A stretch of 36,691 bases of DNA from positions 1-36,691 of the forward strand of contig WJKT01000087.1 of NCBI GenBank assembly GCA_014728955.1, in the 5' to 3' direction. Below, piece by piece: positions 1-36,691 of this stretch. A model generated the notes under the pieces. That model was not told the origin of the DNA, made no database searches, and saw only the letters and a program-made list of their open reading frames with translations. This stretch comes from Candidatus Peregrinibacteria bacterium (GTDB lineage Bacteria; Patescibacteriota; Gracilibacteria; UBA1369; PNNO01). A program made the translations under genes and the position numbers. How positions within the stretch are numbered: the first letter of the stretch is position 1; each line of letters starts with the position of its first letter.

Positions 1-79
1 CTCAAAAGTGGAGGATGCTATTTTAAACGTTAAAAGCAAAAAGAAATCTTAAACCACCCTTGCCTCTTAACACGACACT

Positions 80-784
80 ATGTTTCAAGATGATCAATCT
101 CAACAAAATCAACCTCAGCAACCTCAGACTCCACAACAGAGTCAGCCGGCTGAGCAACAGCAACCTGCCACTAATCCACAGCCTCAGGATCAGCAGCAGA
201 ATAAGCAAGCTGCTCAACAAAAGGTTGAGCAAAAACAGCAACCTCAACAAAAACCATCCACTCCCGCTCAAAAGCCGGAAAAAACAACACAGGAAGAACG
301 AATGTGGGCGGCTATCGGATACATTGCATTTTTAGGAATAGTTACACTTGCCATTAAGCCAAAAAGTGAATTTTGCAAGCGTCATGCCGCTCAGGGATTA
401 ATTATTTTTGCAGTATGGTTTGTAAGTCTTATTTTATTTGCAATGCCCTCAATTATAGGTGTTATCGGTGGACTGCTTCTTCTTGGAGCAACGGTTCTTG
501 CAGTTCTCGGTATTATTAAATCTATTCAAAGTTATACATTGGAACTACCGGTGTTGTCAGCCGTTGCAAAAAAAGTTCCTACTGATTCAATTATTGGTTC
601 GGTAACAGGCAAAAAACCTGAAGCAAAACCTGCCCAGCCAAAGGATGCTCAGCAAAAGCAGCAACCGCAACAACCTGCGGAAGAAACAAAACAACAAACT
701 CCTCCTCCTACACCACAACAGAATCAAGACACTACTAATAACAGTAGTAATAGCGGCCAAAACCAAAAACCACCACAAGCATAA
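80..784 (+). CDS. Small multi-pass membrane protein (DUF4870-like core) with Gln/Pro-rich low-complexity N- and C-terminal tails
   Basis: 234-aa ORF. The central ~100 aa (RMWAAIGYIAFLGIV...HAAQGLIIFAVWFVSLILF...GGLLLLGATVLAVLGII) form 3 hydrophobic helices resembling the DUF4870 family. Residues 1-75 and 178-234 are almost only Q, P, T, N, E and K. The antisense ORFs 23..271 and 587..778 are leucine-rich shadows of the CAG/CAA-rich coding strand. Confidence 0.7.
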   Translation: MFQDDQSQQNQPQQPQTPQQSQPAEQQQPATNPQPQDQQQNKQAAQQKVEQKQQPQQKPSTPAQKPEKTTQEERMWAAIGYIAFLGIVTLAIKPKSEFCKRHAAQGLIIFAVWFVSLILFAMPSIIGVIGGLLLLGATVLAVLGIIKSIQSYTLELPVLSAVAKKVPTDSIIGSVTGKKPEAKPAQPKDAQQKQQPQQPAEETKQQTPPPTPQQNQDTTNNSSNSGQNQKPPQA

Positions 785-818
785 TATACTTTTTTATTCT
801 ACTCACTAATTATTCATC

Positions 819-1406
819 ATGACTGTTACTGTTGAACAAATTAAACAACTACGTGCCGACACGGGTGCTTCTATGATGGCATGTAAAAACGCTTTACAAG
901 AAACTGATGGAGATGCCGATAAGGCACTTGATATTTTACGTAAAAAAGGTGAAGCAAAAGCGGCAAAACGAGCTGAAAGATCAACCGGACAGGGAGTTAT
1001 TGCTTCATATATTCACTCCAATAATAAAATCGGTGTTCTTGTTCATTTAGGGTGTGAAACCGATTTTGTTGCAAAAAATGAGGATTTCCAAACACTGGCT
1101 CGCGACATTGCGATGCATGTGGCTGCAGCCGGTCCTCTTTATTTAACACCGGATGAAGTTCCCGCTGAATTAATCGATAAAGAAAAAGAAATCTGGAAAG
1201 ATCAACTTAAAAACGAAGGGAAACCGGAAAAGATTTGGGATAAAATTATGGAAGGAAAAGAAAATAAATTCCGTGAAGAAATGGCTCTGTTAACACAACC
1301 ATTTGTAAAGAATCCCGACATAACTGTTGAAGAATTGCTTAAAGAAGCAATTACCAAGATTGGTGAAAATATCAAGCTGGAAAAATTCGTGAGATATTCT
1401 ATTTAA
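819..1406 (+). CDS. tsf: Translation elongation factor Ts (short form)
   Basis: The N-terminal UBA-like segment [22 protein letters not shown]...[14 protein letters not shown] and the core [30 protein letters not shown] are canonical EF-Ts motifs. At 195 aa it matches the short EF-Ts class. Confidence 0.95.
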
Positions 1407-1407
1407 C

Positions 1408-2613
1408 ATGAATCGCCTTAATACTATAGAAGAAGCGATAGAGGCCGTCTCGGACGGTCGTATTATCGTGGTTGTTGATAGTGAAGATCGTGAAAATGAG
1501 GGAGATTTAGTATGTGCCGGACATCATATTACTCCCGAAAAGGTTAATTTTATGGCTAAAGAAGGGCGTGGCCTTATTTGCGCACCCATTAGCGAGTCAA
1601 TTGCCGAACGGTTGAATTTGCCTCCAATGGTAAGCAACAATAATGAGTGTACCAGATGTAATTTTACCGTATCAATCGATGCAAAACAAAATATAACAAC
1701 AGGTATATCTGCACATGATCGTGCACATACGCTCTCTTTGTTGGCACAAGAATCAACAACGGCACATGATATTGTTAAGCCGGGGCACGTCTTCCCTCTT
1801 CGTGGTAAAGATGGTGGGGTTTTGGTACGAGCGGGACATACCGAAGCATGTTTGGACTTGCTTGAAATGGCGGGTTTGCCTAAAGCGGGTGTTATTTGTG
1901 AAGTAGCAAATGATGACGGAAGTATGGCTACATTTGATGATTTAATCACATTTACAAAGAAACATGATATGGTCATGATTTCGATACGCGATTTAATTGC
2001 TTATCGCAGAAAACATGAACAACTTGTTTCGAACACTGCAGAAGCATCATTGCCAACTGAATACGGATTGTTTGATATTCATGTGTATCAGGATACTTTA
2101 ACAAACAAAGAACATGTATTGCTGAGCATGGGAGATATTACAACAGATGAGCCGGTACTGGTTCGTGTTCATTCGCAATGTATGACCGGTGATATATTTC
2201 ATTCAATACGGTGTGATTGCCAACAGCAATTGGATTATGCTTTACATGCCATAGCCAAAGAAAAACGAGGCGCATTGTTGTATCTTCGAGATGAAGGACG
2301 CGGTATAGGGTTAACCAATAAAATAAAGGCGTATCGACTTCAGGATCAGGGATATGATACGGTTGAAGCGAATACAAAACTGGGCTTTGATGATGATTTG
2401 CGAGAATATGGTATAGGCGCACAAATTTTAGCCGATGCGGGCATAAAAAAAATGAAACTTCTTACCAATAATCCACGAAAAATTGTTGGTCTTGAAGGAT
2501 ATGGACTGGATATTGTTGAACGTGTTCCTATAGAAATGACTACTCTCGAAAGCAATCAATCGTATTTACAAACTAAAAAAGAAAAATTGGGACACGTACT
2601 GAATAACATTTAA
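1408..2613 (+). CDS. ribBA: Bifunctional 3,4-dihydroxy-2-butanone-4-phosphate synthase / GTP cyclohydrolase II
   Basis: The N-terminal half has the DHBP synthase motifs ([21 protein letters not shown]). The C-terminal half has the GTP cyclohydrolase II motifs ([31 protein letters not shown]). The start is 1 nt after the tsf stop. Confidence 0.95.
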
Positions 2614-2625
2614 TTATCCCCTGTT

Positions 2626-3378
2626 ATGACCTTGTGGGAGAAAATAAAATATGCATTACGTCTTTTATTTCTACCGAAGTCTCTTCGTACTATGGAATGG
2701 AAAATGTTGTCTTTAGTTAATAAAGACAGAAAAACACATGGTTTGCGAGCATTGCGGATGCAGGAGGATCTTCGTGATGTGGCGCGCCGTCATAGCAAGG
2801 ATATGGCACGAAAAAATTATTTTGAACATGAAAATATTATGGGGGAAACCCCGTTTGATCGTCTTGATCAAGCCGGTATCACCGATGTTATTGCCGGTGA
2901 AAATTTAGCCAAAATCCGTGGCTATGAAATCCCGGTTAAACGTGCCCAGATAGGACTTATGAACAGTCCCGGACATCGGGCCAACATTCTAAAAAGCGAT
3001 TATAACTGTGTTGGTATCGGTATTGTTAAAGGTATGGATAAATCGTATTTTTTTACTCAAAATTTTGCCAAACGAACACTTGTATTCACCAAAAAGATTC
3101 GAAAAAAAGTTCGTATGAAAAAAGGCCTTACCATGCACGGATTCTTTTTTTCTGCGCCACGAGATATTATCTATCAAGTTAAAAAAAATCCGGACGACAA
3201 AAAACCTCTTTATGAAAAACTTATTCATGCGAAAGGAAAAACGTTTCACTTTACTATCCCCTTTGCTCAAACCGGCATTTATCACATTATTCTTTATACC
3301 GGTACTGATAAGCACAATAAAAAATTCCATGTTGTAAATAATTTCGAAGTTAAAGTGCGAAAAGGTTTCTTTGTATAA
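2626..3378 (+). CDS. CAP/SCP (YkwD-like) domain protein with a C-terminal beta-rich extension
   Basis: Residues ~25-150 carry CAP-family signatures (NKDRKTHGLRALRMQEDLRDVARRHSKDMARKNYFEH, GENLA, MNSPGHRANIL, VGIGIV). The C-terminal ~100 aa are unassigned. Confidence 0.8.
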   Translation: MTLWEKIKYALRLLFLPKSLRTMEWKMLSLVNKDRKTHGLRALRMQEDLRDVARRHSKDMARKNYFEHENIMGETPFDRLDQAGITDVIAGENLAKIRGYEIPVKRAQIGLMNSPGHRANILKSDYNCVGIGIVKGMDKSYFFTQNFAKRTLVFTKKIRKKVRMKKGLTMHGFFFSAPRDIIYQVKKNPDDKKPLYEKLIHAKGKTFHFTIPFAQTGIYHIILYTGTDKHNKKFHVVNNFEVKVRKGFFV

Positions 3379-3393
3379 TATGTCAATCGTACG

Positions 3394-3422
3394 TAGACAA
3401 AAAACACCTATTATTGTATAAT
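3394..3422 (+). promoter_or_regulatory. Putative sigma-70-type promoter for the 3455-8403 operon
   Basis: -35 TAGACA (3394-3399), 17-nt spacer, perfect -10 TATAAT (3417-3422) preceded by TG. It lies ~33 nt upstream of the GTG at 3455. Sequence match only. Confidence 0.4.
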
Positions 3423-3454
3423 AATAGTGAATAAAAATAAACATTTATAGCAAC

Positions 3455-5866
3455 GTGGGGCGAAAAAACAAAAAACACTCATGGATATCCCGTACGATTT
3501 TTAACAAGCTCATGAATATTACAAGTGATGAGTGGCCTCGTATAGCCATTTCTTGGAGCTTGCAATTTTTATATAAGACGGGTTTTATTATTGGATGGAC
3601 TGTTTTGCTATCCATTTTTGCCACACGTTTCGGCATTCTTTCATTGCCGTTATTTTTTATTTTATATGCATTTTTAAATATTCTCGGTGCACTCGCCTAT
3701 TCGTTTGTACTCGATAAAATGAGAAAAGATACCATGATTATAGCGACTGCCTTAGGTGGAGCGCTTATCTTTTTATGTGCCGGGCTGCTTTCATATTATA
3801 GCGAAACATTGTTTATTTTCCTTGCAGTTGCAGGATTGGCTGTCGCCTTTACACAACTGTATATATTAAATTCCAGTTTTATAGAGGATCTATTCTCCCC
3901 TCTTGAAAGCGAACGAACATTCCCGCTTATTGAATCGGCTGAAACAATTGGTGGGATAGTCGGTGGTCTTCTCATTACCAGTTATGTAGGTAGTGTATCG
4001 ACCGCACATCTTTTAAACTTTTTGGTTATTATTCTGGTTATGATTGTGCCGCTTATGGTCTTTCATCGTCAATTATTGAAAAAACTTCCTTTTATTCACT
4101 TTAAAAAAAGAAAGCGTAATCCTGGTATCAATCTGCAGGAAATCAAAAATAATATTCGTCACGTACGACGGCTACCCTTTTTGAAAGTTCTTTTGGTTGT
4201 TGTTTTATGCCAATGGGTTTTTGCAAATTTACTTGAATTTCAGTTTATCGAAGCCTTATTCGGCCATCTCCCCGAGGGACTTCGCGCTGAGAAAGAACTA
4301 ACTCACGGGTTGGGGTCCCTCCAAGTACTGTTTCATTCGGTCGCTCTATTAATGCAACTGCTTGTTGCTAGCAGGATTATTTCTTCACTTGGCATCATTT
4401 CTTCACTGCTATTACATCCGGTAGTAACACTACTGAGTATCGGAACACTATTTTTCCGTTTTGGTATACATTCTGCTCTACTCACACGTATCAATTATGA
4501 AATGACATTTGTTATTTTTAAAAATGCCTACCATTCCTCATATTATGCCATTCAACCAAAAATTCGTGAACAAATACGAGAACTTCTGGAAGGGTTTGCA
4601 CGTCCCATGGGAACTATCTTCGGCATGGGAATGCTGCTGCTTTTTGAACGGATATTTAGTGGCACAACCTTCACGCAAAGCATAACTCTTCTCATGGCCA
4701 TAATTATGGCGATCATGCTTTTTGTTTTGGTTAAAAATGATAAACAATACACGCAGACTTCCGTTAAAACACTACTACGGTCTGATGAACTGTCACTACA
4801 ACTAAACGGCATAGAAATTTTAGGACAAAGGGGCCATAAAAACGCAACCGATATACTTACAAGAATGCTCAATAAAGACGATATTGATGATAAAGTTCGC
4901 ATAAAAATTCTTGAAACACTTGGGCATATCAAAGATCCTCAATCACTTATTGAAATAACCGATTCACTTAACCATAGCAATCCCGCTGTTCGTAAGGCGG
5001 CACTTATTGCCCTGGATGCTTTTGATACCTTCTCAAAGAAAGGTCAAAATAATCCTTTTTCAAATCACCGAACAAATGATTTATTGAAAAAGATGTTTTT
5101 GGACGAAGATGATTTTGTCATTAAATCATTAATTATTTCAATACTCACCAAACACAATAAAGGCGATATTGTCCCTTATTTGATTTCTCTTTTACAATCC
5201 AGTGATAAAAAACACCAAGTAGATGCAATTCAAGTATGTGGAAATTTTAATGATATATCGCTTGCACATTATCTTATGCCGTTTTTACATTCGAAAGAGC
5301 CAATTATCCGGTCACGCACTATTGTTGCACTTTGGCAATTTAAACGATATCGGATGCAGTTGTTGCAGGAGATAAAAAATATGCTTTTCAGTAAAGAAAA
5401 AGCTGAGCGATTAGAAGCGTATCATGTGCTTGGTGAAATTAAAGCGCTGCATGAAAAAAACAGGTTATTGGCTCTTCTTTCTTCCTCAGATGACGATGAG
5501 AGACTTGCAGCCGCCATTGCGCTGGCAAAAATGAATATATACGATGGAATACCCATTATTACCAATACCGTTGTCTACGACCCTTCATCACGCAAACGTT
5601 TGGTTCATTTAATTCAATGGGAAGTTTCAAAAAAAATGCGCACCTATATGCGTAAAGAAATAAATCAAAAAGTCTCTGTATATATCAATCATTTGTTATC
5701 TGAAAGTCACAAAAAAACACTAGAAGAGCTTGACACAACAACCTTATTGAAGCTTCGAAGTGCATATGAACTTGTCAATGAGCATGAAGAAGTGGAAAAT
5801 GTTAACAGAGTGCTGCAAAGCACATCGATTGAATATAATCGAGCTATACAATTTAATCCCGCTTAA
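3455..5866 (+). CDS. 12-TM MFS-fold transporter (N-terminus resembles the Npt1/Npt2 ATP:ADP-antiporter-like lineage) fused to a C-terminal HEAT-repeat domain
   Basis: 803 aa. I count 12 hydrophobic helices in a 6+6 layout split by a basic loop (HRQLLKKLPFIHFKKRKRNP). Residues ~450-800 contain repeated PBS-lyase-type HEAT units (ILGQRGHKNATDILTRML, VRIKILETLGHIKDP, NPAVRKAALIALDAF, IIRSRTIVALWQF, ERLAAAIALAKM). GTG start; the substrate is not determinable from sequence. Confidence 0.75.
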   Translation: MGRKNKKHSWISRTIFNKLMNITSDEWPRIAISWSLQFLYKTGFIIGWTVLLSIFATRFGILSLPLFFILYAFLNILGALAYSFVLDKMRKDTMIIATALGGALIFLCAGLLSYYSETLFIFLAVAGLAVAFTQLYILNSSFIEDLFSPLESERTFPLIESAETIGGIVGGLLITSYVGSVSTAHLLNFLVIILVMIVPLMVFHRQLLKKLPFIHFKKRKRNPGINLQEIKNNIRHVRRLPFLKVLLVVVLCQWVFANLLEFQFIEALFGHLPEGLRAEKELTHGLGSLQVLFHSVALLMQLLVASRIISSLGIISSLLLHPVVTLLSIGTLFFRFGIHSALLTRINYEMTFVIFKNAYHSSYYAIQPKIREQIRELLEGFARPMGTIFGMGMLLLFERIFSGTTFTQSITLLMAIIMAIMLFVLVKNDKQYTQTSVKTLLRSDELSLQLNGIEILGQRGHKNATDILTRMLNKDDIDDKVRIKILETLGHIKDPQSLIEITDSLNHSNPAVRKAALIALDAFDTFSKKGQNNPFSNHRTNDLLKKMFLDEDDFVIKSLIISILTKHNKGDIVPYLISLLQSSDKKHQVDAIQVCGNFNDISLAHYLMPFLHSKEPIIRSRTIVALWQFKRYRMQLLQEIKNMLFSKEKAERLEAYHVLGEIKALHEKNRLLALLSSSDDDERLAAAIALAKMNIYDGIPIITNTVVYDPSSRKRLVHLIQWEVSKKMRTYMRKEINQKVSVYINHLLSESHKKTLEELDTTTLLKLRSAYELVNEHEEVENVNRVLQSTSIEYNRAIQFNPA

Positions 5867-5867
5867 T

Positions 5868-6224
5868 ATGGCAACTATAGAAGTATTACCTCAAGAAACA
5901 ACAGATGACCCCTATCAAACTATCGTTATTAAAGGAGAGGTTGATCGAGATACCATAGATTCTCTACGTGAATCTATGGAAAAAGTGCTTTCAACGCTTC
6001 AGAAAAAAACACTGGTACTGAATTTGGAACATCTTGAATTTATTAATAGTGAAGGAATTGGCTACTTAACCGATATTTATAATCGATTGTCGGGAATGGA
6101 TAAAAAAGTGGTTATTGTGCATGCTTCAGATCGTATTATGGATATTTTTCAATTAGTTGGGCTTAACCAAATTATTACCTGCTATGCAAATGAAGAAGAA
6201 ATGAAAGCCAATCTCAGTCAATAA
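5868..6224 (+). CDS. STAS-domain protein (anti-sigma-factor antagonist, SpoIIAA/RsbV-like)
   Basis: The 118-aa form starts at ATG 5868, 1 nt after the upstream stop (5864-5866). It has the typical STAS pattern VIKGEVDRDT...LVLNLEHLEFINSEGIGYL...VVIVHASDRIMDIFQLVGL, with a Ser at the usual phospho-acceptor position (INSEGIG). I rejected the longer ORF-track start at 5760 because it overlaps the upstream gene by 107 nt. Confidence 0.85.
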   Translation: MATIEVLPQETTDDPYQTIVIKGEVDRDTIDSLRESMEKVLSTLQKKTLVLNLEHLEFINSEGIGYLTDIYNRLSGMDKKVVIVHASDRIMDIFQLVGLNQIITCYANEEEMKANLSQ

Positions 6225-6235
6225 ATTATTTTTCT

Positions 6236-7372
6236 ATGATTACCTGGATACGAAAAAGTATTACAAAAAGGATATCTCTGTGGCTTCTCCTGCTGGGAGG
6301 TGCGGGCGGTTATGCGGCTTATTACTATTGGGACACTGCATATAGTATTCCGCTTCCCTATTGTTTAGCGGGCGGCGCTGCCCTTTTACTGATTTTCATT
6401 ATTCTTCTTCATACGTATGTTAACAGGCCGCTTCGTATTCTCACTAAACAAATGAAATTATTGTTAACGGGGCGTTCATATAAAAAAATAACGACCGGAC
6501 GTATTGATGAAATTGGCATTATTGCTCAATTTTTTAATGAAATCACACAAAATCTCGAGAGTATTTCACAAAAACTTAAAGAGGGGCAAAGAATGTCATC
6601 TGAACTTGAAATAGCAAGTTCCATTCAGCGATCCATTCTGCCGGCACAAAGTCCCGATGTTCCTCACTTGGAGGTTGTGGCAAAATCACGACCTGCAGTG
6701 GAAGTTGGCGGAGACAGTTTTGATTTCATACAACGTGACAACGCTACATATTTTTATGTGGGTGACGTCACTGGTCACGGTGCTCCCGCAGCATTGGTTA
6801 TGATGATGGTTAACACGTTGCTTCATACGTACTCGGAGATGTATTCAAGTATTTACGATATTGTAGTTAACACTAATAAAATTTTAAAACCTCGCATTAA
6901 AGCGGCAATGTTTATGACTATGGTAATGCTGAAATGGGATCATACCAAGGAAACGTTATCGTATGTCGGTGCGGGGCACGAACATCTGCTCATTTACCGA
7001 AGCAAAACAGGAAAAGTCGAATCAATAGCTGCCGGAGGTGTTGCTCTGGGAATGGTTCCCGACAACAGCAAATTGGTTAAAGAAAAACAACTGAACCTTG
7101 AAGATGGAGACATGGTGGTTATTTATTCCGACGGTATTACCGAAGCAAAAAATGATAAAGGGGAAATGTTTGGCTTGGAAAATCTTGTTGCGTTAGTGCA
7201 AAAATACGCCACCCAATACGGCCCTGAAGGGGTTACCTACCATACGGCACTGGATTTTTCTCAATATGTGGGAGACGCACAGCAAGAAGATGATATCACC
7301 CTTATGGTTCTTCGTTATTCAAAACAAGGACAAGCACAAGAGAAAAAGACCTCAAAAAGCACTAATTGGTAG
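6236..7372 (+). CDS. Membrane-anchored HAMP-domain PP2C (SpoIIE/RsbU-family) serine phosphatase
   Basis: Two N-terminal TM helices with a very short loop are followed by a HAMP-like segment (RPLRILTKQMKLLLTG...IDEIGIIAQFFNEITQNL). PPM motifs then follow (GGDSFDF, GDVTGHGAPAAL, YSDGITEA, DDITLMVL). Confidence 0.9.
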   Translation: MITWIRKSITKRISLWLLLLGGAGGYAAYYYWDTAYSIPLPYCLAGGAALLLIFIILLHTYVNRPLRILTKQMKLLLTGRSYKKITTGRIDEIGIIAQFFNEITQNLESISQKLKEGQRMSSELEIASSIQRSILPAQSPDVPHLEVVAKSRPAVEVGGDSFDFIQRDNATYFYVGDVTGHGAPAALVMMMVNTLLHTYSEMYSSIYDIVVNTNKILKPRIKAAMFMTMVMLKWDHTKETLSYVGAGHEHLLIYRSKTGKVESIAAGGVALGMVPDNSKLVKEKQLNLEDGDMVVIYSDGITEAKNDKGEMFGLENLVALVQKYATQYGPEGVTYHTALDFSQYVGDAQQEDDITLMVLRYSKQGQAQEKKTSKSTNW

Positions 7373-7380
7373 TATCTTTT

Positions 7381-8403
7381 ATGAAAAAAAGCGACTTCTA
7401 TTTTGATCTGCCCGAAGAATTGATTGCGCAAAACCCCATCTCTCCGCGAGACAGGTCTCGATTGATGGTCTTGGACCGTACAGAAAAAACCATTCGTCAT
7501 CATCATTTTTTCGAACTCCCGTCTTTGCTTCCTGAAAATAGTGTGCTTGTTATTAATACAACTAAAGTTATCGCGGCACGACTGTATGTCGTTATCGATA
7601 ATAAGGAAGGTGAACTGTTGCTCCTTAAAAAGAAAAAACCTCATGTGTGGAAATGCATGGTTAAACCGGGGAAAAAATTTACGCGAAACACGTCATTTCG
7701 TGTTAAAGGGAGACAAACCTCTATTACCGGATGTGTAGAAAAAATACATCCTGACGGTACGCGCGATATCAATTTTGATATGAAAGGGAATTTCTCTCAG
7801 TGGCTTTCTGAAAACGGCTATGCACCATATCCTCCGTATATAAAAGATACCAGTGCGTCCTTTGAAGATTATCAAACAACCTATGCCAAGGATGAAGGGA
7901 GCGTTGCAGCTCCAACAGCAGGACTTCATTTTACCGATCGTGTTTTTGAAGCACTAAAAAAGCGAAACATCGATATTATTCCTATCACTCTCCATGTTGG
8001 TCGAGGAACATTTTTGCCAGTAAAGAGTGAATATATCCAAGATCACGTTATGCATAAAGAGTGGTATGAATTGTCACAAGAAAGTGCTGCTTTGCTTAAT
8101 AAAGCAAAGCGAGAAAACCGAAGTATTATTGCTGTTGGAACCACATCGGTTCGCACACTCGAATCAAATATTAATAAGAGCACATTTACGGCAAAAACAG
8201 AAGAAACCGATATATTCATCTATCCGGGCTACACCTATAAGGCGGTCGACGGCATTATCACCAATTTTCATTTACCCGAAAGCACATTGATTATGCTTAT
8301 CAGCGCATTTGCAGGGAGAGATTTTATATTAAATGCGTATCGCGATGCCGTTAATAAGAAATATCGCTTCTATAGCTTTGGCGATGCCATGCTTATTTAC
8401 TAA
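7381..8403 (+). CDS. queA: S-adenosylmethionine:tRNA ribosyltransferase-isomerase
   Basis: MKKSDFYFDLPEELIAQNPISPRDRSRLMVL, AAPTAGLHFT, ITLHVGRGTFLPV, VGTTSVRTLES and NFHLPESTLIMLISAF are canonical QueA motifs. I prefer ATG 7381 over 7366 because 7366 overlaps the upstream stop. Confidence 0.95.
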   Translation: MKKSDFYFDLPEELIAQNPISPRDRSRLMVLDRTEKTIRHHHFFELPSLLPENSVLVINTTKVIAARLYVVIDNKEGELLLLKKKKPHVWKCMVKPGKKFTRNTSFRVKGRQTSITGCVEKIHPDGTRDINFDMKGNFSQWLSENGYAPYPPYIKDTSASFEDYQTTYAKDEGSVAAPTAGLHFTDRVFEALKKRNIDIIPITLHVGRGTFLPVKSEYIQDHVMHKEWYELSQESAALLNKAKRENRSIIAVGTTSVRTLESNINKSTFTAKTEETDIFIYPGYTYKAVDGIITNFHLPESTLIMLISAFAGRDFILNAYRDAVNKKYRFYSFGDAMLIY

Positions 8404-10805
8404 AGCCATTCCGGAACATACTGCGGCTTTGTTATTTCATCTATACCAAGAACCAAGTCAATGTCATCAGCATTGAATTTTCCACGGTATAAATCTTTAA
8501 TCTCGCCGCCGGCTGCAACAAATTGTTTAATTTGGTTATAGCCTTTGTAATATAGTAAATCTTTTGTAAATCCTCCGTGTTCAGCAGTATCTTCCAAACC
8601 GCGTTTTACCTTAAGCGCATTACGCCAAGCACGTTCAGGTGGGATTTTATAATCCAACATTTTTTCAAACACTTCAACAAACGAGTGTTTCAACGCATAA
8701 TCAACGGCGAGTACCAATGAAATAGAAACATAAAGATTCGTATCCTCATCACCTTTCTGATTGACAATATTGTACATCGCTAAACCTTCCTGTGTTTCCA
8801 AATAATTGGCAAGTCCTCTGTTAAACAATTCATAGTATTGCCCCTTACCGTTTTCCGCGGTCAAAATATGTGTTTCTATCTCATGGACAATAAGATTTTC
8901 AATGCGTTTTTCCGTAAACAAAGCCCCTTTTCTAATAAACAAACGGTTGTTTTTCCCTGCAATGGCATCGGAAACCATATGTTCTTTAATTTTAACCTGC
9001 CAATTTTTCAATCCATACTTATGAAAGACTTCATCCATAATTTTTTTAGCTTCGGGAGCTTCAATGGTTCCTTTTTCCTGTTTGTATGTCACCGATGTTT
9101 TGGTAATCCATTCACGTGCACGATCAACCATTTTGGTATCGGGAACACCAAAAAGCTGCTTGGAAGCGTTTGTAAACTCTTCAGCAAACCCTCTAAATTC
9201 AAGCAGGTGAATTTTTCGTTCAATTTCTTGCTTTTTCTTAGCAAACAATTTCCCTAATGTTGATTGGTCTGTGTTTATAGCGCTCAAATCACGTTTCAAT
9301 GCATACAAATCAAATTTCAATTCCGGATATATAAACTGTGGATTCTTTTTGAAGTTTTTAAAAAAGGCGTTTTTTTCATCTTCCAGATTTACTGGGCGCA
9401 AGTGGTACAGAAGCTTTAATTTTTCATCGATTTTGATCAGATGCTGATCTATTTCATGATAATTGATCGTCTTTTTCTTATCTCCGGTAGTTGTCGGCGT
9501 CTCTTTTTTCTCAATATTTACGGTTTTTGCCGTTGGTAAAACCGTTTCTCTATCTTTCCGTGACGGATCAATAAAAAAGTTTGAAAGATCACGACTCCCC
9601 ACGATGAGTTCATAATCTTGGTCGGTTATCTTTTCGATATCAACAACCGTCTGAATTCGCTCTCCTTCAATAGATAATTTTAATTTGGTGGTTGATTTTT
9701 CATCATCATATCCCTGATCATCATCAAGTAACCCGGCTTCTATTGCAAATCGTTCATCAATAACAGAGCGTTCTCGTCCGGAATCCATTTTCGCTGTTAC
9801 TCGCCTTGTTCCATCTTTCAAATAAATATCGACAATTTCTTCAATACCGATAACATTTTTACCAGATACATGATGGATATTTTTTTCAACAACATTTCCG
9901 AACATATCTTTTGCTATCCGCACACCTTTTGTGGGATTGGTTACTTTAACACCTTCAATACGTTGTAAGCGTTTTTTTAACGGAGCAAGATTGGCAATTT
10001 GTACACCAAGCCCCGCCCGAGCATTAATTTCAAGGAGTACCGGACCGGATGTTTTATCAATACAAATATCGGCCGCCATATATCCCAAATTAGTTATCAA
10101 CTGGCATTGTGAGGCGATCATCAATATGTCCTCCCAATAAGGAATCTTTAATCCTTTTATGGGCCCGACACCGGGAATATCATCAATGATTTTGTTTTTA
10201 TATGAAATAAATGTTGCCTCCCCTTTTGCAATATCAATACCGACTCCCACAGCCCCCAGATGCAAGTTAGCTTTACCCAATGATTCTTTTGTCGGCAATC
10301 GAAGCATCGCCATGACCGGGATAAGGTTGTGAACAACAACACGAATATCGGGGAGTCCTCGATAGGCATAATTTGCTAATGTTTCATGAGAAATAATCAA
10401 TTGTTCAAAAAACGCGCTATCCCCTACATTCGAAATCGAATATCGCCCATCAATAGTATCCGAAATATGATCTATTAAATACTCTTTATCAAGTTTTCTT
10501 CCCGATGCCGTTATCCACGTATTTTCGCGTCTGTTTACAATAGGAATAATACCTTCGCCCCCAAAACCATGATTAGGCTTAATAATAAAAGCGTTTGGCA
10601 ATGAAGAAAAATCAAACTTTTCCAATTCTTCTTTTGTACGAATCGAACCATATAACTTGGGAACGGGAATTCCACGAGCCGACAGAAACTTTTTGGTTTT
10701 CAGTTTATCATCAGCCAGTTTGATAGTTTTTTTCTTATTATATGGCCGAATATATTCTAAATTTCGAGCATTTAAGCCAAGCAGGCCTTTTCCATTAAAA
10801 AACAT
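8400..10805 (-). CDS. Three-domain fusion: RimK-related ATP-grasp (alpha-L-glutamate-ligase-like) + retropepsin-like 'ATP-dependent zinc protease' domain + DUF1704/MATCAP-type HExxH-QEGLA metallocarboxypeptidase
   Basis: Residues 1-~295 (GLLGLNARNLEYIRPYNKKKTIKLADDKLKTKKFLSARGIPVP...IIKPNHGFGGEGI...LLEINARAGL) match the rimK-related ligase-like family. Residues ~315-415 (IGIEEIVDIYL...AKMDSGRERSVID...ELIVGSRDLSNFFIDPS) match the PF05618-type retropepsin-like fold, with D341-S342-G343 at 9777-9785. Residues ~445-801 carry HEIETH (641-646; 8868-8885) and ETQEGLAMY (QEGLA at 8778-8792), the hallmark of the 'QEGLA motif' DUF1704 family. Confidence 0.85.
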   Translation of the reverse strand: MFFNGKGLLGLNARNLEYIRPYNKKKTIKLADDKLKTKKFLSARGIPVPKLYGSIRTKEELEKFDFSSLPNAFIIKPNHGFGGEGIIPIVNRRENTWITASGRKLDKEYLIDHISDTIDGRYSISNVGDSAFFEQLIISHETLANYAYRGLPDIRVVVHNLIPVMAMLRLPTKESLGKANLHLGAVGVGIDIAKGEATFISYKNKIIDDIPGVGPIKGLKIPYWEDILMIASQCQLITNLGYMAADICIDKTSGPVLLEINARAGLGVQIANLAPLKKRLQRIEGVKVTNPTKGVRIAKDMFGNVVEKNIHHVSGKNVIGIEEIVDIYLKDGTRRVTAKMDSGRERSVIDERFAIEAGLLDDDQGYDDEKSTTKLKLSIEGERIQTVVDIEKITDQDYELIVGSRDLSNFFIDPSRKDRETVLPTAKTVNIEKKETPTTTGDKKKTINYHEIDQHLIKIDEKLKLLYHLRPVNLEDEKNAFFKNFKKNPQFIYPELKFDLYALKRDLSAINTDQSTLGKLFAKKKQEIERKIHLLEFRGFAEEFTNASKQLFGVPDTKMVDRAREWITKTSVTYKQEKGTIEAPEAKKIMDEVFHKYGLKNWQVKIKEHMVSDAIAGKNNRLFIRKGALFTEKRIENLIVHEIETHILTAENGKGQYYELFNRGLANYLETQEGLAMYNIVNQKGDEDTNLYVSISLVLAVDYALKHSFVEVFEKMLDYKIPPERAWRNALKVKRGLEDTAEHGGFTKDLLYYKGYNQIKQFVAAGGEIKDLYRGKFNADDIDLVLGIDEITKPQYVPEWL

Positions 10806-10814
10806 AGATAACGG

Positions 10815-12383
10815 TTATTCCTCCTCCACATGCCGAAGCACTTCACGAAAACGGACGTATTCAAGTAACCGTAGCCCCGTCCATCTACCGAGGAAAATAT
10901 TAATAAAGATGATTAAAATAATAACTTCGGGATATGCCAACATAAACCCTTGCAGGGCGGTAAAATGTATTTTGAAAAGATACAGGTCAATTGCCCCGCC
11001 AATAACAATATATGCGACAATTGCAACAAATACGGTTTGCAAACTTAAGATAATTGCTTTTCTGAAGCCTTTCCCTCCCTGAACATTAACAAATTTTTCC
11101 GTTAATGTGCTTAAAATCAACATAGGGAAAATCGATAACGAATAGAACTGTGCATCAAATAAATTAAATCGAATAGAAATAATCAGCATAAAGAGAATAG
11201 CAATAGCAACCGATGTCAGCACAATAGCCATTCGCGGCACGTAAAGCAGCCTGTAGCGTTTTAAGACAGAACGAGCACCCGTTCCCACCAAAAATACAAT
11301 AAGAAGCGTTAAGAGCCCGAATTTTAATCCCAGAATCCAGAAAGTGAGTGTAATAATTGTCGGAGTATAAACGCCAAAGGTGGTAAGCCCCACAACTTGC
11401 TTCATAATAGAAACCATAGTGGCGATAACAGGCAGCATAAGAATAAGAATAACGGTATTTGCCGGAATACCGCTGTCAATCAAGTAATTCACAAAATAAG
11501 ACATAAAATTCCATAATTGGAGTTGCCCTGTTTGCGCATTGGTTAATTGATAATCGTATCCGTCTTTTTCCATGCGTTGAATAAATTCCTCTGCTGTTGC
11601 ACTTTCTATAAAGGCATAAATGGCAGCTTCTTTTGCCGAGACAATGTTGTCAGGCTTAAGCAGTTCATATTGACGTTGCAATTGAGCGGTAGCCTGATCA
11701 TCATCGGAAACAACCAAAATGGTCTTGTCATCAAACGTTAAGGGGTCTTCCAAGTCAGCTTGATTTTGCTTAACACGTGAAAGTGCATTAAGGCCGGAAT
11801 GCCCTTCCGTCCACACAATAATTTCATCAATTTTCTTTAAATTTCCGATAGCTTCGCTCAACTTACGTTCAAGAATTTCTTCAGTAATAAATTCAGTCGC
11901 GCTATCGTAACTTTCATATACCAAAATATCGGTATCTCTATCTCTCGCGTAGTTTTTAAATCCTTCAACCCTATCTTTGATATCCGCTTTATCGGTAATA
12001 AAAACAATAATCTTTTTATATACAAAAATGTCACGTATGATGGTTTTTGTTTCCGTTCCGTCGTTTGCAGAAAGTGTAATTGTCTTTTGTCCCAACGTCG
12101 TATAAGTATGTACAACTTCTCTCCCCTCTTTTTTATTGCCGTCGCCAAAATCCCAATTATATGTGATAGATGCATCTTCATCGGGATGTGTTGTCTTTGC
12201 GGCATCAAAAATAATATTCTTATCAATCTGAATAGATTCCGGAGCCGTCATTTGCACCTCAAACGTTACTTCTTCCGGAGTCGACTCTTCGATAGCGGGC
12301 GTATCTTGTGCATATACCGCAAGCGGGAGTACATATAATAGGAGCGCACCGGCAGCTACACATTTTTTTATTGTTCTAAACAT
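10815..12383 (-). CDS. Secreted PKD-domain + alpha/beta-domain protein anchored by a C-terminal 7TM module (7TM_transglut-like), with C-terminus -VEEE
   Basis: It has a signal peptide (MFRTIKKCVAAGALLLYVLPLAVYAQ) and a PKD motif (ITYNWDFGDGNKKEGREVVHTYTTLGQKTITLSANDG). A ~150-aa alternating beta-alpha region follows, then 7 hydrophobic helices with family-typical LPVIATMVSIMKQVVGLTTFGVYTP and LGRWTGLRLLEYVRF. I prefer start 12383 (8-nt overlap with the ilvE stop) over 12416. Confidence 0.8.
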   Translation of the reverse strand: MFRTIKKCVAAGALLLYVLPLAVYAQDTPAIEESTPEEVTFEVQMTAPESIQIDKNIIFDAAKTTHPDEDASITYNWDFGDGNKKEGREVVHTYTTLGQKTITLSANDGTETKTIIRDIFVYKKIIVFITDKADIKDRVEGFKNYARDRDTDILVYESYDSATEFITEEILERKLSEAIGNLKKIDEIIVWTEGHSGLNALSRVKQNQADLEDPLTFDDKTILVVSDDDQATAQLQRQYELLKPDNIVSAKEAAIYAFIESATAEEFIQRMEKDGYDYQLTNAQTGQLQLWNFMSYFVNYLIDSGIPANTVILILMLPVIATMVSIMKQVVGLTTFGVYTPTIITLTFWILGLKFGLLTLLIVFLVGTGARSVLKRYRLLYVPRMAIVLTSVAIAILFMLIISIRFNLFDAQFYSLSIFPMLILSTLTEKFVNVQGGKGFRKAIILSLQTVFVAIVAYIVIGGAIDLYLFKIHFTALQGFMLAYPEVIILIIFINIFLGRWTGLRLLEYVRFREVLRHVEEE

Positions 12384-13281
12384 AGTAAAGCCAATTAGTA
12401 GACAGAATATCTTCACCGTTGATTATACCAGTAAATCGAGATTTTAAAGAATGAGTTACAGGACCAATATTTTCATTCCCTATACTTACCTTGTCAATCA
12501 CCCGAACCGGAGTAATTTCTGCAGCGGTTCCGGTAAGAAAAACTTCATCTGCTTGTTTCAGTTCATCGGGAGTAATTGTTTGTTCATGAACCGGTATATT
12601 CATTTCATCCGCAAGCTGCATAATTGTATCGCGCGTTATTCCTTTTAAAACAGTCTTCGTTGAAGGAGTAAACAATTCGCCGTTACGAACCATAAATACA
12701 TTTTCCCCGGGTCCTTCGGCAATATTCCCTTCTCCGTCAAGCAAAAGCGCTTCATCGTAACCGTGATGAGCACTTTCCAGTCCCGCTAAAATGGAATTTG
12801 TATAATGACCGCATATTTTCGCTTGTATATCGGTTGTTTGCGGATGGATCCTCCGATATGAAGAAATATGCAGCCGAATGGTTTCTTCTCCGAGATACGA
12901 TCCCCATGGCCAACAGGCAATGCATACATGAAGCGGTGCTCCGGTAGGAAGCAACCCCATTTTCCCATATCCGTAAAAAATGAGCGGCCTGATATAACCG
13001 TTTTTTAATGCATTTCTCTGTACGGTTAATGTTAACGCATCAATGAGTTCATCATGGGTATATGGCACTTCCATTTTCAGCACCGATGCCGAATACAGTA
13101 AGCGTTTTATATGCTCCCGTGGTCGAAAAAGAGCCACTCTCCCTTTAGCGGTTTGATAACATCGGATACCTTCAAACACACCTCCTCCGTAGTGAAGACT
13201 GTGTGAAAGTACATGAATTTTTGCCTTTTCCCACGGGATTGATTCCCCGTCCATCCAAATATATTTTGTTGGCTCAATCAT
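12376..13281 (-). CDS. ilvE: Branched-chain amino-acid aminotransferase
   Basis: IWMDGESIPWEKAKIHVLSHSLHYGGGVFEGIRCY, RPREHIKRL, GYIRPLIFYG and EGPGENVF...LFTP...LKGITRD are class IV aminotransferase / IlvE motifs. I prefer the start at M19 of the ORF (13281). Confidence 0.9.
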   Translation of the reverse strand: MIEPTKYIWMDGESIPWEKAKIHVLSHSLHYGGGVFEGIRCYQTAKGRVALFRPREHIKRLLYSASVLKMEVPYTHDELIDALTLTVQRNALKNGYIRPLIFYGYGKMGLLPTGAPLHVCIACWPWGSYLGEETIRLHISSYRRIHPQTTDIQAKICGHYTNSILAGLESAHHGYDEALLLDGEGNIAEGPGENVFMVRNGELFTPSTKTVLKGITRDTIMQLADEMNIPVHEQTITPDELKQADEVFLTGTAAEITPVRVIDKVSIGNENIGPVTHSLKSRFTGIINGEDILSTNWLYYV

Positions 13282-13352
13282 AGTAATTATTACAAAGTCA
13301 ACCCGGATCGTATCAAATGTACCTGGAAAACTCAATAAAGCATGGTGCTTCT

Positions 13353-13381
13353 TTGCATTTTAGGTCTATTTTTGCTATAAT
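13353..13381 (+). promoter_or_regulatory. Putative strong extended -10 promoter for the surface-protein gene
   Basis: -35 TTGCAT (13353-13358), 17-nt spacer, and TGcTATAAT (13373-13381), a perfect extended -10. It lies 32 nt upstream of ATG 13413. Confidence 0.5.
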
Positions 13382-13412
13382 TATATGAATTTATAAGAGA
13401 AAAACTGTGCAT

Positions 13413-15596
13413 ATGAAAAAAATCTATACAAAACTCATTTCCGTTATCGCATTTGCTGCGCTTTTAATTACGCAAAACAGTGCGGTTTTTGCCGCGGCTA
13501 ACCCTTTTACTGTTGAAGCATATGGCATCGACACCATTGCCGGGTATACCGCTCATATTTATTCATCAAAGACACTCCCCGGAAAAACTGTACATTTTTA
13601 TGTTGAGAAACCAAATGGGAACACACTTTCCATACCCGTAGAATCGGATGAGACAGGGGTGGCGGAATTTGATCTCTATGATTATCATACGAAAAAAGCG
13701 GGAACCTACAGCGTTTCGGCACAATTGGAAGGCGGAAAAGAAGGTCCAACCAATACATTTTATGTTTTTCCCGATGAGATTTCTTCAATGGAATCAACAG
13801 TTGAAGCGTCATCACTTCTTGCTACCGCAAACGGAATTGATAAAATTTATATAACCATTACGCTCAGCGATAAACACGGTAATCCCATTAAAGGACACGA
13901 AGTAGAAGTTGTTTCAAGCCGAATGGCAGATTCGGTACAACGTATTTCTGAACAACAATTCACCGATAAGAACGGTGAAATTATCTTTTGCGTTTCATCT
14001 GACAAAGAAGGGGTTGCAATCTACTCTTTCTTAGACACTACAGCTAATACTGTTTTAGATAAACGACTGGAAATTGCATATAGTCTTCCCTCAAATGTGG
14101 GGGGCTTTGTTCCAACGGCGTATGCCGCAGCAGGAGAAGTAGAACGATTTATTTTTGAAGATCTTCCCGCTTCGATTACCGCAAATGCTGATGTTGGATT
14201 TTCCTTAACCGCTGTTGATTCAGAAGGAGATGCCGTCCCTAATTATGCAGGAACCGTACATTTTTCCGCTGAAGGAACCAATAGTGTTTATGCGTCGCTT
14301 CCAAATGATTATACTTTTGACGTTGATCTGGATAGCGGTAGTCATAATTTCAGCGGTGTTCAGTCACTTAATTTTGCTCAAGAAGGAATATATACTATTG
14401 TCGCCACTGATCTTGATGATTTTACCATTAGAGGTGAAACAGAGATAACCGTTGGAGCCTCTTCAACACAACATCAAGACGATGATACTCCCGATACCGA
14501 AGGGTCAACCGACAGTTTAGCTATTACAAGCCCGACTTCCGGAACATACAGCAGTAATGAACTGGTTATTAACGGGACAGCTCCACTTGTCGGAGCAACC
14601 ATCCAAATTTTCGATAATGATACAAATATCGGATCAGCTGAAGTAGATACCGATAATACATTTTCGTACGAACCATCAATTGTGGTGGAAGGAGAACATA
14701 CCTTTTTTGTTGTCATGCAAGATGAAGACGGAACTATTTTAGACACATCGGATGATGTAACTATCAGTATAGATACTTCTCCACCTGTCGTTGAAAATAT
14801 TGAATTTTCACCATCTTCAGGCATACAAACAGGTGATATTATAGATATTATTGTTACTTCCGAACCAACCGTATTCCAAGGTGCCGTCGTCTTTGACGTT
14901 GATATTGCGGAACTTGAACAAGATGCGACTGATGAAACAAAGTATGTGGCATCAATCCAGGCCCCTTCAGAACCGGGGACCTACCCTCTTGATGTTATTC
15001 TTGTTGACGAACTCGGCAATGAAGGAGCATATGAAGACATTGCAACTATTGAAATCGATGATGATGGTGGAACAACCATTAATGGAGATGCCGAAAACGA
15101 ACCTATGGAAGATGAAGACACGGAGCAAGAAGAAAATGAAGCTCCCTCTGATGTGTTTGGTGTAAAAGCAACATCCTCAGATAAAAAAGTAACCTTGTCA
15201 TGGCAACCATCCACAGATGATTCTGCCGTAGACCACTACACTATTTTTTACGGATTAACACCGGCCAATCTTACACAACAGGTTGATACGTTTGATAACA
15301 GAACAACGTGGTATATCCCGGAGCTGACCAATGGGAACGAATATTTCTTTTCGATTGTCGCCGTTGACGATGAAGGAATGGAAAGTGAAAACATGAGCAG
15401 CATTATTAGTGCAATACCTTTCAGCCCTGCTCCCGTGTTTGTCCCTCCTGAGCCACAACCTCAGCCGGTTACCGACGTTCAATACAAACCCGTCGCACCA
15501 ACCATGCAATCAACCGGTCCCGAAGAAGTATGGTTTGTACTGCTTTCTTTAGTACTCGCACAGCTTTACTTTAAGTTTAAGAAGAAAGTATGCTAA
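13413..15596 (+). CDS. Large secreted cell-surface protein with Ig-like (Big_1-type), further Ig-like and fibronectin type III domains and a C-terminal membrane anchor/sorting-like signal
   Basis: Signal peptide MKKIYTKLISVIAFAALLITQNSAVFAAA. Invasin/intimin-like Big_1 segment (TVEASSLLATANGIDKIYITITLSDKHGNPIKGHEVEV). FN3 segment (KVTLSWQPSTDDSAVDHYTIFYG...NGNEYFFSIVAVDDEGMES). A Pro-rich stalk is followed by QSTGPEEVWFVLLSLVLAQLYFKFKKKVC. An alternative GTG start lies at 13407. Confidence 0.85.
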   Translation: MKKIYTKLISVIAFAALLITQNSAVFAAANPFTVEAYGIDTIAGYTAHIYSSKTLPGKTVHFYVEKPNGNTLSIPVESDETGVAEFDLYDYHTKKAGTYSVSAQLEGGKEGPTNTFYVFPDEISSMESTVEASSLLATANGIDKIYITITLSDKHGNPIKGHEVEVVSSRMADSVQRISEQQFTDKNGEIIFCVSSDKEGVAIYSFLDTTANTVLDKRLEIAYSLPSNVGGFVPTAYAAAGEVERFIFEDLPASITANADVGFSLTAVDSEGDAVPNYAGTVHFSAEGTNSVYASLPNDYTFDVDLDSGSHNFSGVQSLNFAQEGIYTIVATDLDDFTIRGETEITVGASSTQHQDDDTPDTEGSTDSLAITSPTSGTYSSNELVINGTAPLVGATIQIFDNDTNIGSAEVDTDNTFSYEPSIVVEGEHTFFVVMQDEDGTILDTSDDVTISIDTSPPVVENIEFSPSSGIQTGDIIDIIVTSEPTVFQGAVVFDVDIAELEQDATDETKYVASIQAPSEPGTYPLDVILVDELGNEGAYEDIATIEIDDDGGTTINGDAENEPMEDEDTEQEENEAPSDVFGVKATSSDKKVTLSWQPSTDDSAVDHYTIFYGLTPANLTQQVDTFDNRTTWYIPELTNGNEYFFSIVAVDDEGMESENMSSIISAIPFSPAPVFVPPEPQPQPVTDVQYKPVAPTMQSTGPEEVWFVLLSLVLAQLYFKFKKKVC

Positions 15597-15642
15597 AATC
15601 TGCTTTGGTGTTCAAACGTTACTTAAAGCAGAACATATAACT

Positions 15643-15903
15643 ATGCAAGCATACATCGCACTTTTTATCGACATTTTAGGTGAAATCATCATCTTGGCGA
15701 TTTTGATCAGAGTCATCATGTCATGGATTCGTCCCATGGGCGCACGCGGCACGTTCGGCACGTTTGTTTTTGAAATCACCGAACCGCTCTTGTCGTTTTT
15801 CAGAAAAATCATTCCCCGTATCGGTATGATTGATATATCTCCTATTGTAGCGTTGTTTGCCATAGAAATTGTACGCTCTCTTTTATTGAGTCTCTTGATG
15901 TAA
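15643..15903 (+). CDS. yggT: YggT-family membrane protein
   Basis: 86 aa with the YggT pattern ILIRVIMSWIRP...EITEPLLSFFRKIIPRIGMIDISPIVALFAIEIV. Confidence 0.8.
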   Translation: MQAYIALFIDILGEIIILAILIRVIMSWIRPMGARGTFGTFVFEITEPLLSFFRKIIPRIGMIDISPIVALFAIEIVRSLLLSLLM

Positions 15904-15912
15904 TTTTTACGT

Positions 15913-17301
15913 ATGATATCAATATATAATACCTTAAACAGAACAAAAGAAGCTTTTGCTCCTATTAGAAAGAAACACGTGGGAATATATTTATGTGGCC
16001 CCACGGTGTACGATAATGCACATTTGGGGCATGGAAGAAGTGCCGTCGCCTTTGATATTATTCGTCGTTACTTTATTTATAAAGGATATAAAGTGAATTT
16101 TATATCAAATTATACCGATATTGATGACAAAATGATTAATCATGCCGTGGAGAAAAAAATACGAGTTTCCGAATTGGCCGAACTGGTTATTCCCCATTAC
16201 GTTAAAGATTACTCAAATCTCAATGTCTTGCCGGCGACAAAACACCCACGCGCAACCGATTATGTCCCGCAAATCATTGAGCTCATTAAGCAACTTGAAG
16301 ACCAAGGAGCGACATATGAGCTTGAAGACGGCATCTATTTTAATATAAAAACGTTTCCCGATTACGGAAAACTATCTAATCAAAATATTGATGATCTTCA
16401 AATGGGTGCACGTGTGGATGTTAATAAAGAAAAAAAGAATCCACAGGATTTTGCGCTTTGGAAAAAAGAAAAACCCGGTGAACCATCTTGGGACAGCCCT
16501 TGGGGCAAAGGAAGACCCGGCTGGCATATTGAATGTAGTGCTATGAGTATGGATATTTTGGGTGAAACCTTTGACATTCATGCCGGTGGCGCAGATCTTG
16601 TTTTCCCTCACCATGACTGTGAAATAGCGCAAAGCGAATGTGCAACCAATAAACCATTTGCACATTATTGGATGCATAACGGATTTATAAATATCAATAA
16701 AGAGAAAATGTCCAAATCCTTGGGTAATTTTATAACGCTCAAAGATCTTTTTAAAGAATATTCGGGAGACGTCATACGATTTTTATATTTACAGACCCAC
16801 TACCGATCCCCTATTAATTTTTCTTCGGATTTATTGGAACAATCGGTTAATACACTGCAACGTATTCATGATTTTGTCCGCACTTTGGAAAACATACAAA
16901 ATCCGGGAACACTGCATCCCCTGGTGCAAAAAGAAATTGATACTCTGCTTGCAACATTTAAAGAGCGAATGGACGATGATTTTGATACTCCCGAGGCACT
17001 TGCCGCTTTGTTTGAATTCATCAAAGCAGTATATGTTCTTCATAAGAGATCTCCTCTTACAACCAATGATGCAAAAGAAATTTTGGGCGCACTACGCTCA
17101 ATCGATGAGGTTTTTGCCGTTATTTTCACAAAAGAGAAAGAAACGCTTTCAGATGAACTGATGCATCTTATTGGCAATCGTGAAAAAGCGCGAGAAGAAA
17201 AAGATTGGGAAACATCCGACAAAATCCGCGAAACGCTCAAAAAGAAAGGTGTTATTGTTGAAGACACCCCCGAAGGAACCGTATGGAAAAAAACAAACTG
17301 A
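15913..17301 (+). CDS. cysS: Cysteinyl-tRNA synthetase
   Basis: Class I motifs: HLGH (GPTVYDNAHLGHGRS), KMSKS, the zinc/cysteine-site WHIECS, and GGADLVFPHH. Confidence 0.96.
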   Translation: MISIYNTLNRTKEAFAPIRKKHVGIYLCGPTVYDNAHLGHGRSAVAFDIIRRYFIYKGYKVNFISNYTDIDDKMINHAVEKKIRVSELAELVIPHYVKDYSNLNVLPATKHPRATDYVPQIIELIKQLEDQGATYELEDGIYFNIKTFPDYGKLSNQNIDDLQMGARVDVNKEKKNPQDFALWKKEKPGEPSWDSPWGKGRPGWHIECSAMSMDILGETFDIHAGGADLVFPHHDCEIAQSECATNKPFAHYWMHNGFININKEKMSKSLGNFITLKDLFKEYSGDVIRFLYLQTHYRSPINFSSDLLEQSVNTLQRIHDFVRTLENIQNPGTLHPLVQKEIDTLLATFKERMDDDFDTPEALAALFEFIKAVYVLHKRSPLTTNDAKEILGALRSIDEVFAVIFTKEKETLSDELMHLIGNREKAREEKDWETSDKIRETLKKKGVIVEDTPEGTVWKKTN

Positions 17302-17302
17302 T

Positions 17303-18658
17303 TCACATATTTCCGTCGGCAACAAGAACTTCTCCCAGTTCCCAAATATCGCCGGCTCCCATAATCAGGGCAATATCAATGTCATCACTGTTGTTTTTTA
17401 AATATTTCTTTATTTCTTGATACGTTTCCAGATGATATGTCTGTATGCCCTGTACTTGCACCGCCTCGATTAAATCATCAACCGATATACTAGTAACATC
17501 TTGTTTTGTATCACGAACACGATAAATATTAGGAATAATAACAATATCAGCTTCTTTAAACGACGAAGCAAATTCGGATAAAAATTGTTTTGTCCTGTTA
17601 TACTGATGTGGTTGAAAAATACAACATATCTTTTTTCCCGGATATCGTTGCCGAGTCGCTTTCAGAGTGCTTTTAATGGCTGTGGGGTGATGAGCATAAT
17701 CATTAATGATGGTTATGCCGTTATATGTTCCCATAATATCAAAACGTCTCCATGATCCCGTGAAACCATTTAAAGTTTTTATCACCGTTTCCCGATTAAT
17801 TGCAAGAATGTCTCCCAGAATATAGGCGGCTAGCGCATTCATTTTATTGAAGTCGCCGGGAACCGAAAGATGTAATGTCCCCTGCTTTTTCTTACCCTTA
17901 TAAAGGGTATTATCGGCAATGGTAAAATCTGCATCGGCATTATGCGTAGAAAACGTTATAATCTTTGCTTTTTGACCGGCAATAACATCACGCACATTGG
18001 GATCGTCTATATTGGCAATCAAATATCCTTCCTTGGGTAGCTTTTCTATAAATTCTTTAAAAGCACTTTTATAATCTTCCAGATCTTTATAATAATCCAA
18101 GTGTTCCGCCTCAAGATTGGTAAGTATAATAATATTTGGATTATATCTGAGGAAATTACGTTTATATTCGCATGCTTCAACAAGAAATATATCGCCATCC
18201 CCTTGACGATAATTGTTATTATCCAGTTGCTTCACTTGCGATCCAACCACGACAGTAGGATCTTTTTTACCCGCCACCATAACCAATGCAGCCATGGAAG
18301 TAACGGTTGTTTTCCCATGGGTTCCACATACCGCGATGGTATAACTGTCTTCAGTATATTCACCGATTGCTTCGGAGAATGTCATAATTTCAATATCGTG
18401 TTTTCGCGCATAAGACAATTCGGGATTCGTTTCCGGGATAGCGGATGAAACAATAACCAGATCGGGGGAATTTTCAATATGTGCCGTATCATGACCAACA
18501 TAAATAGTAATCCCCTTTTTTTGCATAGTTTGCAATAAATGAGAGTCATTCATGTCCGAACCCGATACGACGTGACCCTGTTCATGTAAAATTTGAGCAA
18601 GACCACTTAACCCGATACCTCCAATTCCTATACAGTGAATGTGTTTACCTGCTTTCAT
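17303..18658 (-). CDS. murC: UDP-N-acetylmuramate--L-alanine ligase
   Basis: N-terminal HCIGIGGIGLSGLAQIL, the Mur ligase P-loop CGTHGKTT, and Mur ligase middle and C-terminal domains (DYAHHPTAI). Confidence 0.95.
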   Translation of the reverse strand: MKAGKHIHCIGIGGIGLSGLAQILHEQGHVVSGSDMNDSHLLQTMQKKGITIYVGHDTAHIENSPDLVIVSSAIPETNPELSYARKHDIEIMTFSEAIGEYTEDSYTIAVCGTHGKTTVTSMAALVMVAGKKDPTVVVGSQVKQLDNNNYRQGDGDIFLVEACEYKRNFLRYNPNIIILTNLEAEHLDYYKDLEDYKSAFKEFIEKLPKEGYLIANIDDPNVRDVIAGQKAKIITFSTHNADADFTIADNTLYKGKKKQGTLHLSVPGDFNKMNALAAYILGDILAINRETVIKTLNGFTGSWRRFDIMGTYNGITIINDYAHHPTAIKSTLKATRQRYPGKKICCIFQPHQYNRTKQFLSEFASSFKEADIVIIPNIYRVRDTKQDVTSISVDDLIEAVQVQGIQTYHLETYQEIKKYLKNNSDDIDIALIMGAGDIWELGEVLVADGNM

Positions 18659-18660
18659 GA

Positions 18661-18689
18661 TTGCGGCTATAGTAAGTCTGTGTTAGAAT
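18661..18689 (+). promoter_or_regulatory. Putative extended -10 promoter for the ftsB-like gene
   Basis: -35 TTGCGG (18661-18666), 17-nt spacer, TGtTAGAAT (18681-18689). The 12-mer AAGTCTGTGTTA that includes the TG element recurs at 19991-20002 in the same position relative to another start codon. Confidence 0.4.
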
Positions 18690-18717
18690 TTTTGAGCTTT
18701 CTGACTAGATTCATACC

Positions 18718-19128
18718 ATGGAGAAAAAAAAGGATCAACCGTCAAATCTTACGAATTTCATTATTATAGGGCTTATTCTTCTGAGCACATATTTATTATA
18801 CTCGTTGACACTTGCATTTTATAAGAGTCATCAAATTGATATTTATATCGAAGATTTCGAACAGGAGAATCACCGTATTGCAGAAGAAAACCGTAAACTT
18901 GTTGAAGAGTTTGATTACGTAACCTCGGATGCCTATATCGACAAAATACTCAAGCAAAACAAAGGGCTAATTAATCCCGGAGAAGATATGATTGTTATAG
19001 CCTCAACTCCCCTACTCGGCGAAGAGCAGGCAGTTGAAGAATTTGGAAATATGACTCGCAACCTTGATGGAGTTTCAAATGTGGACAAATGGAAAATCTT
19101 TATTTTTGACGACAACCCATTGCGATAA
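18718..19128 (+). CDS. Septum-formation-initiator-like (FtsB/DivIC-type) bitopic membrane protein
   Basis: 136 aa: a short cytoplasmic N-terminus, one TM helix (NFIIIGLILLSTYLLYSLTLAF), then a coiled-coil-prone segment (IEDFEQENHRIAEENRKLVEEF). It sits divergent from murC. The call rests on architecture only. Confidence 0.55.
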   Translation: MEKKKDQPSNLTNFIIIGLILLSTYLLYSLTLAFYKSHQIDIYIEDFEQENHRIAEENRKLVEEFDYVTSDAYIDKILKQNKGLINPGEDMIVIASTPLLGEEQAVEEFGNMTRNLDGVSNVDKWKIFIFDDNPLR

Positions 19129-19132
19129 ATCC

Positions 19133-19160
19133 TTGACAACAGGTTTTTGTAGCGTATCAT
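19133..19160 (+). promoter_or_regulatory. Putative promoter for initiator tRNA
   Basis: Perfect -35 TTGACA (19133-19138), 16-nt spacer, -10 TATCAT (19155-19160). The tRNA starts 20 nt downstream. Confidence 0.5.
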
Positions 19161-19179
19161 ACAGGTACTTTCCCACTAT

Positions 19180-19254
19180 CGCGGGGTAGAGCAGTGGCAG
19201 CTCGTCGGGCTCATAACCCGGAGGTCGCAGGTTCGAATCCTGCCCCCGCAACCA
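19180..19254 (+). tRNA. Initiator tRNA-fMet (anticodon CAT), CCA encoded
   Basis: A 75-nt cloverleaf folded by hand. It closely parallels E. coli tRNA-fMet (CGCGGGG...GGGCTCATAACCC...CCCCGCAACCA). It shows the C1-A72 mismatch, three consecutive G-C pairs at 29-31/39-41 and an A11-T24 pair, which are the bacterial initiator hallmarks. Confidence 0.93.
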
Positions 19255-19261
19255 AAAATAC

Positions 19262-19287
19262 CACTCATTTCTAATGAGTGTTTTTTT
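19262..19287. terminator. Bidirectional Rho-independent terminator between the tRNA-fMet and pgsA-like 3' ends
   Basis: Perfect 8-bp stem CACTCATT/AATGAGTG (19262-19269 / 19273-19280) with a 3-nt loop, followed by T7 (19281-19287) on the + strand. On the - strand the same hairpin is followed by gTATTTTT. Confidence 0.6.
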
Positions 19288-19816
19288 ACGCTTTGCTAAA
19301 AATATGTTTCCAAAATGATCGCCCACCCATAACTCCCAAAATAAGAGCAACAAGTAAATTAACAAAAGCAATAGTTTGGAAAACAGTAATTCCCATTATA
19401 AGGAAAAGCTCTCCACAGAGTATGGCAATATCTATGAAAAATGATTTAAACTTTGCATAAAAAGGCGGCTTTATGAACAGTTTTTCTATTGTTGCATATT
19501 TTAAGGATGTATCCACAATCAGTTCACGAGCAATTAATACCATAACAATCCACAAAGGAAACACCTCTAATGTTGCCAGGGCAATCATTACCAAAACATG
19601 CAATAATTTATCTGCTATCGGATCAAGCAAAATCCCCATTTTGCTTTCTTGCTTTAGTGTGCGTGCAAGGTAACCGTCTACCAAATCACTGGCTGCAGCA
19701 ATTGCATATATAACGATAGCAACATGATAATGGTAGGGAAACTCAAAAAAAAGTGCGCCAATGGCAAACGGAACAAGAAAAATTCTAAAAAAACTAATAT
19801 AATTAGGAAGCGTCAT
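19286..19816 (-). CDS. CDP-alcohol phosphatidyltransferase (PgsA-like)
   Basis: 176 aa and multi-pass. It carries the family signature D(x2)DG(x2)AR(x8)G(x3)D(x3)D in ASDLVDGYLARTLKQESKMGILLDPIADKL. Head-group specificity is not assignable by eye. Confidence 0.85.
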   Translation of the reverse strand: MTLPNYISFFRIFLVPFAIGALFFEFPYHYHVAIVIYAIAAASDLVDGYLARTLKQESKMGILLDPIADKLLHVLVMIALATLEVFPLWIVMVLIARELIVDTSLKYATIEKLFIKPPFYAKFKSFFIDIAILCGELFLIMGITVFQTIAFVNLLVALILGVMGGRSFWKHIFSKA

Positions 19817-19859
19817 AAGCCAATAGAATAATAATCACTACCATTATAATACAAAAAGC

Positions 19860-19880
19860 CCTATTCAGCCACTGAATAGG
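19860..19880. promoter_or_regulatory. Perfect 9-bp inverted repeat (candidate operator) in the divergent pgsA-like / XRE intergenic region
   Basis: CCTATTCAG-cca-CTGAATAGG (19860-19868 / 19872-19880). It lies just upstream of a minus-strand TATAAT (plus-strand ATTATA, 19843-19848) and ~27 nt before the pgsA-like start. Confidence 0.35.
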
Positions 19881-19978
19881 TACTTTTTGTGAAGCCTCTC
19901 TCTTCTCTTTCGAGATTCTCTAAAACCGATTAAAAATTTAACAAATCATTCATTGTATGTAAAGTTTTTCCTTTCATC

Positions 19979-20006
19979 TTTACAATATTTAAGTCTGTGT
20001 TAATAT
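19979..20006 (+). promoter_or_regulatory. Putative extended -10 promoter for the XRE-family gene
   Basis: -35 TTTACA (19979-19984), 16-nt spacer, TGtTAATAT (19998-20006). It lies 31 nt upstream of ATG 20037. Confidence 0.45.
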
Positions 20007-20036
20007 TTAGTTCACTCAATGTAAAATTCACACACT

Positions 20037-20786
20037 ATGAATCGAAATTTTAATAAAATTATATCGCAACGCATTAAGATGGCGTTAAAAGAAGCTAATA
20101 CCTCGCAGACTGAATTAGCTCAAATGATTGAAAAATCTCGTGCTTATATTTCCAATATTACGAAAGGACGATATGTTCCCAAAGTATCGGAATTAATTAA
20201 AATTGCAGAGTATCTCAAAAAACCCGTGGGTTATTTTCTTGGTGAGGATAAACCCGGTCTTATGCATTATGTACAAAAAGCAAAAAAATGGGACAAACTC
20301 GTAAAACTTATTGAAACCGACATTCGAAAAGATTTGTCTGACGATGTAGTTGCAATCCCCATGCTTGAACATGCCAATATACGAAATAAAAGCGTACAGG
20401 AAATTATAGATTCACGAAAAAATCTTAAAAATTATATTTATCTTTCAAAGCACAATCTGCGTAAATATTACAAATACACAAAATCACTCGATGATTTATT
20501 GGGATTGCGAATATTTATAAGAGATTATCCTGAATTTGGTATTTATTTAGGTGATATTACCGTTTACGAACCTGTTTTTAATAACGATATCGGTGATGAT
20601 AGCGGAAAACTGTTTGGTATTATCTATAAAGGAGATTTATGTATTAAACGCGTCTATAAAGAAGGTAAAAAATATTACTTTGAGCCGCTTCATTCAACAC
20701 CGCAACTCAATAAGATGACAATGCACAATAAAGATCTTGTTATTGCCGGAAAGATTGTATTCTCCATTCATACAAAGCTTTTTTGA
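20037..20786 (+). CDS. XRE-family HTH regulator with a C-terminal LexA/CI-type S24-like domain lacking the catalytic serine
   Basis: N-terminal HTH_XRE (TSQTELAQMIEKSRAYISNITKGRYVPKVSELIKIAEYLKKPVGYF). The C-terminal region aligns by eye to the S24 fold: LRIFIRDYPEFGIYLGDITV versus the canonical GDSMEP..I..GD, and CIKRV versus the KR motif. The Ser position is occupied by Tyr164. Confidence 0.75.
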   Translation: MNRNFNKIISQRIKMALKEANTSQTELAQMIEKSRAYISNITKGRYVPKVSELIKIAEYLKKPVGYFLGEDKPGLMHYVQKAKKWDKLVKLIETDIRKDLSDDVVAIPMLEHANIRNKSVQEIIDSRKNLKNYIYLSKHNLRKYYKYTKSLDDLLGLRIFIRDYPEFGIYLGDITVYEPVFNNDIGDDSGKLFGIIYKGDLCIKRVYKEGKKYYFEPLHSTPQLNKMTMHNKDLVIAGKIVFSIHTKLF

Positions 20787-20934
20787 TGCCTTGCATTATA
20801 TGCAATAAATAGTGTACTTTCATTTCGTCATGACATCATGAACGCCGCTCTTTGAAATCGGCTGACGACGGTTTTTTTCTGCCTATTTACGAAAATATAC
20901 AGAAAGATGTCGTCGTCAGAAAGGCTGGTCTGTG

Positions 20935-21906
20935 ATGAACAGAAATTCCTTTTCATTATTCTTTTCCAGATCAAATATTCCCAACGTGATTACGGGAAGC
21001 AGAATTATTCTCTTTTTACTCACCCTTTTTGCAATTAATTACACGTATCATACCAACGAGCCGCTTCATGCTGCATTCTCAATTATTGGTGCGGTGCTGT
21101 ACGGTCTCGATTGGCTTGATGGATACGTCGCTCGAAAATACGGATGGGAATCCTCTTTTGGTGCTATTTTTGATCCGGCAGGAGATAAAATATGTGCCTA
21201 CAGCATGCTCGCCTATTTCTACTCAATCGGGATCTTCCCGCTGTGGGCTCTTGCAATCATCCTCTTCCGCGATATTGTTCTCAGTACTATACGGCTGGCA
21301 AGTGTAAAGTACGGCTTTACATTTAAAACCAGTCAGATGGGAAAACTGAGAACCAATATTATCGGTTTCGGTGGTGGTATGCTGTACCTACTCCACTATT
21401 GGGGAGAATATTACTTTATTGAAGTTGATATAGGAATCAGCCATGTCGTTATGATCGGCATTACGCTGTTTACTATCTTCAATATAGTAAAATTGCCCAA
21501 TCAATTCATGCTGAAGATTTTTCCTCGTTTTACCGATAAGGTAGGAGCGGTTATAACCTTTATAATTGCTGCAATTTATCCTCCTTATTCAATTATCATT
21601 GCGATGATATGGATAACGGCGTATACCTTATGGGACTATGGAAGAGCGTTCATGCATGAAGTGGAGAAAAAGCTGGCGGTAGACAGAAAAAACGTTCAAA
21701 AGTTCATTCCAAAGGCAATTGCATATTGTTGTATTGGCATCGGTATGACTGCCGTGATACTTGGACTGCTGACCGTTTCTATCTATGCGTCAATTCTTAT
21801 TGCAATGGGCATTTTCATCGCATTGCTTATGCAAAATCAAAATGTGGCAAATGCACAACTTGTCACTATCCCCCACAAACAGACAACGACATCAAACACG
21901 TCATGA
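20935..21906 (+). CDS. CDP-alcohol phosphatidyltransferase with an extra C-terminal multi-TM extension
   Basis: Signature D(x2)DG(x2)AR(x8)G(x3)D(x3)D in LDWLDGYVARKYGWESSFGAIFDPAGDKI. There are ~190 aa of catalytic TM core plus ~130 aa of additional hydrophobic helices. I prefer ATG 20935 over GTG 20932. Confidence 0.8.
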   Translation: MNRNSFSLFFSRSNIPNVITGSRIILFLLTLFAINYTYHTNEPLHAAFSIIGAVLYGLDWLDGYVARKYGWESSFGAIFDPAGDKICAYSMLAYFYSIGIFPLWALAIILFRDIVLSTIRLASVKYGFTFKTSQMGKLRTNIIGFGGGMLYLLHYWGEYYFIEVDIGISHVVMIGITLFTIFNIVKLPNQFMLKIFPRFTDKVGAVITFIIAAIYPPYSIIIAMIWITAYTLWDYGRAFMHEVEKKLAVDRKNVQKFIPKAIAYCCIGIGMTAVILGLLTVSIYASILIAMGIFIALLMQNQNVANAQLVTIPHKQTTTSNTS

Positions 21907-21950
21907 TGGGCTTCAAACAAAACGAATGCTCATTGTGCATCATTGTGCGC

Positions 21951-21982
21951 GGGCGCCGTTTTATAAGACGGTGCCCTTTTTT
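21951..21982 (+). terminator. Rho-independent terminator after the 20935-21906 gene
   Basis: GC-rich 9-bp stem GGGCGCCGT / ACGGTGCCC (one G-T wobble), 8-nt loop, then T6 (21977-21982). Confidence 0.7.
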
Positions 21983-21990
21983 AAAAAAGC

Positions 21991-22019
21991 TTGCACTCAC
22001 CCATGCAAAAACGTAATAT
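21991..22019 (+). promoter_or_regulatory. Putative promoter for the tRNA(CAU)-carS-like transcription unit
   Basis: -35 TTGCAC (21991-21996), exact 17-nt spacer, -10 TAATAT (22014-22019). The tRNA 5' end is at 22033. Confidence 0.55.
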
Positions 22020-22032
22020 ATTTCTCGCACGT

Positions 22033-22109
22033 GGCCGGGTAGCTCAGTTGGTTAGAGCGCGGGACTCATAAGCCCGAGGTCGTGGGTTCGATCCCCACCC
22101 CTGCCACCA
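22033..22109 (+). tRNA. tRNA with CAT anticodon (elongator tRNA-Met, or tRNA-Ile2 if C34 is lysidinylated), CCA encoded
   Basis: A 77-nt cloverleaf folded by hand (GGCCGGG-TA-GCTC...GAGC-G-CGGGA-CTCATAA-GCCCG-AGGTC-GTGGG-TTCGATC-CCCAC-CCCTGCC-A-CCA). It has regular D and T arms. Two non-Watson-Crick positions are present (C4/T69 and A31/G39). Confidence 0.85.
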
Positions 22110-22120
22110 TTTTATTGCCT

Positions 22121-22642
22121 ATGAATTACACTTTTTTAGTTTATTATTCGGTTATCTTTTTTCTTCCGGCATACGTTGCCAATGCAATGCCGGTTATTGC
22201 CAACGGTCTTAATCTGTGTCCTTCGCTTGCAAAACCAATACACGAGGAATGGTTCGGTAAATCTAAAACATATAGAGGGTTTATATTCGGGATTATAGGA
22301 GCTTTTATTATTAATATAGTGCCGCTTTCCTTTGGATTTTATGATTTTCATGAAAGCGCAACATTGATTATTTTCTTTTGGACAACTTTTACTCTAAGTA
22401 TCGGTGCACTACTTGGCGACCTTGCAAAAAGCTTTTTCAAAAGACGGGTAGGTATAAAAAGCGGCCACCCATGGCCACCGTTCGATCAATTGGACTATGT
22501 TATCGGAGCATTGCTCTTTTCATATGCAATAAACCCCCAGCCGCTTGAAGTCATTGTGACGCTGCTTATCCTCTCCCCTCTTCTCTCCCTTTTTGCAAAT
22601 GTTGCCGCGTATATTCTTCATCTAAAAAAAGTGTGGTGGTAA
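22121..22642 (+). CDS. CDP-archaeol synthase-like cytidylyltransferase (CarS/DUF46 family)
   Basis: 173 aa and 5-6 TM. FLPAYVANAMPVIANG, KPIHEEWFGKSKTYRGF, GDLAKSFFKRRVGIKSGHPWPPFDQLDYVIGALLF and the C-terminal HLKKVWW parallel the conserved blocks of archaeal CarS as I recall them (PxYxxN, GxxKTWRG, GDLxxSFxKRRxG...DQLxF, ...KEVPW). ATG 22121 is 11 nt after the tRNA 3' end. I rejected the ORF-track start at 22082 because it lies inside the tRNA. Confidence 0.8.
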   Translation: MNYTFLVYYSVIFFLPAYVANAMPVIANGLNLCPSLAKPIHEEWFGKSKTYRGFIFGIIGAFIINIVPLSFGFYDFHESATLIIFFWTTFTLSIGALLGDLAKSFFKRRVGIKSGHPWPPFDQLDYVIGALLFSYAINPQPLEVIVTLLILSPLLSLFANVAAYILHLKKVWW

Positions 22643-23251
22643 TTACTCCTCCACCGGTAACTCTTTCTCAATTGCTTTTTTGATTTTTTCGTATGGCTGC
22701 ACTCCCAGTAATTGCTGATCATTTACGAAAATCGTTGGGGTTGCGCTTACTCCTCTCTCTTTTCCTTCTTTTCGATTACGTAATACCACGTTTTTATAAC
22801 GATCGGTATCAAGACAAGTATCAAACGCCTGGACGTTCAATCCATATTCATTGGCACGTGCCGTTAAACTTTCCCGGTCAAGATTCTCCTGATCACTAAA
22901 TAAATCAATATGCATTTGCCAATATAGATTTTCATCCTGTTCACCCGCACAATAAGTGGCTTCACTCGCTTTTTGTGCATATTCGTGATTCAGCATAGGA
23001 TAATCTTTAAACACAAATCGAACTTTTCCCGTTTCTATATAATCTTTTTGCAACTCCGGCAATATCTGTAAAGCAAACATGGCGCAAAACGAAGATTCGT
23101 AATCACTATAAGCGGTAACAACAACATCGGCATTTGCGTTCCCTTTTGAATAGGTGATGTCGATATCCTGAGGGATTGATGTATTCTCCTGATTCGAGCA
23201 TCCACCCGCAATCAGTGCAAGCACACATAACAATGAGAATACTTTTCGCAT
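22643..23251 (-). CDS. DsbA/BdbD-like thioredoxin-fold lipoprotein with an S-x-x-C (not C-x-x-C) active-site motif
   Basis: Lipoprotein-type signal (LALIAGGC). It aligns by eye with the BdbD/DsbA family (VVVTAYSDYESSFCAMF versus ..EFGDYKCPSC..), with the cis-Pro loop SATPTIFVN conserved. The first active-site Cys is replaced by Ser53. Confidence 0.8.
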   Translation of the reverse strand: MRKVFSLLCVLALIAGGCSNQENTSIPQDIDITYSKGNANADVVVTAYSDYESSFCAMFALQILPELQKDYIETGKVRFVFKDYPMLNHEYAQKASEATYCAGEQDENLYWQMHIDLFSDQENLDRESLTARANEYGLNVQAFDTCLDTDRYKNVVLRNRKEGKERGVSATPTIFVNDQQLLGVQPYEKIKKAIEKELPVEE

Positions 23252-23295
23252 GACAAAAAAGATTAATAGTGATCAAGACGCATTATGCACTAAAA

Positions 23296-24483
23296 TCATT
23301 TCTTTATCAATGTCGATATCGAACGCTGTATGTCTCCATAGTTACCGCTTTTCGGTAACAAAATATATTGTCCGTTTATGGCTCGTGAAGCGTAAAGTAC
23401 ATTGTCCGTACTAATAACGTTCCCGCTCTCAATTGCATAATTCTGATATCTGCTTAAATAATGTAAAGCTTCAAATACGTCTATGTCAGTCTGCACATAC
23501 TGTTTAACCACACCGTACAAATCGATTGCTTTATCAATATCATCCAGTATATTTAATAATTTTATTTTCACCCGCAGCGCCTGAACAATCTGTTGCTGTC
23601 TTTTACTTCGATCAAAATCGCTTGTGGTTTTTCTGCTCCGGGCATACATGAGCGCCTCTTCTCCCGTCATATGATGCGATCCTTCTTCGACAACATATTC
23701 ACGGTAGCCATTATTTGCCGTTGGGAAATAAGGATCCCGAATTGTTTCGCGAACATATATATCAATACCATCGAGGATATCAATCGTTTGTTTAAATGCT
23801 TCCATATTAAAAACAACATAATGATCGAAAGTTAATCCGGTCACCATGCCAAGATCATGTTTTATTTTTTCTATCCCGTAAGCGGCATAAACGCTATTTA
23901 TTTTCCTCCCGTTAACATACAAATCACGCGGGATACTTACCAGACTTATCGTTTTGTTTTCAGGATTGATAGCGGCAATAATAATAGTATCGGTTAACAA
24001 ATCATGCTCACCAAGAATTAAAACCGTCACTATTTCGTCCGGCTGGTTTGGGATTGAAGCTTCTTGTACAAGCGCGTTGTTTTTTTGTTGCAGCTCATGA
24101 AGCGATTGCTCTTTTTCAGACAAAGTATCCATTAATGAACGTTTTACCTGCGCAAACTGATTGCGCAACGCTTCTTGCTTTTCTTGATCATTTGCAATAG
24201 TTCCCAGAAAAGCTTCTTCAAATCCCGCCAAGGTTTCATGAACAATTCCTCTGTTTTCCACTATATGTTGATAGAGATAATAATTTTCTTCCTTTAGCTG
24301 ACCGATTTCTTCAGCCATAGAATGCAATTGTATATCTTTGTCCCTCACCTGATCGTGGATTGTTCGCATACCCATCCCCAAGCCAACAACGCCGATAACT
24401 AAAGCGACCATTAATCCAGCAACCAAGATGCGAATATTCCTAATGGTGTCCTTATATTGTTCGTGATTTTCAGGCATTTGCAT
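23296..24483 (-). CDS. LytR-CpsA-Psr (LCP) family cell-envelope glycopolymer transferase with an N-terminal TM anchor and coiled coil
   Basis: TM helix ILVAGLMVALVIGVVGLGMG and a coiled-coil region. LCP core: VLILGEHDLLTDTIIIAAINPENKTISLVSIPRDLYV, FDHYVVFNMEAFKQTIDILDGIDIYV, EEALMYARSRKTTSDFDRSKRQQQIV. I prefer start 24483 (or 24477), which overlaps the upstream stop by 8-14 nt. The ORF-track start is 24543. Confidence 0.85.
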   Translation of the reverse strand: MQMPENHEQYKDTIRNIRILVAGLMVALVIGVVGLGMGMRTIHDQVRDKDIQLHSMAEEIGQLKEENYYLYQHIVENRGIVHETLAGFEEAFLGTIANDQEKQEALRNQFAQVKRSLMDTLSEKEQSLHELQQKNNALVQEASIPNQPDEIVTVLILGEHDLLTDTIIIAAINPENKTISLVSIPRDLYVNGRKINSVYAAYGIEKIKHDLGMVTGLTFDHYVVFNMEAFKQTIDILDGIDIYVRETIRDPYFPTANNGYREYVVEEGSHHMTGEEALMYARSRKTTSDFDRSKRQQQIVQALRVKIKLLNILDDIDKAIDLYGVVKQYVQTDIDVFEALHYLSRYQNYAIESGNVISTDNVLYASRAINGQYILLPKSGNYGDIQRSISTLIKK

Positions 24484-26995
24484 TAAGGTCAATACCAATA
24501 CGGGCCGATATCTCTTGATCAACAAATTCACGTTTTCGGCCATACTTCATGCTTGAATATTGTTTTACAATTTCAGCAACTTTTTTATTTTGTTTTGATG
24601 TGTCCCAGATAGTTTCAAGTGAAAACGGTCTTGAGGTGGTGTTATTAATATTCAATTTTATATATGCTTTATAATTGGCAATACCAAGAACATCGGCTTC
24701 CGTAAGTACCGGTGCATACTCTTTTGCCATGTACTGAGCATCGTCCGCACCCACTTTAAAGGACATCATCGTTCCCACGTTACCAAAAACCGCATCTCTT
24801 ATGGACGTATCCTGTTTCTTTTCGAGCTGCTTAATATATTGATGCGCCATAATTAAGGCAAGACGATATTTACGCGCCTCGGATAGAATCGAACAGAAAC
24901 TGTCCGTAGCAAAATTCTGGAACTCATCCACATATAGATAAAAATCTTTACGTTGATCTTCCGGCATATCCGCCCTACTCATTGCCGCCATCTGAATCCG
25001 AGCCACAACAACCAGTCCCAGCAGCTGCGTATTAAGATCTCCTATTTTACCTTTGGAAAGATTAATTAATAAAATTTTACCCGTATCCATCACTTCCCTA
25101 AAATTAAACGCTGATTTTGTTTGTCCGATAGTATTACGCATAATGGAGTTGGTAATAAACGGCCCAAACTTTGATGAAAAATACGGAATCATTTCCTGAC
25201 GTTCACGTTCACCCGTATGCGCATATTCATGTTCCCAGAATGATCGAACAACCGGATTACGCACTTTGGCAACTTTATATTTCATGAAATCGTTGTCGAC
25301 AAAAATACGAGGCACATCGATAAGCGTTGCGCCTTCTTCTTTGTCTTCCATTAAGGTTAAACATGCATTTCTAAAATAGTGCTGAATCCGCGGTCCAAAA
25401 ATCTCATCACCAAACAGTTTAATAAAAATTTCCGTTGCCTGGCTGGATGCAAGATCCTGCTCTTCCGCCGTTTTTGCTTCAAGGATATTCAATCCCATTG
25501 GCCGTTCCTGATCTGCCGGATTAAAGACAATAACATCTTTTGCTCGCTCTTTCGGTACATAGGTCAACACATCTTCAACCAAATCACCATGAGGATCAAC
25601 AACACACACCCCTTCTCCATTCCAAATATCCTGACGCGCCATAAAACTGATGAATGCCGATTTACCTGCACCCGACTTTCCTATGATGTATTGATGTCTT
25701 GTCCGATCATCCTTCATAATGCGTACTTTTCGTTTTACTCCACGATAAACATTGTCACCGAGATAAACACCTTCTTCGGGAAGATCAACCGGTGCCGGCA
25801 CCACTTTATATTTTAACCATCGAATGGTTGGCGTGTAATTATATCTGCTGCTCGGGAAATGAAACATTCCCGCCAATTCTTCGGGAACAAGCAGTGAGCT
25901 TTTTTCCCAAATAAATGGAATAAGTCTAAATGCCTGCAATCTATGCTTAAATGTATGCATCAACAGCTTATCGTTGATTGAATCTATCATAATCATACGC
26001 CGTGTCTGGAACCAGTTTGCCGCAGCGCTTTTAAAGAGATTTAACGCCAAGATCATATTGTTTGCAATATCATAGGCTCGTTTTTCCGTAGGAGAGGTTG
26101 CAACAATACGAACAATCGTATCGAACCCAACCTGGTTTGCCTTTTCACCGATTTGCTTGGCAACCTCCTCTTTAGTTTGCAGCATACGAACGTACTGACT
26201 TCCTTCGGGGGCACCCGTATTAATATCTTTTTTTACTTTATCATAGCCAAAGATTAATGCTTTGAAAGCGGTAAAAATCCATCCCAAAACAGGGATTTTC
26301 GCAAGAGCTCCTTTATCGCCTTTCCCCAAGAACAATTTTGTACCCACCCGTTCAGCTTTTTTTCTCCATCTATCCGATCGCGGACTTACTACAAACTGAA
26401 AGACTGCTCTATCATGATCCTCAAGTTTTGATAAAACATTCGTTAAATCGTTGAGCGGATCATTCTCTATTTTCTTATAGGTCTTGATAGGATATGCATG
26501 GCCACGAGCCAGATACGCATAGTGTGAACGAATTTTATGTCCTTGTGGTAATACTTCATAGGGTTTTGTAAATTGAATATCGGCATTCGGATAGTACGCG
26601 GTAATTTGCTTCTCAATAAGATCTTTAAAGTGCGGATACGTTACGACATAAAAATCAACCTGCTTATTCATAGCAACCATTTCAAAAGAAACTACGTCCA
26701 GATTGAAAATCAGATTACGAATTCGGTATCCGAGCGAAAGTTCACGTATTTCATGAATATTACGATAAAACTGATCCATGACGCCGATTTTTTCACGAAA
26801 ATCTTTTTCGACCTGCTTTTCTTTATCTTTTTGAGTATCGGCACGTGGCATGGTAACCCGCATATAGATAAGCTTTTTTGTTCTTCGAAGTGCTACTAAA
26901 TAGCGAAATAATGCAAGCACATACTTAAAACCAAACCAGCCAATAATAATGGCTATTGCCCACCATACAACGTTCTTTAACAATTCCTCCCACAT
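24470..26995 (-). CDS. TraD/VirD4/HerA-like P-loop NTPase (type IV coupling-protein-like) with an N-terminal membrane anchor
   Basis: 841 aa with an N-terminal TM helix (VVWWAIAIIIGWFGFKYVLALF). Walker A is IIGKSGAGKSAF followed by VVDPHGDL. Walker B/TraG-D_C-like is FYLYVDEFQNFATDSF...ARKYRLALIMAHQY. No other T4SS component is present in the window. Confidence 0.85.
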   Translation of the reverse strand: MWEELLKNVVWWAIAIIIGWFGFKYVLALFRYLVALRRTKKLIYMRVTMPRADTQKDKEKQVEKDFREKIGVMDQFYRNIHEIRELSLGYRIRNLIFNLDVVSFEMVAMNKQVDFYVVTYPHFKDLIEKQITAYYPNADIQFTKPYEVLPQGHKIRSHYAYLARGHAYPIKTYKKIENDPLNDLTNVLSKLEDHDRAVFQFVVSPRSDRWRKKAERVGTKLFLGKGDKGALAKIPVLGWIFTAFKALIFGYDKVKKDINTGAPEGSQYVRMLQTKEEVAKQIGEKANQVGFDTIVRIVATSPTEKRAYDIANNMILALNLFKSAAANWFQTRRMIMIDSINDKLLMHTFKHRLQAFRLIPFIWEKSSLLVPEELAGMFHFPSSRYNYTPTIRWLKYKVVPAPVDLPEEGVYLGDNVYRGVKRKVRIMKDDRTRHQYIIGKSGAGKSAFISFMARQDIWNGEGVCVVDPHGDLVEDVLTYVPKERAKDVIVFNPADQERPMGLNILEAKTAEEQDLASSQATEIFIKLFGDEIFGPRIQHYFRNACLTLMEDKEEGATLIDVPRIFVDNDFMKYKVAKVRNPVVRSFWEHEYAHTGERERQEMIPYFSSKFGPFITNSIMRNTIGQTKSAFNFREVMDTGKILLINLSKGKIGDLNTQLLGLVVVARIQMAAMSRADMPEDQRKDFYLYVDEFQNFATDSFCSILSEARKYRLALIMAHQYIKQLEKKQDTSIRDAVFGNVGTMMSFKVGADDAQYMAKEYAPVLTEADVLGIANYKAYIKLNINNTTSRPFSLETIWDTSKQNKKVAEIVKQYSSMKYGRKREFVDQEISARIGIDLNANA

Positions 26996-27027
26996 GAGCG
27001 TTTATTTATTTATTTTTATTTCTTAAT

Positions 27028-27056
27028 ATTTTAGCACAAATAAGCCAATTATACAA
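27028..27056 (-). promoter_or_regulatory. Putative extended -10 promoter for the 26995-22643 minus-strand operon
   Basis: On the minus strand: -35 TTGTAT (27051-27056), 17-nt spacer, TGcTAAAAT (27028-27036). It lies ~33 nt upstream of the ATG at 26995. Confidence 0.35.
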
Positions 27057-27093
27057 TTGCGTAACCTTGATATATTGTTAAGACGTTTTCTGG

Positions 27094-28491
27094 TTATTGA
27101 GAGAGTTTTTCCGCCATATAATCAGCCAGCGTATCCAGTGAAATGCGTTCTTGTTTTGTTGTATCTCTATCACGTACCGTAACAGCATTATCTTCAAGCG
27201 TATCAAAATCTATCGTAATAGCGTACGGGGTACCAATTTCATCATGTCTTCTATACCGCTTTCCGATACTTCCGGTACTATCATAATCCAACACGATCGT
27301 ATCATTGAGCATATCAAATACTTCTTCCGATTTTTTGAGCAGTTCCGGCTTTTTCATCAACGGCAATACTGCAGCCTTAAAGGGAGCAACCGCAGGCTTA
27401 AATCGTAAAACCGTTCTGGTTTCCTTATTTCCTTTTGCATCTTCTATTTCTTCTTCAGTGTAAGCATCAAGTAAAACCATAAGCAGGGTACGGCTTAAGC
27501 CAAATGTAGGTTCAATAACATGAGGTATGAATTTTTCACCCGATTGCTGATCAAAATACGTTAAATCCTGTCCACTTTTTTCCATATGATTACGTAAATC
27601 AAAATCGGTTCTATATGCCAACCCATATAACTCCTTCCATCCAAACGGTGTATTGTACTCAATATCAACAGTTCGTTTTGAGTAATGGGACAATTCATCC
27701 TGCGTATGCTCGCGAACTCGCGTATTTTTACGACTAATTCCTACAACATCAAGCCATTTATTCATTTCTTCAAGCCAATAATCATACTTCTTTTTCCATT
27801 GATCTTCCGGCACAAAATATTCAAATTCCATCAAATCAAATTCTAATGTTCTAAAAATAAAATTACCCGGTGTTATTTCGTTTCTAAAAGCTTTTCCTGC
27901 CGATGCAATACCAAACGGCAATTTTTTCCGTGTCGTATTCAATACATTTTTAAAGTTTACAAACATACCCTGTGCTATTTCTCCACGAAGATAGACCGGC
28001 TCATTATCTTGTGCCGTTGGTCCGATATGTGTTTGAAACAATAAATTAAACGTACGAACATCAGTAAAGTTTTTTGAACCGCAGTCTGGACAGGGTATAT
28101 CGTTTTCTTGGATAATCTTCGTTAAATCTTCAGGAGAAAGTCCTTCAACTTTAATATCATGTAATGCATCTTCAATGAGGTGATCGGCACGATGTCTTTT
28201 TTTACATTGTTTACAATCAATTTGAGCATCATTGAAATTGGAAACATGCCCGGAAGCCTCCCACACGCGAGGATTCATGAAAATTGCCGCATCAATACCG
28301 ACAACATCACGACGCTTATGTACAAAAAACTTCCACCATTCTTGAAAAATATTATTTTTAAGCTCGGTTCCAAGAGGCCCCAAATCCCATGTATTGGCGA
28401 GACCACCATAAATTTCCGAACCCTGAAAAACAAATCCTCTTCGTTTACAAAGCGAAACAACCTTTTCCATTAAATCGACATTATTATTCAT
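27094..28491 (-). CDS. glyQS: Glycyl-tRNA synthetase (class II, dimeric GlyQS type)
   Basis: MEKVVSLCKRRGFVFQGSEIYGGLANTWDLGPLG, FRNEITPGNFIFRTLEFDLMEFEYF, EPTFGLSRT and the C-terminal anticodon-binding domain are canonical. I chose start 28491; alternatives are 28509 and 28470. Confidence 0.93.
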   Translation of the reverse strand: MNNNVDLMEKVVSLCKRRGFVFQGSEIYGGLANTWDLGPLGTELKNNIFQEWWKFFVHKRRDVVGIDAAIFMNPRVWEASGHVSNFNDAQIDCKQCKKRHRADHLIEDALHDIKVEGLSPEDLTKIIQENDIPCPDCGSKNFTDVRTFNLLFQTHIGPTAQDNEPVYLRGEIAQGMFVNFKNVLNTTRKKLPFGIASAGKAFRNEITPGNFIFRTLEFDLMEFEYFVPEDQWKKKYDYWLEEMNKWLDVVGISRKNTRVREHTQDELSHYSKRTVDIEYNTPFGWKELYGLAYRTDFDLRNHMEKSGQDLTYFDQQSGEKFIPHVIEPTFGLSRTLLMVLLDAYTEEEIEDAKGNKETRTVLRFKPAVAPFKAAVLPLMKKPELLKKSEEVFDMLNDTIVLDYDSTGSIGKRYRRHDEIGTPYAITIDFDTLEDNAVTVRDRDTTKQERISLDTLADYMAEKLSQ

Positions 28492-28544
28492 AGAACTATG
28501 GTAAATCAATAAATATATTCGCTAGTTATCCTAGCAGATTATCC

Positions 28545-28982
28545 TTAAGATTCAATCATAAAGGTGACAGGCCCGTCATTTACAAGGTGTACGTCCATCA
28601 TTGCACCAAACTCACCCGATTGAACATTTGGAACTATCATCCGACACTGTTCAATAAAAAAATCATATAACTGCTGAGCTTTTTCTGGAGTTGCCGCATG
28701 AGAAAAATCCGGTCTTCTCCCCTTTTTCGTTGAACCACACAAGGTAAATTGTGAAACAATTAAAAGAGCTCCTTTCGCATTCTGCAGTGAAACATCCATT
28801 GACGTCCGCTCCGAAGGAAACACACGAAGCTGTGTTATTTTTTTAATAAGAAAAGTGGCATCTTCGCGAGTATCACCCTTTTCCACACCCAGAAAAACAA
28901 GCAATCCGGTATTAATCTTTCCTACCGTTTTTCCGTCAATGGTTACCGATGCCTTGCTGACACGTTGGATAAGGGCTTTCAT
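28545..28982 (-). CDS. dtd: D-aminoacyl-tRNA deacylase
   Basis: MKALIQRVSKASVTIDGKTVGKINTGLLVFLGVEKGD, SQFTLCGSTKKGRRPDF and GEFGAMMDVHLVNDGPVTF are canonical Dtd motifs. Confidence 0.93.
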   Translation of the reverse strand: MKALIQRVSKASVTIDGKTVGKINTGLLVFLGVEKGDTREDATFLIKKITQLRVFPSERTSMDVSLQNAKGALLIVSQFTLCGSTKKGRRPDFSHAATPEKAQQLYDFFIEQCRMIVPNVQSGEFGAMMDVHLVNDGPVTFMIES

Positions 28983-29264
28983 TTAGGACTGTTTAGGGTC
29001 ATTTTGCGTAGCTTGTTCACTTTTTTTGTTCTTTAAATCCAACACGGCATTTGAAAGAATTTTCAAAAAGCTTTCCGCTGTATTGTGACTTATGTTTACA
29101 CGACTGGCAACTTTTATGGTTGTTGGCTTTACATTGGGAATAATATAGCCGAAATCCAACACCATTTCATTTTTATTCACATGAACGGAAACAGCATTAC
29201 TATAGACACCCGCTTCCTGTGTTTGATCCATTTTAACCTGCACTTTTTTCTTATCTTGATTCAT
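28983..29264 (-). CDS. DUF3467-like small protein
   Basis: 93 aa. GVYSNAVSVHVNKNEMVLDFGYI resembles the DUF3467 core (Y.N...v.....EfvlDF). Its stop codon directly abuts the dtd start (28983/28982). Confidence 0.65.
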   Translation of the reverse strand: MNQDKKKVQVKMDQTQEAGVYSNAVSVHVNKNEMVLDFGYIIPNVKPTTIKVASRVNISHNTAESFLKILSNAVLDLKNKKSEQATQNDPKQS

Positions 29265-29311
29265 AAAAACAGTGATTAATAAAGTAAAGAAGTAGTGTGA
29301 TTATACCAAGG

Positions 29312-30328
29312 TTATTGCTTTCGAGCCAATTGCCCGCACGCCGCATCAATATCCTGCCCCAAACTAACACGCTTTGTCACCTGAATGCCGTTTGATTCCA
29401 AAATACTTTTAAACGTGTTGATACGTTTTGAGGACGAGCCCTGTATTTTCTTAATCGCCGTTTCGTTATATGGAATCAGATTCACCAAACACAGCATCCC
29501 CCGTAATAGCCGTGCAAGCTCATGAGCCTCTTTCTCTCCATCGTTAATGTCATGAAGCATAACATATTCAAATGTAATGCGACGGTGTGTTTTTTCGGTA
29601 TATTCACGACATGCATCCATAAGGTTTTCGAGCGGAAATTGTTTTGAAACAGGCATAATAGTGTTACGAATACGATCATTCGGGGCATGAAGACTTACCG
29701 CAAGATTCACCTGCTGAAAGTCATTGGAAAACCGTTTTATTTCGGGAACAATTCCGCACGTTGAAACCGTAATATTACGCGAACCAATATGCAGGGCGGT
29801 TTTGTCACGAAGCAAATCTATCGACTTTTCAACCTGTTTATAATTCAGCAACGGTTCTCCCATCCCCATATACACAACATGATTTACTCTCTGACCTTCT
29901 TTCTTCATTTTTACAGCAAAATATAATACTTGATCTGCAATTTCTTCATACGTAAGATTTCTTTTAAATTTCAAGGTTCCCGTAGCACAAAAACGACAGT
30001 TCATAGCACATCCCACTTGACTGGAAACACATACCGTATTTCTTCCATCTTCAAAACGCATCAAAACCGCTTCTATAGTATTCCCGTCCTCCAAAGTAAA
30101 AAGAACTTTATGTGTATTCCCATTATCTGAATTATTTTCCGTATGCGGCACAATGGAATAAATGGGAACGTTCTCTTTAACAAAATCTTTCACATACGCG
30201 GGCAACGTTGTCATTTCATCGTAGGTGTCGATCCCATTATGAAATACATCTTTAAAAATTTGATTAGCTCTGTATTCGGCTATTCCATGTTCTTTTAATT
30301 GTTTTTTCACTATTCCCAGAAATTTCAT
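29312..30328 (-). CDS. rlmN: 23S rRNA/tRNA (adenine-C2)-methyltransferase, radical SAM
   Basis: EYRANQIFKDVF, the radical-SAM cluster motif VGCAMNCRFCATG, MGMGEPLLN, and the catalytic Cys in IDAACGQL near the C-terminus. I prefer start 30328 (MKFLGIV...); the ORF-track start is 30358. Confidence 0.92.
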   Translation of the reverse strand: MKFLGIVKKQLKEHGIAEYRANQIFKDVFHNGIDTYDEMTTLPAYVKDFVKENVPIYSIVPHTENNSDNGNTHKVLFTLEDGNTIEAVLMRFEDGRNTVCVSSQVGCAMNCRFCATGTLKFKRNLTYEEIADQVLYFAVKMKKEGQRVNHVVYMGMGEPLLNYKQVEKSIDLLRDKTALHIGSRNITVSTCGIVPEIKRFSNDFQQVNLAVSLHAPNDRIRNTIMPVSKQFPLENLMDACREYTEKTHRRITFEYVMLHDINDGEKEAHELARLLRGMLCLVNLIPYNETAIKKIQGSSSKRINTFKSILESNGIQVTKRVSLGQDIDAACGQLARKQ

Positions 30329-30408
30329 ATAATGCTGTTGTTGATAACTATACAGCACAATTTTACCCTTATTTTTGTTTTTTTAAAGGGGAAATCCAGT
30401 GAGCCCGT

Positions 30409-30417
30409 TGCTATAAT
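30409..30417 (+). promoter_or_regulatory. Putative extended -10 element upstream of the OmpR-like gene
   Basis: TGcTATAAT (30409-30417), identical to the elements at 13373-13381 (+) and 33293-33301 (-). There is no convincing -35. It lies 46 nt upstream of ATG 30463. Confidence 0.4.
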
Positions 30418-30462
30418 TTTCTTATTCCCTTTATGCTATACGTACTGTAAAGCCACCCTGTT

Positions 30463-31134
30463 ATGTACGCTCTCATTCTCTCGGACAACGTACTAACCTC
30501 AAGTTTTTTAAGTCGCGGACTTAAATATGAAAACGTGTACTCACTTCCCGTTTCTTTCCATCACTTCCAACCATCTTCCATTAATGTTAATGATTTTGAT
30601 TGTGCCGTTATAAAGCTTGATGTTGTTACACAAACCCATCATAGTTTACTTCAAAAAATCTTACTGTTTTTAAAAAACAAGCCCGTATATCTTATTAAGC
30701 GAAACAATCTTTCGTTGTCATTGCAGCACGAGAATATTATTGAAACAACCGAAGCAACAACTATGCGACAATTGGCATATGATATGAAAAATCGACTCGA
30801 TGGATTTATACGCAAACATGCTGAAAAGACATTGCAGGTTTCCGATCTTCTTCTCTATCCACATAAACGATCGGCATATCGTTTTGAACATAAAATCGCG
30901 TTACGCAATAAAGAATTTCATTTACTGGAATTTTTAATGCGTAATACCAATATGGTGTTAAGCCGCCAAAAAATTTTGGAACATGTCTGGGATAGAAACG
31001 CCAGATTGTTTACCAACACCGTTGACGTACATATTAATATATTGAGAAAAAAACTTGACTACAAAGACGGATTTAAGCTTATTGAAACCATTCATTGCCA
31101 TGGCTATTTTATGCATCCCACACCGTTTGCATAA
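30463..31134 (+). CDS. OmpR/PhoB-type winged-helix transcription regulator with a degenerate receiver-like N-terminal domain
   Basis: C-terminal Trans_reg_C pattern (LQVSDLLLYPHKRSAYRFEHKIALRNKEFHLLEFLMRNTNMVLSRQKILEHVWD...TNTVDVHINILRKKLD...IETIHCHGY). The N-terminal ~110 aa have a receiver-like layout but lack the paired acidic pocket and a clear T/S and K-P. Confidence 0.8.
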   Translation: MYALILSDNVLTSSFLSRGLKYENVYSLPVSFHHFQPSSINVNDFDCAVIKLDVVTQTHHSLLQKILLFLKNKPVYLIKRNNLSLSLQHENIIETTEATTMRQLAYDMKNRLDGFIRKHAEKTLQVSDLLLYPHKRSAYRFEHKIALRNKEFHLLEFLMRNTNMVLSRQKILEHVWDRNARLFTNTVDVHINILRKKLDYKDGFKLIETIHCHGYFMHPTPFA

Positions 31135-31258
31135 AATTAGAACCAAAAATCGTCATAAGTAAACCCCATTTACTTTTCCTCAATTCATGTTGAGAATATA
31201 ATGAGGTGGATCTTTCAGATTTGATATAAATTAATTATATTTTTTAATTTCAGTGCAT

Positions 31259-32323
31259 ATGGATTCGTCTCAGACGCCTGTAAAAACCTTTCAAAAAGCC
31301 CAAAGCATAGTACAGGATCTTTTGATTTTATTATCACAAAAAGAAAAACATGTAATACGAAGACGATTCAATTTGGATAATACCTCGCGAGCTACTTTGG
31401 AAGAAATCGGGAAACATTTTAATGTAACCAGAGAACGAATCCGCCAGATAGAAAAAAATGCTTTAAGTAAATTACAACGTAATGTCGATAATACCGAATT
31501 ACGCCTCATTAATGAATTTATTAAAGAAATCCTTAAGGAAAAAGGCGGCGTTATGACAGAAGAAAATCTCTTTTCGGCGCTTATACATATTCTTAAGAAA
31601 AACGATGTAGAGGTGAATAAAAACGCCATCAATTTGTCGTTAACGCTTGATAAAGATTTGAAACGCGTTCCAAATACTATTACGTATCATCCTCATGTTA
31701 AATTTACGTCAATTGACCAATCATTCATTAAAGACGTAACGAAAAAAACGAATAAAATTTTATCAAAAAAAAGTGATGTCGTTTCTCACAGTAAAATTTT
31801 TGACGAAATAAAAAAACACATTAAAGAGGTACAACCAAGTCAACTTAATCAAATTATTTCAATCTTTACACTCGATAAACGTTTAAAACTGGTTGATAGT
31901 GGTGTTGGCCTTGCAAAATGGCGTCATATTAACCCGCGAACACTGCGTGATAAGATTTTTTATGTTCTTTCTCGACATAAAAAACCACTTCATTTTGTTG
32001 ATATTGTTAATAAAATTACCGAGCTTAGTTTTGACAATAAGCGAATTAACCTGCAGGCGGTTCATAACGAACTTATCCGGCACAATCAATTTGTTCTCAT
32101 CGGACGAGGAATTTATGCTTTAAAAGATTGGGGATTTAAAGAAGGAACCGTTGCCGATATTATTGAAGATGTGCTTGAAGACGGCAAACCAAAATCACAG
32201 GATGCTATTGTAAAAGAAGTACTCAAACAGCGACAGGTAAAGAAAATCACTATTATTCTCAATTTAAAAAACAAGCCTCAATTCGAACGAATCGGGCGTG
32301 AACAATACAAGCTGAAGAAATAA
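31259..32323 (+). CDS. Sigma-70 region-4-like HTH protein with C-terminal HARE-HTH (RNAP delta-N-like) domain(s)
   Basis: KEKHVIRRRFNLDNTSRATLEEIGKHFNVTRERIRQIEKNALSKL is a sigma-70 region 4.2 signature, and no region 2 is visible. LRDKIFYVLSRHKKPLHFVDIVNKITEL...LIRHNQFVLIGRGIYALKDWG resembles a HARE-HTH domain. I prefer ATG 31259 over GTG 31253. Confidence 0.75.
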   Translation: MDSSQTPVKTFQKAQSIVQDLLILLSQKEKHVIRRRFNLDNTSRATLEEIGKHFNVTRERIRQIEKNALSKLQRNVDNTELRLINEFIKEILKEKGGVMTEENLFSALIHILKKNDVEVNKNAINLSLTLDKDLKRVPNTITYHPHVKFTSIDQSFIKDVTKKTNKILSKKSDVVSHSKIFDEIKKHIKEVQPSQLNQIISIFTLDKRLKLVDSGVGLAKWRHINPRTLRDKIFYVLSRHKKPLHFVDIVNKITELSFDNKRINLQAVHNELIRHNQFVLIGRGIYALKDWGFKEGTVADIIEDVLEDGKPKSQDAIVKEVLKQRQVKKITIILNLKNKPQFERIGREQYKLKK

Positions 32324-32332
32324 CATCTCTTA

Positions 32333-33253
32333 TTAGAGTCGTATAAACATTTTTGGATTTTGAGCACGCTTGTCTTTAAACTTTTTTTGAAGCTGTTTTA
32401 TTTTATCGACCACTTCCCTAGTAAGCTGTTTATCAAATTTTTTTCGTGCAGTATCAAGCATTTCTAGAGCTTTGACGTTGTGCTTATCAACACGAAGCAG
32501 CTCTTCCAAAGCTTGCACCGCTTTTTCCCATTTATGTTTTTGCAGTAAAGTCCGAATATGTTCCATAGACTGATATGCAAAATCTTTTTTCTCGTAAGAA
32601 AGTGCTACGGTTTCTCGTTTTTCCGCCTTTTTTAGTAATTCTTTAACTTTATGAGATTCCGGATTAATGGTTAACAATGTATGCAGAAATTCCTCTATTT
32701 CTTTAAATTTATTACTTTTCAGCAATGATTGATTTTCTTTTAATTGTTGAACAATATACAAATCACGGGCTTTCTTCTCCAGCAGGCTAACTCCTTGATG
32801 ATTTGGCACTTTCATTAAAAATCGCTTTGCCTGTGTAATCGCCTCTTGATATTTTCCTTTATCGATATAGTGTTTTATCTGATCGCTATATTGTTTCACC
32901 GCTCCTTTTTGTTTTTGTACTTGCTGCTTTTTATAAAGTTTTTGAGCTTTATAAAGCTCTTTTTCAACCGGCTTGAACCCGGGAGCATACTGCTGCAATT
33001 TCTGTAATTGCTCAATGATTTCTTTATATCTCTGTTCTTTCCATAATGGAGCAAGTTTTTTTAGATCCTGTTTTACAACATCTACATTTTGCTTATATAC
33101 TTTTTTTTCAATTTTCTTTTGCAATTTCTTCAAACGAATGTTTTCAGGAAAATTTAATAAAAGCTTATTACACGAAGCATACGCTTCCTTAAGTTTTCCT
33201 TCTTGTATCAATTGTTGAATATGGACAATCCCCTGTTTTTTTTCGTTAGCCAT
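32333..33253 (-). CDS. Lys/Gln-rich helical-repeat (TPR-like) protein
   Basis: 306 aa, all-helical in composition, with four recognisable ~70-aa repeats. Each begins with a TPR-like hairpin (EGKLKEAYASCNKLLLNFPEN; KGKYQEAITQAKRFLMKVPNH; NKFKEIEEFLHTLLTINPES; HKWEKAVQALEELLRVDKHN). Function unknown. Confidence 0.6.
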   Translation of the reverse strand: MANEKKQGIVHIQQLIQEGKLKEAYASCNKLLLNFPENIRLKKLQKKIEKKVYKQNVDVVKQDLKKLAPLWKEQRYKEIIEQLQKLQQYAPGFKPVEKELYKAQKLYKKQQVQKQKGAVKQYSDQIKHYIDKGKYQEAITQAKRFLMKVPNHQGVSLLEKKARDLYIVQQLKENQSLLKSNKFKEIEEFLHTLLTINPESHKVKELLKKAEKRETVALSYEKKDFAYQSMEHIRTLLQKHKWEKAVQALEELLRVDKHNVKALEMLDTARKKFDKQLTREVVDKIKQLQKKFKDKRAQNPKMFIRL

Positions 33254-33292
33254 AATTAAAGAGTCATAGCATATACTTTATACTTTCTCCTA

Positions 33293-33301
33293 ATTATAGC
33301 A
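33293..33301 (-). promoter_or_regulatory. Putative extended -10 element upstream of the TPR-like gene
   Basis: Minus-strand TGcTATAAT (plus-strand ATTATAGCA, 33293-33301), 40 nt upstream of the ATG at 33253. Confidence 0.4.
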
Positions 33302-33323
33302 TTTTTCGGCCTAAAAATAAACG

Positions 33324-35948
33324 TTAGAGCTGCTCAAGTTGTCCTTTTATCTTCTTTAATGATTTTTCCGTTTCTTCCAATCGCTTTTTTTCTTTTTCAA
33401 CAATATCTTTTGGAGCGTTATCAATAAAACCTTTATTTTTTAACTTATGTTCTAATTGTTCTTTAAACCCTTGCAAATTTTCTTGTTCTTTCATTAAGCG
33501 CTTTTTCTCTTTTTCGATATCCACAAGCTCATTTAAAGGAAGATATACTTCGATATCAGAAACAAATACACATACCGCCTTTTCCAATTTATCTCCTTTT
33601 TCCAAAATATCAATCGATCCGATTCGCGCCATACGCCGTAATGGTGCCATGTTTTTCTTCAAAAATTCCGTATATTTACCAGCATATACAACAGCATGTA
33701 TTTTTTTCGCCGGCTCAACACTATACTGAGCACGAACACTTCTAATGTCGGAAATTATTTGGTGCAAAATTTCCATTTCCTCAACTTCCTTATCAAATAA
33801 TAATTTTTTATTAAATACCGGCCACGATTCTTCAATAAGCATTTTTTCTTCCTGCAAATGCCCCCACAATACTTCCGTTACAAACGGTACAAACGGATGC
33901 ATTAATTTAAGAACATTTTTTAAAACATATAACAAAACTACCGGATTTAAGTGTTTTCCTTTACTAAACTCAACATACCAATCACATAATTCACACCACG
34001 TAAAATTGTAATTTTTTGTTCCCGCATCCGAATATCTAAACTTTTCCATATCATTGGTAACATCTTTTATAAGATATTGGAGTTTGGTGAGAATCCATTT
34101 GTCAGCACGCGATTTAATATGTTTTTGAGGATCAAATTCTGTTGAAAACGCTTCCTCTTCAATATTCATCAATGAGAAGCGTGCAGCATTCCATATTTTA
34201 TTAACAAAGTTTCTGTATCCGGCAATTTTCTCTTCATAAAGGCGTAGATCATTCCCAGGTGTCGAACCGATCACCATACTCAAACGAAGAGCGTCGGTTC
34301 CGTACTGCTCAATCATATCAAGTGGATCGATACAGGTAGCGGGGTCTGATTTGGACATTTTTTTCCCGTCGCGAGTACGTATAAGACCATGTAAATATAC
34401 TTTTTCAAACGGAACTTCTTTCATTACATATGTTGTCATAATAATCATCCGGGCAATCCAGAAGAATAAAATGTCGTAGCCGGTTTCAAGCACAGCTGTT
34501 GGGTGGAAAAAATCAAGATCTTTTGTCTTCTCCGGCCATCCAAGTGTTGAAAACGTCCATAAACCCGATGAAAACCAGGTATCTAAAGTATCCGGATCCT
34601 GTTTTAAATTACTACTTCCGCACGTACATTTTTCAGGAGTTTCGGTAGCAACTGTTATTTCATTACAATCCTGGCAATACCACACCGGAATCTGATGACC
34701 AAACCAAATCTGACGAGAAATACACCAATCGTGCAAATTCTCCATCCAATGGAAATATGTTTTACTAAAACGTTCCGGAATAATTTCAATATCTCCATTG
34801 CGAACAACCTCAAGAGCCTTTTCCTTAATAGTCTTTTTCTTTCCGTCCTCTTTAATTACAGGTTCATCAACTGCAATAAACCACTGACGAGAAACAAGCG
34901 GCTCAATTGGAGTTTTACATCTATAACAAATTGATAAATTGTGATTAAAATCTTCCGTCTTCTCCAAAAACCCCATTTTTTCCATATCTTTCACAATCTC
35001 TTTCCGGCATTCCAAAGTCGTCATTCCTGCGTACTTCCCACAATTCCCTTTCATCTTCCCATCTTCATCGATAACAGACTTTGAGGGGAGATCATGTCTT
35101 TGGGCAATTTCAAAATCAGCAAAACTGTGAGCGGGAGTAACCTTGATTGCTCCTGTTCCAAATTCCATATCAACTTCTTTATCAGCAACAACGGTAATCT
35201 CAAAATCACCCAACACGCCAGAGATCTTGTATTCCTTCCCTATCATATCTTTATATCTTTTATCATCAGGGTGAACAGCAACAGCGGTATCCCCCAAGAT
35301 TGTTTCCGGACGCGTTGTCGCTACACGAAACGGTCCGTATTTAATCCAATAAAGTTTTTCATGCTTGTCTTTATAATCCACTTCATCATCGGCAAGAGTT
35401 GACGAACAACGAGGACACCAATTGACAATTCTATCTCCTCGGTAAATAAGTCCATCGTTAAACATTCGGACAAAAACCTCTCTAACCGCTTTAGAAAGGC
35501 CTTCATCAAGAGTATATCGTTCACGAGTCCAGTCACAGCTTGCTCCCATTTTTCTAATTTGATTTCTAATGGTACTTCGCGATCCTTTCACAAACGTATT
35601 CACTTCTTTCAAGAACTTTTTTCTTCCAAGATCATGACGTGTAATCCCCTTTTCAAGTAAATTCGTTTCAACACGATTTTGCGTTGCTATACCTGCATGA
35701 TCGGTTCCGGGAACCCACAATGCAGCATATCCTTGCATTCTTTTATATCGAATCATAATATCTTCAATAGCAAGCATTGTCGCATGACCAAGGTGTAAAA
35801 CACCAGTCGCATTGGGTGGAGGCATCGAAACCGTAAACGGTTTTTTTGACGTATCAGGCTGAGGACTGAATACTCCCGACTCCTCCCACTTCTTATAGAT
35901 GTCATCTTCATATTTTTGTGCCTCGTAGGCCTTTTCTATTTCTTTCAC
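33324..35948 (-). CDS. valS: Valyl-tRNA synthetase
   Basis: PPPNATGVLHLGHA (HIGH), KMSKS, the CP1 editing domain, and a C-terminal coiled-coil tail typical of ValRS. 874 aa. Confidence 0.96.
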   Translation of the reverse strand: MKEIEKAYEAQKYEDDIYKKWEESGVFSPQPDTSKKPFTVSMPPPNATGVLHLGHATMLAIEDIMIRYKRMQGYAALWVPGTDHAGIATQNRVETNLLEKGITRHDLGRKKFLKEVNTFVKGSRSTIRNQIRKMGASCDWTRERYTLDEGLSKAVREVFVRMFNDGLIYRGDRIVNWCPRCSSTLADDEVDYKDKHEKLYWIKYGPFRVATTRPETILGDTAVAVHPDDKRYKDMIGKEYKISGVLGDFEITVVADKEVDMEFGTGAIKVTPAHSFADFEIAQRHDLPSKSVIDEDGKMKGNCGKYAGMTTLECRKEIVKDMEKMGFLEKTEDFNHNLSICYRCKTPIEPLVSRQWFIAVDEPVIKEDGKKKTIKEKALEVVRNGDIEIIPERFSKTYFHWMENLHDWCISRQIWFGHQIPVWYCQDCNEITVATETPEKCTCGSSNLKQDPDTLDTWFSSGLWTFSTLGWPEKTKDLDFFHPTAVLETGYDILFFWIARMIIMTTYVMKEVPFEKVYLHGLIRTRDGKKMSKSDPATCIDPLDMIEQYGTDALRLSMVIGSTPGNDLRLYEEKIAGYRNFVNKIWNAARFSLMNIEEEAFSTEFDPQKHIKSRADKWILTKLQYLIKDVTNDMEKFRYSDAGTKNYNFTWCELCDWYVEFSKGKHLNPVVLLYVLKNVLKLMHPFVPFVTEVLWGHLQEEKMLIEESWPVFNKKLLFDKEVEEMEILHQIISDIRSVRAQYSVEPAKKIHAVVYAGKYTEFLKKNMAPLRRMARIGSIDILEKGDKLEKAVCVFVSDIEVYLPLNELVDIEKEKKRLMKEQENLQGFKEQLEHKLKNKGFIDNAPKDIVEKEKKRLEETEKSLKKIKGQLEQL

Positions 35949-36032
35949 AAGTACTATTGGTTATAATTACAGGCGATTGGTCTACAACGTTATATCATAA
36001 AATATACGCATACAGAAGAATAAAACGATAAA

Positions 36033-36061
36033 TTGCTAAAAACAAGATTTAATTGTATAAT
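36033..36061 (+). promoter_or_regulatory. Putative promoter for the 36082 gene
   Basis: -35 TTGCTA (36033-36038), 17-nt spacer, -10 TATAAT (36056-61) preceded by TG. It lies 21 nt upstream of ATG 36082. Confidence 0.45.
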
Positions 36062-36081
36062 AAATAGAATAATCTTTTTCC

Positions 36082-36579
36082 ATGGCCGATAAAAAAAGAA
36101 ATCCAGATACCACTATTGAAGCACAGGGGAAAACCCTGGAAAAGCGTGATATCGATCGAAAACAGGAAGAGCATGAAGTTCGTGAAACAAAAACGGCTGT
36201 AGGGATTGAAGCCGGAGACATTATTGAAGGTGCTGAGTTCACAACCGGCAACGTTAGCGAAAAAGAAAAAAAGAAAAAAGAATCATATGCCGGATCAAAT
36301 GGTCAGGCACATGGTACTCAGAAAGGATCAAAGAAAAAACCGTACCCATCAGTACAAAAAATGTCTTCTCGTGTAGAAAAGGAATTAAAAAAAGAAATCA
36401 GAGATTTAAAAAAGAAGGTAAAAACGGTTATGAAAAAAGGTGGCACTATGGATGCCGTGCAGCTTAACACGTTAATGGCCCGCTTAAGGCAACTTAAAGA
36501 GGCCCTTGCTTCACTGGCTTATGCAACCGCAGATGCTATTAAAGATATGTGGCATAAATACGTAAAAGAGAACAAATAG
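36082..36579 (+). CDS. Hypothetical Lys-rich soluble protein
   Basis: 165-aa ORF with a plausible promoter. It has a charged, low-complexity N-terminal half and a helical C-terminal ~60 aa (LNTLMARLRQLKEALASLAYATADAIKDMW). I recognise no family. Confidence 0.5.
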   Translation: MADKKRNPDTTIEAQGKTLEKRDIDRKQEEHEVRETKTAVGIEAGDIIEGAEFTTGNVSEKEKKKKESYAGSNGQAHGTQKGSKKKPYPSVQKMSSRVEKELKKEIRDLKKKVKTVMKKGGTMDAVQLNTLMARLRQLKEALASLAYATADAIKDMWHKYVKENK

Positions 36580-36584
36580 CCTTT

Positions 36585-36691
36585 TATGAAAGCTCATACA
36601 TCCTATCAAGCGCTTTTAAAGCATCTTTTTTGATATCGTCAGAAACCATCACGTGGTTTCGCACAATCCCTTTTTGTACACCCTCCAAAGC
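36585..36691 (-). CDS. 3' end of an unidentified CDS running off the window (partial)
   Basis: The minus-strand frame is open from the window edge to a TAA at 36585-36587 and reads ...ALEGVQKGIVRNHVMVSDDIKKDALKALDRMYELS*. It is too short to identify and is convergent with the 36082 gene. Confidence 0.3.

Follow-up and report, generated by a model that had tools for sequence, protein, structure and literature searches.

We report a Peregrinibacterial gene pair in which a three-domain enzyme, combining an ATP-grasp ligase, a retropepsin-fold domain, and a MATCAP-type metallocarboxypeptidase in one polypeptide, is preceded by a gene for a seven-transmembrane (7TM) protein with a glutamate-ended tail. 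The window, i.e., the whole stretch of Candidatus Peregrinibacteria DNA that was analyzed, is 36,691 nt long. We tentatively propose, with a probability of about 0.45, that this pair acts in the cytoplasm as a writer and eraser of C-terminal glutamates; the foremost candidate for its substrate is the tail of the 7TM partner. Such a reading suggests that a bacterial protein tail is extended and trimmed in a cycle, much as in tubulin glutamylation.

Domain architecture and spread of the fused enzyme

The enzyme gene occupies positions 8400..10805 on the minus strand, starts with ATG, and encodes 801 aa; a hydropathy scan (maximum 1.31) showed neither a signal peptide nor a TM segment. A preliminary description made from the sequence alone had recognized the three domains, and the strings quoted in it are all present: GLNARNLEYIRPYNKKK...GIPVP at residues 10–49, AKMDSGRERSVID at 338–350, LIVGSRDLSNFFIDPS at 400–415, HEIETH at 641–646, and ETQEGLAMY at 670–678. 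The fusion is real and not an assembly or frameshift artifact, since there are more than 120 full-length homologs of ~800 aa (56–92% identity), and 149 stretches from species-representative genomes contain a match. The homologs belong almost exclusively to Peregrinibacteria. In the literature searched, no paper connected DUF1704/MATCAP with ATP-grasp.

The N-terminal ATP-grasp domain (residues ~5–290; 9936..10793, minus strand), related to RloC and RimK, matches PF14397 (ATPgrasp_ST) at residues 14–284 with E 1e-68 (232 bits, gathering score 31.4) and is 41.8% identical to a Legionella RloC-like protein. With TIGR02291 (rimK_rel_E_lig) it scores 279.2 bits, under the NCBIfam equivalog cut-off of 314.2; judged by profile score, it is a relative rather than an equivalog of the proteobacterial TIGR02291 protein. 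Scores with the RimK family models are also below their cut-offs (PF08443, 15.6 bits vs. 21; TIGR00768, 41 vs. 143). The closest structural neighbors identified by Foldseek are ArgX/LysX and RimK. These ATP-grasps modify proteins at a C-terminal Glu: LysW in the case of ArgX/LysX and S6 in that of RimK. The nucleotide and Mg2+ ligands of the ATP-grasp fold are present: K76, G80–G85, D246, E259-I-N261, and R263 are invariant in both the 54 and the 71 orthologs compared, as are E134 and R155 in the 71 species-level orthologs.

The C-terminal domain (residues ~453–801; 8403..9449, minus strand) is assigned to the MATCAP/TMCP-type (DUF1704, QEGLA) metallocarboxypeptidases. PF08014 (MATCAP) matches residues 481–801 with E 1.6e-58 (198.9 bits, gathering score 27), human MATCAP (PDB 7z5g) aligns to the domain directly (phmmer E 7e-9), and MATCAP is also its top Foldseek match (E 5e-13, TM 0.64 on target). 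The score with TIGR02421 (QEGLA), 193.7 bits, is under the NCBIfam equivalog cut-off of 338.65. The zinc motif, previously given as HExxH, is in fact HExxxH: HEIETH (H641-E642-x-x-x-H646; 8868..8885, minus strand) aligns to HEIGTH of human MATCAP, and the QEGLA motif (8778..8792, minus strand), containing E673 as the predicted third zinc ligand, aligns to EEGLA. In MATCAP/TMCP enzymes, HExxxH is completed by a downstream “EEG” Glu as the third metal ligand (PMC10499314), and the window protein has Q672-E673-G674 in this place. Residues H641, E642, H646, Q672, and E673 are 100% invariant in the 71 species-level orthologs. Hence, neither catalytic site is degenerate, and the complete invariance of ligase and MATCAP residues indicates that both predicted activities are under selection. 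The earlier assignments of the two terminal regions were thus confirmed by profiles as well as by structural comparison.

The middle domain (residues ~315–415; 9561..9863, minus strand) follows a helix at residues ~291–314. The best PDB matches of its AF2 model (pLDDT 78) are RloA structures 9g58/9g59 (E 3.9e-6, TM 0.59), followed by DUF785, Ddi1, and retroviral proteases. In two-domain relatives, its profile matches RimB-like domains with the canonical DTGA (E 1e-17 to 1e-28), which Pfam flags as PF05618; it also matches a stand-alone 157-aa RimB-like protein. Direct matches to PF05618 were absent at E ≤ 10 from both the excised domain and 49 family members; Asp_protease_2/gag-asp_proteas matches are sub-threshold (E 0.06–0.08), PF13650 is matched by 29 of the 49 members (best 4.8e-5), and the hhalign alignment with Legionella RloA is weak (E 0.039) and confined to the surroundings of the DTG loop. 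The retropepsin-like nature suggested in the preliminary description is thus retained as a predicted fold closest to RloA and as homology through intermediates, and not as a direct family HMM match.

The window protein has the canonical D341-S342-G343 at the retropepsin “catalytic triad” position (9777..9785, minus strand). The phrase “two peptidase-like domains” nevertheless overstates the middle domain, as D[TS]G is found in 18 of 62 fusions vs. 39 of 41 relatives that lack a MATCAP fusion. Across 71 orthologs, residue 341 is D in 35, N in 32, S in three, and A in one, and residue 342 is P in 29; N-P-L/V/N replacements are common in fused orthologs. Such degeneracy in most fused orthologs suggests that proteolysis by the middle domain is not the conserved function. 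The domain probably descends from an active RimB-type poly-Glu endopeptidase and would, in the fused lineage, most likely serve as a dimerization and/or acidic-tail-binding module; in the window protein, with D-S-G retained, it may still cleave.

The 7TM partner and its glutamate tail

The partner gene (10815..12416, minus strand; translation probably begins at the ATG at 12383) lies upstream of the enzyme gene on the same strand, with a 9-nt gap to the enzyme ATG. Its product comprises a signal peptide, a PKD domain (PF18911 PKD_4, E 6e-15), an ecto-region of ~190 aa without a family match, and a 7TM_transglut (RloB-like) membrane domain (PF14402, E 2.6e-28). The seven-TM region, delimited by PF14402 and hydropathy (residues ~320–509; 10890..11459, minus strand), is 29% identical to that of Legionella RloB (E 1e-22). 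PF14400, the inactive transglutaminase domain present in Legionella RloB, is absent from the partner. Hydropathy and positive-inside analysis predict an N-out, C-in topology, placing the tail in the cytoplasm, the same compartment as the signal-less enzyme.

The C-terminal tail (GRWTGLRLLEYVRFREVLRHVEEE; 10818..10889, minus strand), a candidate for modification by both the ligase and the carboxypeptidase, terminates in ...RFREVLRHVEEE, with three Glu codons, GAG GAG GAA, at 10818..10826 (minus strand). Its conservation, 0.77–0.78, equals that of the best TM segments. An E{2,} ending (2–4 Glu) was observed in 69 of 70 partners of the fused enzyme, compared with a background of 3.7% in other ORFs; the number of terminal Glu is two in 23 species, three in 27, and four in three. 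These endings bear out the relevance of a peptide ending in -RHVEEE, which had been suggested as an assay substrate.

The 7TM/enzyme gene pair is kept down to ~34% identity. Among the related loci for which upstream sequence is available, the only exceptions are six divergent fused genes, where no 7TM partner lies within 4 kb. The PF14397 ligase gene immediately follows the 7TM gene in the window, in the related loci, and in Legionella rloBC. MATCAP accompanies a Glu-tailed partner in 62 of 63 loci and other tails in 10 of 42; these counts are uncorrected for phylogeny, and the clade with Glu-tails and fusions may essentially be a single lineage. Basic-tailed partners co-occur with MATCAP at 10 loci, one of them a fusion (L115), and at one fused locus (L075) the partner ends in -KTLD. 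Given these non-acidic and other non-Glu tails and the six partner-less fused genes, the enzyme can function without a Glu-tailed neighbor; hence, the partner tail is a strong candidate rather than a demonstrated substrate.

A ligase gene with a RimB-like domain and a MATCAP gene are adjacent but separate at several loci (L093, L107–L110, L125, L141, and L151), and in Alphaproteobacteria unfused MATCAP/QEGLA genes adjoin those of GshB/RimK-type ATP-grasps. Thus, the coupling of ligase and carboxypeptidase is recurrent.

Proposed mechanism and alternatives

In the proposed mechanism, the RloC/RimK-type ATP-grasp domain would attach L-glutamate, at the expense of ATP, to a peptide whose C-terminus is already Glu, and the MATCAP/TMCP-type zinc carboxypeptidase would trim residues from the same C-terminus, so that a single polypeptide would determine how long the acidic tail is. 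In this clade, the substrate would most likely be the cytoplasmic tail of the upstream 7TM partner, and the writer/eraser system would be attached to a membrane protein. The sequence and structure comparisons establish the domain architecture, the conservation of catalytic sites and tail, the gene pairing, the shared compartment, and the co-occurrence counts; from these we infer that glutamate is what is added, which protein is the substrate, how the cycle runs and is regulated, and an effect of tail length on the 7TM protein. The preliminary description likened the enzyme to the tubulin tyrosination cycle; (poly)glutamylation/deglutamylation of tubulin is a better analogy, since MATCAP/TMCP enzymes also take off C-terminal Glu and shorten polyglutamate chains (PMC10499314).

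A possible but less likely alternative is that the ligase makes free or lipid/peptide-primed poly-α-glutamate or a similar acidic peptide, that the 7TM protein exports or presents this product, and that the retropepsin-like and MATCAP domains control its length or recycle it. The Glu-tail would then prime synthesis, mimic the product, or serve in docking or autoregulation rather than being the end substrate. RimK is capable of free poly-α-Glu synthesis in vitro. One of the structural matches, PDB 5zct, is entitled “poly-alpha-L-glutamate peptides synthetase RimK.” Furthermore, most 7TM partners outside the fused clade are basic-tailed, some of them still with MATCAP, and six fused genes have no nearby partner. 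In Pseudomonas, RloA is periplasmic and cleaves runs of at least eight Glu, and its loss is suppressed by deletion of rloB or rloC, implying an RloBC-dependent product that reaches the periplasm (PMC12239564). However, a free polymer leaves unexplained both the nearly universal Glu ending of the partners of the fused enzyme and a tail conservation equal to that of TM helices, and the cytoplasmic location of both degradative domains, tethered to the synthase, would be odd for an export product.

It is improbable that the enzyme modifies another cytoplasmic protein, e.g., ribosomal protein S6, with the 7TM protein only anchoring or regulating it and the Glu-tail acting as a pseudosubstrate. While the RimK-RimB precedent (PMC12239564), the leuA/leuD-like neighbors of partner-less fused genes, and the additional RimK-type ligase genes in some clusters (L092, L093, and L096) would suit such a role, among ~150 loci a 7TM gene stands immediately before the PF14397 ligase gene at each one with available sequence, the six partner-less fused genes excepted, and no other conserved Glu-terminated protein was found in the neighborhood of the loci. 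In the window, one other ORF of at least 80 aa ends in -EE; it is unrelated and 202 aa long.

Finally, the terminal Glu codons might have no protein-chemistry meaning and instead couple translation to the enzyme gene through a Shine-Dalgarno site (in the window, GGAGGAGGA), as the window arrangement (GAG GAG GAA TAA 9 nt before ATG, with GGAGG ~14 nt upstream) and the short gaps at most loci (−4 to +20 nt) could suggest, but this is highly implausible because the tail codons (GAA 129, GAG 28; 18% GAG in 61 Glu-tailed loci) follow the usage of the gene body (22% GAG), most tails contain GAAGAATAA without GGAGG, and the tail is kept both at gaps of 42–1693 nt and on distant partners whose next genes differ. 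By codon usage and persistence across long gaps, selection on the tail acts at the protein rather than the RNA level.

Relation to known systems

The closest known system is the rloABC operon of Pseudomonas, Vibrio, and Legionella, encoding the retropepsin-like poly-Glu peptidase RloA, the inactive-transglutaminase-7TM protein RloB, and the ATP-grasp RloC; RloA and RimB both cleave poly-Glu (Lormand et al., 2025; PMC12239564). The separate proteobacterial ATP-grasp, retropepsin, and 7TM genes mentioned in the preliminary description correspond to this operon, and an unfused example is located on a Legionella plasmid. The two systems share the ligase family PF14397 (42% identity to the Legionella RloC-like protein), the 7TM family PF14402 with the juxtamembrane motif G..G.RLLE.VRF, and a 7TM gene immediately before the ligase gene. 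They also have in common a retropepsin-fold domain, that of the window enzyme being structurally closest to RloA. In contrast to secreted RloA, the protease domain of the window is cytoplasmic, ligase-fused, and degenerate at the active site in most orthologs; the partner ectodomain consists of PKD and a region without family match instead of Transglut_i_TM; the enzyme gains a MATCAP carboxypeptidase; the partner tail is Glu-ended, unlike those of Legionella and Aeromonas RloB; and the host belongs to the candidate phyla, whereas RloB is reported to be 96% proteobacterial. A periplasmic protease, as in Proteobacteria, is easier to reconcile with export of the product than with a tail in the cytoplasm.

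Stand-alone proteobacterial “flavohemoglobin expression-modulating QEGLA motif proteins” (TIGR02421) contain the PF08014 domain (25–28% identity), and in Alphaproteobacteria an ATP-grasp (GshB/RimK-type) gene adjoins. They differ in length (~620–660 aa) and in having neither a ligase fusion nor a 7TM partner, and the window protein scores under the cut-off of their family. In a Shinella protein, Pfam gives the MATCAP domain only, the N-terminal ~265 aa being without a match, whereas a Vibrio example has an N-terminal N-formylglutamate-amidohydrolase-like domain (PF05013).

In the RimK-RimB-S6 system, the RimK ATP-grasp, structurally near to the ligase, extends a genome-encoded -EE C-terminus with Glu, and a cytoplasmic retropepsin-like peptidase removes the added residues. 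The window ligase is outside the RimK family, its candidate substrate is a membrane-protein tail rather than S6, and the eraser is predicted to be mainly the metallocarboxypeptidase.

With the eukaryotic tubulin tail code, comprising TTL/TTLL, MATCAP/TMCP1-2 (KIAA0895L/KIAA0895), and CCP, the window enzyme shares a true MATCAP homolog with the HExxxH + E(EG) site and the pairing of an ATP-grasp writer with a carboxypeptidase eraser on an acidic C-terminal tail. On the other hand, there is no tubulin, the ligase belongs to another ATP-grasp branch than TTL/TTLL, new residues would be joined by alpha linkage to the C-terminus of the main chain and not to branch-point side chains, and writer and eraser reside on one polypeptide. 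With both a ligase and a carboxypeptidase in the same chain, the enzyme would need regulation to avoid a futile cycle.

A three-domain enzyme conserved across a lineage

The 801-aa ORF at 8400..10805 (minus strand) contains all the strings quoted in the preliminary description, and both of the end domains proposed there are borne out. PF14397 ATPgrasp_ST covers residues 14–284 (E 1e-68) and PF08014 MATCAP residues 481–801 (E 1.6e-58). The NCBIfam models TIGR02291 "alpha-L-glutamate ligase-like" (279 bits) and TIGR02421 "QEGLA motif protein" (194 bits) match strongly, yet below their equivalog cut-offs. Human MATCAP (KIAA0895L, PDB 7z5g) can be aligned directly to the C-terminal domain (E 7e-9), pairing HEIETH with HEIGTH and TQEGLA with TEEGLA; the zinc motif is thus HExxxH, and the HExxH of the preliminary description has to be corrected. 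When an AlphaFold2 model of the full-length enzyme (pLDDT 82) was compared with known structures, as had been proposed, MATCAP ranked first among PDB entries (E 5e-13), ahead of ArgX/LysX and RimK, ATP-grasp ligases whose targets are protein C-termini ending in Glu. No hydrophobic segment is present in the enzyme. Across 71 species-level orthologues, K76, E134, R155, D246, E259, N261, and R263 of the ATP-grasp domain and H641, E642, H646, Q672, and E673 of the MATCAP domain are invariant; the Asp position of the middle, retropepsin-like domain is variable.

A homologue search of 5.8 billion proteins yielded more than 120 full-length proteins of ~800 aa with 56–92% identity to the enzyme, and 149 matching stretches were found in species-representative genomes. 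Almost all of the 80 stretches retrieved belong to Candidatus Peregrinibacteria/Peribacteria, the nearest match among them being from a Peribacteria MAG (92% identity). The fusion is therefore lineage-wide, and the full-length homologues together with conserved synteny rule out an assembly or frameshift artefact. ORFs missing at some loci are explained by contig truncations rather than by genetic code 25. Six loci (L070, L076–L080) carry a divergent subgroup of the three-domain enzyme (~45% identity; fused gene at ~4000–6350) in which the retropepsin site reads "D-P-T" and the MATCAP motif takes the human form, "TEEGLA"; these genes follow leuA/leuD-like genes, and no 7TM partner was found within 4 kb of any of them.

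Annotation pipelines label the homologues [quoted passage not shown], "DUF1704 domain-containing protein", or "alpha-L-glutamate ligase-like protein/TIGR02421 family". Since both end domains are already named by automated annotations, an earlier in-silico mention of the fusion is possible, e.g., in a 2009 amidoligase survey; our literature search found no paper joining DUF1704/MATCAP to ATP-grasp ligases, and a search on 7TM_transglut found nothing. To our knowledge, no function has yet been assigned to MATCAP/QEGLA proteins of bacteria.

The middle domain

The retropepsin-like character ascribed to the middle of the protein (residues ~291–420) was upheld for fold and ancestry, without a direct family-HMM match: aspartyl-protease models match this region only below threshold, PF05618 does not match it by direct profile comparison, and a profile search of PDB sequences gave nothing relevant. 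PF13650 Asp_protease_2 matches the domain in 29 of 49 family members (best E 4.8e-5). The fold is settled by structure and by intermediates. The top PDB matches of an AlphaFold2 model of the domain (pLDDT 78) are Pseudomonas RloA and RloA2 (9g58, 9g59; E ~4e-6, TM ~0.59), with Lpg0085/DUF785, Ddi1, and retroviral proteases ranking lower. The domain profile recovers two-domain ATP-grasp relatives through their C-terminal halves (E 1e-20 to 1e-28), as well as a stand-alone RimB-like protein of 157 aa (E 1e-17), all of which have the canonical DTGA in a region labeled PF05618 by Pfam precomputed matches. A comparison with one Legionella RloA by hhalign was marginal (E 0.039).

The position of the "catalytic" Asp is occupied in the 71 orthologues by D (35), N (32), S (3), or A (1), and is followed by Pro in 29, while R383, R405, and D406 are essentially invariant. 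The canonical D[TS]G occurs in 31/33 relatives without MATCAP and in 8/8 with a separate MATCAP gene, compared to just 18/62 MATCAP fusions, which suggests that the conserved role of this domain in the fused lineage is probably not proteolysis; the enzyme in the window retains D-S-G. Retropepsins are obligate dimers, and dimerisation is hence one candidate role, acidic-tail binding being another, possibly concurrent one. Active-site decay that specifically follows MATCAP fusion would make a clean case of eraser module replacement.

The 7TM partner, its tail, and the distribution of MATCAP

Nine nucleotides upstream of the enzyme gene, on the same strand, lies the gene of a 533-aa 7TM protein (10815..12416, minus strand), which consists of a signal peptide, a PKD domain (E 6e-15), a region of ~190 aa, and PF14402 7TM_transglut (E 2.6e-28). 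Across its 7TM part it shares 29% identity (E 1e-22) with the RloB of a Legionella plasmid, encoded there in an unfused rloABC-type operon; this RloB has the PF14400 inactive-transglutaminase ectodomain, whereas the partner lacks it. The ~190 extracytoplasmic residues at ~126–319 (11460–12041, minus strand), situated between the PKD and 7TM regions where classical RloB has the inactive transglutaminase, had no Pfam or NCBIfam match and are moderately conserved (column identity 0.4–0.6). The listed GTG start overlaps the end of an upstream class-IV aminotransferase ORF (12376..13335) by 41 nt (12376–12416), and the ATG at 12383 (MFRTIKK...), ahead of the signal peptide, is the more likely start.

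From hydropathy and charge distribution, the partner has its N-terminus outside and its C-terminus inside, so that the C-terminal tail, GRWTGLRLLEYVRFREVLRHVEEE, is cytoplasmic and shares its compartment with the enzyme. The partner ends in at least two Glu at 69 of 83 related loci; among the others, six are truncated upstream, one (L075) has a partner ending in -KTLD, and six are the partner-less loci L070 and L076–L080. Two, three, and four terminal Glu are encoded in 23, 27, and 3 species, respectively. In conservation, the tail equals the partner's best TM segments. Of the other ORFs at these loci, only 3.7% end in EE.

As the window's tail codons, GAG GAG GAA, generate GGAGG upstream of the enzyme ATG, the tail was examined as a possible by-product of a ribosome-binding site. 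This explanation is essentially excluded: GAA accounts for 82% of the tail Glu codons and GAG for 18%, compared to 22% GAG in the gene body, the majority of tails read GAAGAATAA, and the tail is kept at loci with intergenic gaps of 42–1693 nt.

The tail is not general to RloB. When the 7TM region was used as query in an exhaustive HMMER search, 1445 representatives were returned (E<=1e-3); among the best 150 of these, tails with two or more acidic residues at the end number 68 and tails with a single terminal Glu 13, the others often being basic, and RloB tails of Legionella and Aeromonas are non-acidic. Genomic contexts were surveyed for sampled 7TM representatives and by a metagenome scan seeded with basic-tailed 7TMs. 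Wherever sequence was available, the 7TM gene is directly followed by a gene for a PF14397 ligase, whose RimB-like domain is either fused or adjacent. MATCAP is present in 62/63 informative Glu-tailed loci (61 fused) and in 10/42 other-tailed loci (8 with MATCAP as its own gene downstream, 2 fused), being absent in 32 (Fisher p = 5e-17, uncorrected for phylogeny). Thus, the Glu-tail predicts MATCAP, while MATCAP, an accessory module, does not require the Glu-tail. A strict one-to-one correspondence is rejected by these 10 loci and by L075 and L115, which are fused in the absence of a Glu-tail. The latter locus encodes an 820-aa ligase + RimB-like + MATCAP fusion (L115:1645–4107) next to a basic-tailed 7TM partner (...ELRKKHRA), and stems either from a separate fusion or from an early branch older than the Glu-tail.

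Split forms, e.g., locus L093 with the gene order 7TM, ligase+RimB-like, MATCAP, RimK, provide Rosetta-stone evidence that the ligase and the carboxypeptidase work together. In some PKD-7TM/ligase clusters of uncultured bacteria, one to three extra RimK/GshB-type ATP-grasp genes are located downstream (L092, 3553–6800; L093, 9028–9975; L096, 1934–2911), which suggests multi-ligase systems.

Independently, in α-Proteobacteria, QEGLA/MATCAP genes are flanked by genes for N-formylglutamate amidohydrolase (FGase) and a GshB/RimK-type ATP-grasp protein, apparently another Glu-related ligase/hydrolase association. The order is FGase–QEGLA–GshB-like ATP-grasp in Shinella and Aminobacter; on S. meliloti pSymB, annotated FGase–QEGLA genes are followed by an unannotated gap of ~1.2 kb. 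Proteobacterial QEGLA/MATCAP proteins are ~620–660 aa long (L085, L100, L101, L102), and that of the Vibrio sp. HDW18 plasmid (L085:4113–6104) has an N-terminal FGase-like domain (PF05013).

Proposed function and genomic neighborhood

By homology, the system is a variant of rloABC. It scores below equivalog level, lacks the secreted RloA and the transglutaminase ectodomain of rloABC proper, and adds the MATCAP domain and the Glu-tailed partner. In Pseudomonas, Rlo-type ATP-grasp/7TM systems, whose physiological substrate and product are an explicit open question, are important for osmotic tolerance, for the formation of biofilms, and for sensitivity to antibiotics (PMC12239564). Poly-Glu is cleaved by RimB and RloA, and loss of RloA proteases is suppressed by deletion of rloB or rloC (PMC12239564). 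MATCAP/TMCP enzymes are HExxxH + EEG carboxypeptidases that strip C-terminal Tyr and then Glu, and shorten polyglutamate chains (PMC10499314).

Combined with the present results, these facts make a cytoplasmic writer/eraser the best-supported model, with the partner tail as prime candidate substrate in this clade (probability about 0.45). The ATP-grasp domain would extend a Glu-terminated C-terminus, in the Glu-tail clade primarily the partner's own tail, and the MATCAP domain would trim the extension, a mode of action similar to RimK/RimB/S6 and to tubulin glutamylation/deglutamylation. We infer Glu as the added residue, the substrate, the regulation needed to avoid a futile cycle, and how the 7TM protein is affected. 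More tentatively, a single polypeptide may both write and erase a glutamate tail at the cytoplasmic C-terminus of its 7TM partner; through the length of this tail, a membrane sensor or transporter would be switched reversibly and with ATP coupling.

The main rival, a less likely one, is that a free or exported poly-Glu-type product is made and length-controlled, with the tail as a primer, mimic, or docking site; compared with the tail model, it is the better fit for periplasmic proteobacterial RloA and for systems with basic tails. Another protein substrate, e.g., S6, is improbable.

If the more tentative reading, a tail-length switch on the partner, is true, the system would parallel, in a prokaryote, the glutamylation code of tubulin and would supply the first physiological substrate for any Rlo-type ATP-grasp or bacterial MATCAP homologue; a MATCAP eraser would have displaced the ancestral retropepsin eraser, which survives as a binding/dimerisation module. 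With S6 and SdeA as the only bacterial polyglutamylation targets known so far (PMC12239564), the tail, if it is the substrate, would add a third and the first on a membrane protein, and the writer-plus-MATCAP-eraser logic of the tubulin code would have existed in bacteria. The open substrate question becomes a one-peptide, one-enzyme experiment with cheap material: a 12–17-residue tail peptide ending in -HVEEE (LLEYVRFREVLRHVEEE), soluble enzyme, and two catalytic knock-outs.

Convergent to the enzyme gene, both in the window (6236–8403, plus strand) and at the related loci L001–L003, are a SpoIIE-family phosphatase gene and queA, a neighborhood conserved at 59% identity, with a STAS-domain gene beyond it in L001–L003. 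This may be simple synteny or a hint of partner-switching regulation. The window also encodes an 803-aa protein with an MFS transporter domain and C-terminal HEAT repeats (3455–5866, plus strand); in L001–L003, too, a syntenic HEAT-repeat gene lies close to the enzyme/partner pair. Finally, the window encodes an 841-aa VirD4/TraG-type type IV secretion coupling protein (24470–26995, minus strand; TrwB_AAD_bind, T4SS-DNA_transf), here in a small-genome candidate-phyla bacterium.

Follow-up and report, generated by a model that had tools for sequence, protein, structure and literature searches.

The membrane protein encoded at positions 10815–12383 on the minus strand of the window, which is the whole analysed stretch of 36,691 nt, ends in three glutamates, and the gene directly downstream encodes an ATP-grasp ligase fused to a MATCAP-family metallocarboxypeptidase. 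This arrangement raises the question of whether the Glu-Glu-Glu tail is a substrate that the neighbouring enzyme extends and trims, as an initial annotation of the locus had proposed.

Architecture of the two-gene unit

The open reading frame of the seven-helix (7TM) protein (10815–12416; this and all features below lie on the minus strand) gives 533 residues when read from a GTG, and an ATG at 12383 gives a 522-residue protein with the N-terminus MFRTIKKCVAAGALLLYVLPLAVYA followed by QD, in agreement with the signal-peptide-like N-termini (M.KK...AFAQ) of 49 homologues. The predicted signal peptide (aa 1–26, MFRTIKKCVAAGALLLYVLPLAVYA followed by Q; 12306–12383) was judged from this alignment, in which a basic n-region precedes a hydrophobic core and an A-x-A/Q end, and from an AF2 model with a helix at aa 2–21 followed by a low-confidence linker. 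A PKD domain (about aa 44–122 of the 522-residue protein; 12018–12254) matches PKD_4 (E = 6.4e-15) and PKD (E = 3.2e-8) of Pfam, resembles the ColG PKD domain 2y72 in a Foldseek search (E = 5.3e-7, TM(target) 0.85) and has a WDFGDG motif that is invariant in the homologue alignment. The extracytoplasmic alpha/beta module behind it (aa 123–283; 11535–12017) has no assigned family: folded alone by AF2 (pLDDT 91, pTM 0.88), it consists of six beta-strands alternating with helices and carries the conserved motifs ITD, ES.(G/D)S.TEFISEE and WT..N.GLNALSR, with no match in Pfam and none of significance in the PDB (best E = 3e-3, TM < 0.55). The 7TM_transglut membrane domain (about aa 290–505; 10869–11516) is assigned by PF14402 (99.6 bits against a cut-off of 25, E = 2.6e-28), which aligns aa 323–526 of the 533-residue reading with HMM positions 57–247 of 248, and hydropathy and the K/R distribution agree with a seven-helix domain. 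The full-length AF2 model, built with 50 homologues (mean pLDDT 83), has a PKD beta-sandwich at aa 50–122, the alpha/beta module at aa 124–281 and seven membrane helices spanning aa 308–505 (helices at 308–331, 339–351, 353–374, 381–405, 411–432, 437–461 and 487–521), the last of which runs on into the tail. A structural search with this model found matches for the PKD domain only and none for the 7TM bundle. The order of signal peptide, PKD domain, alpha/beta region of about 150 residues and seven helices read in the initial annotation is thus borne out by Pfam, AF2, Foldseek and the 49-homologue alignment. Its description of the ectodomain as swapped is right in that the PKD and alpha/beta modules stand in place of a transglutaminase, for which the 7TM protein gives no Pfam match, but this is no one-off exchange, since the same ectodomain predominates in the 150 nearest clusters at 50% identity.

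Behind the last membrane helix, a conserved juxtamembrane helix predicted to be cytoplasmic, GRWTGLRLLEYVRFREVLRHV (aa 499–519; 10827–10889), carries the family-wide motif G[RK][WFY].GLR..E..RF[RK]. Its residues G499, W501, G503, E508 and F512 do not vary across 50 homologues, and the motif is present in 147 of 147 informative representative clusters, those without an acidic tail included, as well as in Legionella RloB. The protein ends in ...LEYVRFREVLRHVEEE, or in shorter form ...RFREVLRHVEEE*. The terminal Glu-Glu-Glu, the proposed acceptor or recognition element, is encoded by GAG GAG GAA (10818–10826) and followed by a TAA stop (10815–10817), and a 9-nt intergenic spacer (10806–10814) separates the stop from the ATG of the partner gene at 10805; both the three codons and the spacing had been read correctly at the outset. 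In related loci the two genes are always on the same strand, with a spacing that ranges from an overlap to a few tens of nucleotides.

The partner is an 801-residue open reading frame with three domains. The first, an RloC/TIGR02291-like ATP-grasp ligase domain (aa 1–292; 9930–10805), matches Pfam ATPgrasp_ST (PF14397, E = 1e-68) and the TIGR02291 'alpha-L-glutamate ligase-like' model (279 bits, E = 3.4e-83, under the curated cut-off of 314 bits). It is related to the RimK family (rimK_fam, E = 1.4e-10) without being a member (TIGR00768, 41.1 bits against a cut-off of 143.4), and the absence of a TTL (PF03133) match at E ≤ 0.01 in the window partner sets it apart from TTL/TTLL enzymes; the Doudnabacteria relative L073 gives a sub-threshold TTL match of 19.5 bits against 20.1. 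Residues invariant in 30 homologues include K76-P-N, the G80/G82/G83/G85 loop and E259-x-N261. The second domain (aa 293–425; 9531–9929) is retropepsin-like, of the RimB/RloA type, with a degenerate site (MDSGRE; LIVGSRD) and weak Pfam matches (Asp_protease_2, E = 0.078; gag-asp_proteas, E = 0.12); the homologous domain of L073 scores 35.7 bits with PF05618, over the cut-off of 27. As a second active eraser in the window this domain was ruled out, since it lacks an Ala after D-S-G and MATCAP-fused homologues do not conserve the motif. The third (aa 450–801; 8403–9458) is a metallocarboxypeptidase domain of the MATCAP (DUF1704/TIGR02421 QEGLA) family, as indicated by PF08014 (198.9 bits against 27, E = 1.6e-58) together with its HExxxH and (Q/E)EG metal-ligand motifs, HEIETH at 8868–8885 and QEG at 8784–8792; the score with TIGR02421 is 193.7 bits, under the cut-off of 338.65. 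By phmmer it matches the human KIAA0895L structures 7z5g and 7z6s (E = 7e-9), with HEIETH aligned to HEIGTH and QEGLA to EEGLA, and no variation occurs at H641, E642, H646, Q672, E673 and G674 across 30 homologues. Neither a signal peptide nor a TM segment was found in the partner, which requires ATP. Judging from its sequence, it is a soluble cytoplasmic enzyme in which the ligase and MATCAP catalytic motifs are intact and the retropepsin-like domain is now inactive.

Position and conservation of the glutamate tail

A tail acted on by this enzyme has to lie on the cytoplasmic side. The topology was derived from AF2 and K/R bias: over 50 homologues, the loops on the tail side hold 8.4 K/R compared with 2.6 for the short loops on the ectodomain side. 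The tail shares its side with the two most basic loops, whatever the helix count, so that the positive-inside rule gives the Glu-Glu-Glu end a predicted cytoplasmic location, as the initial annotation had supposed. The AF2 helices, the signal peptide with the PKD domain and the K/R bias together agree with the Pfam definition of 7TM_transglut, namely seven TM helices with an extracytoplasmic N-terminal domain.

An EE, EEE or EEEE terminus is found in 119 of 120 7TM homologues (41–91% identity, chosen by overall similarity) and an acidic C-terminus in 79 of 80 species genomes, against a background of 7 EE ends among 679 other long open reading frames of related loci (1.0%). The expectation that orthologues keep an acidic C-terminus is thus upheld. 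The wider premise of an acidic tail across the 7TM_transglut family fails, the classic RloB-type proteins and many relatives from the candidate phyla radiation (CPR, Patescibacteria) having basic or neutral ends, and some members of EE clades themselves end in ...SQE, ...AQE or ...NSE instead of EE, which counts against the tail being a substrate. The residues just before the terminal Glu run vary (HV, HI, HN, YT, LQ, DL, NS), and the spacer to the exact C-terminus is 8–16 residues long among tails pre-selected for an EE end; an entropy calculation on these tails was circular at the last two positions and was kept for the spacer-length variation only. The Glu run itself is 2 to 4 residues long even among relatives of 78–81% identity (P0007 ends in EEEE, P0010 in EE and others in EEE), as one would expect of a length that is reset after translation.

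These features bear on the main rival to the tail as substrate, a docking or pseudosubstrate role in which the EE end would anchor or regulate the soluble enzyme at the membrane protein and the real substrate would lie elsewhere, being either a ligase-made free peptide or poly-amino acid exported by the 7TM bundle or another protein, such as S6. Such a role is rather unlikely. It does not need an exact carboxy-terminal position behind variable spacers, and variation from two to four Glu among close relatives is unexpected for a docking EE, which would look like a MATCAP product or a ligase acceptor. In favor of docking, ATP-grasp and 7TM genes are paired throughout the family whether or not the tail is acidic, and all members could in fact interact through the conserved G.W.GLR..E..RFR helix.

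A Glu-Glu-ending acceptor within reach of a cytoplasmic ligase, as in RimK/RimB-type systems, is provided by the Glu-Glu-Glu end with its conservation and predicted location. No other protein with an acidic C-terminus is encoded in the 36.7-kb window except a secreted DsbA-like protein. This lack of an acidic-tailed candidate speaks against the view that the enzyme acts on a different cytoplasmic protein, with the 7TM protein relaying an outside signal as a switch and the acidic tail being autoinhibitory or allosteric. The relationship of the ligase domain to RimK fits that view, and a conserved partner-switching set (STAS, SpoIIE) in the neighbourhood hints at signal-transduction logic; however, the neighbourhood is syntenic as a whole and hence uninformative, and in unrelated contexts (L088, L176) the two genes still form a tight unit, which makes an action on a different protein improbable.

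Co-distribution of the tail and the carboxypeptidase

Among 113 non-redundant loci with a readable partner, all 70 unique 7TM proteins with a MATCAP-bearing partner (68 fused, 2 as split open reading frames with strong scores) have an EE tail, whereas a fused MATCAP domain occurs in 0 of 43–44 relatives without one. The partner of these non-EE relatives is an ATP-grasp ligase that carries a fused retropepsin whose D[TS]GA is intact; the hD[TS]GA motif is retained in 43 of 44 MATCAP-less partners and degenerate in all MATCAP-fused ones. It therefore appears that MATCAP took over as the working peptidase where the tail became EE, and MATCAP is the predicted working eraser, the RimB-like site being decayed. 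The combination of EE and MATCAP extends to distant clusters, namely L088 (Gracilibacteria type), L090 (no ectodomain) and L176 (GC-rich organism). The surroundings of other EE clades (L174, L175, L177 and L178) could be viewed as far as the contig ends. In L175, a NUDIX gene lies between the 7TM and ligase genes.

A neighbor-joining tree of the 7TM domain combined with parsimony reduces the association to one co-transition followed by long co-retention. A Fisher test on the EE/MATCAP table (p = 1e-29) was accordingly rejected as strong independent statistics, and we infer that the pattern reflects co-retention after one evolutionary event, not repeated convergence. A single co-transition, along with some clade members that end in one Glu, is also what would be seen if EE, on the branch that gained the MATCAP fusion, had arisen for an unrelated purpose such as charge balance near the membrane, stability or recognition by another factor. 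Such coincidence or hitch-hiking is very improbable: the two features stay together across 70 diverged lineages, whose 7TM domains share as little as about 35–45% identity, the retropepsin site decays simultaneously, and an EE end occurs in only 1% of other proteins. The specificity of MATCAP for E-rich C-termini also fits the tail chemically, because the known activities of the MATCAP family are the cleavage of Tyr and Glu from E-rich tubulin tails and the removal of polyglutamylation (PMC10499314). This action on acidic tails is established for the eukaryotic MATCAP enzymes only (PMC10499314), and an assay of any bacterial member was not found in the searched literature. Since the EE tail and MATCAP co-distribute and the retropepsin site decays in the same lineages, sequence comparison indicates that the tail and the partner enzyme are functionally coupled. 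To our knowledge, bacterial DUF1704/MATCAP proteins have no known substrate.

The non-acidic CPR relatives (e.g. L086, L087, L093–L172 and the Doudnabacteria locus L073) share the 7TM domain, the gene order, the ligase and retropepsin-like domains and often the same PKD and alpha/beta ectodomain, but their tails end in ...EKK, ...GKI, ...ASK or ...ANQ, their retropepsin D[TS]GA is intact and no MATCAP domain is fused. The pairing of ligase and 7TM protein thus exists without an acidic tail, both in these relatives (...AEKK, ...RNASK, ...RKYANQ) and in Legionella RloB (...RFNVLAKARS*), and the ligase family in general therefore needs no EE acceptor on the 7TM protein. This pairing and the single EE/MATCAP transition both count against the tail as substrate, as do five non-EE loci with a separate, divergent MATCAP-like gene nearby, two of whose five tails end in ...EEG[RK]. 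The initial proposal that the Glu-Glu-Glu tail may be extended and trimmed stands in part: the tail is conserved, predicted to be cytoplasmic and linked to MATCAP (70 of 70 against 0 of 43–44), but an acidic tail is not family-wide. The EE tail is best read as a substrate of the partner enzyme, with an even chance that this is correct.

Known systems and a possible tail cycle

Three described systems resemble this locus. RloABC of Pseudomonas aeruginosa combines the inactive-transglutaminase 7TM protein RloB, the ATP-grasp protein RloC and the secreted retropepsin RloA, and its biochemical mechanism is itself unexplained (PMC12239564). The same 7TM_transglut domain with the juxtamembrane G...GLR..E..RF motif, an ATPgrasp_ST/TIGR02291-type ligase encoded immediately downstream on the same strand (here after 9 nt) and a retropepsin-type module are common to both. 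The ectodomain here is PKD plus alpha/beta instead of inactive transglutaminase, and the NCBIfam RloB model NF052267 gives only 71.5 bits against a cut-off of 900, with HMM positions 312–507 (the 7TM part) aligned, so that the protein is not an RloB member. The retropepsin here is cytoplasmic, ligase-fused and catalytically degenerate whereas RloA is secreted, an HMM scan of the window found no separate retropepsin gene that could correspond to RloA, and a MATCAP carboxypeptidase is fused on. The tail ends in -EE(E), compared with ...RFNVLAKARS in the single RloB-type protein inspected, the Legionella adelaidensis plasmid copy L173.

In the second system, ribosomal protein S6, which ends in Glu-Glu, is the acceptor. 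RimK extends the C-terminus of S6 (RpsF), and the retropepsin-type peptidase RimB trims it (PMC12239564). A RimK-related ligase, a RimB-like domain and a Glu-Glu-ending candidate acceptor are likewise present here, but the candidate is a membrane protein encoded next door and not S6, the ligase is under the TIGR00768 threshold (41 against 143 bits), the predicted working eraser is MATCAP while the RimB-like site has decayed, and modification of the tail is putative here. In the third system, the cycle of tubulin tyrosination and detyrosination and of (de)glutamylation, TTL/TTLL ATP-grasp ligases act together with the MATCAP carboxypeptidases KIAA0895L/TMCP1 and TMCP2 (PMC10499314). The locus shares with it an HExxxH/EEG MATCAP-family metallocarboxypeptidase paired with an ATP-grasp ligase and a flexible C-terminal candidate tail ending in -EE, which is the state of alpha-tubulin after detyrosination. 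It differs in that the ligase is of the RloC/ATPgrasp_ST type and not of the TTL family, a single polypeptide combines writer and eraser, a 7TM membrane protein takes the place of tubulin as candidate substrate and the system is bacterial (Peregrinibacteria/CPR).

In P. aeruginosa, deletion of rloB or rloC suppresses the loss of the periplasmic RloA proteases, which fits a membrane-crossing product, and RimK also produces free poly-alpha-glutamate (PMC12239564). The rlo genetics is explained by an exported product at least as easily as by a tail mark, which favors the docking alternative. However, both peptidase domains of the present system are cytoplasmic and ligase-fused, an arrangement more in keeping with writing and erasing in the cytoplasm than with the breakdown of an exported product, and the structural search revealed no known transporter that resembles the 7TM bundle.

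The conserved EE tail next to a ligase and MATCAP enzyme suggests a bacterial add-and-trim cycle like that on tubulin tails. A tentative and more specific form of the tail-as-substrate proposal is a 'tail code', in which the fused ATP-grasp ligase would reversibly extend the cytoplasmic -EE of a 7TM surface sensor and the fused MATCAP domain would shorten it again. The product of the first gene is predicted to face outward with its PKD and alpha/beta ectodomain, and its last TM helix leads through the conserved cytoplasmic helix (GRWTGLRLLEYVRFRE...) to a free -Glu-Glu(-Glu) carboxy terminus; that of the second combines the RimK/RloC-type ligase, the now-inactive retropepsin-like domain and the intact MATCAP-type zinc carboxypeptidase. 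In the most likely mechanism, the enzyme would first dock on the juxtamembrane helix, because this helix and the gene pairing are conserved family-wide. The ligase would then add at least one amino acid to the -EE terminus in an ATP-dependent manner, Glu being the default guess from RimK and an aromatic residue, as with TTL, being possible. MATCAP would trim the additions back to the genome-encoded -EE, as suggested by the known action of MATCAP/TMCP enzymes on tubulin tails (...EEY and poly-Glu). How long the tail is, or which residues it carries, would thereby serve as a reversible mark, either as a readout of the state of the 7TM/ectodomain module or as a control on it. The substrate role of the tail, the added residue and any ligand of the ectodomain are inferred.

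Gene neighbourhoods of this kind were reportedly first described by Iyer et al. in 2009, a work outside the literature searched. Within that literature, no description of a tail-modification variant of the RloABC or RimK/RimB kind was found, nor anything relevant on MATCAP with ATP-grasp in bacteria, on DUF1704 or on 7TM proteins with inactive transglutaminase and ATP-grasp; within the same bounds, the locus is a new, undescribed version of RloABC/RimK-RimB-like systems. The CPR variant supplies a concrete candidate substrate for a bacterial MATCAP enzyme, namely the -EE terminus of the neighbouring protein, and sister systems in which the tail is basic and an active retropepsin takes the place of MATCAP offer natural controls. 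Even if the tail serves for docking only, the locus still defines recruitment of a ligase to a membrane protein. If the 'tail code' is true, the MATCAP/DUF1704 family would gain its first substrate and function in prokaryotes, the tubulin tyrosination/glutamylation cycle would have a mechanistic, and possibly evolutionary, counterpart and, by extension, the unexplained RloB/RloC module found in Pseudomonas and Vibrio would have a biochemical model open to testing. Modification of the tail would give a putative bacterial surface sensor a new way to store or transmit its state, and the writer/eraser logic of the tubulin code would then be present in bacteria with very small genomes.

Architecture, topology and genomic setting of the 7TM protein

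The open reading frame (ORF) of the 7TM protein spans 10815..12416 on the minus strand, and ATG at 12383, giving a product of 522 aa, is the best start codon because the N-terminus is then signal-peptide-like, as in all aligned homologues, and the overlap with the upstream gene is merely 8 nt. The protein ends in ...GRWTGLRLLEYVRFREVLRHVEEE, with the terminal Glu codons GAG GAG GAA at 10826-10818 (-) and the TAA stop codon at 10817-10815 (-), and the 801-aa ORF of its partner begins on the same strand with ATG at 10805 after a 9-nt spacer, confirming the -EEE end and the 9-nt gap to the ligase gene reported in the initial annotation. Pfam recognises a PKD domain (E=6e-15) and 7TM_transglut (E=2.6e-28), and the NCBIfam RloB model aligns to the 7TM part only, scoring 71.5 bits where the cut-off is 900. 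The protein belongs to Pfam 7TM_transglut and falls outside RloB. In agreement with the Pfam matches and with the proposed order of PKD domain, alpha/beta module and seven helices, an AlphaFold2 model built with 50 homologues as input (mean pLDDT 83) opens with an N-terminal helix, followed by the PKD sandwich at aa 50-122 and the alpha/beta module at aa 124-281, and closes with seven membrane helices. The seventh of these extends into the tail, where confidence is low at the final residues. The PKD domain is the sole part of the full model recognised by Foldseek (ColG PKD, E=5e-7). The alpha/beta module (aa 123-283; 11535..12017, minus strand; AlphaFold2 alone, pLDDT 91) carries the strongly conserved motifs ITD, ES.GS.TEFISEE and WT..N.GLNALSR, and has no significant structural neighbour in the PDB and no Pfam family. 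It is a confidently folded extracytoplasmic domain, widespread in bacteria of the candidate phyla radiation (CPR).

Over the 50 homologues, loops that share a side with the tail contain 8.4 Lys/Arg compared with 2.6 in the short ectodomain-side loops, and under any helix count the tail has the two most basic loops on its own side. By the positive-inside rule, the C-terminus is therefore placed in the cytoplasm, as originally predicted. The partner depends on ATP and contains no hydrophobic segment, and so it is placed in the cytoplasm as well.

The neighbourhood comprises a HEAT-repeat/MFS fusion, a STAS protein, a SpoIIE-type phosphatase and QueA on one side, and a large anchored Big_1/fn3 surface protein, YggT, CysS, MurC and DivIC on the other. 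The regions 3455..8403 and 13407..18658 are syntenic with three related loci (L001, L003 and L004) over 43-91% identity, and hence adjacency within Peregrinibacteria cannot count as independent support. Even so, a functional link between the 7TM ectodomain and the divergently transcribed surface protein is conceivable. A class IV aminotransferase gene (Aminotran_4, E=6e-57; 12376..13335, minus strand) lies between the 7TM and surface-protein genes, overlapping the 7TM start by 8 nt, and is absent from this position in all three homologous loci inspected (L001, L003 and L004). A LytR_cpsA_psr protein followed by an 841-aa TrwB/TraG-like coupling-protein ATPase (23296..26995, minus strand) and two nearby CDP-alcohol phosphatidyltransferase genes (19286..19816 and 20932..21906) are unrelated to the present finding.

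Domains of the partner enzyme

The partner matches ATPgrasp_ST (E=1e-68) and MATCAP/DUF1704 (E=1.6e-58) in Pfam and TIGR02291 'alpha-L-glutamate ligase-like' and TIGR02421 'QEGLA' in NCBIfam, which by curated thresholds places it within ATPgrasp_ST and MATCAP and outside RimK and TTL. Its conservation exceeds that of the membrane protein, with at least 57% identity over 120 clusters. In an alignment of 30 partner homologues, the ATP-grasp residues, including the glycine-rich loop and E259-x-N261, and the MATCAP motifs HEIETH and QEG are invariant. Structures of human KIAA0895L (7z5g, 7z6s) align to the MATCAP part, with HEIETH on HEIGTH and QEGLA on EEGLA. KIAA0895L/TMCP1 (= MATCAP) and its paralogue trim alpha- and beta-tubulin tails from the C-terminus, taking off first Tyr and then Glu, and also remove polyglutamylation, and TTL, an ATP-grasp ligase, restores Tyr on the -EE end of tubulin (PMC10499314). 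The middle domain (aa 293-425; 9531..9929, minus strand), uncalled by Pfam, is retropepsin-like (RimB/RloA-type), with the signatures MDSGRE...LIVGSRD. Its D[TS]GA site is degenerate in the window partner and all MATCAP-fused homologues and intact in MATCAP-less relatives, and so this domain looks like a replaced 'eraser'.

Conservation of the Glu tail and its association with MATCAP

A search of 5.8 billion proteins gave 180 relatives, the best 120 of which are full-length PKD + 7TM proteins of 41-91% identity from Peregrinibacteria, Gracilibacteria, Patescibacteria and unclassified 'bacterium' records. Among these 120, 119 end in EE, EEE or EEEE and the remaining one in ...QE; an EE terminus is likewise present in 79 of 80 species-representative genomes, so that the acidic C-terminus is conserved among orthologues, the point on which the initial annotation had staked its proposal of the tail as a ligase and peptidase substrate. 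The residues directly upstream of the Glu run vary (HV, HI, HN, YT, LQ, DL, NS), and the Glu count varies even between relatives at 78-81% identity. As background, 7 of 679 other long ORFs of related loci end in EE, and within the window the only other acidic C-terminus is that of a secreted DsbA-like protein.

The conservation does not extend to the wider family. A 7TM-domain profile searched against 1.84 billion proteins gave 1,771 representative clusters at 50% identity. Of the 147 top-ranking informative clusters, 69 have a terminal run of two or more Glu, 17 have one acidic residue at the end, and about 61 finish with basic or neutral residues. All 147 share the juxtamembrane motif G[RK][WFY].GLR..E..RF[RK]. 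PKD plus alpha/beta is the prevailing ectodomain among the best clusters, other relatives (220-330 aa) lack an ectodomain, and a few have different N-terminal regions. The ectodomain is modular: loci of a Peribacteria subgroup (L062-L085) keep the alpha/beta module with no detectable PKD, and many ectodomain-less 220-330-aa relatives (L120-L172) retain the 7TM domain and the adjacent ligase. Genetic work in P. aeruginosa has characterised the ligase/7TM partnership (PMC12239564). On a Legionella adelaidensis plasmid, a typical rloABC-like operon encodes a small retropepsin, an inactive transglutaminase family protein and an alpha-L-glutamate ligase-like protein, and its 7TM protein ends in ...RFNVLAKARS, indicating that the partnership also exists without an acidic tail.

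We scanned 172 loci with HMMs built on the domains of the family itself; duplicate entries and truncated partners were dropped before counting. A downstream ligase with MATCAP accompanies the EE-tailed 7TM protein in 70 of 70 loci, fused in 68 and, in two, encoded by an adjacent split ORF that scores strongly. Fused MATCAP occurs in none of the 43-44 non-EE loci, where an ATP-grasp + retropepsin protein of 430-490 aa takes the partner's place; in five of them, a divergent MATCAP-like gene stands separately at a distance of 1.3-4.8 kb. The retropepsin motif hD[TS]GA is retained in 43 of 44 MATCAP-less partners and degenerate in all MATCAP-fused ones (DTGR, DTS, NAS, APE, DPS and others), and the downstream motif IIG.RD is retained with or without fused MATCAP. 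Distant loci combining EE with MATCAP encode a Gracilibacteria-type protein (L088, ...REDSQEE), an ectodomain-less protein (L090, ...RENIEEE) and a protein of a GC-rich organism (L176, ...EVEYAEEE). An extra small RimK-like ATP-grasp gene lies by the 7TM gene, beside the fusion, in L176 (2596..3573), L090 (1250..2194), L091 and L092; such a second ligase recalls initiator and elongator ligases. In another locus (L175), a NUDIX hydrolase gene (1863..2312) lies between the 7TM (...KEEEE) and ATP-grasp genes, and the contig ends before the MATCAP region.

The Doudnabacteria-type loci L073 (7116..12991, on a contig shared with L107) and L108 have the tail ...KKKEEG[RK] (...KKKEEGR in L073) and an ATP-grasp + retropepsin partner with the active-type motif IDTGAG. 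MATCAP is in these loci a separate divergent gene (HEVLGH, EEGIA), in L073, one of the five loci above, a genuine Pfam MATCAP member, and another ATP-grasp-like gene follows it. These loci look like an intermediate state.

When 113 unique 7TM domains, tail excluded, are placed on a neighbour-joining tree, the EE and non-EE groups are each monophyletic, and parsimony gives one change per character; a Fisher p-value for the EE/MATCAP table was discarded as a measure for this reason. The pattern thus appears to reflect one co-transition in which the EE tail and MATCAP were gained and the retropepsin site decayed. No decoupling is seen over 70 lineages after it, the 7TM domains having diverged to roughly 35-45% identity. 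Such co-retention speaks for joint action of tail and peptidase domain, less strongly than repeated convergence would, and is compatible with both a substrate tail and a docking or pseudosubstrate tail. In the main alternative to a substrate tail, which we consider rather unlikely, the tail would serve only to recruit or regulate the enzyme, which would in truth act on another protein or on a peptide, free or exported; in line with this, loss of the periplasmic RloA proteases of P. aeruginosa is suppressed by rloB and rloC deletions (PMC12239564).

A putative tail modification cycle

The best reading, which seems to us about as likely to be right as wrong, is a scheme in which the tail is the substrate. 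The fusion enzyme would dock on the conserved juxtamembrane helix, the ligase would lengthen the -EE carboxy terminus of the 7TM protein, the MATCAP domain would cut the extended tail back, and the tail state would be coupled to the 7TM/ectodomain module. The relationship to RimK suggests Glu as the added residue, and an aromatic residue is possible from the TTL/MATCAP precedent. The predicted action of a ligase and a peptidase on a Glu-Glu terminus is like that of RimK/RimB, and the predicted cycle resembles the TTL/MATCAP cycle on tubulin. Unlike in both systems, the candidate substrate is the 7TM surface protein of a neighbouring gene, writer and eraser would reside in a single polypeptide, and a decayed retropepsin domain lies between them. 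No account of this variant was found in the searchable literature, and Iyer et al. 2009 may hold related predictions. The locus makes two questions directly experimental, namely the role of RloB/RloC-type modules and the targets of bacterial MATCAP proteins.

Follow-up and report, generated by a model that had tools for sequence, protein, structure and literature searches.

The locus described here bears on how CPR bacteria build their membranes, a question raised by the fact that no CPR bacterium encodes a complete lipid pathway; lipid synthesis in these organisms is incomplete, and yet their membranes are regular and fatty-acid-based (PMC7242380). Within the window (the whole stretch of DNA analysed, 36,691 nt), which comes from a CPR/Patescibacteria bacterium with a tiny genome, a gene of the CarS family lies directly downstream of a tRNA gene. 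We suggest, with a probability of roughly 0.6 and judging from sequence, that its product substitutes for CdsA by making CDP-diacylglycerol from salvaged phosphatidate, and that its transcription is tRNA-led. If a CarS-family enzyme does replace CdsA, it would offer a concrete handle on CPR membranes in the form of one small assayable enzyme, and PF01864 would not be a marker of archaeal ether lipids, with consequences for the reading of metagenomes; the marker question matters because PGAP currently labels the bacterial members of this branch ‘CDP-2,3-bis-(O-geranylgeranyl)-sn-glycerol synthase’. The CarS family in CPR bacteria is already known as a database-named branch and is not a new family. 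What the locus adds is a conserved and apparently tRNA-led transcription unit, a lineage whose lipid-groove helix carries Ser/Ala in place of His, a specificity variant supplied by nature, and the retention, among relatives, of only one of two neighbouring transferases.

The features of the locus are collected in Table 1. Translated from its ATG to the stop codon at 22640–22642, the CarS ORF contains the blocks PAYVANAMPV, KSKTYRGF and GDLAKSFFKRRVG...FDQLDYV, exactly as they had been quoted in the preliminary description. A GTG at 22082, which would extend the ORF to 186 aa, was rejected as an artefact: it overlaps the tRNA gene, and homologues begin at a Met that matches 22121.

Table 1. Features of the tRNA(CAU)–CarS unit and its surroundings, with positions in the window
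Feature	Position	Strand	Basis or remark
Initiator-type tRNA-fMet (19180–19254), with flanking signals	19133..19280	+	Internal contrast; own strong promoter 19133–19160, own bidirectional terminator 19262–19280
PgsA-like CDP-alcohol phosphatidyltransferase, 176 aa	19286..19816	-	PF01066 106.7 bits; conserved partner
XRE-type HTH protein	20037..20786	+	Conserved between PgsA-like gene and tRNA–CarS unit
Second CDP-alcohol phosphatidyltransferase, longer, 324 aa	20932..21906	+	PF01066 87.5 bits; variable
Terminator-like hairpin (11 pairs) and T-run	21951..21986	+	Closes upstream transferase gene, insulates tRNA–CarS unit
Promoter-like element TTGCAC, 17-nt spacer, TAATAT	21991..22019	+	Read from sequence; ends 13 nt before tRNA 5' end
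tRNA(CAU), CCA encoded	22033..22109	+	ARAGORN
11-nt spacer TTTTATTGCCT	22110..22120	+	Without terminator, SD or room for a promoter
CarS-family CTP:lipid-phosphate cytidylyltransferase (predicted), 173 aa, five long helices	22121..22642	+	PF01864, NF003114, 5GUF, AF2
DsbA-like thioredoxin-fold gene, convergent	22643..23251	-	Stop abuts CarS stop (0 nt); arrangement repeated in relatives

By all profile comparisons the ORF encodes a full-length, intact CarS-family protein. It matches PF01864 along its whole length (125.8 bits against a cut-off of 22; E = 2.4e-36; residues 6–173 on profile positions 4–175), which places the family call far above chance, and it passes NF003114 with a score of 149.3 against a cut-off of 148. 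The CdsA profile PF01148 gives 35.1 bits, over residues 48–113 and profile positions 169–231 only (63/264), and the CdsA equivalog model NF008635 gives 27.2 bits against a cut-off of 385, so that a full-length CdsA match was not found and the earlier assignment to CarS (PF01864) in preference to CdsA is upheld. The AF2 model of the protein (pLDDT 94, pTM 0.89) predicts five long helices, and its best Foldseek match is ApCarS 5GUF (TM 0.71/0.77, rmsd 2.1 Å), which also matches in sequence at E = 6.6e-21; the likeness to archaeal CarS that had been recognized from sequence blocks thus extends to the predicted fold. Against TmCdsA (4Q2E/4Q2G; PF01148, PRK11624) the model reaches a TM of only about 0.5, the two sharing the superfamily and the catalytic signature region. 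CdsA has nine helices. The window protein has five and is about 100 residues shorter; its score of 27 bits against 385 shows that it is not a CdsA orthologue.

The catalytic core is preserved. Residues N21, P39, G46, K49, G53, G99, D100, K107, R108, G115, D122 and Q123 are invariant across 39 sequences and kept in the window protein, as are the further core residues D125, N160 and K169, and the CTP-transferase core motifs GD, SFxKRR, DQxD, KT..G and the N on α5 are all retained (residue roles are taken from the review PMC9385802 and from conservation). The gene is under purifying selection (dN/dS 0.10–0.12). With archaeal CarS (ApCarS 5GUF, AfCarS; PF01864, NF003114, EC 2.7.7.67) the protein shares the full-length Pfam family, the predicted five-helix fold and the common core PAxxAN, G..KT, GD...SFxKRR..G, DQxD, N on α5 and C-terminal K; it differs in clade signatures (R replaces E after KT, W118 replaces A, F121 replaces L, and the tail reads KKVWW) and in lacking, with its lineage, the α5 histidine. 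At the position of ApCarS H157 the window protein has S156. His occupies the column in 119/119 classical archaeal CarS and in 112/130 other CPR-type sequences, whereas the window's own 33-member clade has Ser (23), Ala (9) or Glu (1), and the chemistry or selectivity of that clade may therefore differ.

The preliminary description had spoken of an archaeal-type gene in a bacterial context. The context is indeed bacterial, with EF-Ts, Mur ligase, DivIC, sigma-70 and LytR genes nearby, but ‘archaeal-type’ is an overstatement, given a well-populated, bacteria-dominated and database-named clade and a native GC content. In a phylogeny built with archaeal CarS the window protein falls within a 55-row clade (support 100/96) together with all 19 bacterial-context rows sampled, two Woesearchaeota being nested inside it, while the classical archaeal CarS, represented by the A. 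pernix enzyme and 15 further named sequences from archaea, do not belong to it; a 283-row tree agrees with this placement. As far as its sampled members indicate, the clade is large, typical of CPR/Patescibacteria and shared by a few DPANN archaea. Many members, from Patescibacteria MAGs, have already been named by PGAP/IMG, and the named Peregrinibacteria CarS sequences belong to a subclade other than that of the window protein. Our literature search turned up no publication dealing with CarS-family genes of CPR bacteria, and CarS is not treated in Coleman 2019. The GC content of the gene (39.5 %, against 38.2 % for the window), the deep conserved synteny and the clade placement together lead us to reject a recent import from archaea.

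How is the gene transcribed? The preliminary description had placed its ATG 11 nt after the CCA end of tRNA(CAU), with neither promoter nor terminator between them and a promoter-like element upstream of the tRNA, and had proposed a tRNA–mRNA co-transcript. The spacing and the bare interval proved correct (a terminator scan of the window found no terminator-like site between tRNA and CarS ATG), and comparison with relatives strengthens the case for the co-transcript. The promoter-like element at 21991–22019 is absent from the consensus-scan list because its -35 hexamer matches only 3/6 positions; an equivalent TTGnnn/16–17 nt/TA(A/G)AAT element, though, stands upstream of the tRNA in 7/7 related syntenic loci. 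The order tRNA(CAU)–CarS is kept in 8/8 syntenic loci, at CarS identities down to 48 %, with a gene upstream of the tRNA that varies from locus to locus. Downstream, the DsbA-like stop codon abuts that of CarS, and between the two there is no space in which a CarS terminator could lie. The constant adjacency, the conserved upstream promoter and the absence of a terminator in between make co-transcription of tRNA(CAU) and CarS likely. As to the tRNA itself, an initiator is excluded by G1-C72, and it may be elongator Met or lysidine-type Ile2. A search of sequencing runs for RNA from the locus matched only DNA metagenomes, at no more than 0.13 of words, likely through the conserved tRNA part.

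The alternative that fares best, although we consider it unlikely, is that the adjacency is a by-product of how tightly genes are packed in a compact genome, in which case CarS would have its own weak promoter in the tRNA or spacer and the tRNA transcript would be ended or processed independently. Consistent with this, spacer length is not conserved (7–54 nt among related loci), small hairpins occur in the tRNA–CarS spacer of some relatives, and outside the lineage CarS lacks an adjoining tRNA (three loci of other CPR clades). However, spacers of 7 and 11 nt are too short for a promoter, inspection of the tRNA sequence by eye showed no hexamer resembling a -10 box with its required T, the adjacency survives in all eight loci despite the changing gene upstream, and the other tRNA of the window possesses the terminator that is missing between tRNA(CAU) and CarS.

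We therefore return to tRNA-led transcription, the known features of which, a same-strand promoter upstream of the tRNA and neither promoter nor terminator between tRNA and ORF, are found here. Among E. coli operons of this kind is thrU-tyrU-glyT-thrT-tufB. Another is metY-rimP-nusA-infB, in which the promoter is followed first by the tRNA gene, transcription continues through it into the protein-coding genes, and RNases excise the tRNA (PMC6511841). By analogy, the promoter ahead of tRNA(CAU) would also drive CarS, and endonucleolytic tRNA 3' processing would separate the CarS mRNA from the tRNA; unlike the E. coli examples, the downstream gene encodes a lipid enzyme and not a translation factor, and the spacer can shrink to 7–11 nt. 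Translation would begin without a Shine–Dalgarno sequence, as for nearly all genes of the genome. The emphasis previously laid on a nearly leaderless mRNA without SD as a property of CarS is weakened: an SD-like motif is present in only 1/29 window genes (28/29 are without), and with a spacer of 7–54 nt in relatives the trait is not special to the CarS mRNA.

With respect to function, the CarS-family enzyme would use CTP to attach CMP to the phosphate of a membrane lipid. Its likeliest substrate is diacyl phosphatidate, which the cell would recover or reassemble from lipids of its host, and the CDP-diacylglycerol produced would pass to the conserved PgsA-like transferase for head-group attachment in a pathway of phosphatidylglycerol type. 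The proposed position, upstream of a PgsA-like transferase, is that of bacterial CdsA. The PgsA-like gene is conserved in 7/7 syntenic loci long enough to show it; its product matches S. aureus PgsA 7DRJ (E = 1.6e-12) and scores 98.9 bits with TIGR00560 pgsA, under the cut-off of 109.1. The second transferase is present in the window and in two relatives (L004, L010), absent from L005, L007, L008 and L009, and decayed in L003. The two neighbouring transferases invoked in the preliminary description as users of the product thus reduce to one conserved partner, the other being missing or decayed in most relatives. Relatives of the XRE-type HTH protein carry a weak S24 peptidase signal.

The association with phosphatidylglycerol-type genes recurs elsewhere. 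In another Patescibacteria MAG (L014; MEK9182503.1) a CarS of the same CPR-type clade is fused to phosphatidylglycerophosphatase A (PgpA::CarS), lies 4 nt downstream of a CDP-alcohol phosphatidyltransferase gene, is convergent with a PLD-type gene resembling cardiolipin synthase, and so sits within a PG/CL module, here without a tRNA; a PAP2::CarS fusion exists as well. These partners (PgsA-like, PgpA, PLD) set the bacterial genes apart from archaeal CarS by genomic context. Counting against a CdsA-substitute role, the only CarS enzymes characterized show a strong preference for unsaturated archaetidic acid (DGGGP) as compared with phosphatidate, and AfCarS fails to rescue a cdsA mutant of E. 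coli (review PMC9385802). The α5 His to Ser/Ala change in the protein's own clade and the unrelated gene contexts outside the lineage, where CarS is often found amid housekeeping genes, also point away from such a role. Overall, what the preliminary description had observed stands, and its interpretation is supported in part only.

A further alternative, which we regard as distinctly improbable, is that a canonical CdsA is also encoded in the genome and that the CarS-family protein acts on another lipid phosphate or polyprenol, for example as a CTP-dependent polyprenol/diacylglycerol kinase-like enzyme or in polyprenyl-phosphate activation. The CTP-transferase superfamily also includes the dolichol and phytol kinases. 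The loss in the window clade of a histidine that is invariant in classical CarS, and the non-lipid gene context in other CPR lineages, would suit such a change of substrate. Opposed to it are the cytidylyltransferase core (GD...SFxKRR...DQxD), which is wholly kept, the conserved linkage to a PgsA-like transferase, which requires a CDP-lipid donor, and the PgpA::CarS fusion inside a PG/CL module.

That the protein is a true CDP-archaeol-type synthase, acting on isoprenoid (ether/ester) lipid phosphates obtained from archaeal neighbours or from the lineage's own isoprenoid pathway and so giving archaeal-like or mixed lipids, is very improbable, since against the passing of the NCBI equivalog cut-off for CDP-2,3-bis-(O-geranylgeranyl)-sn-glycerol synthase, ApCarS as the closest solved structure, the nested Woesearchaeota enzymes and the mevalonate pathway of unknown purpose in related Peribacteria that lack fatty-acid synthesis (PMC4736985) stand a position outside the classical archaeal CarS clade, an equivalog margin of only 1.3 bits, the absence of GGGPS, DGGGPS and G1P-dehydrogenase from the 36.7-kb window and eight syntenic loci, fusions and neighbours of the bacterial PG-pathway type and the fatty-acid-based lipids attributed to CPR (PMC7242380).

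On a broader and equally speculative view, to which we give little credence, the CPR-type clade might cross the ‘lipid divide’: an enzyme without the α5 histidine could activate isoprenoid-type lipid phosphates, derived from a Peribacteria-like mevalonate pathway or from archaeal neighbours, to yield archaeal-like or mixed head-grouped lipids, and the nesting of Woesearchaeota would then reflect CPR–DPANN exchange of a shared salvage tool. Apart from a spurious match of 14 residues in an Actinomycetota contig, which was discarded, a scan of genome contigs with CarS returned a Woesearchaeota locus only.

The CarS-like gene is a real, intact and resident member of the CarS family, a conclusion that follows from its profile matches, fold, invariant residues, mode of selection and base composition. 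In particular, the Pfam CarS-like profile PF01864 matches the 173-aa protein end to end (125.8 bits) and the match to the CdsA family (PF01148) is limited to the signature segment, which bears out the initial choice of CarS over CdsA. Moreover, the protein just clears the NCBI equivalog for CDP-2,3-bis-(O-geranylgeranyl)-sn-glycerol synthase (149.3 against a cut-off of 148). The sole solved structure related by sequence is Aeropyrum pernix CarS (5GUF, E = 6.6e-21), and an AlphaFold model (input alignment of 39 sequences; pLDDT 94; five long helices) superposes on it with TM 0.71/0.77 and an rmsd of 2.1 A, the second-best structural match being T. maritima CdsA at ~0.5. All residues invariant across bacterial and archaeal CarS members are kept, dN/dS against the closest syntenic relative is 0.12 (purifying selection), and G+C content is 39.5% against 38.2% for the window.

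Features of the CarS-like locus in the window
Feature	Position	Strand	Remark
tRNA(CAT), initiator-type	19180-19254		ARAGORN
XRE-type HTH protein	20037-20786
Terminator-like hairpin	21951-21976		closes the gene upstream of the tRNA
Promoter-like element	21991-22019		upstream of the tRNA; window copy of the element in all loci
tRNA(CAT), elongator-type	22033-22109		ARAGORN
CarS-like ORF	22121-22642	+	ATG start, 173 aa
DUF8128 and TraG/VirD4-type coupling ATPase	24470-26995		841 aa

Since homologues start at a Met matching the ATG, a 186-aa ORF from GTG 22082, in frame with CarS and overlapping the tRNA, was rejected as an artefact. The public gene call of one relative (P0003) uses this false start inside the tRNA, and some database entries consequently begin with 13 extra N-terminal residues that are translated tRNA sequence. 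The CarS stop abuts that of a convergent DsbA-like gene (0 nt in the window, 22640-22645; 0-9 nt in relatives), so both transcripts must overlap or terminate inside each other.

The preliminary description presented an archaeal-type gene in a bacterial context. The context is indeed bacterial (the window encodes EF-Ts, a Mur ligase, DivIC, sigma-70, LytR, QueA and a type-IV coupling ATPase), and relatives are named 'Patescibacteria group bacterium'. A word-based search gave 414 homologues; databases already list many of them, from Patescibacteria, Peregrinibacteria, Pacebacteria and Buchananbacteria MAGs, under CDP-archaeol synthase or the corresponding systematic name. When 50%-identity representatives were searched exhaustively, 1365 matches had E <= 1e-3 and 712 had E <= 1e-10. 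Trees were built from 283 sequences (three queries: the window protein, A. pernix CarS and a Woesearchaeota protein) and from 80. In the latter, one clade with 100/96 support unites the window protein with every other sequence of bacterial name or context (19 in total); outside it fall A. pernix CarS and a further 15 named archaeal sequences (Thermoproteota, Methanobacteriota and Aenigmarchaeota among them). The archaeal sequences formed one group in 0/200 bootstrap trees. Hence 'archaeal-type' holds at the family level only: the gene belongs to a populous CPR-type branch, and is a further member of an already known, database-named bacterial group. Two named Woesearchaeota sequences sit deep inside this clade, which suggests that the branch has exchanged genes with DPANN archaea by inter-domain transfer. 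These proteins (P0254, P0242) nest with supports of 100/96, then 96/97 and 99/96.

Position 156, in helix α5, is His in 119/119 classical archaeal CarS sequences and in 112/130 other CPR-type sequences; among the 33 members of the window's clade, 23 have Ser, 9 Ala and 1 Glu, and none has His. Considering that, in A. pernix CarS, α5 lies between the two lipid-binding grooves (PMC9385802), the change to Ser or Ala may bear on lipid selectivity. In the window, 22586-22588 encode S156, equivalent to H157 of the A. pernix enzyme; the His is lost throughout the clade, yet the gene is still under purifying selection.

Seven syntenic loci were fetched, their CarS proteins ranging from 79% down to 48% identity to the window's. 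The conserved order is Mur ligase, DivIC, tRNA-fMet, PgsA-like CDP-alcohol phosphatidyltransferase (minus strand), XRE-type regulator, tRNA(CAU) and CarS-like gene, then convergent DsbA-like, LytR and coupling ATPase genes. Where two neighbouring CDP-alcohol phosphatidyltransferases had been described as partners, one stands: the 176-aa enzyme, whose nearest relative of known structure is S. aureus PgsA, is kept in 7/7 loci long enough to show that region. The second, of 324 aa, is variable: the window, L004 and L010 have it, four loci lack it, and L003, the closest relative, carries it as a pseudogene (L003:7160-7880, homologous to window 20932-21906) with deletions of 141, 93 and 30 nt and a frameshift (1-nt deletion), the first deletion taking out the catalytic D-x2-DG-x2-AR region. 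L003 keeps CarS and the first transferase intact beside it. In a Woesearchaeota locus (L001:2519-3863) a CDP-alcohol phosphatidyltransferase lies immediately upstream of CarS, and in three CPR loci of other subclades the CarS-like gene stands amid unrelated housekeeping genes, without the tRNA.

The most telling association for CPR-type CarS comes from fusions found among the long matches of the exhaustive search. MEK9182503.1, from a Patescibacteria MAG (L014:2007-4686), joins phosphatidylglycerophosphatase A (PgpA) to a CarS-like domain; its gene lies 4 nt downstream of one for a CDP-alcohol phosphatidyltransferase and is convergent with a two-domain PLD-type (cardiolipin-synthase-like) gene. 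Another protein is a PAP2 phosphatase fused to CarS (PgpA::CarS and PAP2::CarS fusions: P0289, P0408). Together, fusions and neighbours would make up a full phosphatidylglycerol/cardiolipin-type head-group module around CPR-type CarS.

We suggest, with a probability of about 0.6, that the enzyme plays the CdsA role: phosphatidate, salvaged or rebuilt by the cell, would be converted to a CDP-activated lipid, the donor required by the PgsA-like transferase. This would fit the published picture of CPR genomes without complete lipid pathways, yet with ordinary fatty-acid-based membranes (PMC7242380). The points against it are serious: characterized archaeal CarS discriminate strongly against phosphatidate, and an E. 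coli cdsA mutant was not rescued by Archaeoglobus fulgidus CarS (PMC9385802). A different lipid-phosphate or polyprenol substrate, handled alongside a canonical CdsA, seems improbable. Activation of an archaeal lipid is more doubtful still, even though related Peribacteria, which lack fatty-acid synthesis, possess a mevalonate pathway whose purpose is unknown (PMC4736985). Our literature search found no assay of any member of the CPR-type branch; which lipid these enzymes activate is a real, directly testable question, of which this locus is one more instance.

As to expression, the ATG lies 11 nt past the encoded CCA of the second tRNA(CAT) (spacer TTTTATTGCCT). The order tRNA(CAU)-CarS, on the same strand, recurs in 8/8 syntenic loci, with spacers of 11, 11, 41, 54, 37, 7, 43 and 52 nt, those of 7-11 nt being too short to accommodate a separate promoter for CarS. 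A TTGnnn/16-17 nt/TA(A/G)AAT element lies 13-22 nt 5' of the tRNA in every locus, and a search of the window found no terminator-like site between tRNA and ORF. Given these features, the proposed co-transcription is very probable, and the predicted unit would be of a known kind, as in E. coli, where metY leads the rimP-nusA-infB operon and RNases cut the tRNA out (PMC6511841). The nearly leaderless start without Shine-Dalgarno sequence is no special feature: 1/29 major window ORFs has an SD-like motif in the 25 nt preceding its start, spacer length is not conserved, and the genome appears to initiate translation without such pairing. Overall, the initial observation is confirmed and its interpretation partly supported.

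The initiator tRNA, 2.8 kb upstream, has by contrast its own strong promoter and bidirectional terminator. Its hallmarks are a C1xA72 mismatch and an anticodon stem with three G-C pairs; the CarS-linked tRNA has a paired G1-C72 and is therefore elongator-type, Met or lysidine-modified Ile2. In all eight loci the anticodon stem of the latter carries an A31-G39 mismatch at its base; in the acceptor stem, the window and L003 show a C4-U69 mismatch and relatives A4-U69. The XRE-type HTH protein within the lipid cluster, which in relatives gives a weak signal for an S24 peptidase, is kept in 7/7 long syntenic loci; we thus rejected a prophage remnant and regard it as a resident regulator. The coupling ATPase lies downstream in all syntenic loci, always adjoining the LytR and DsbA-like genes.
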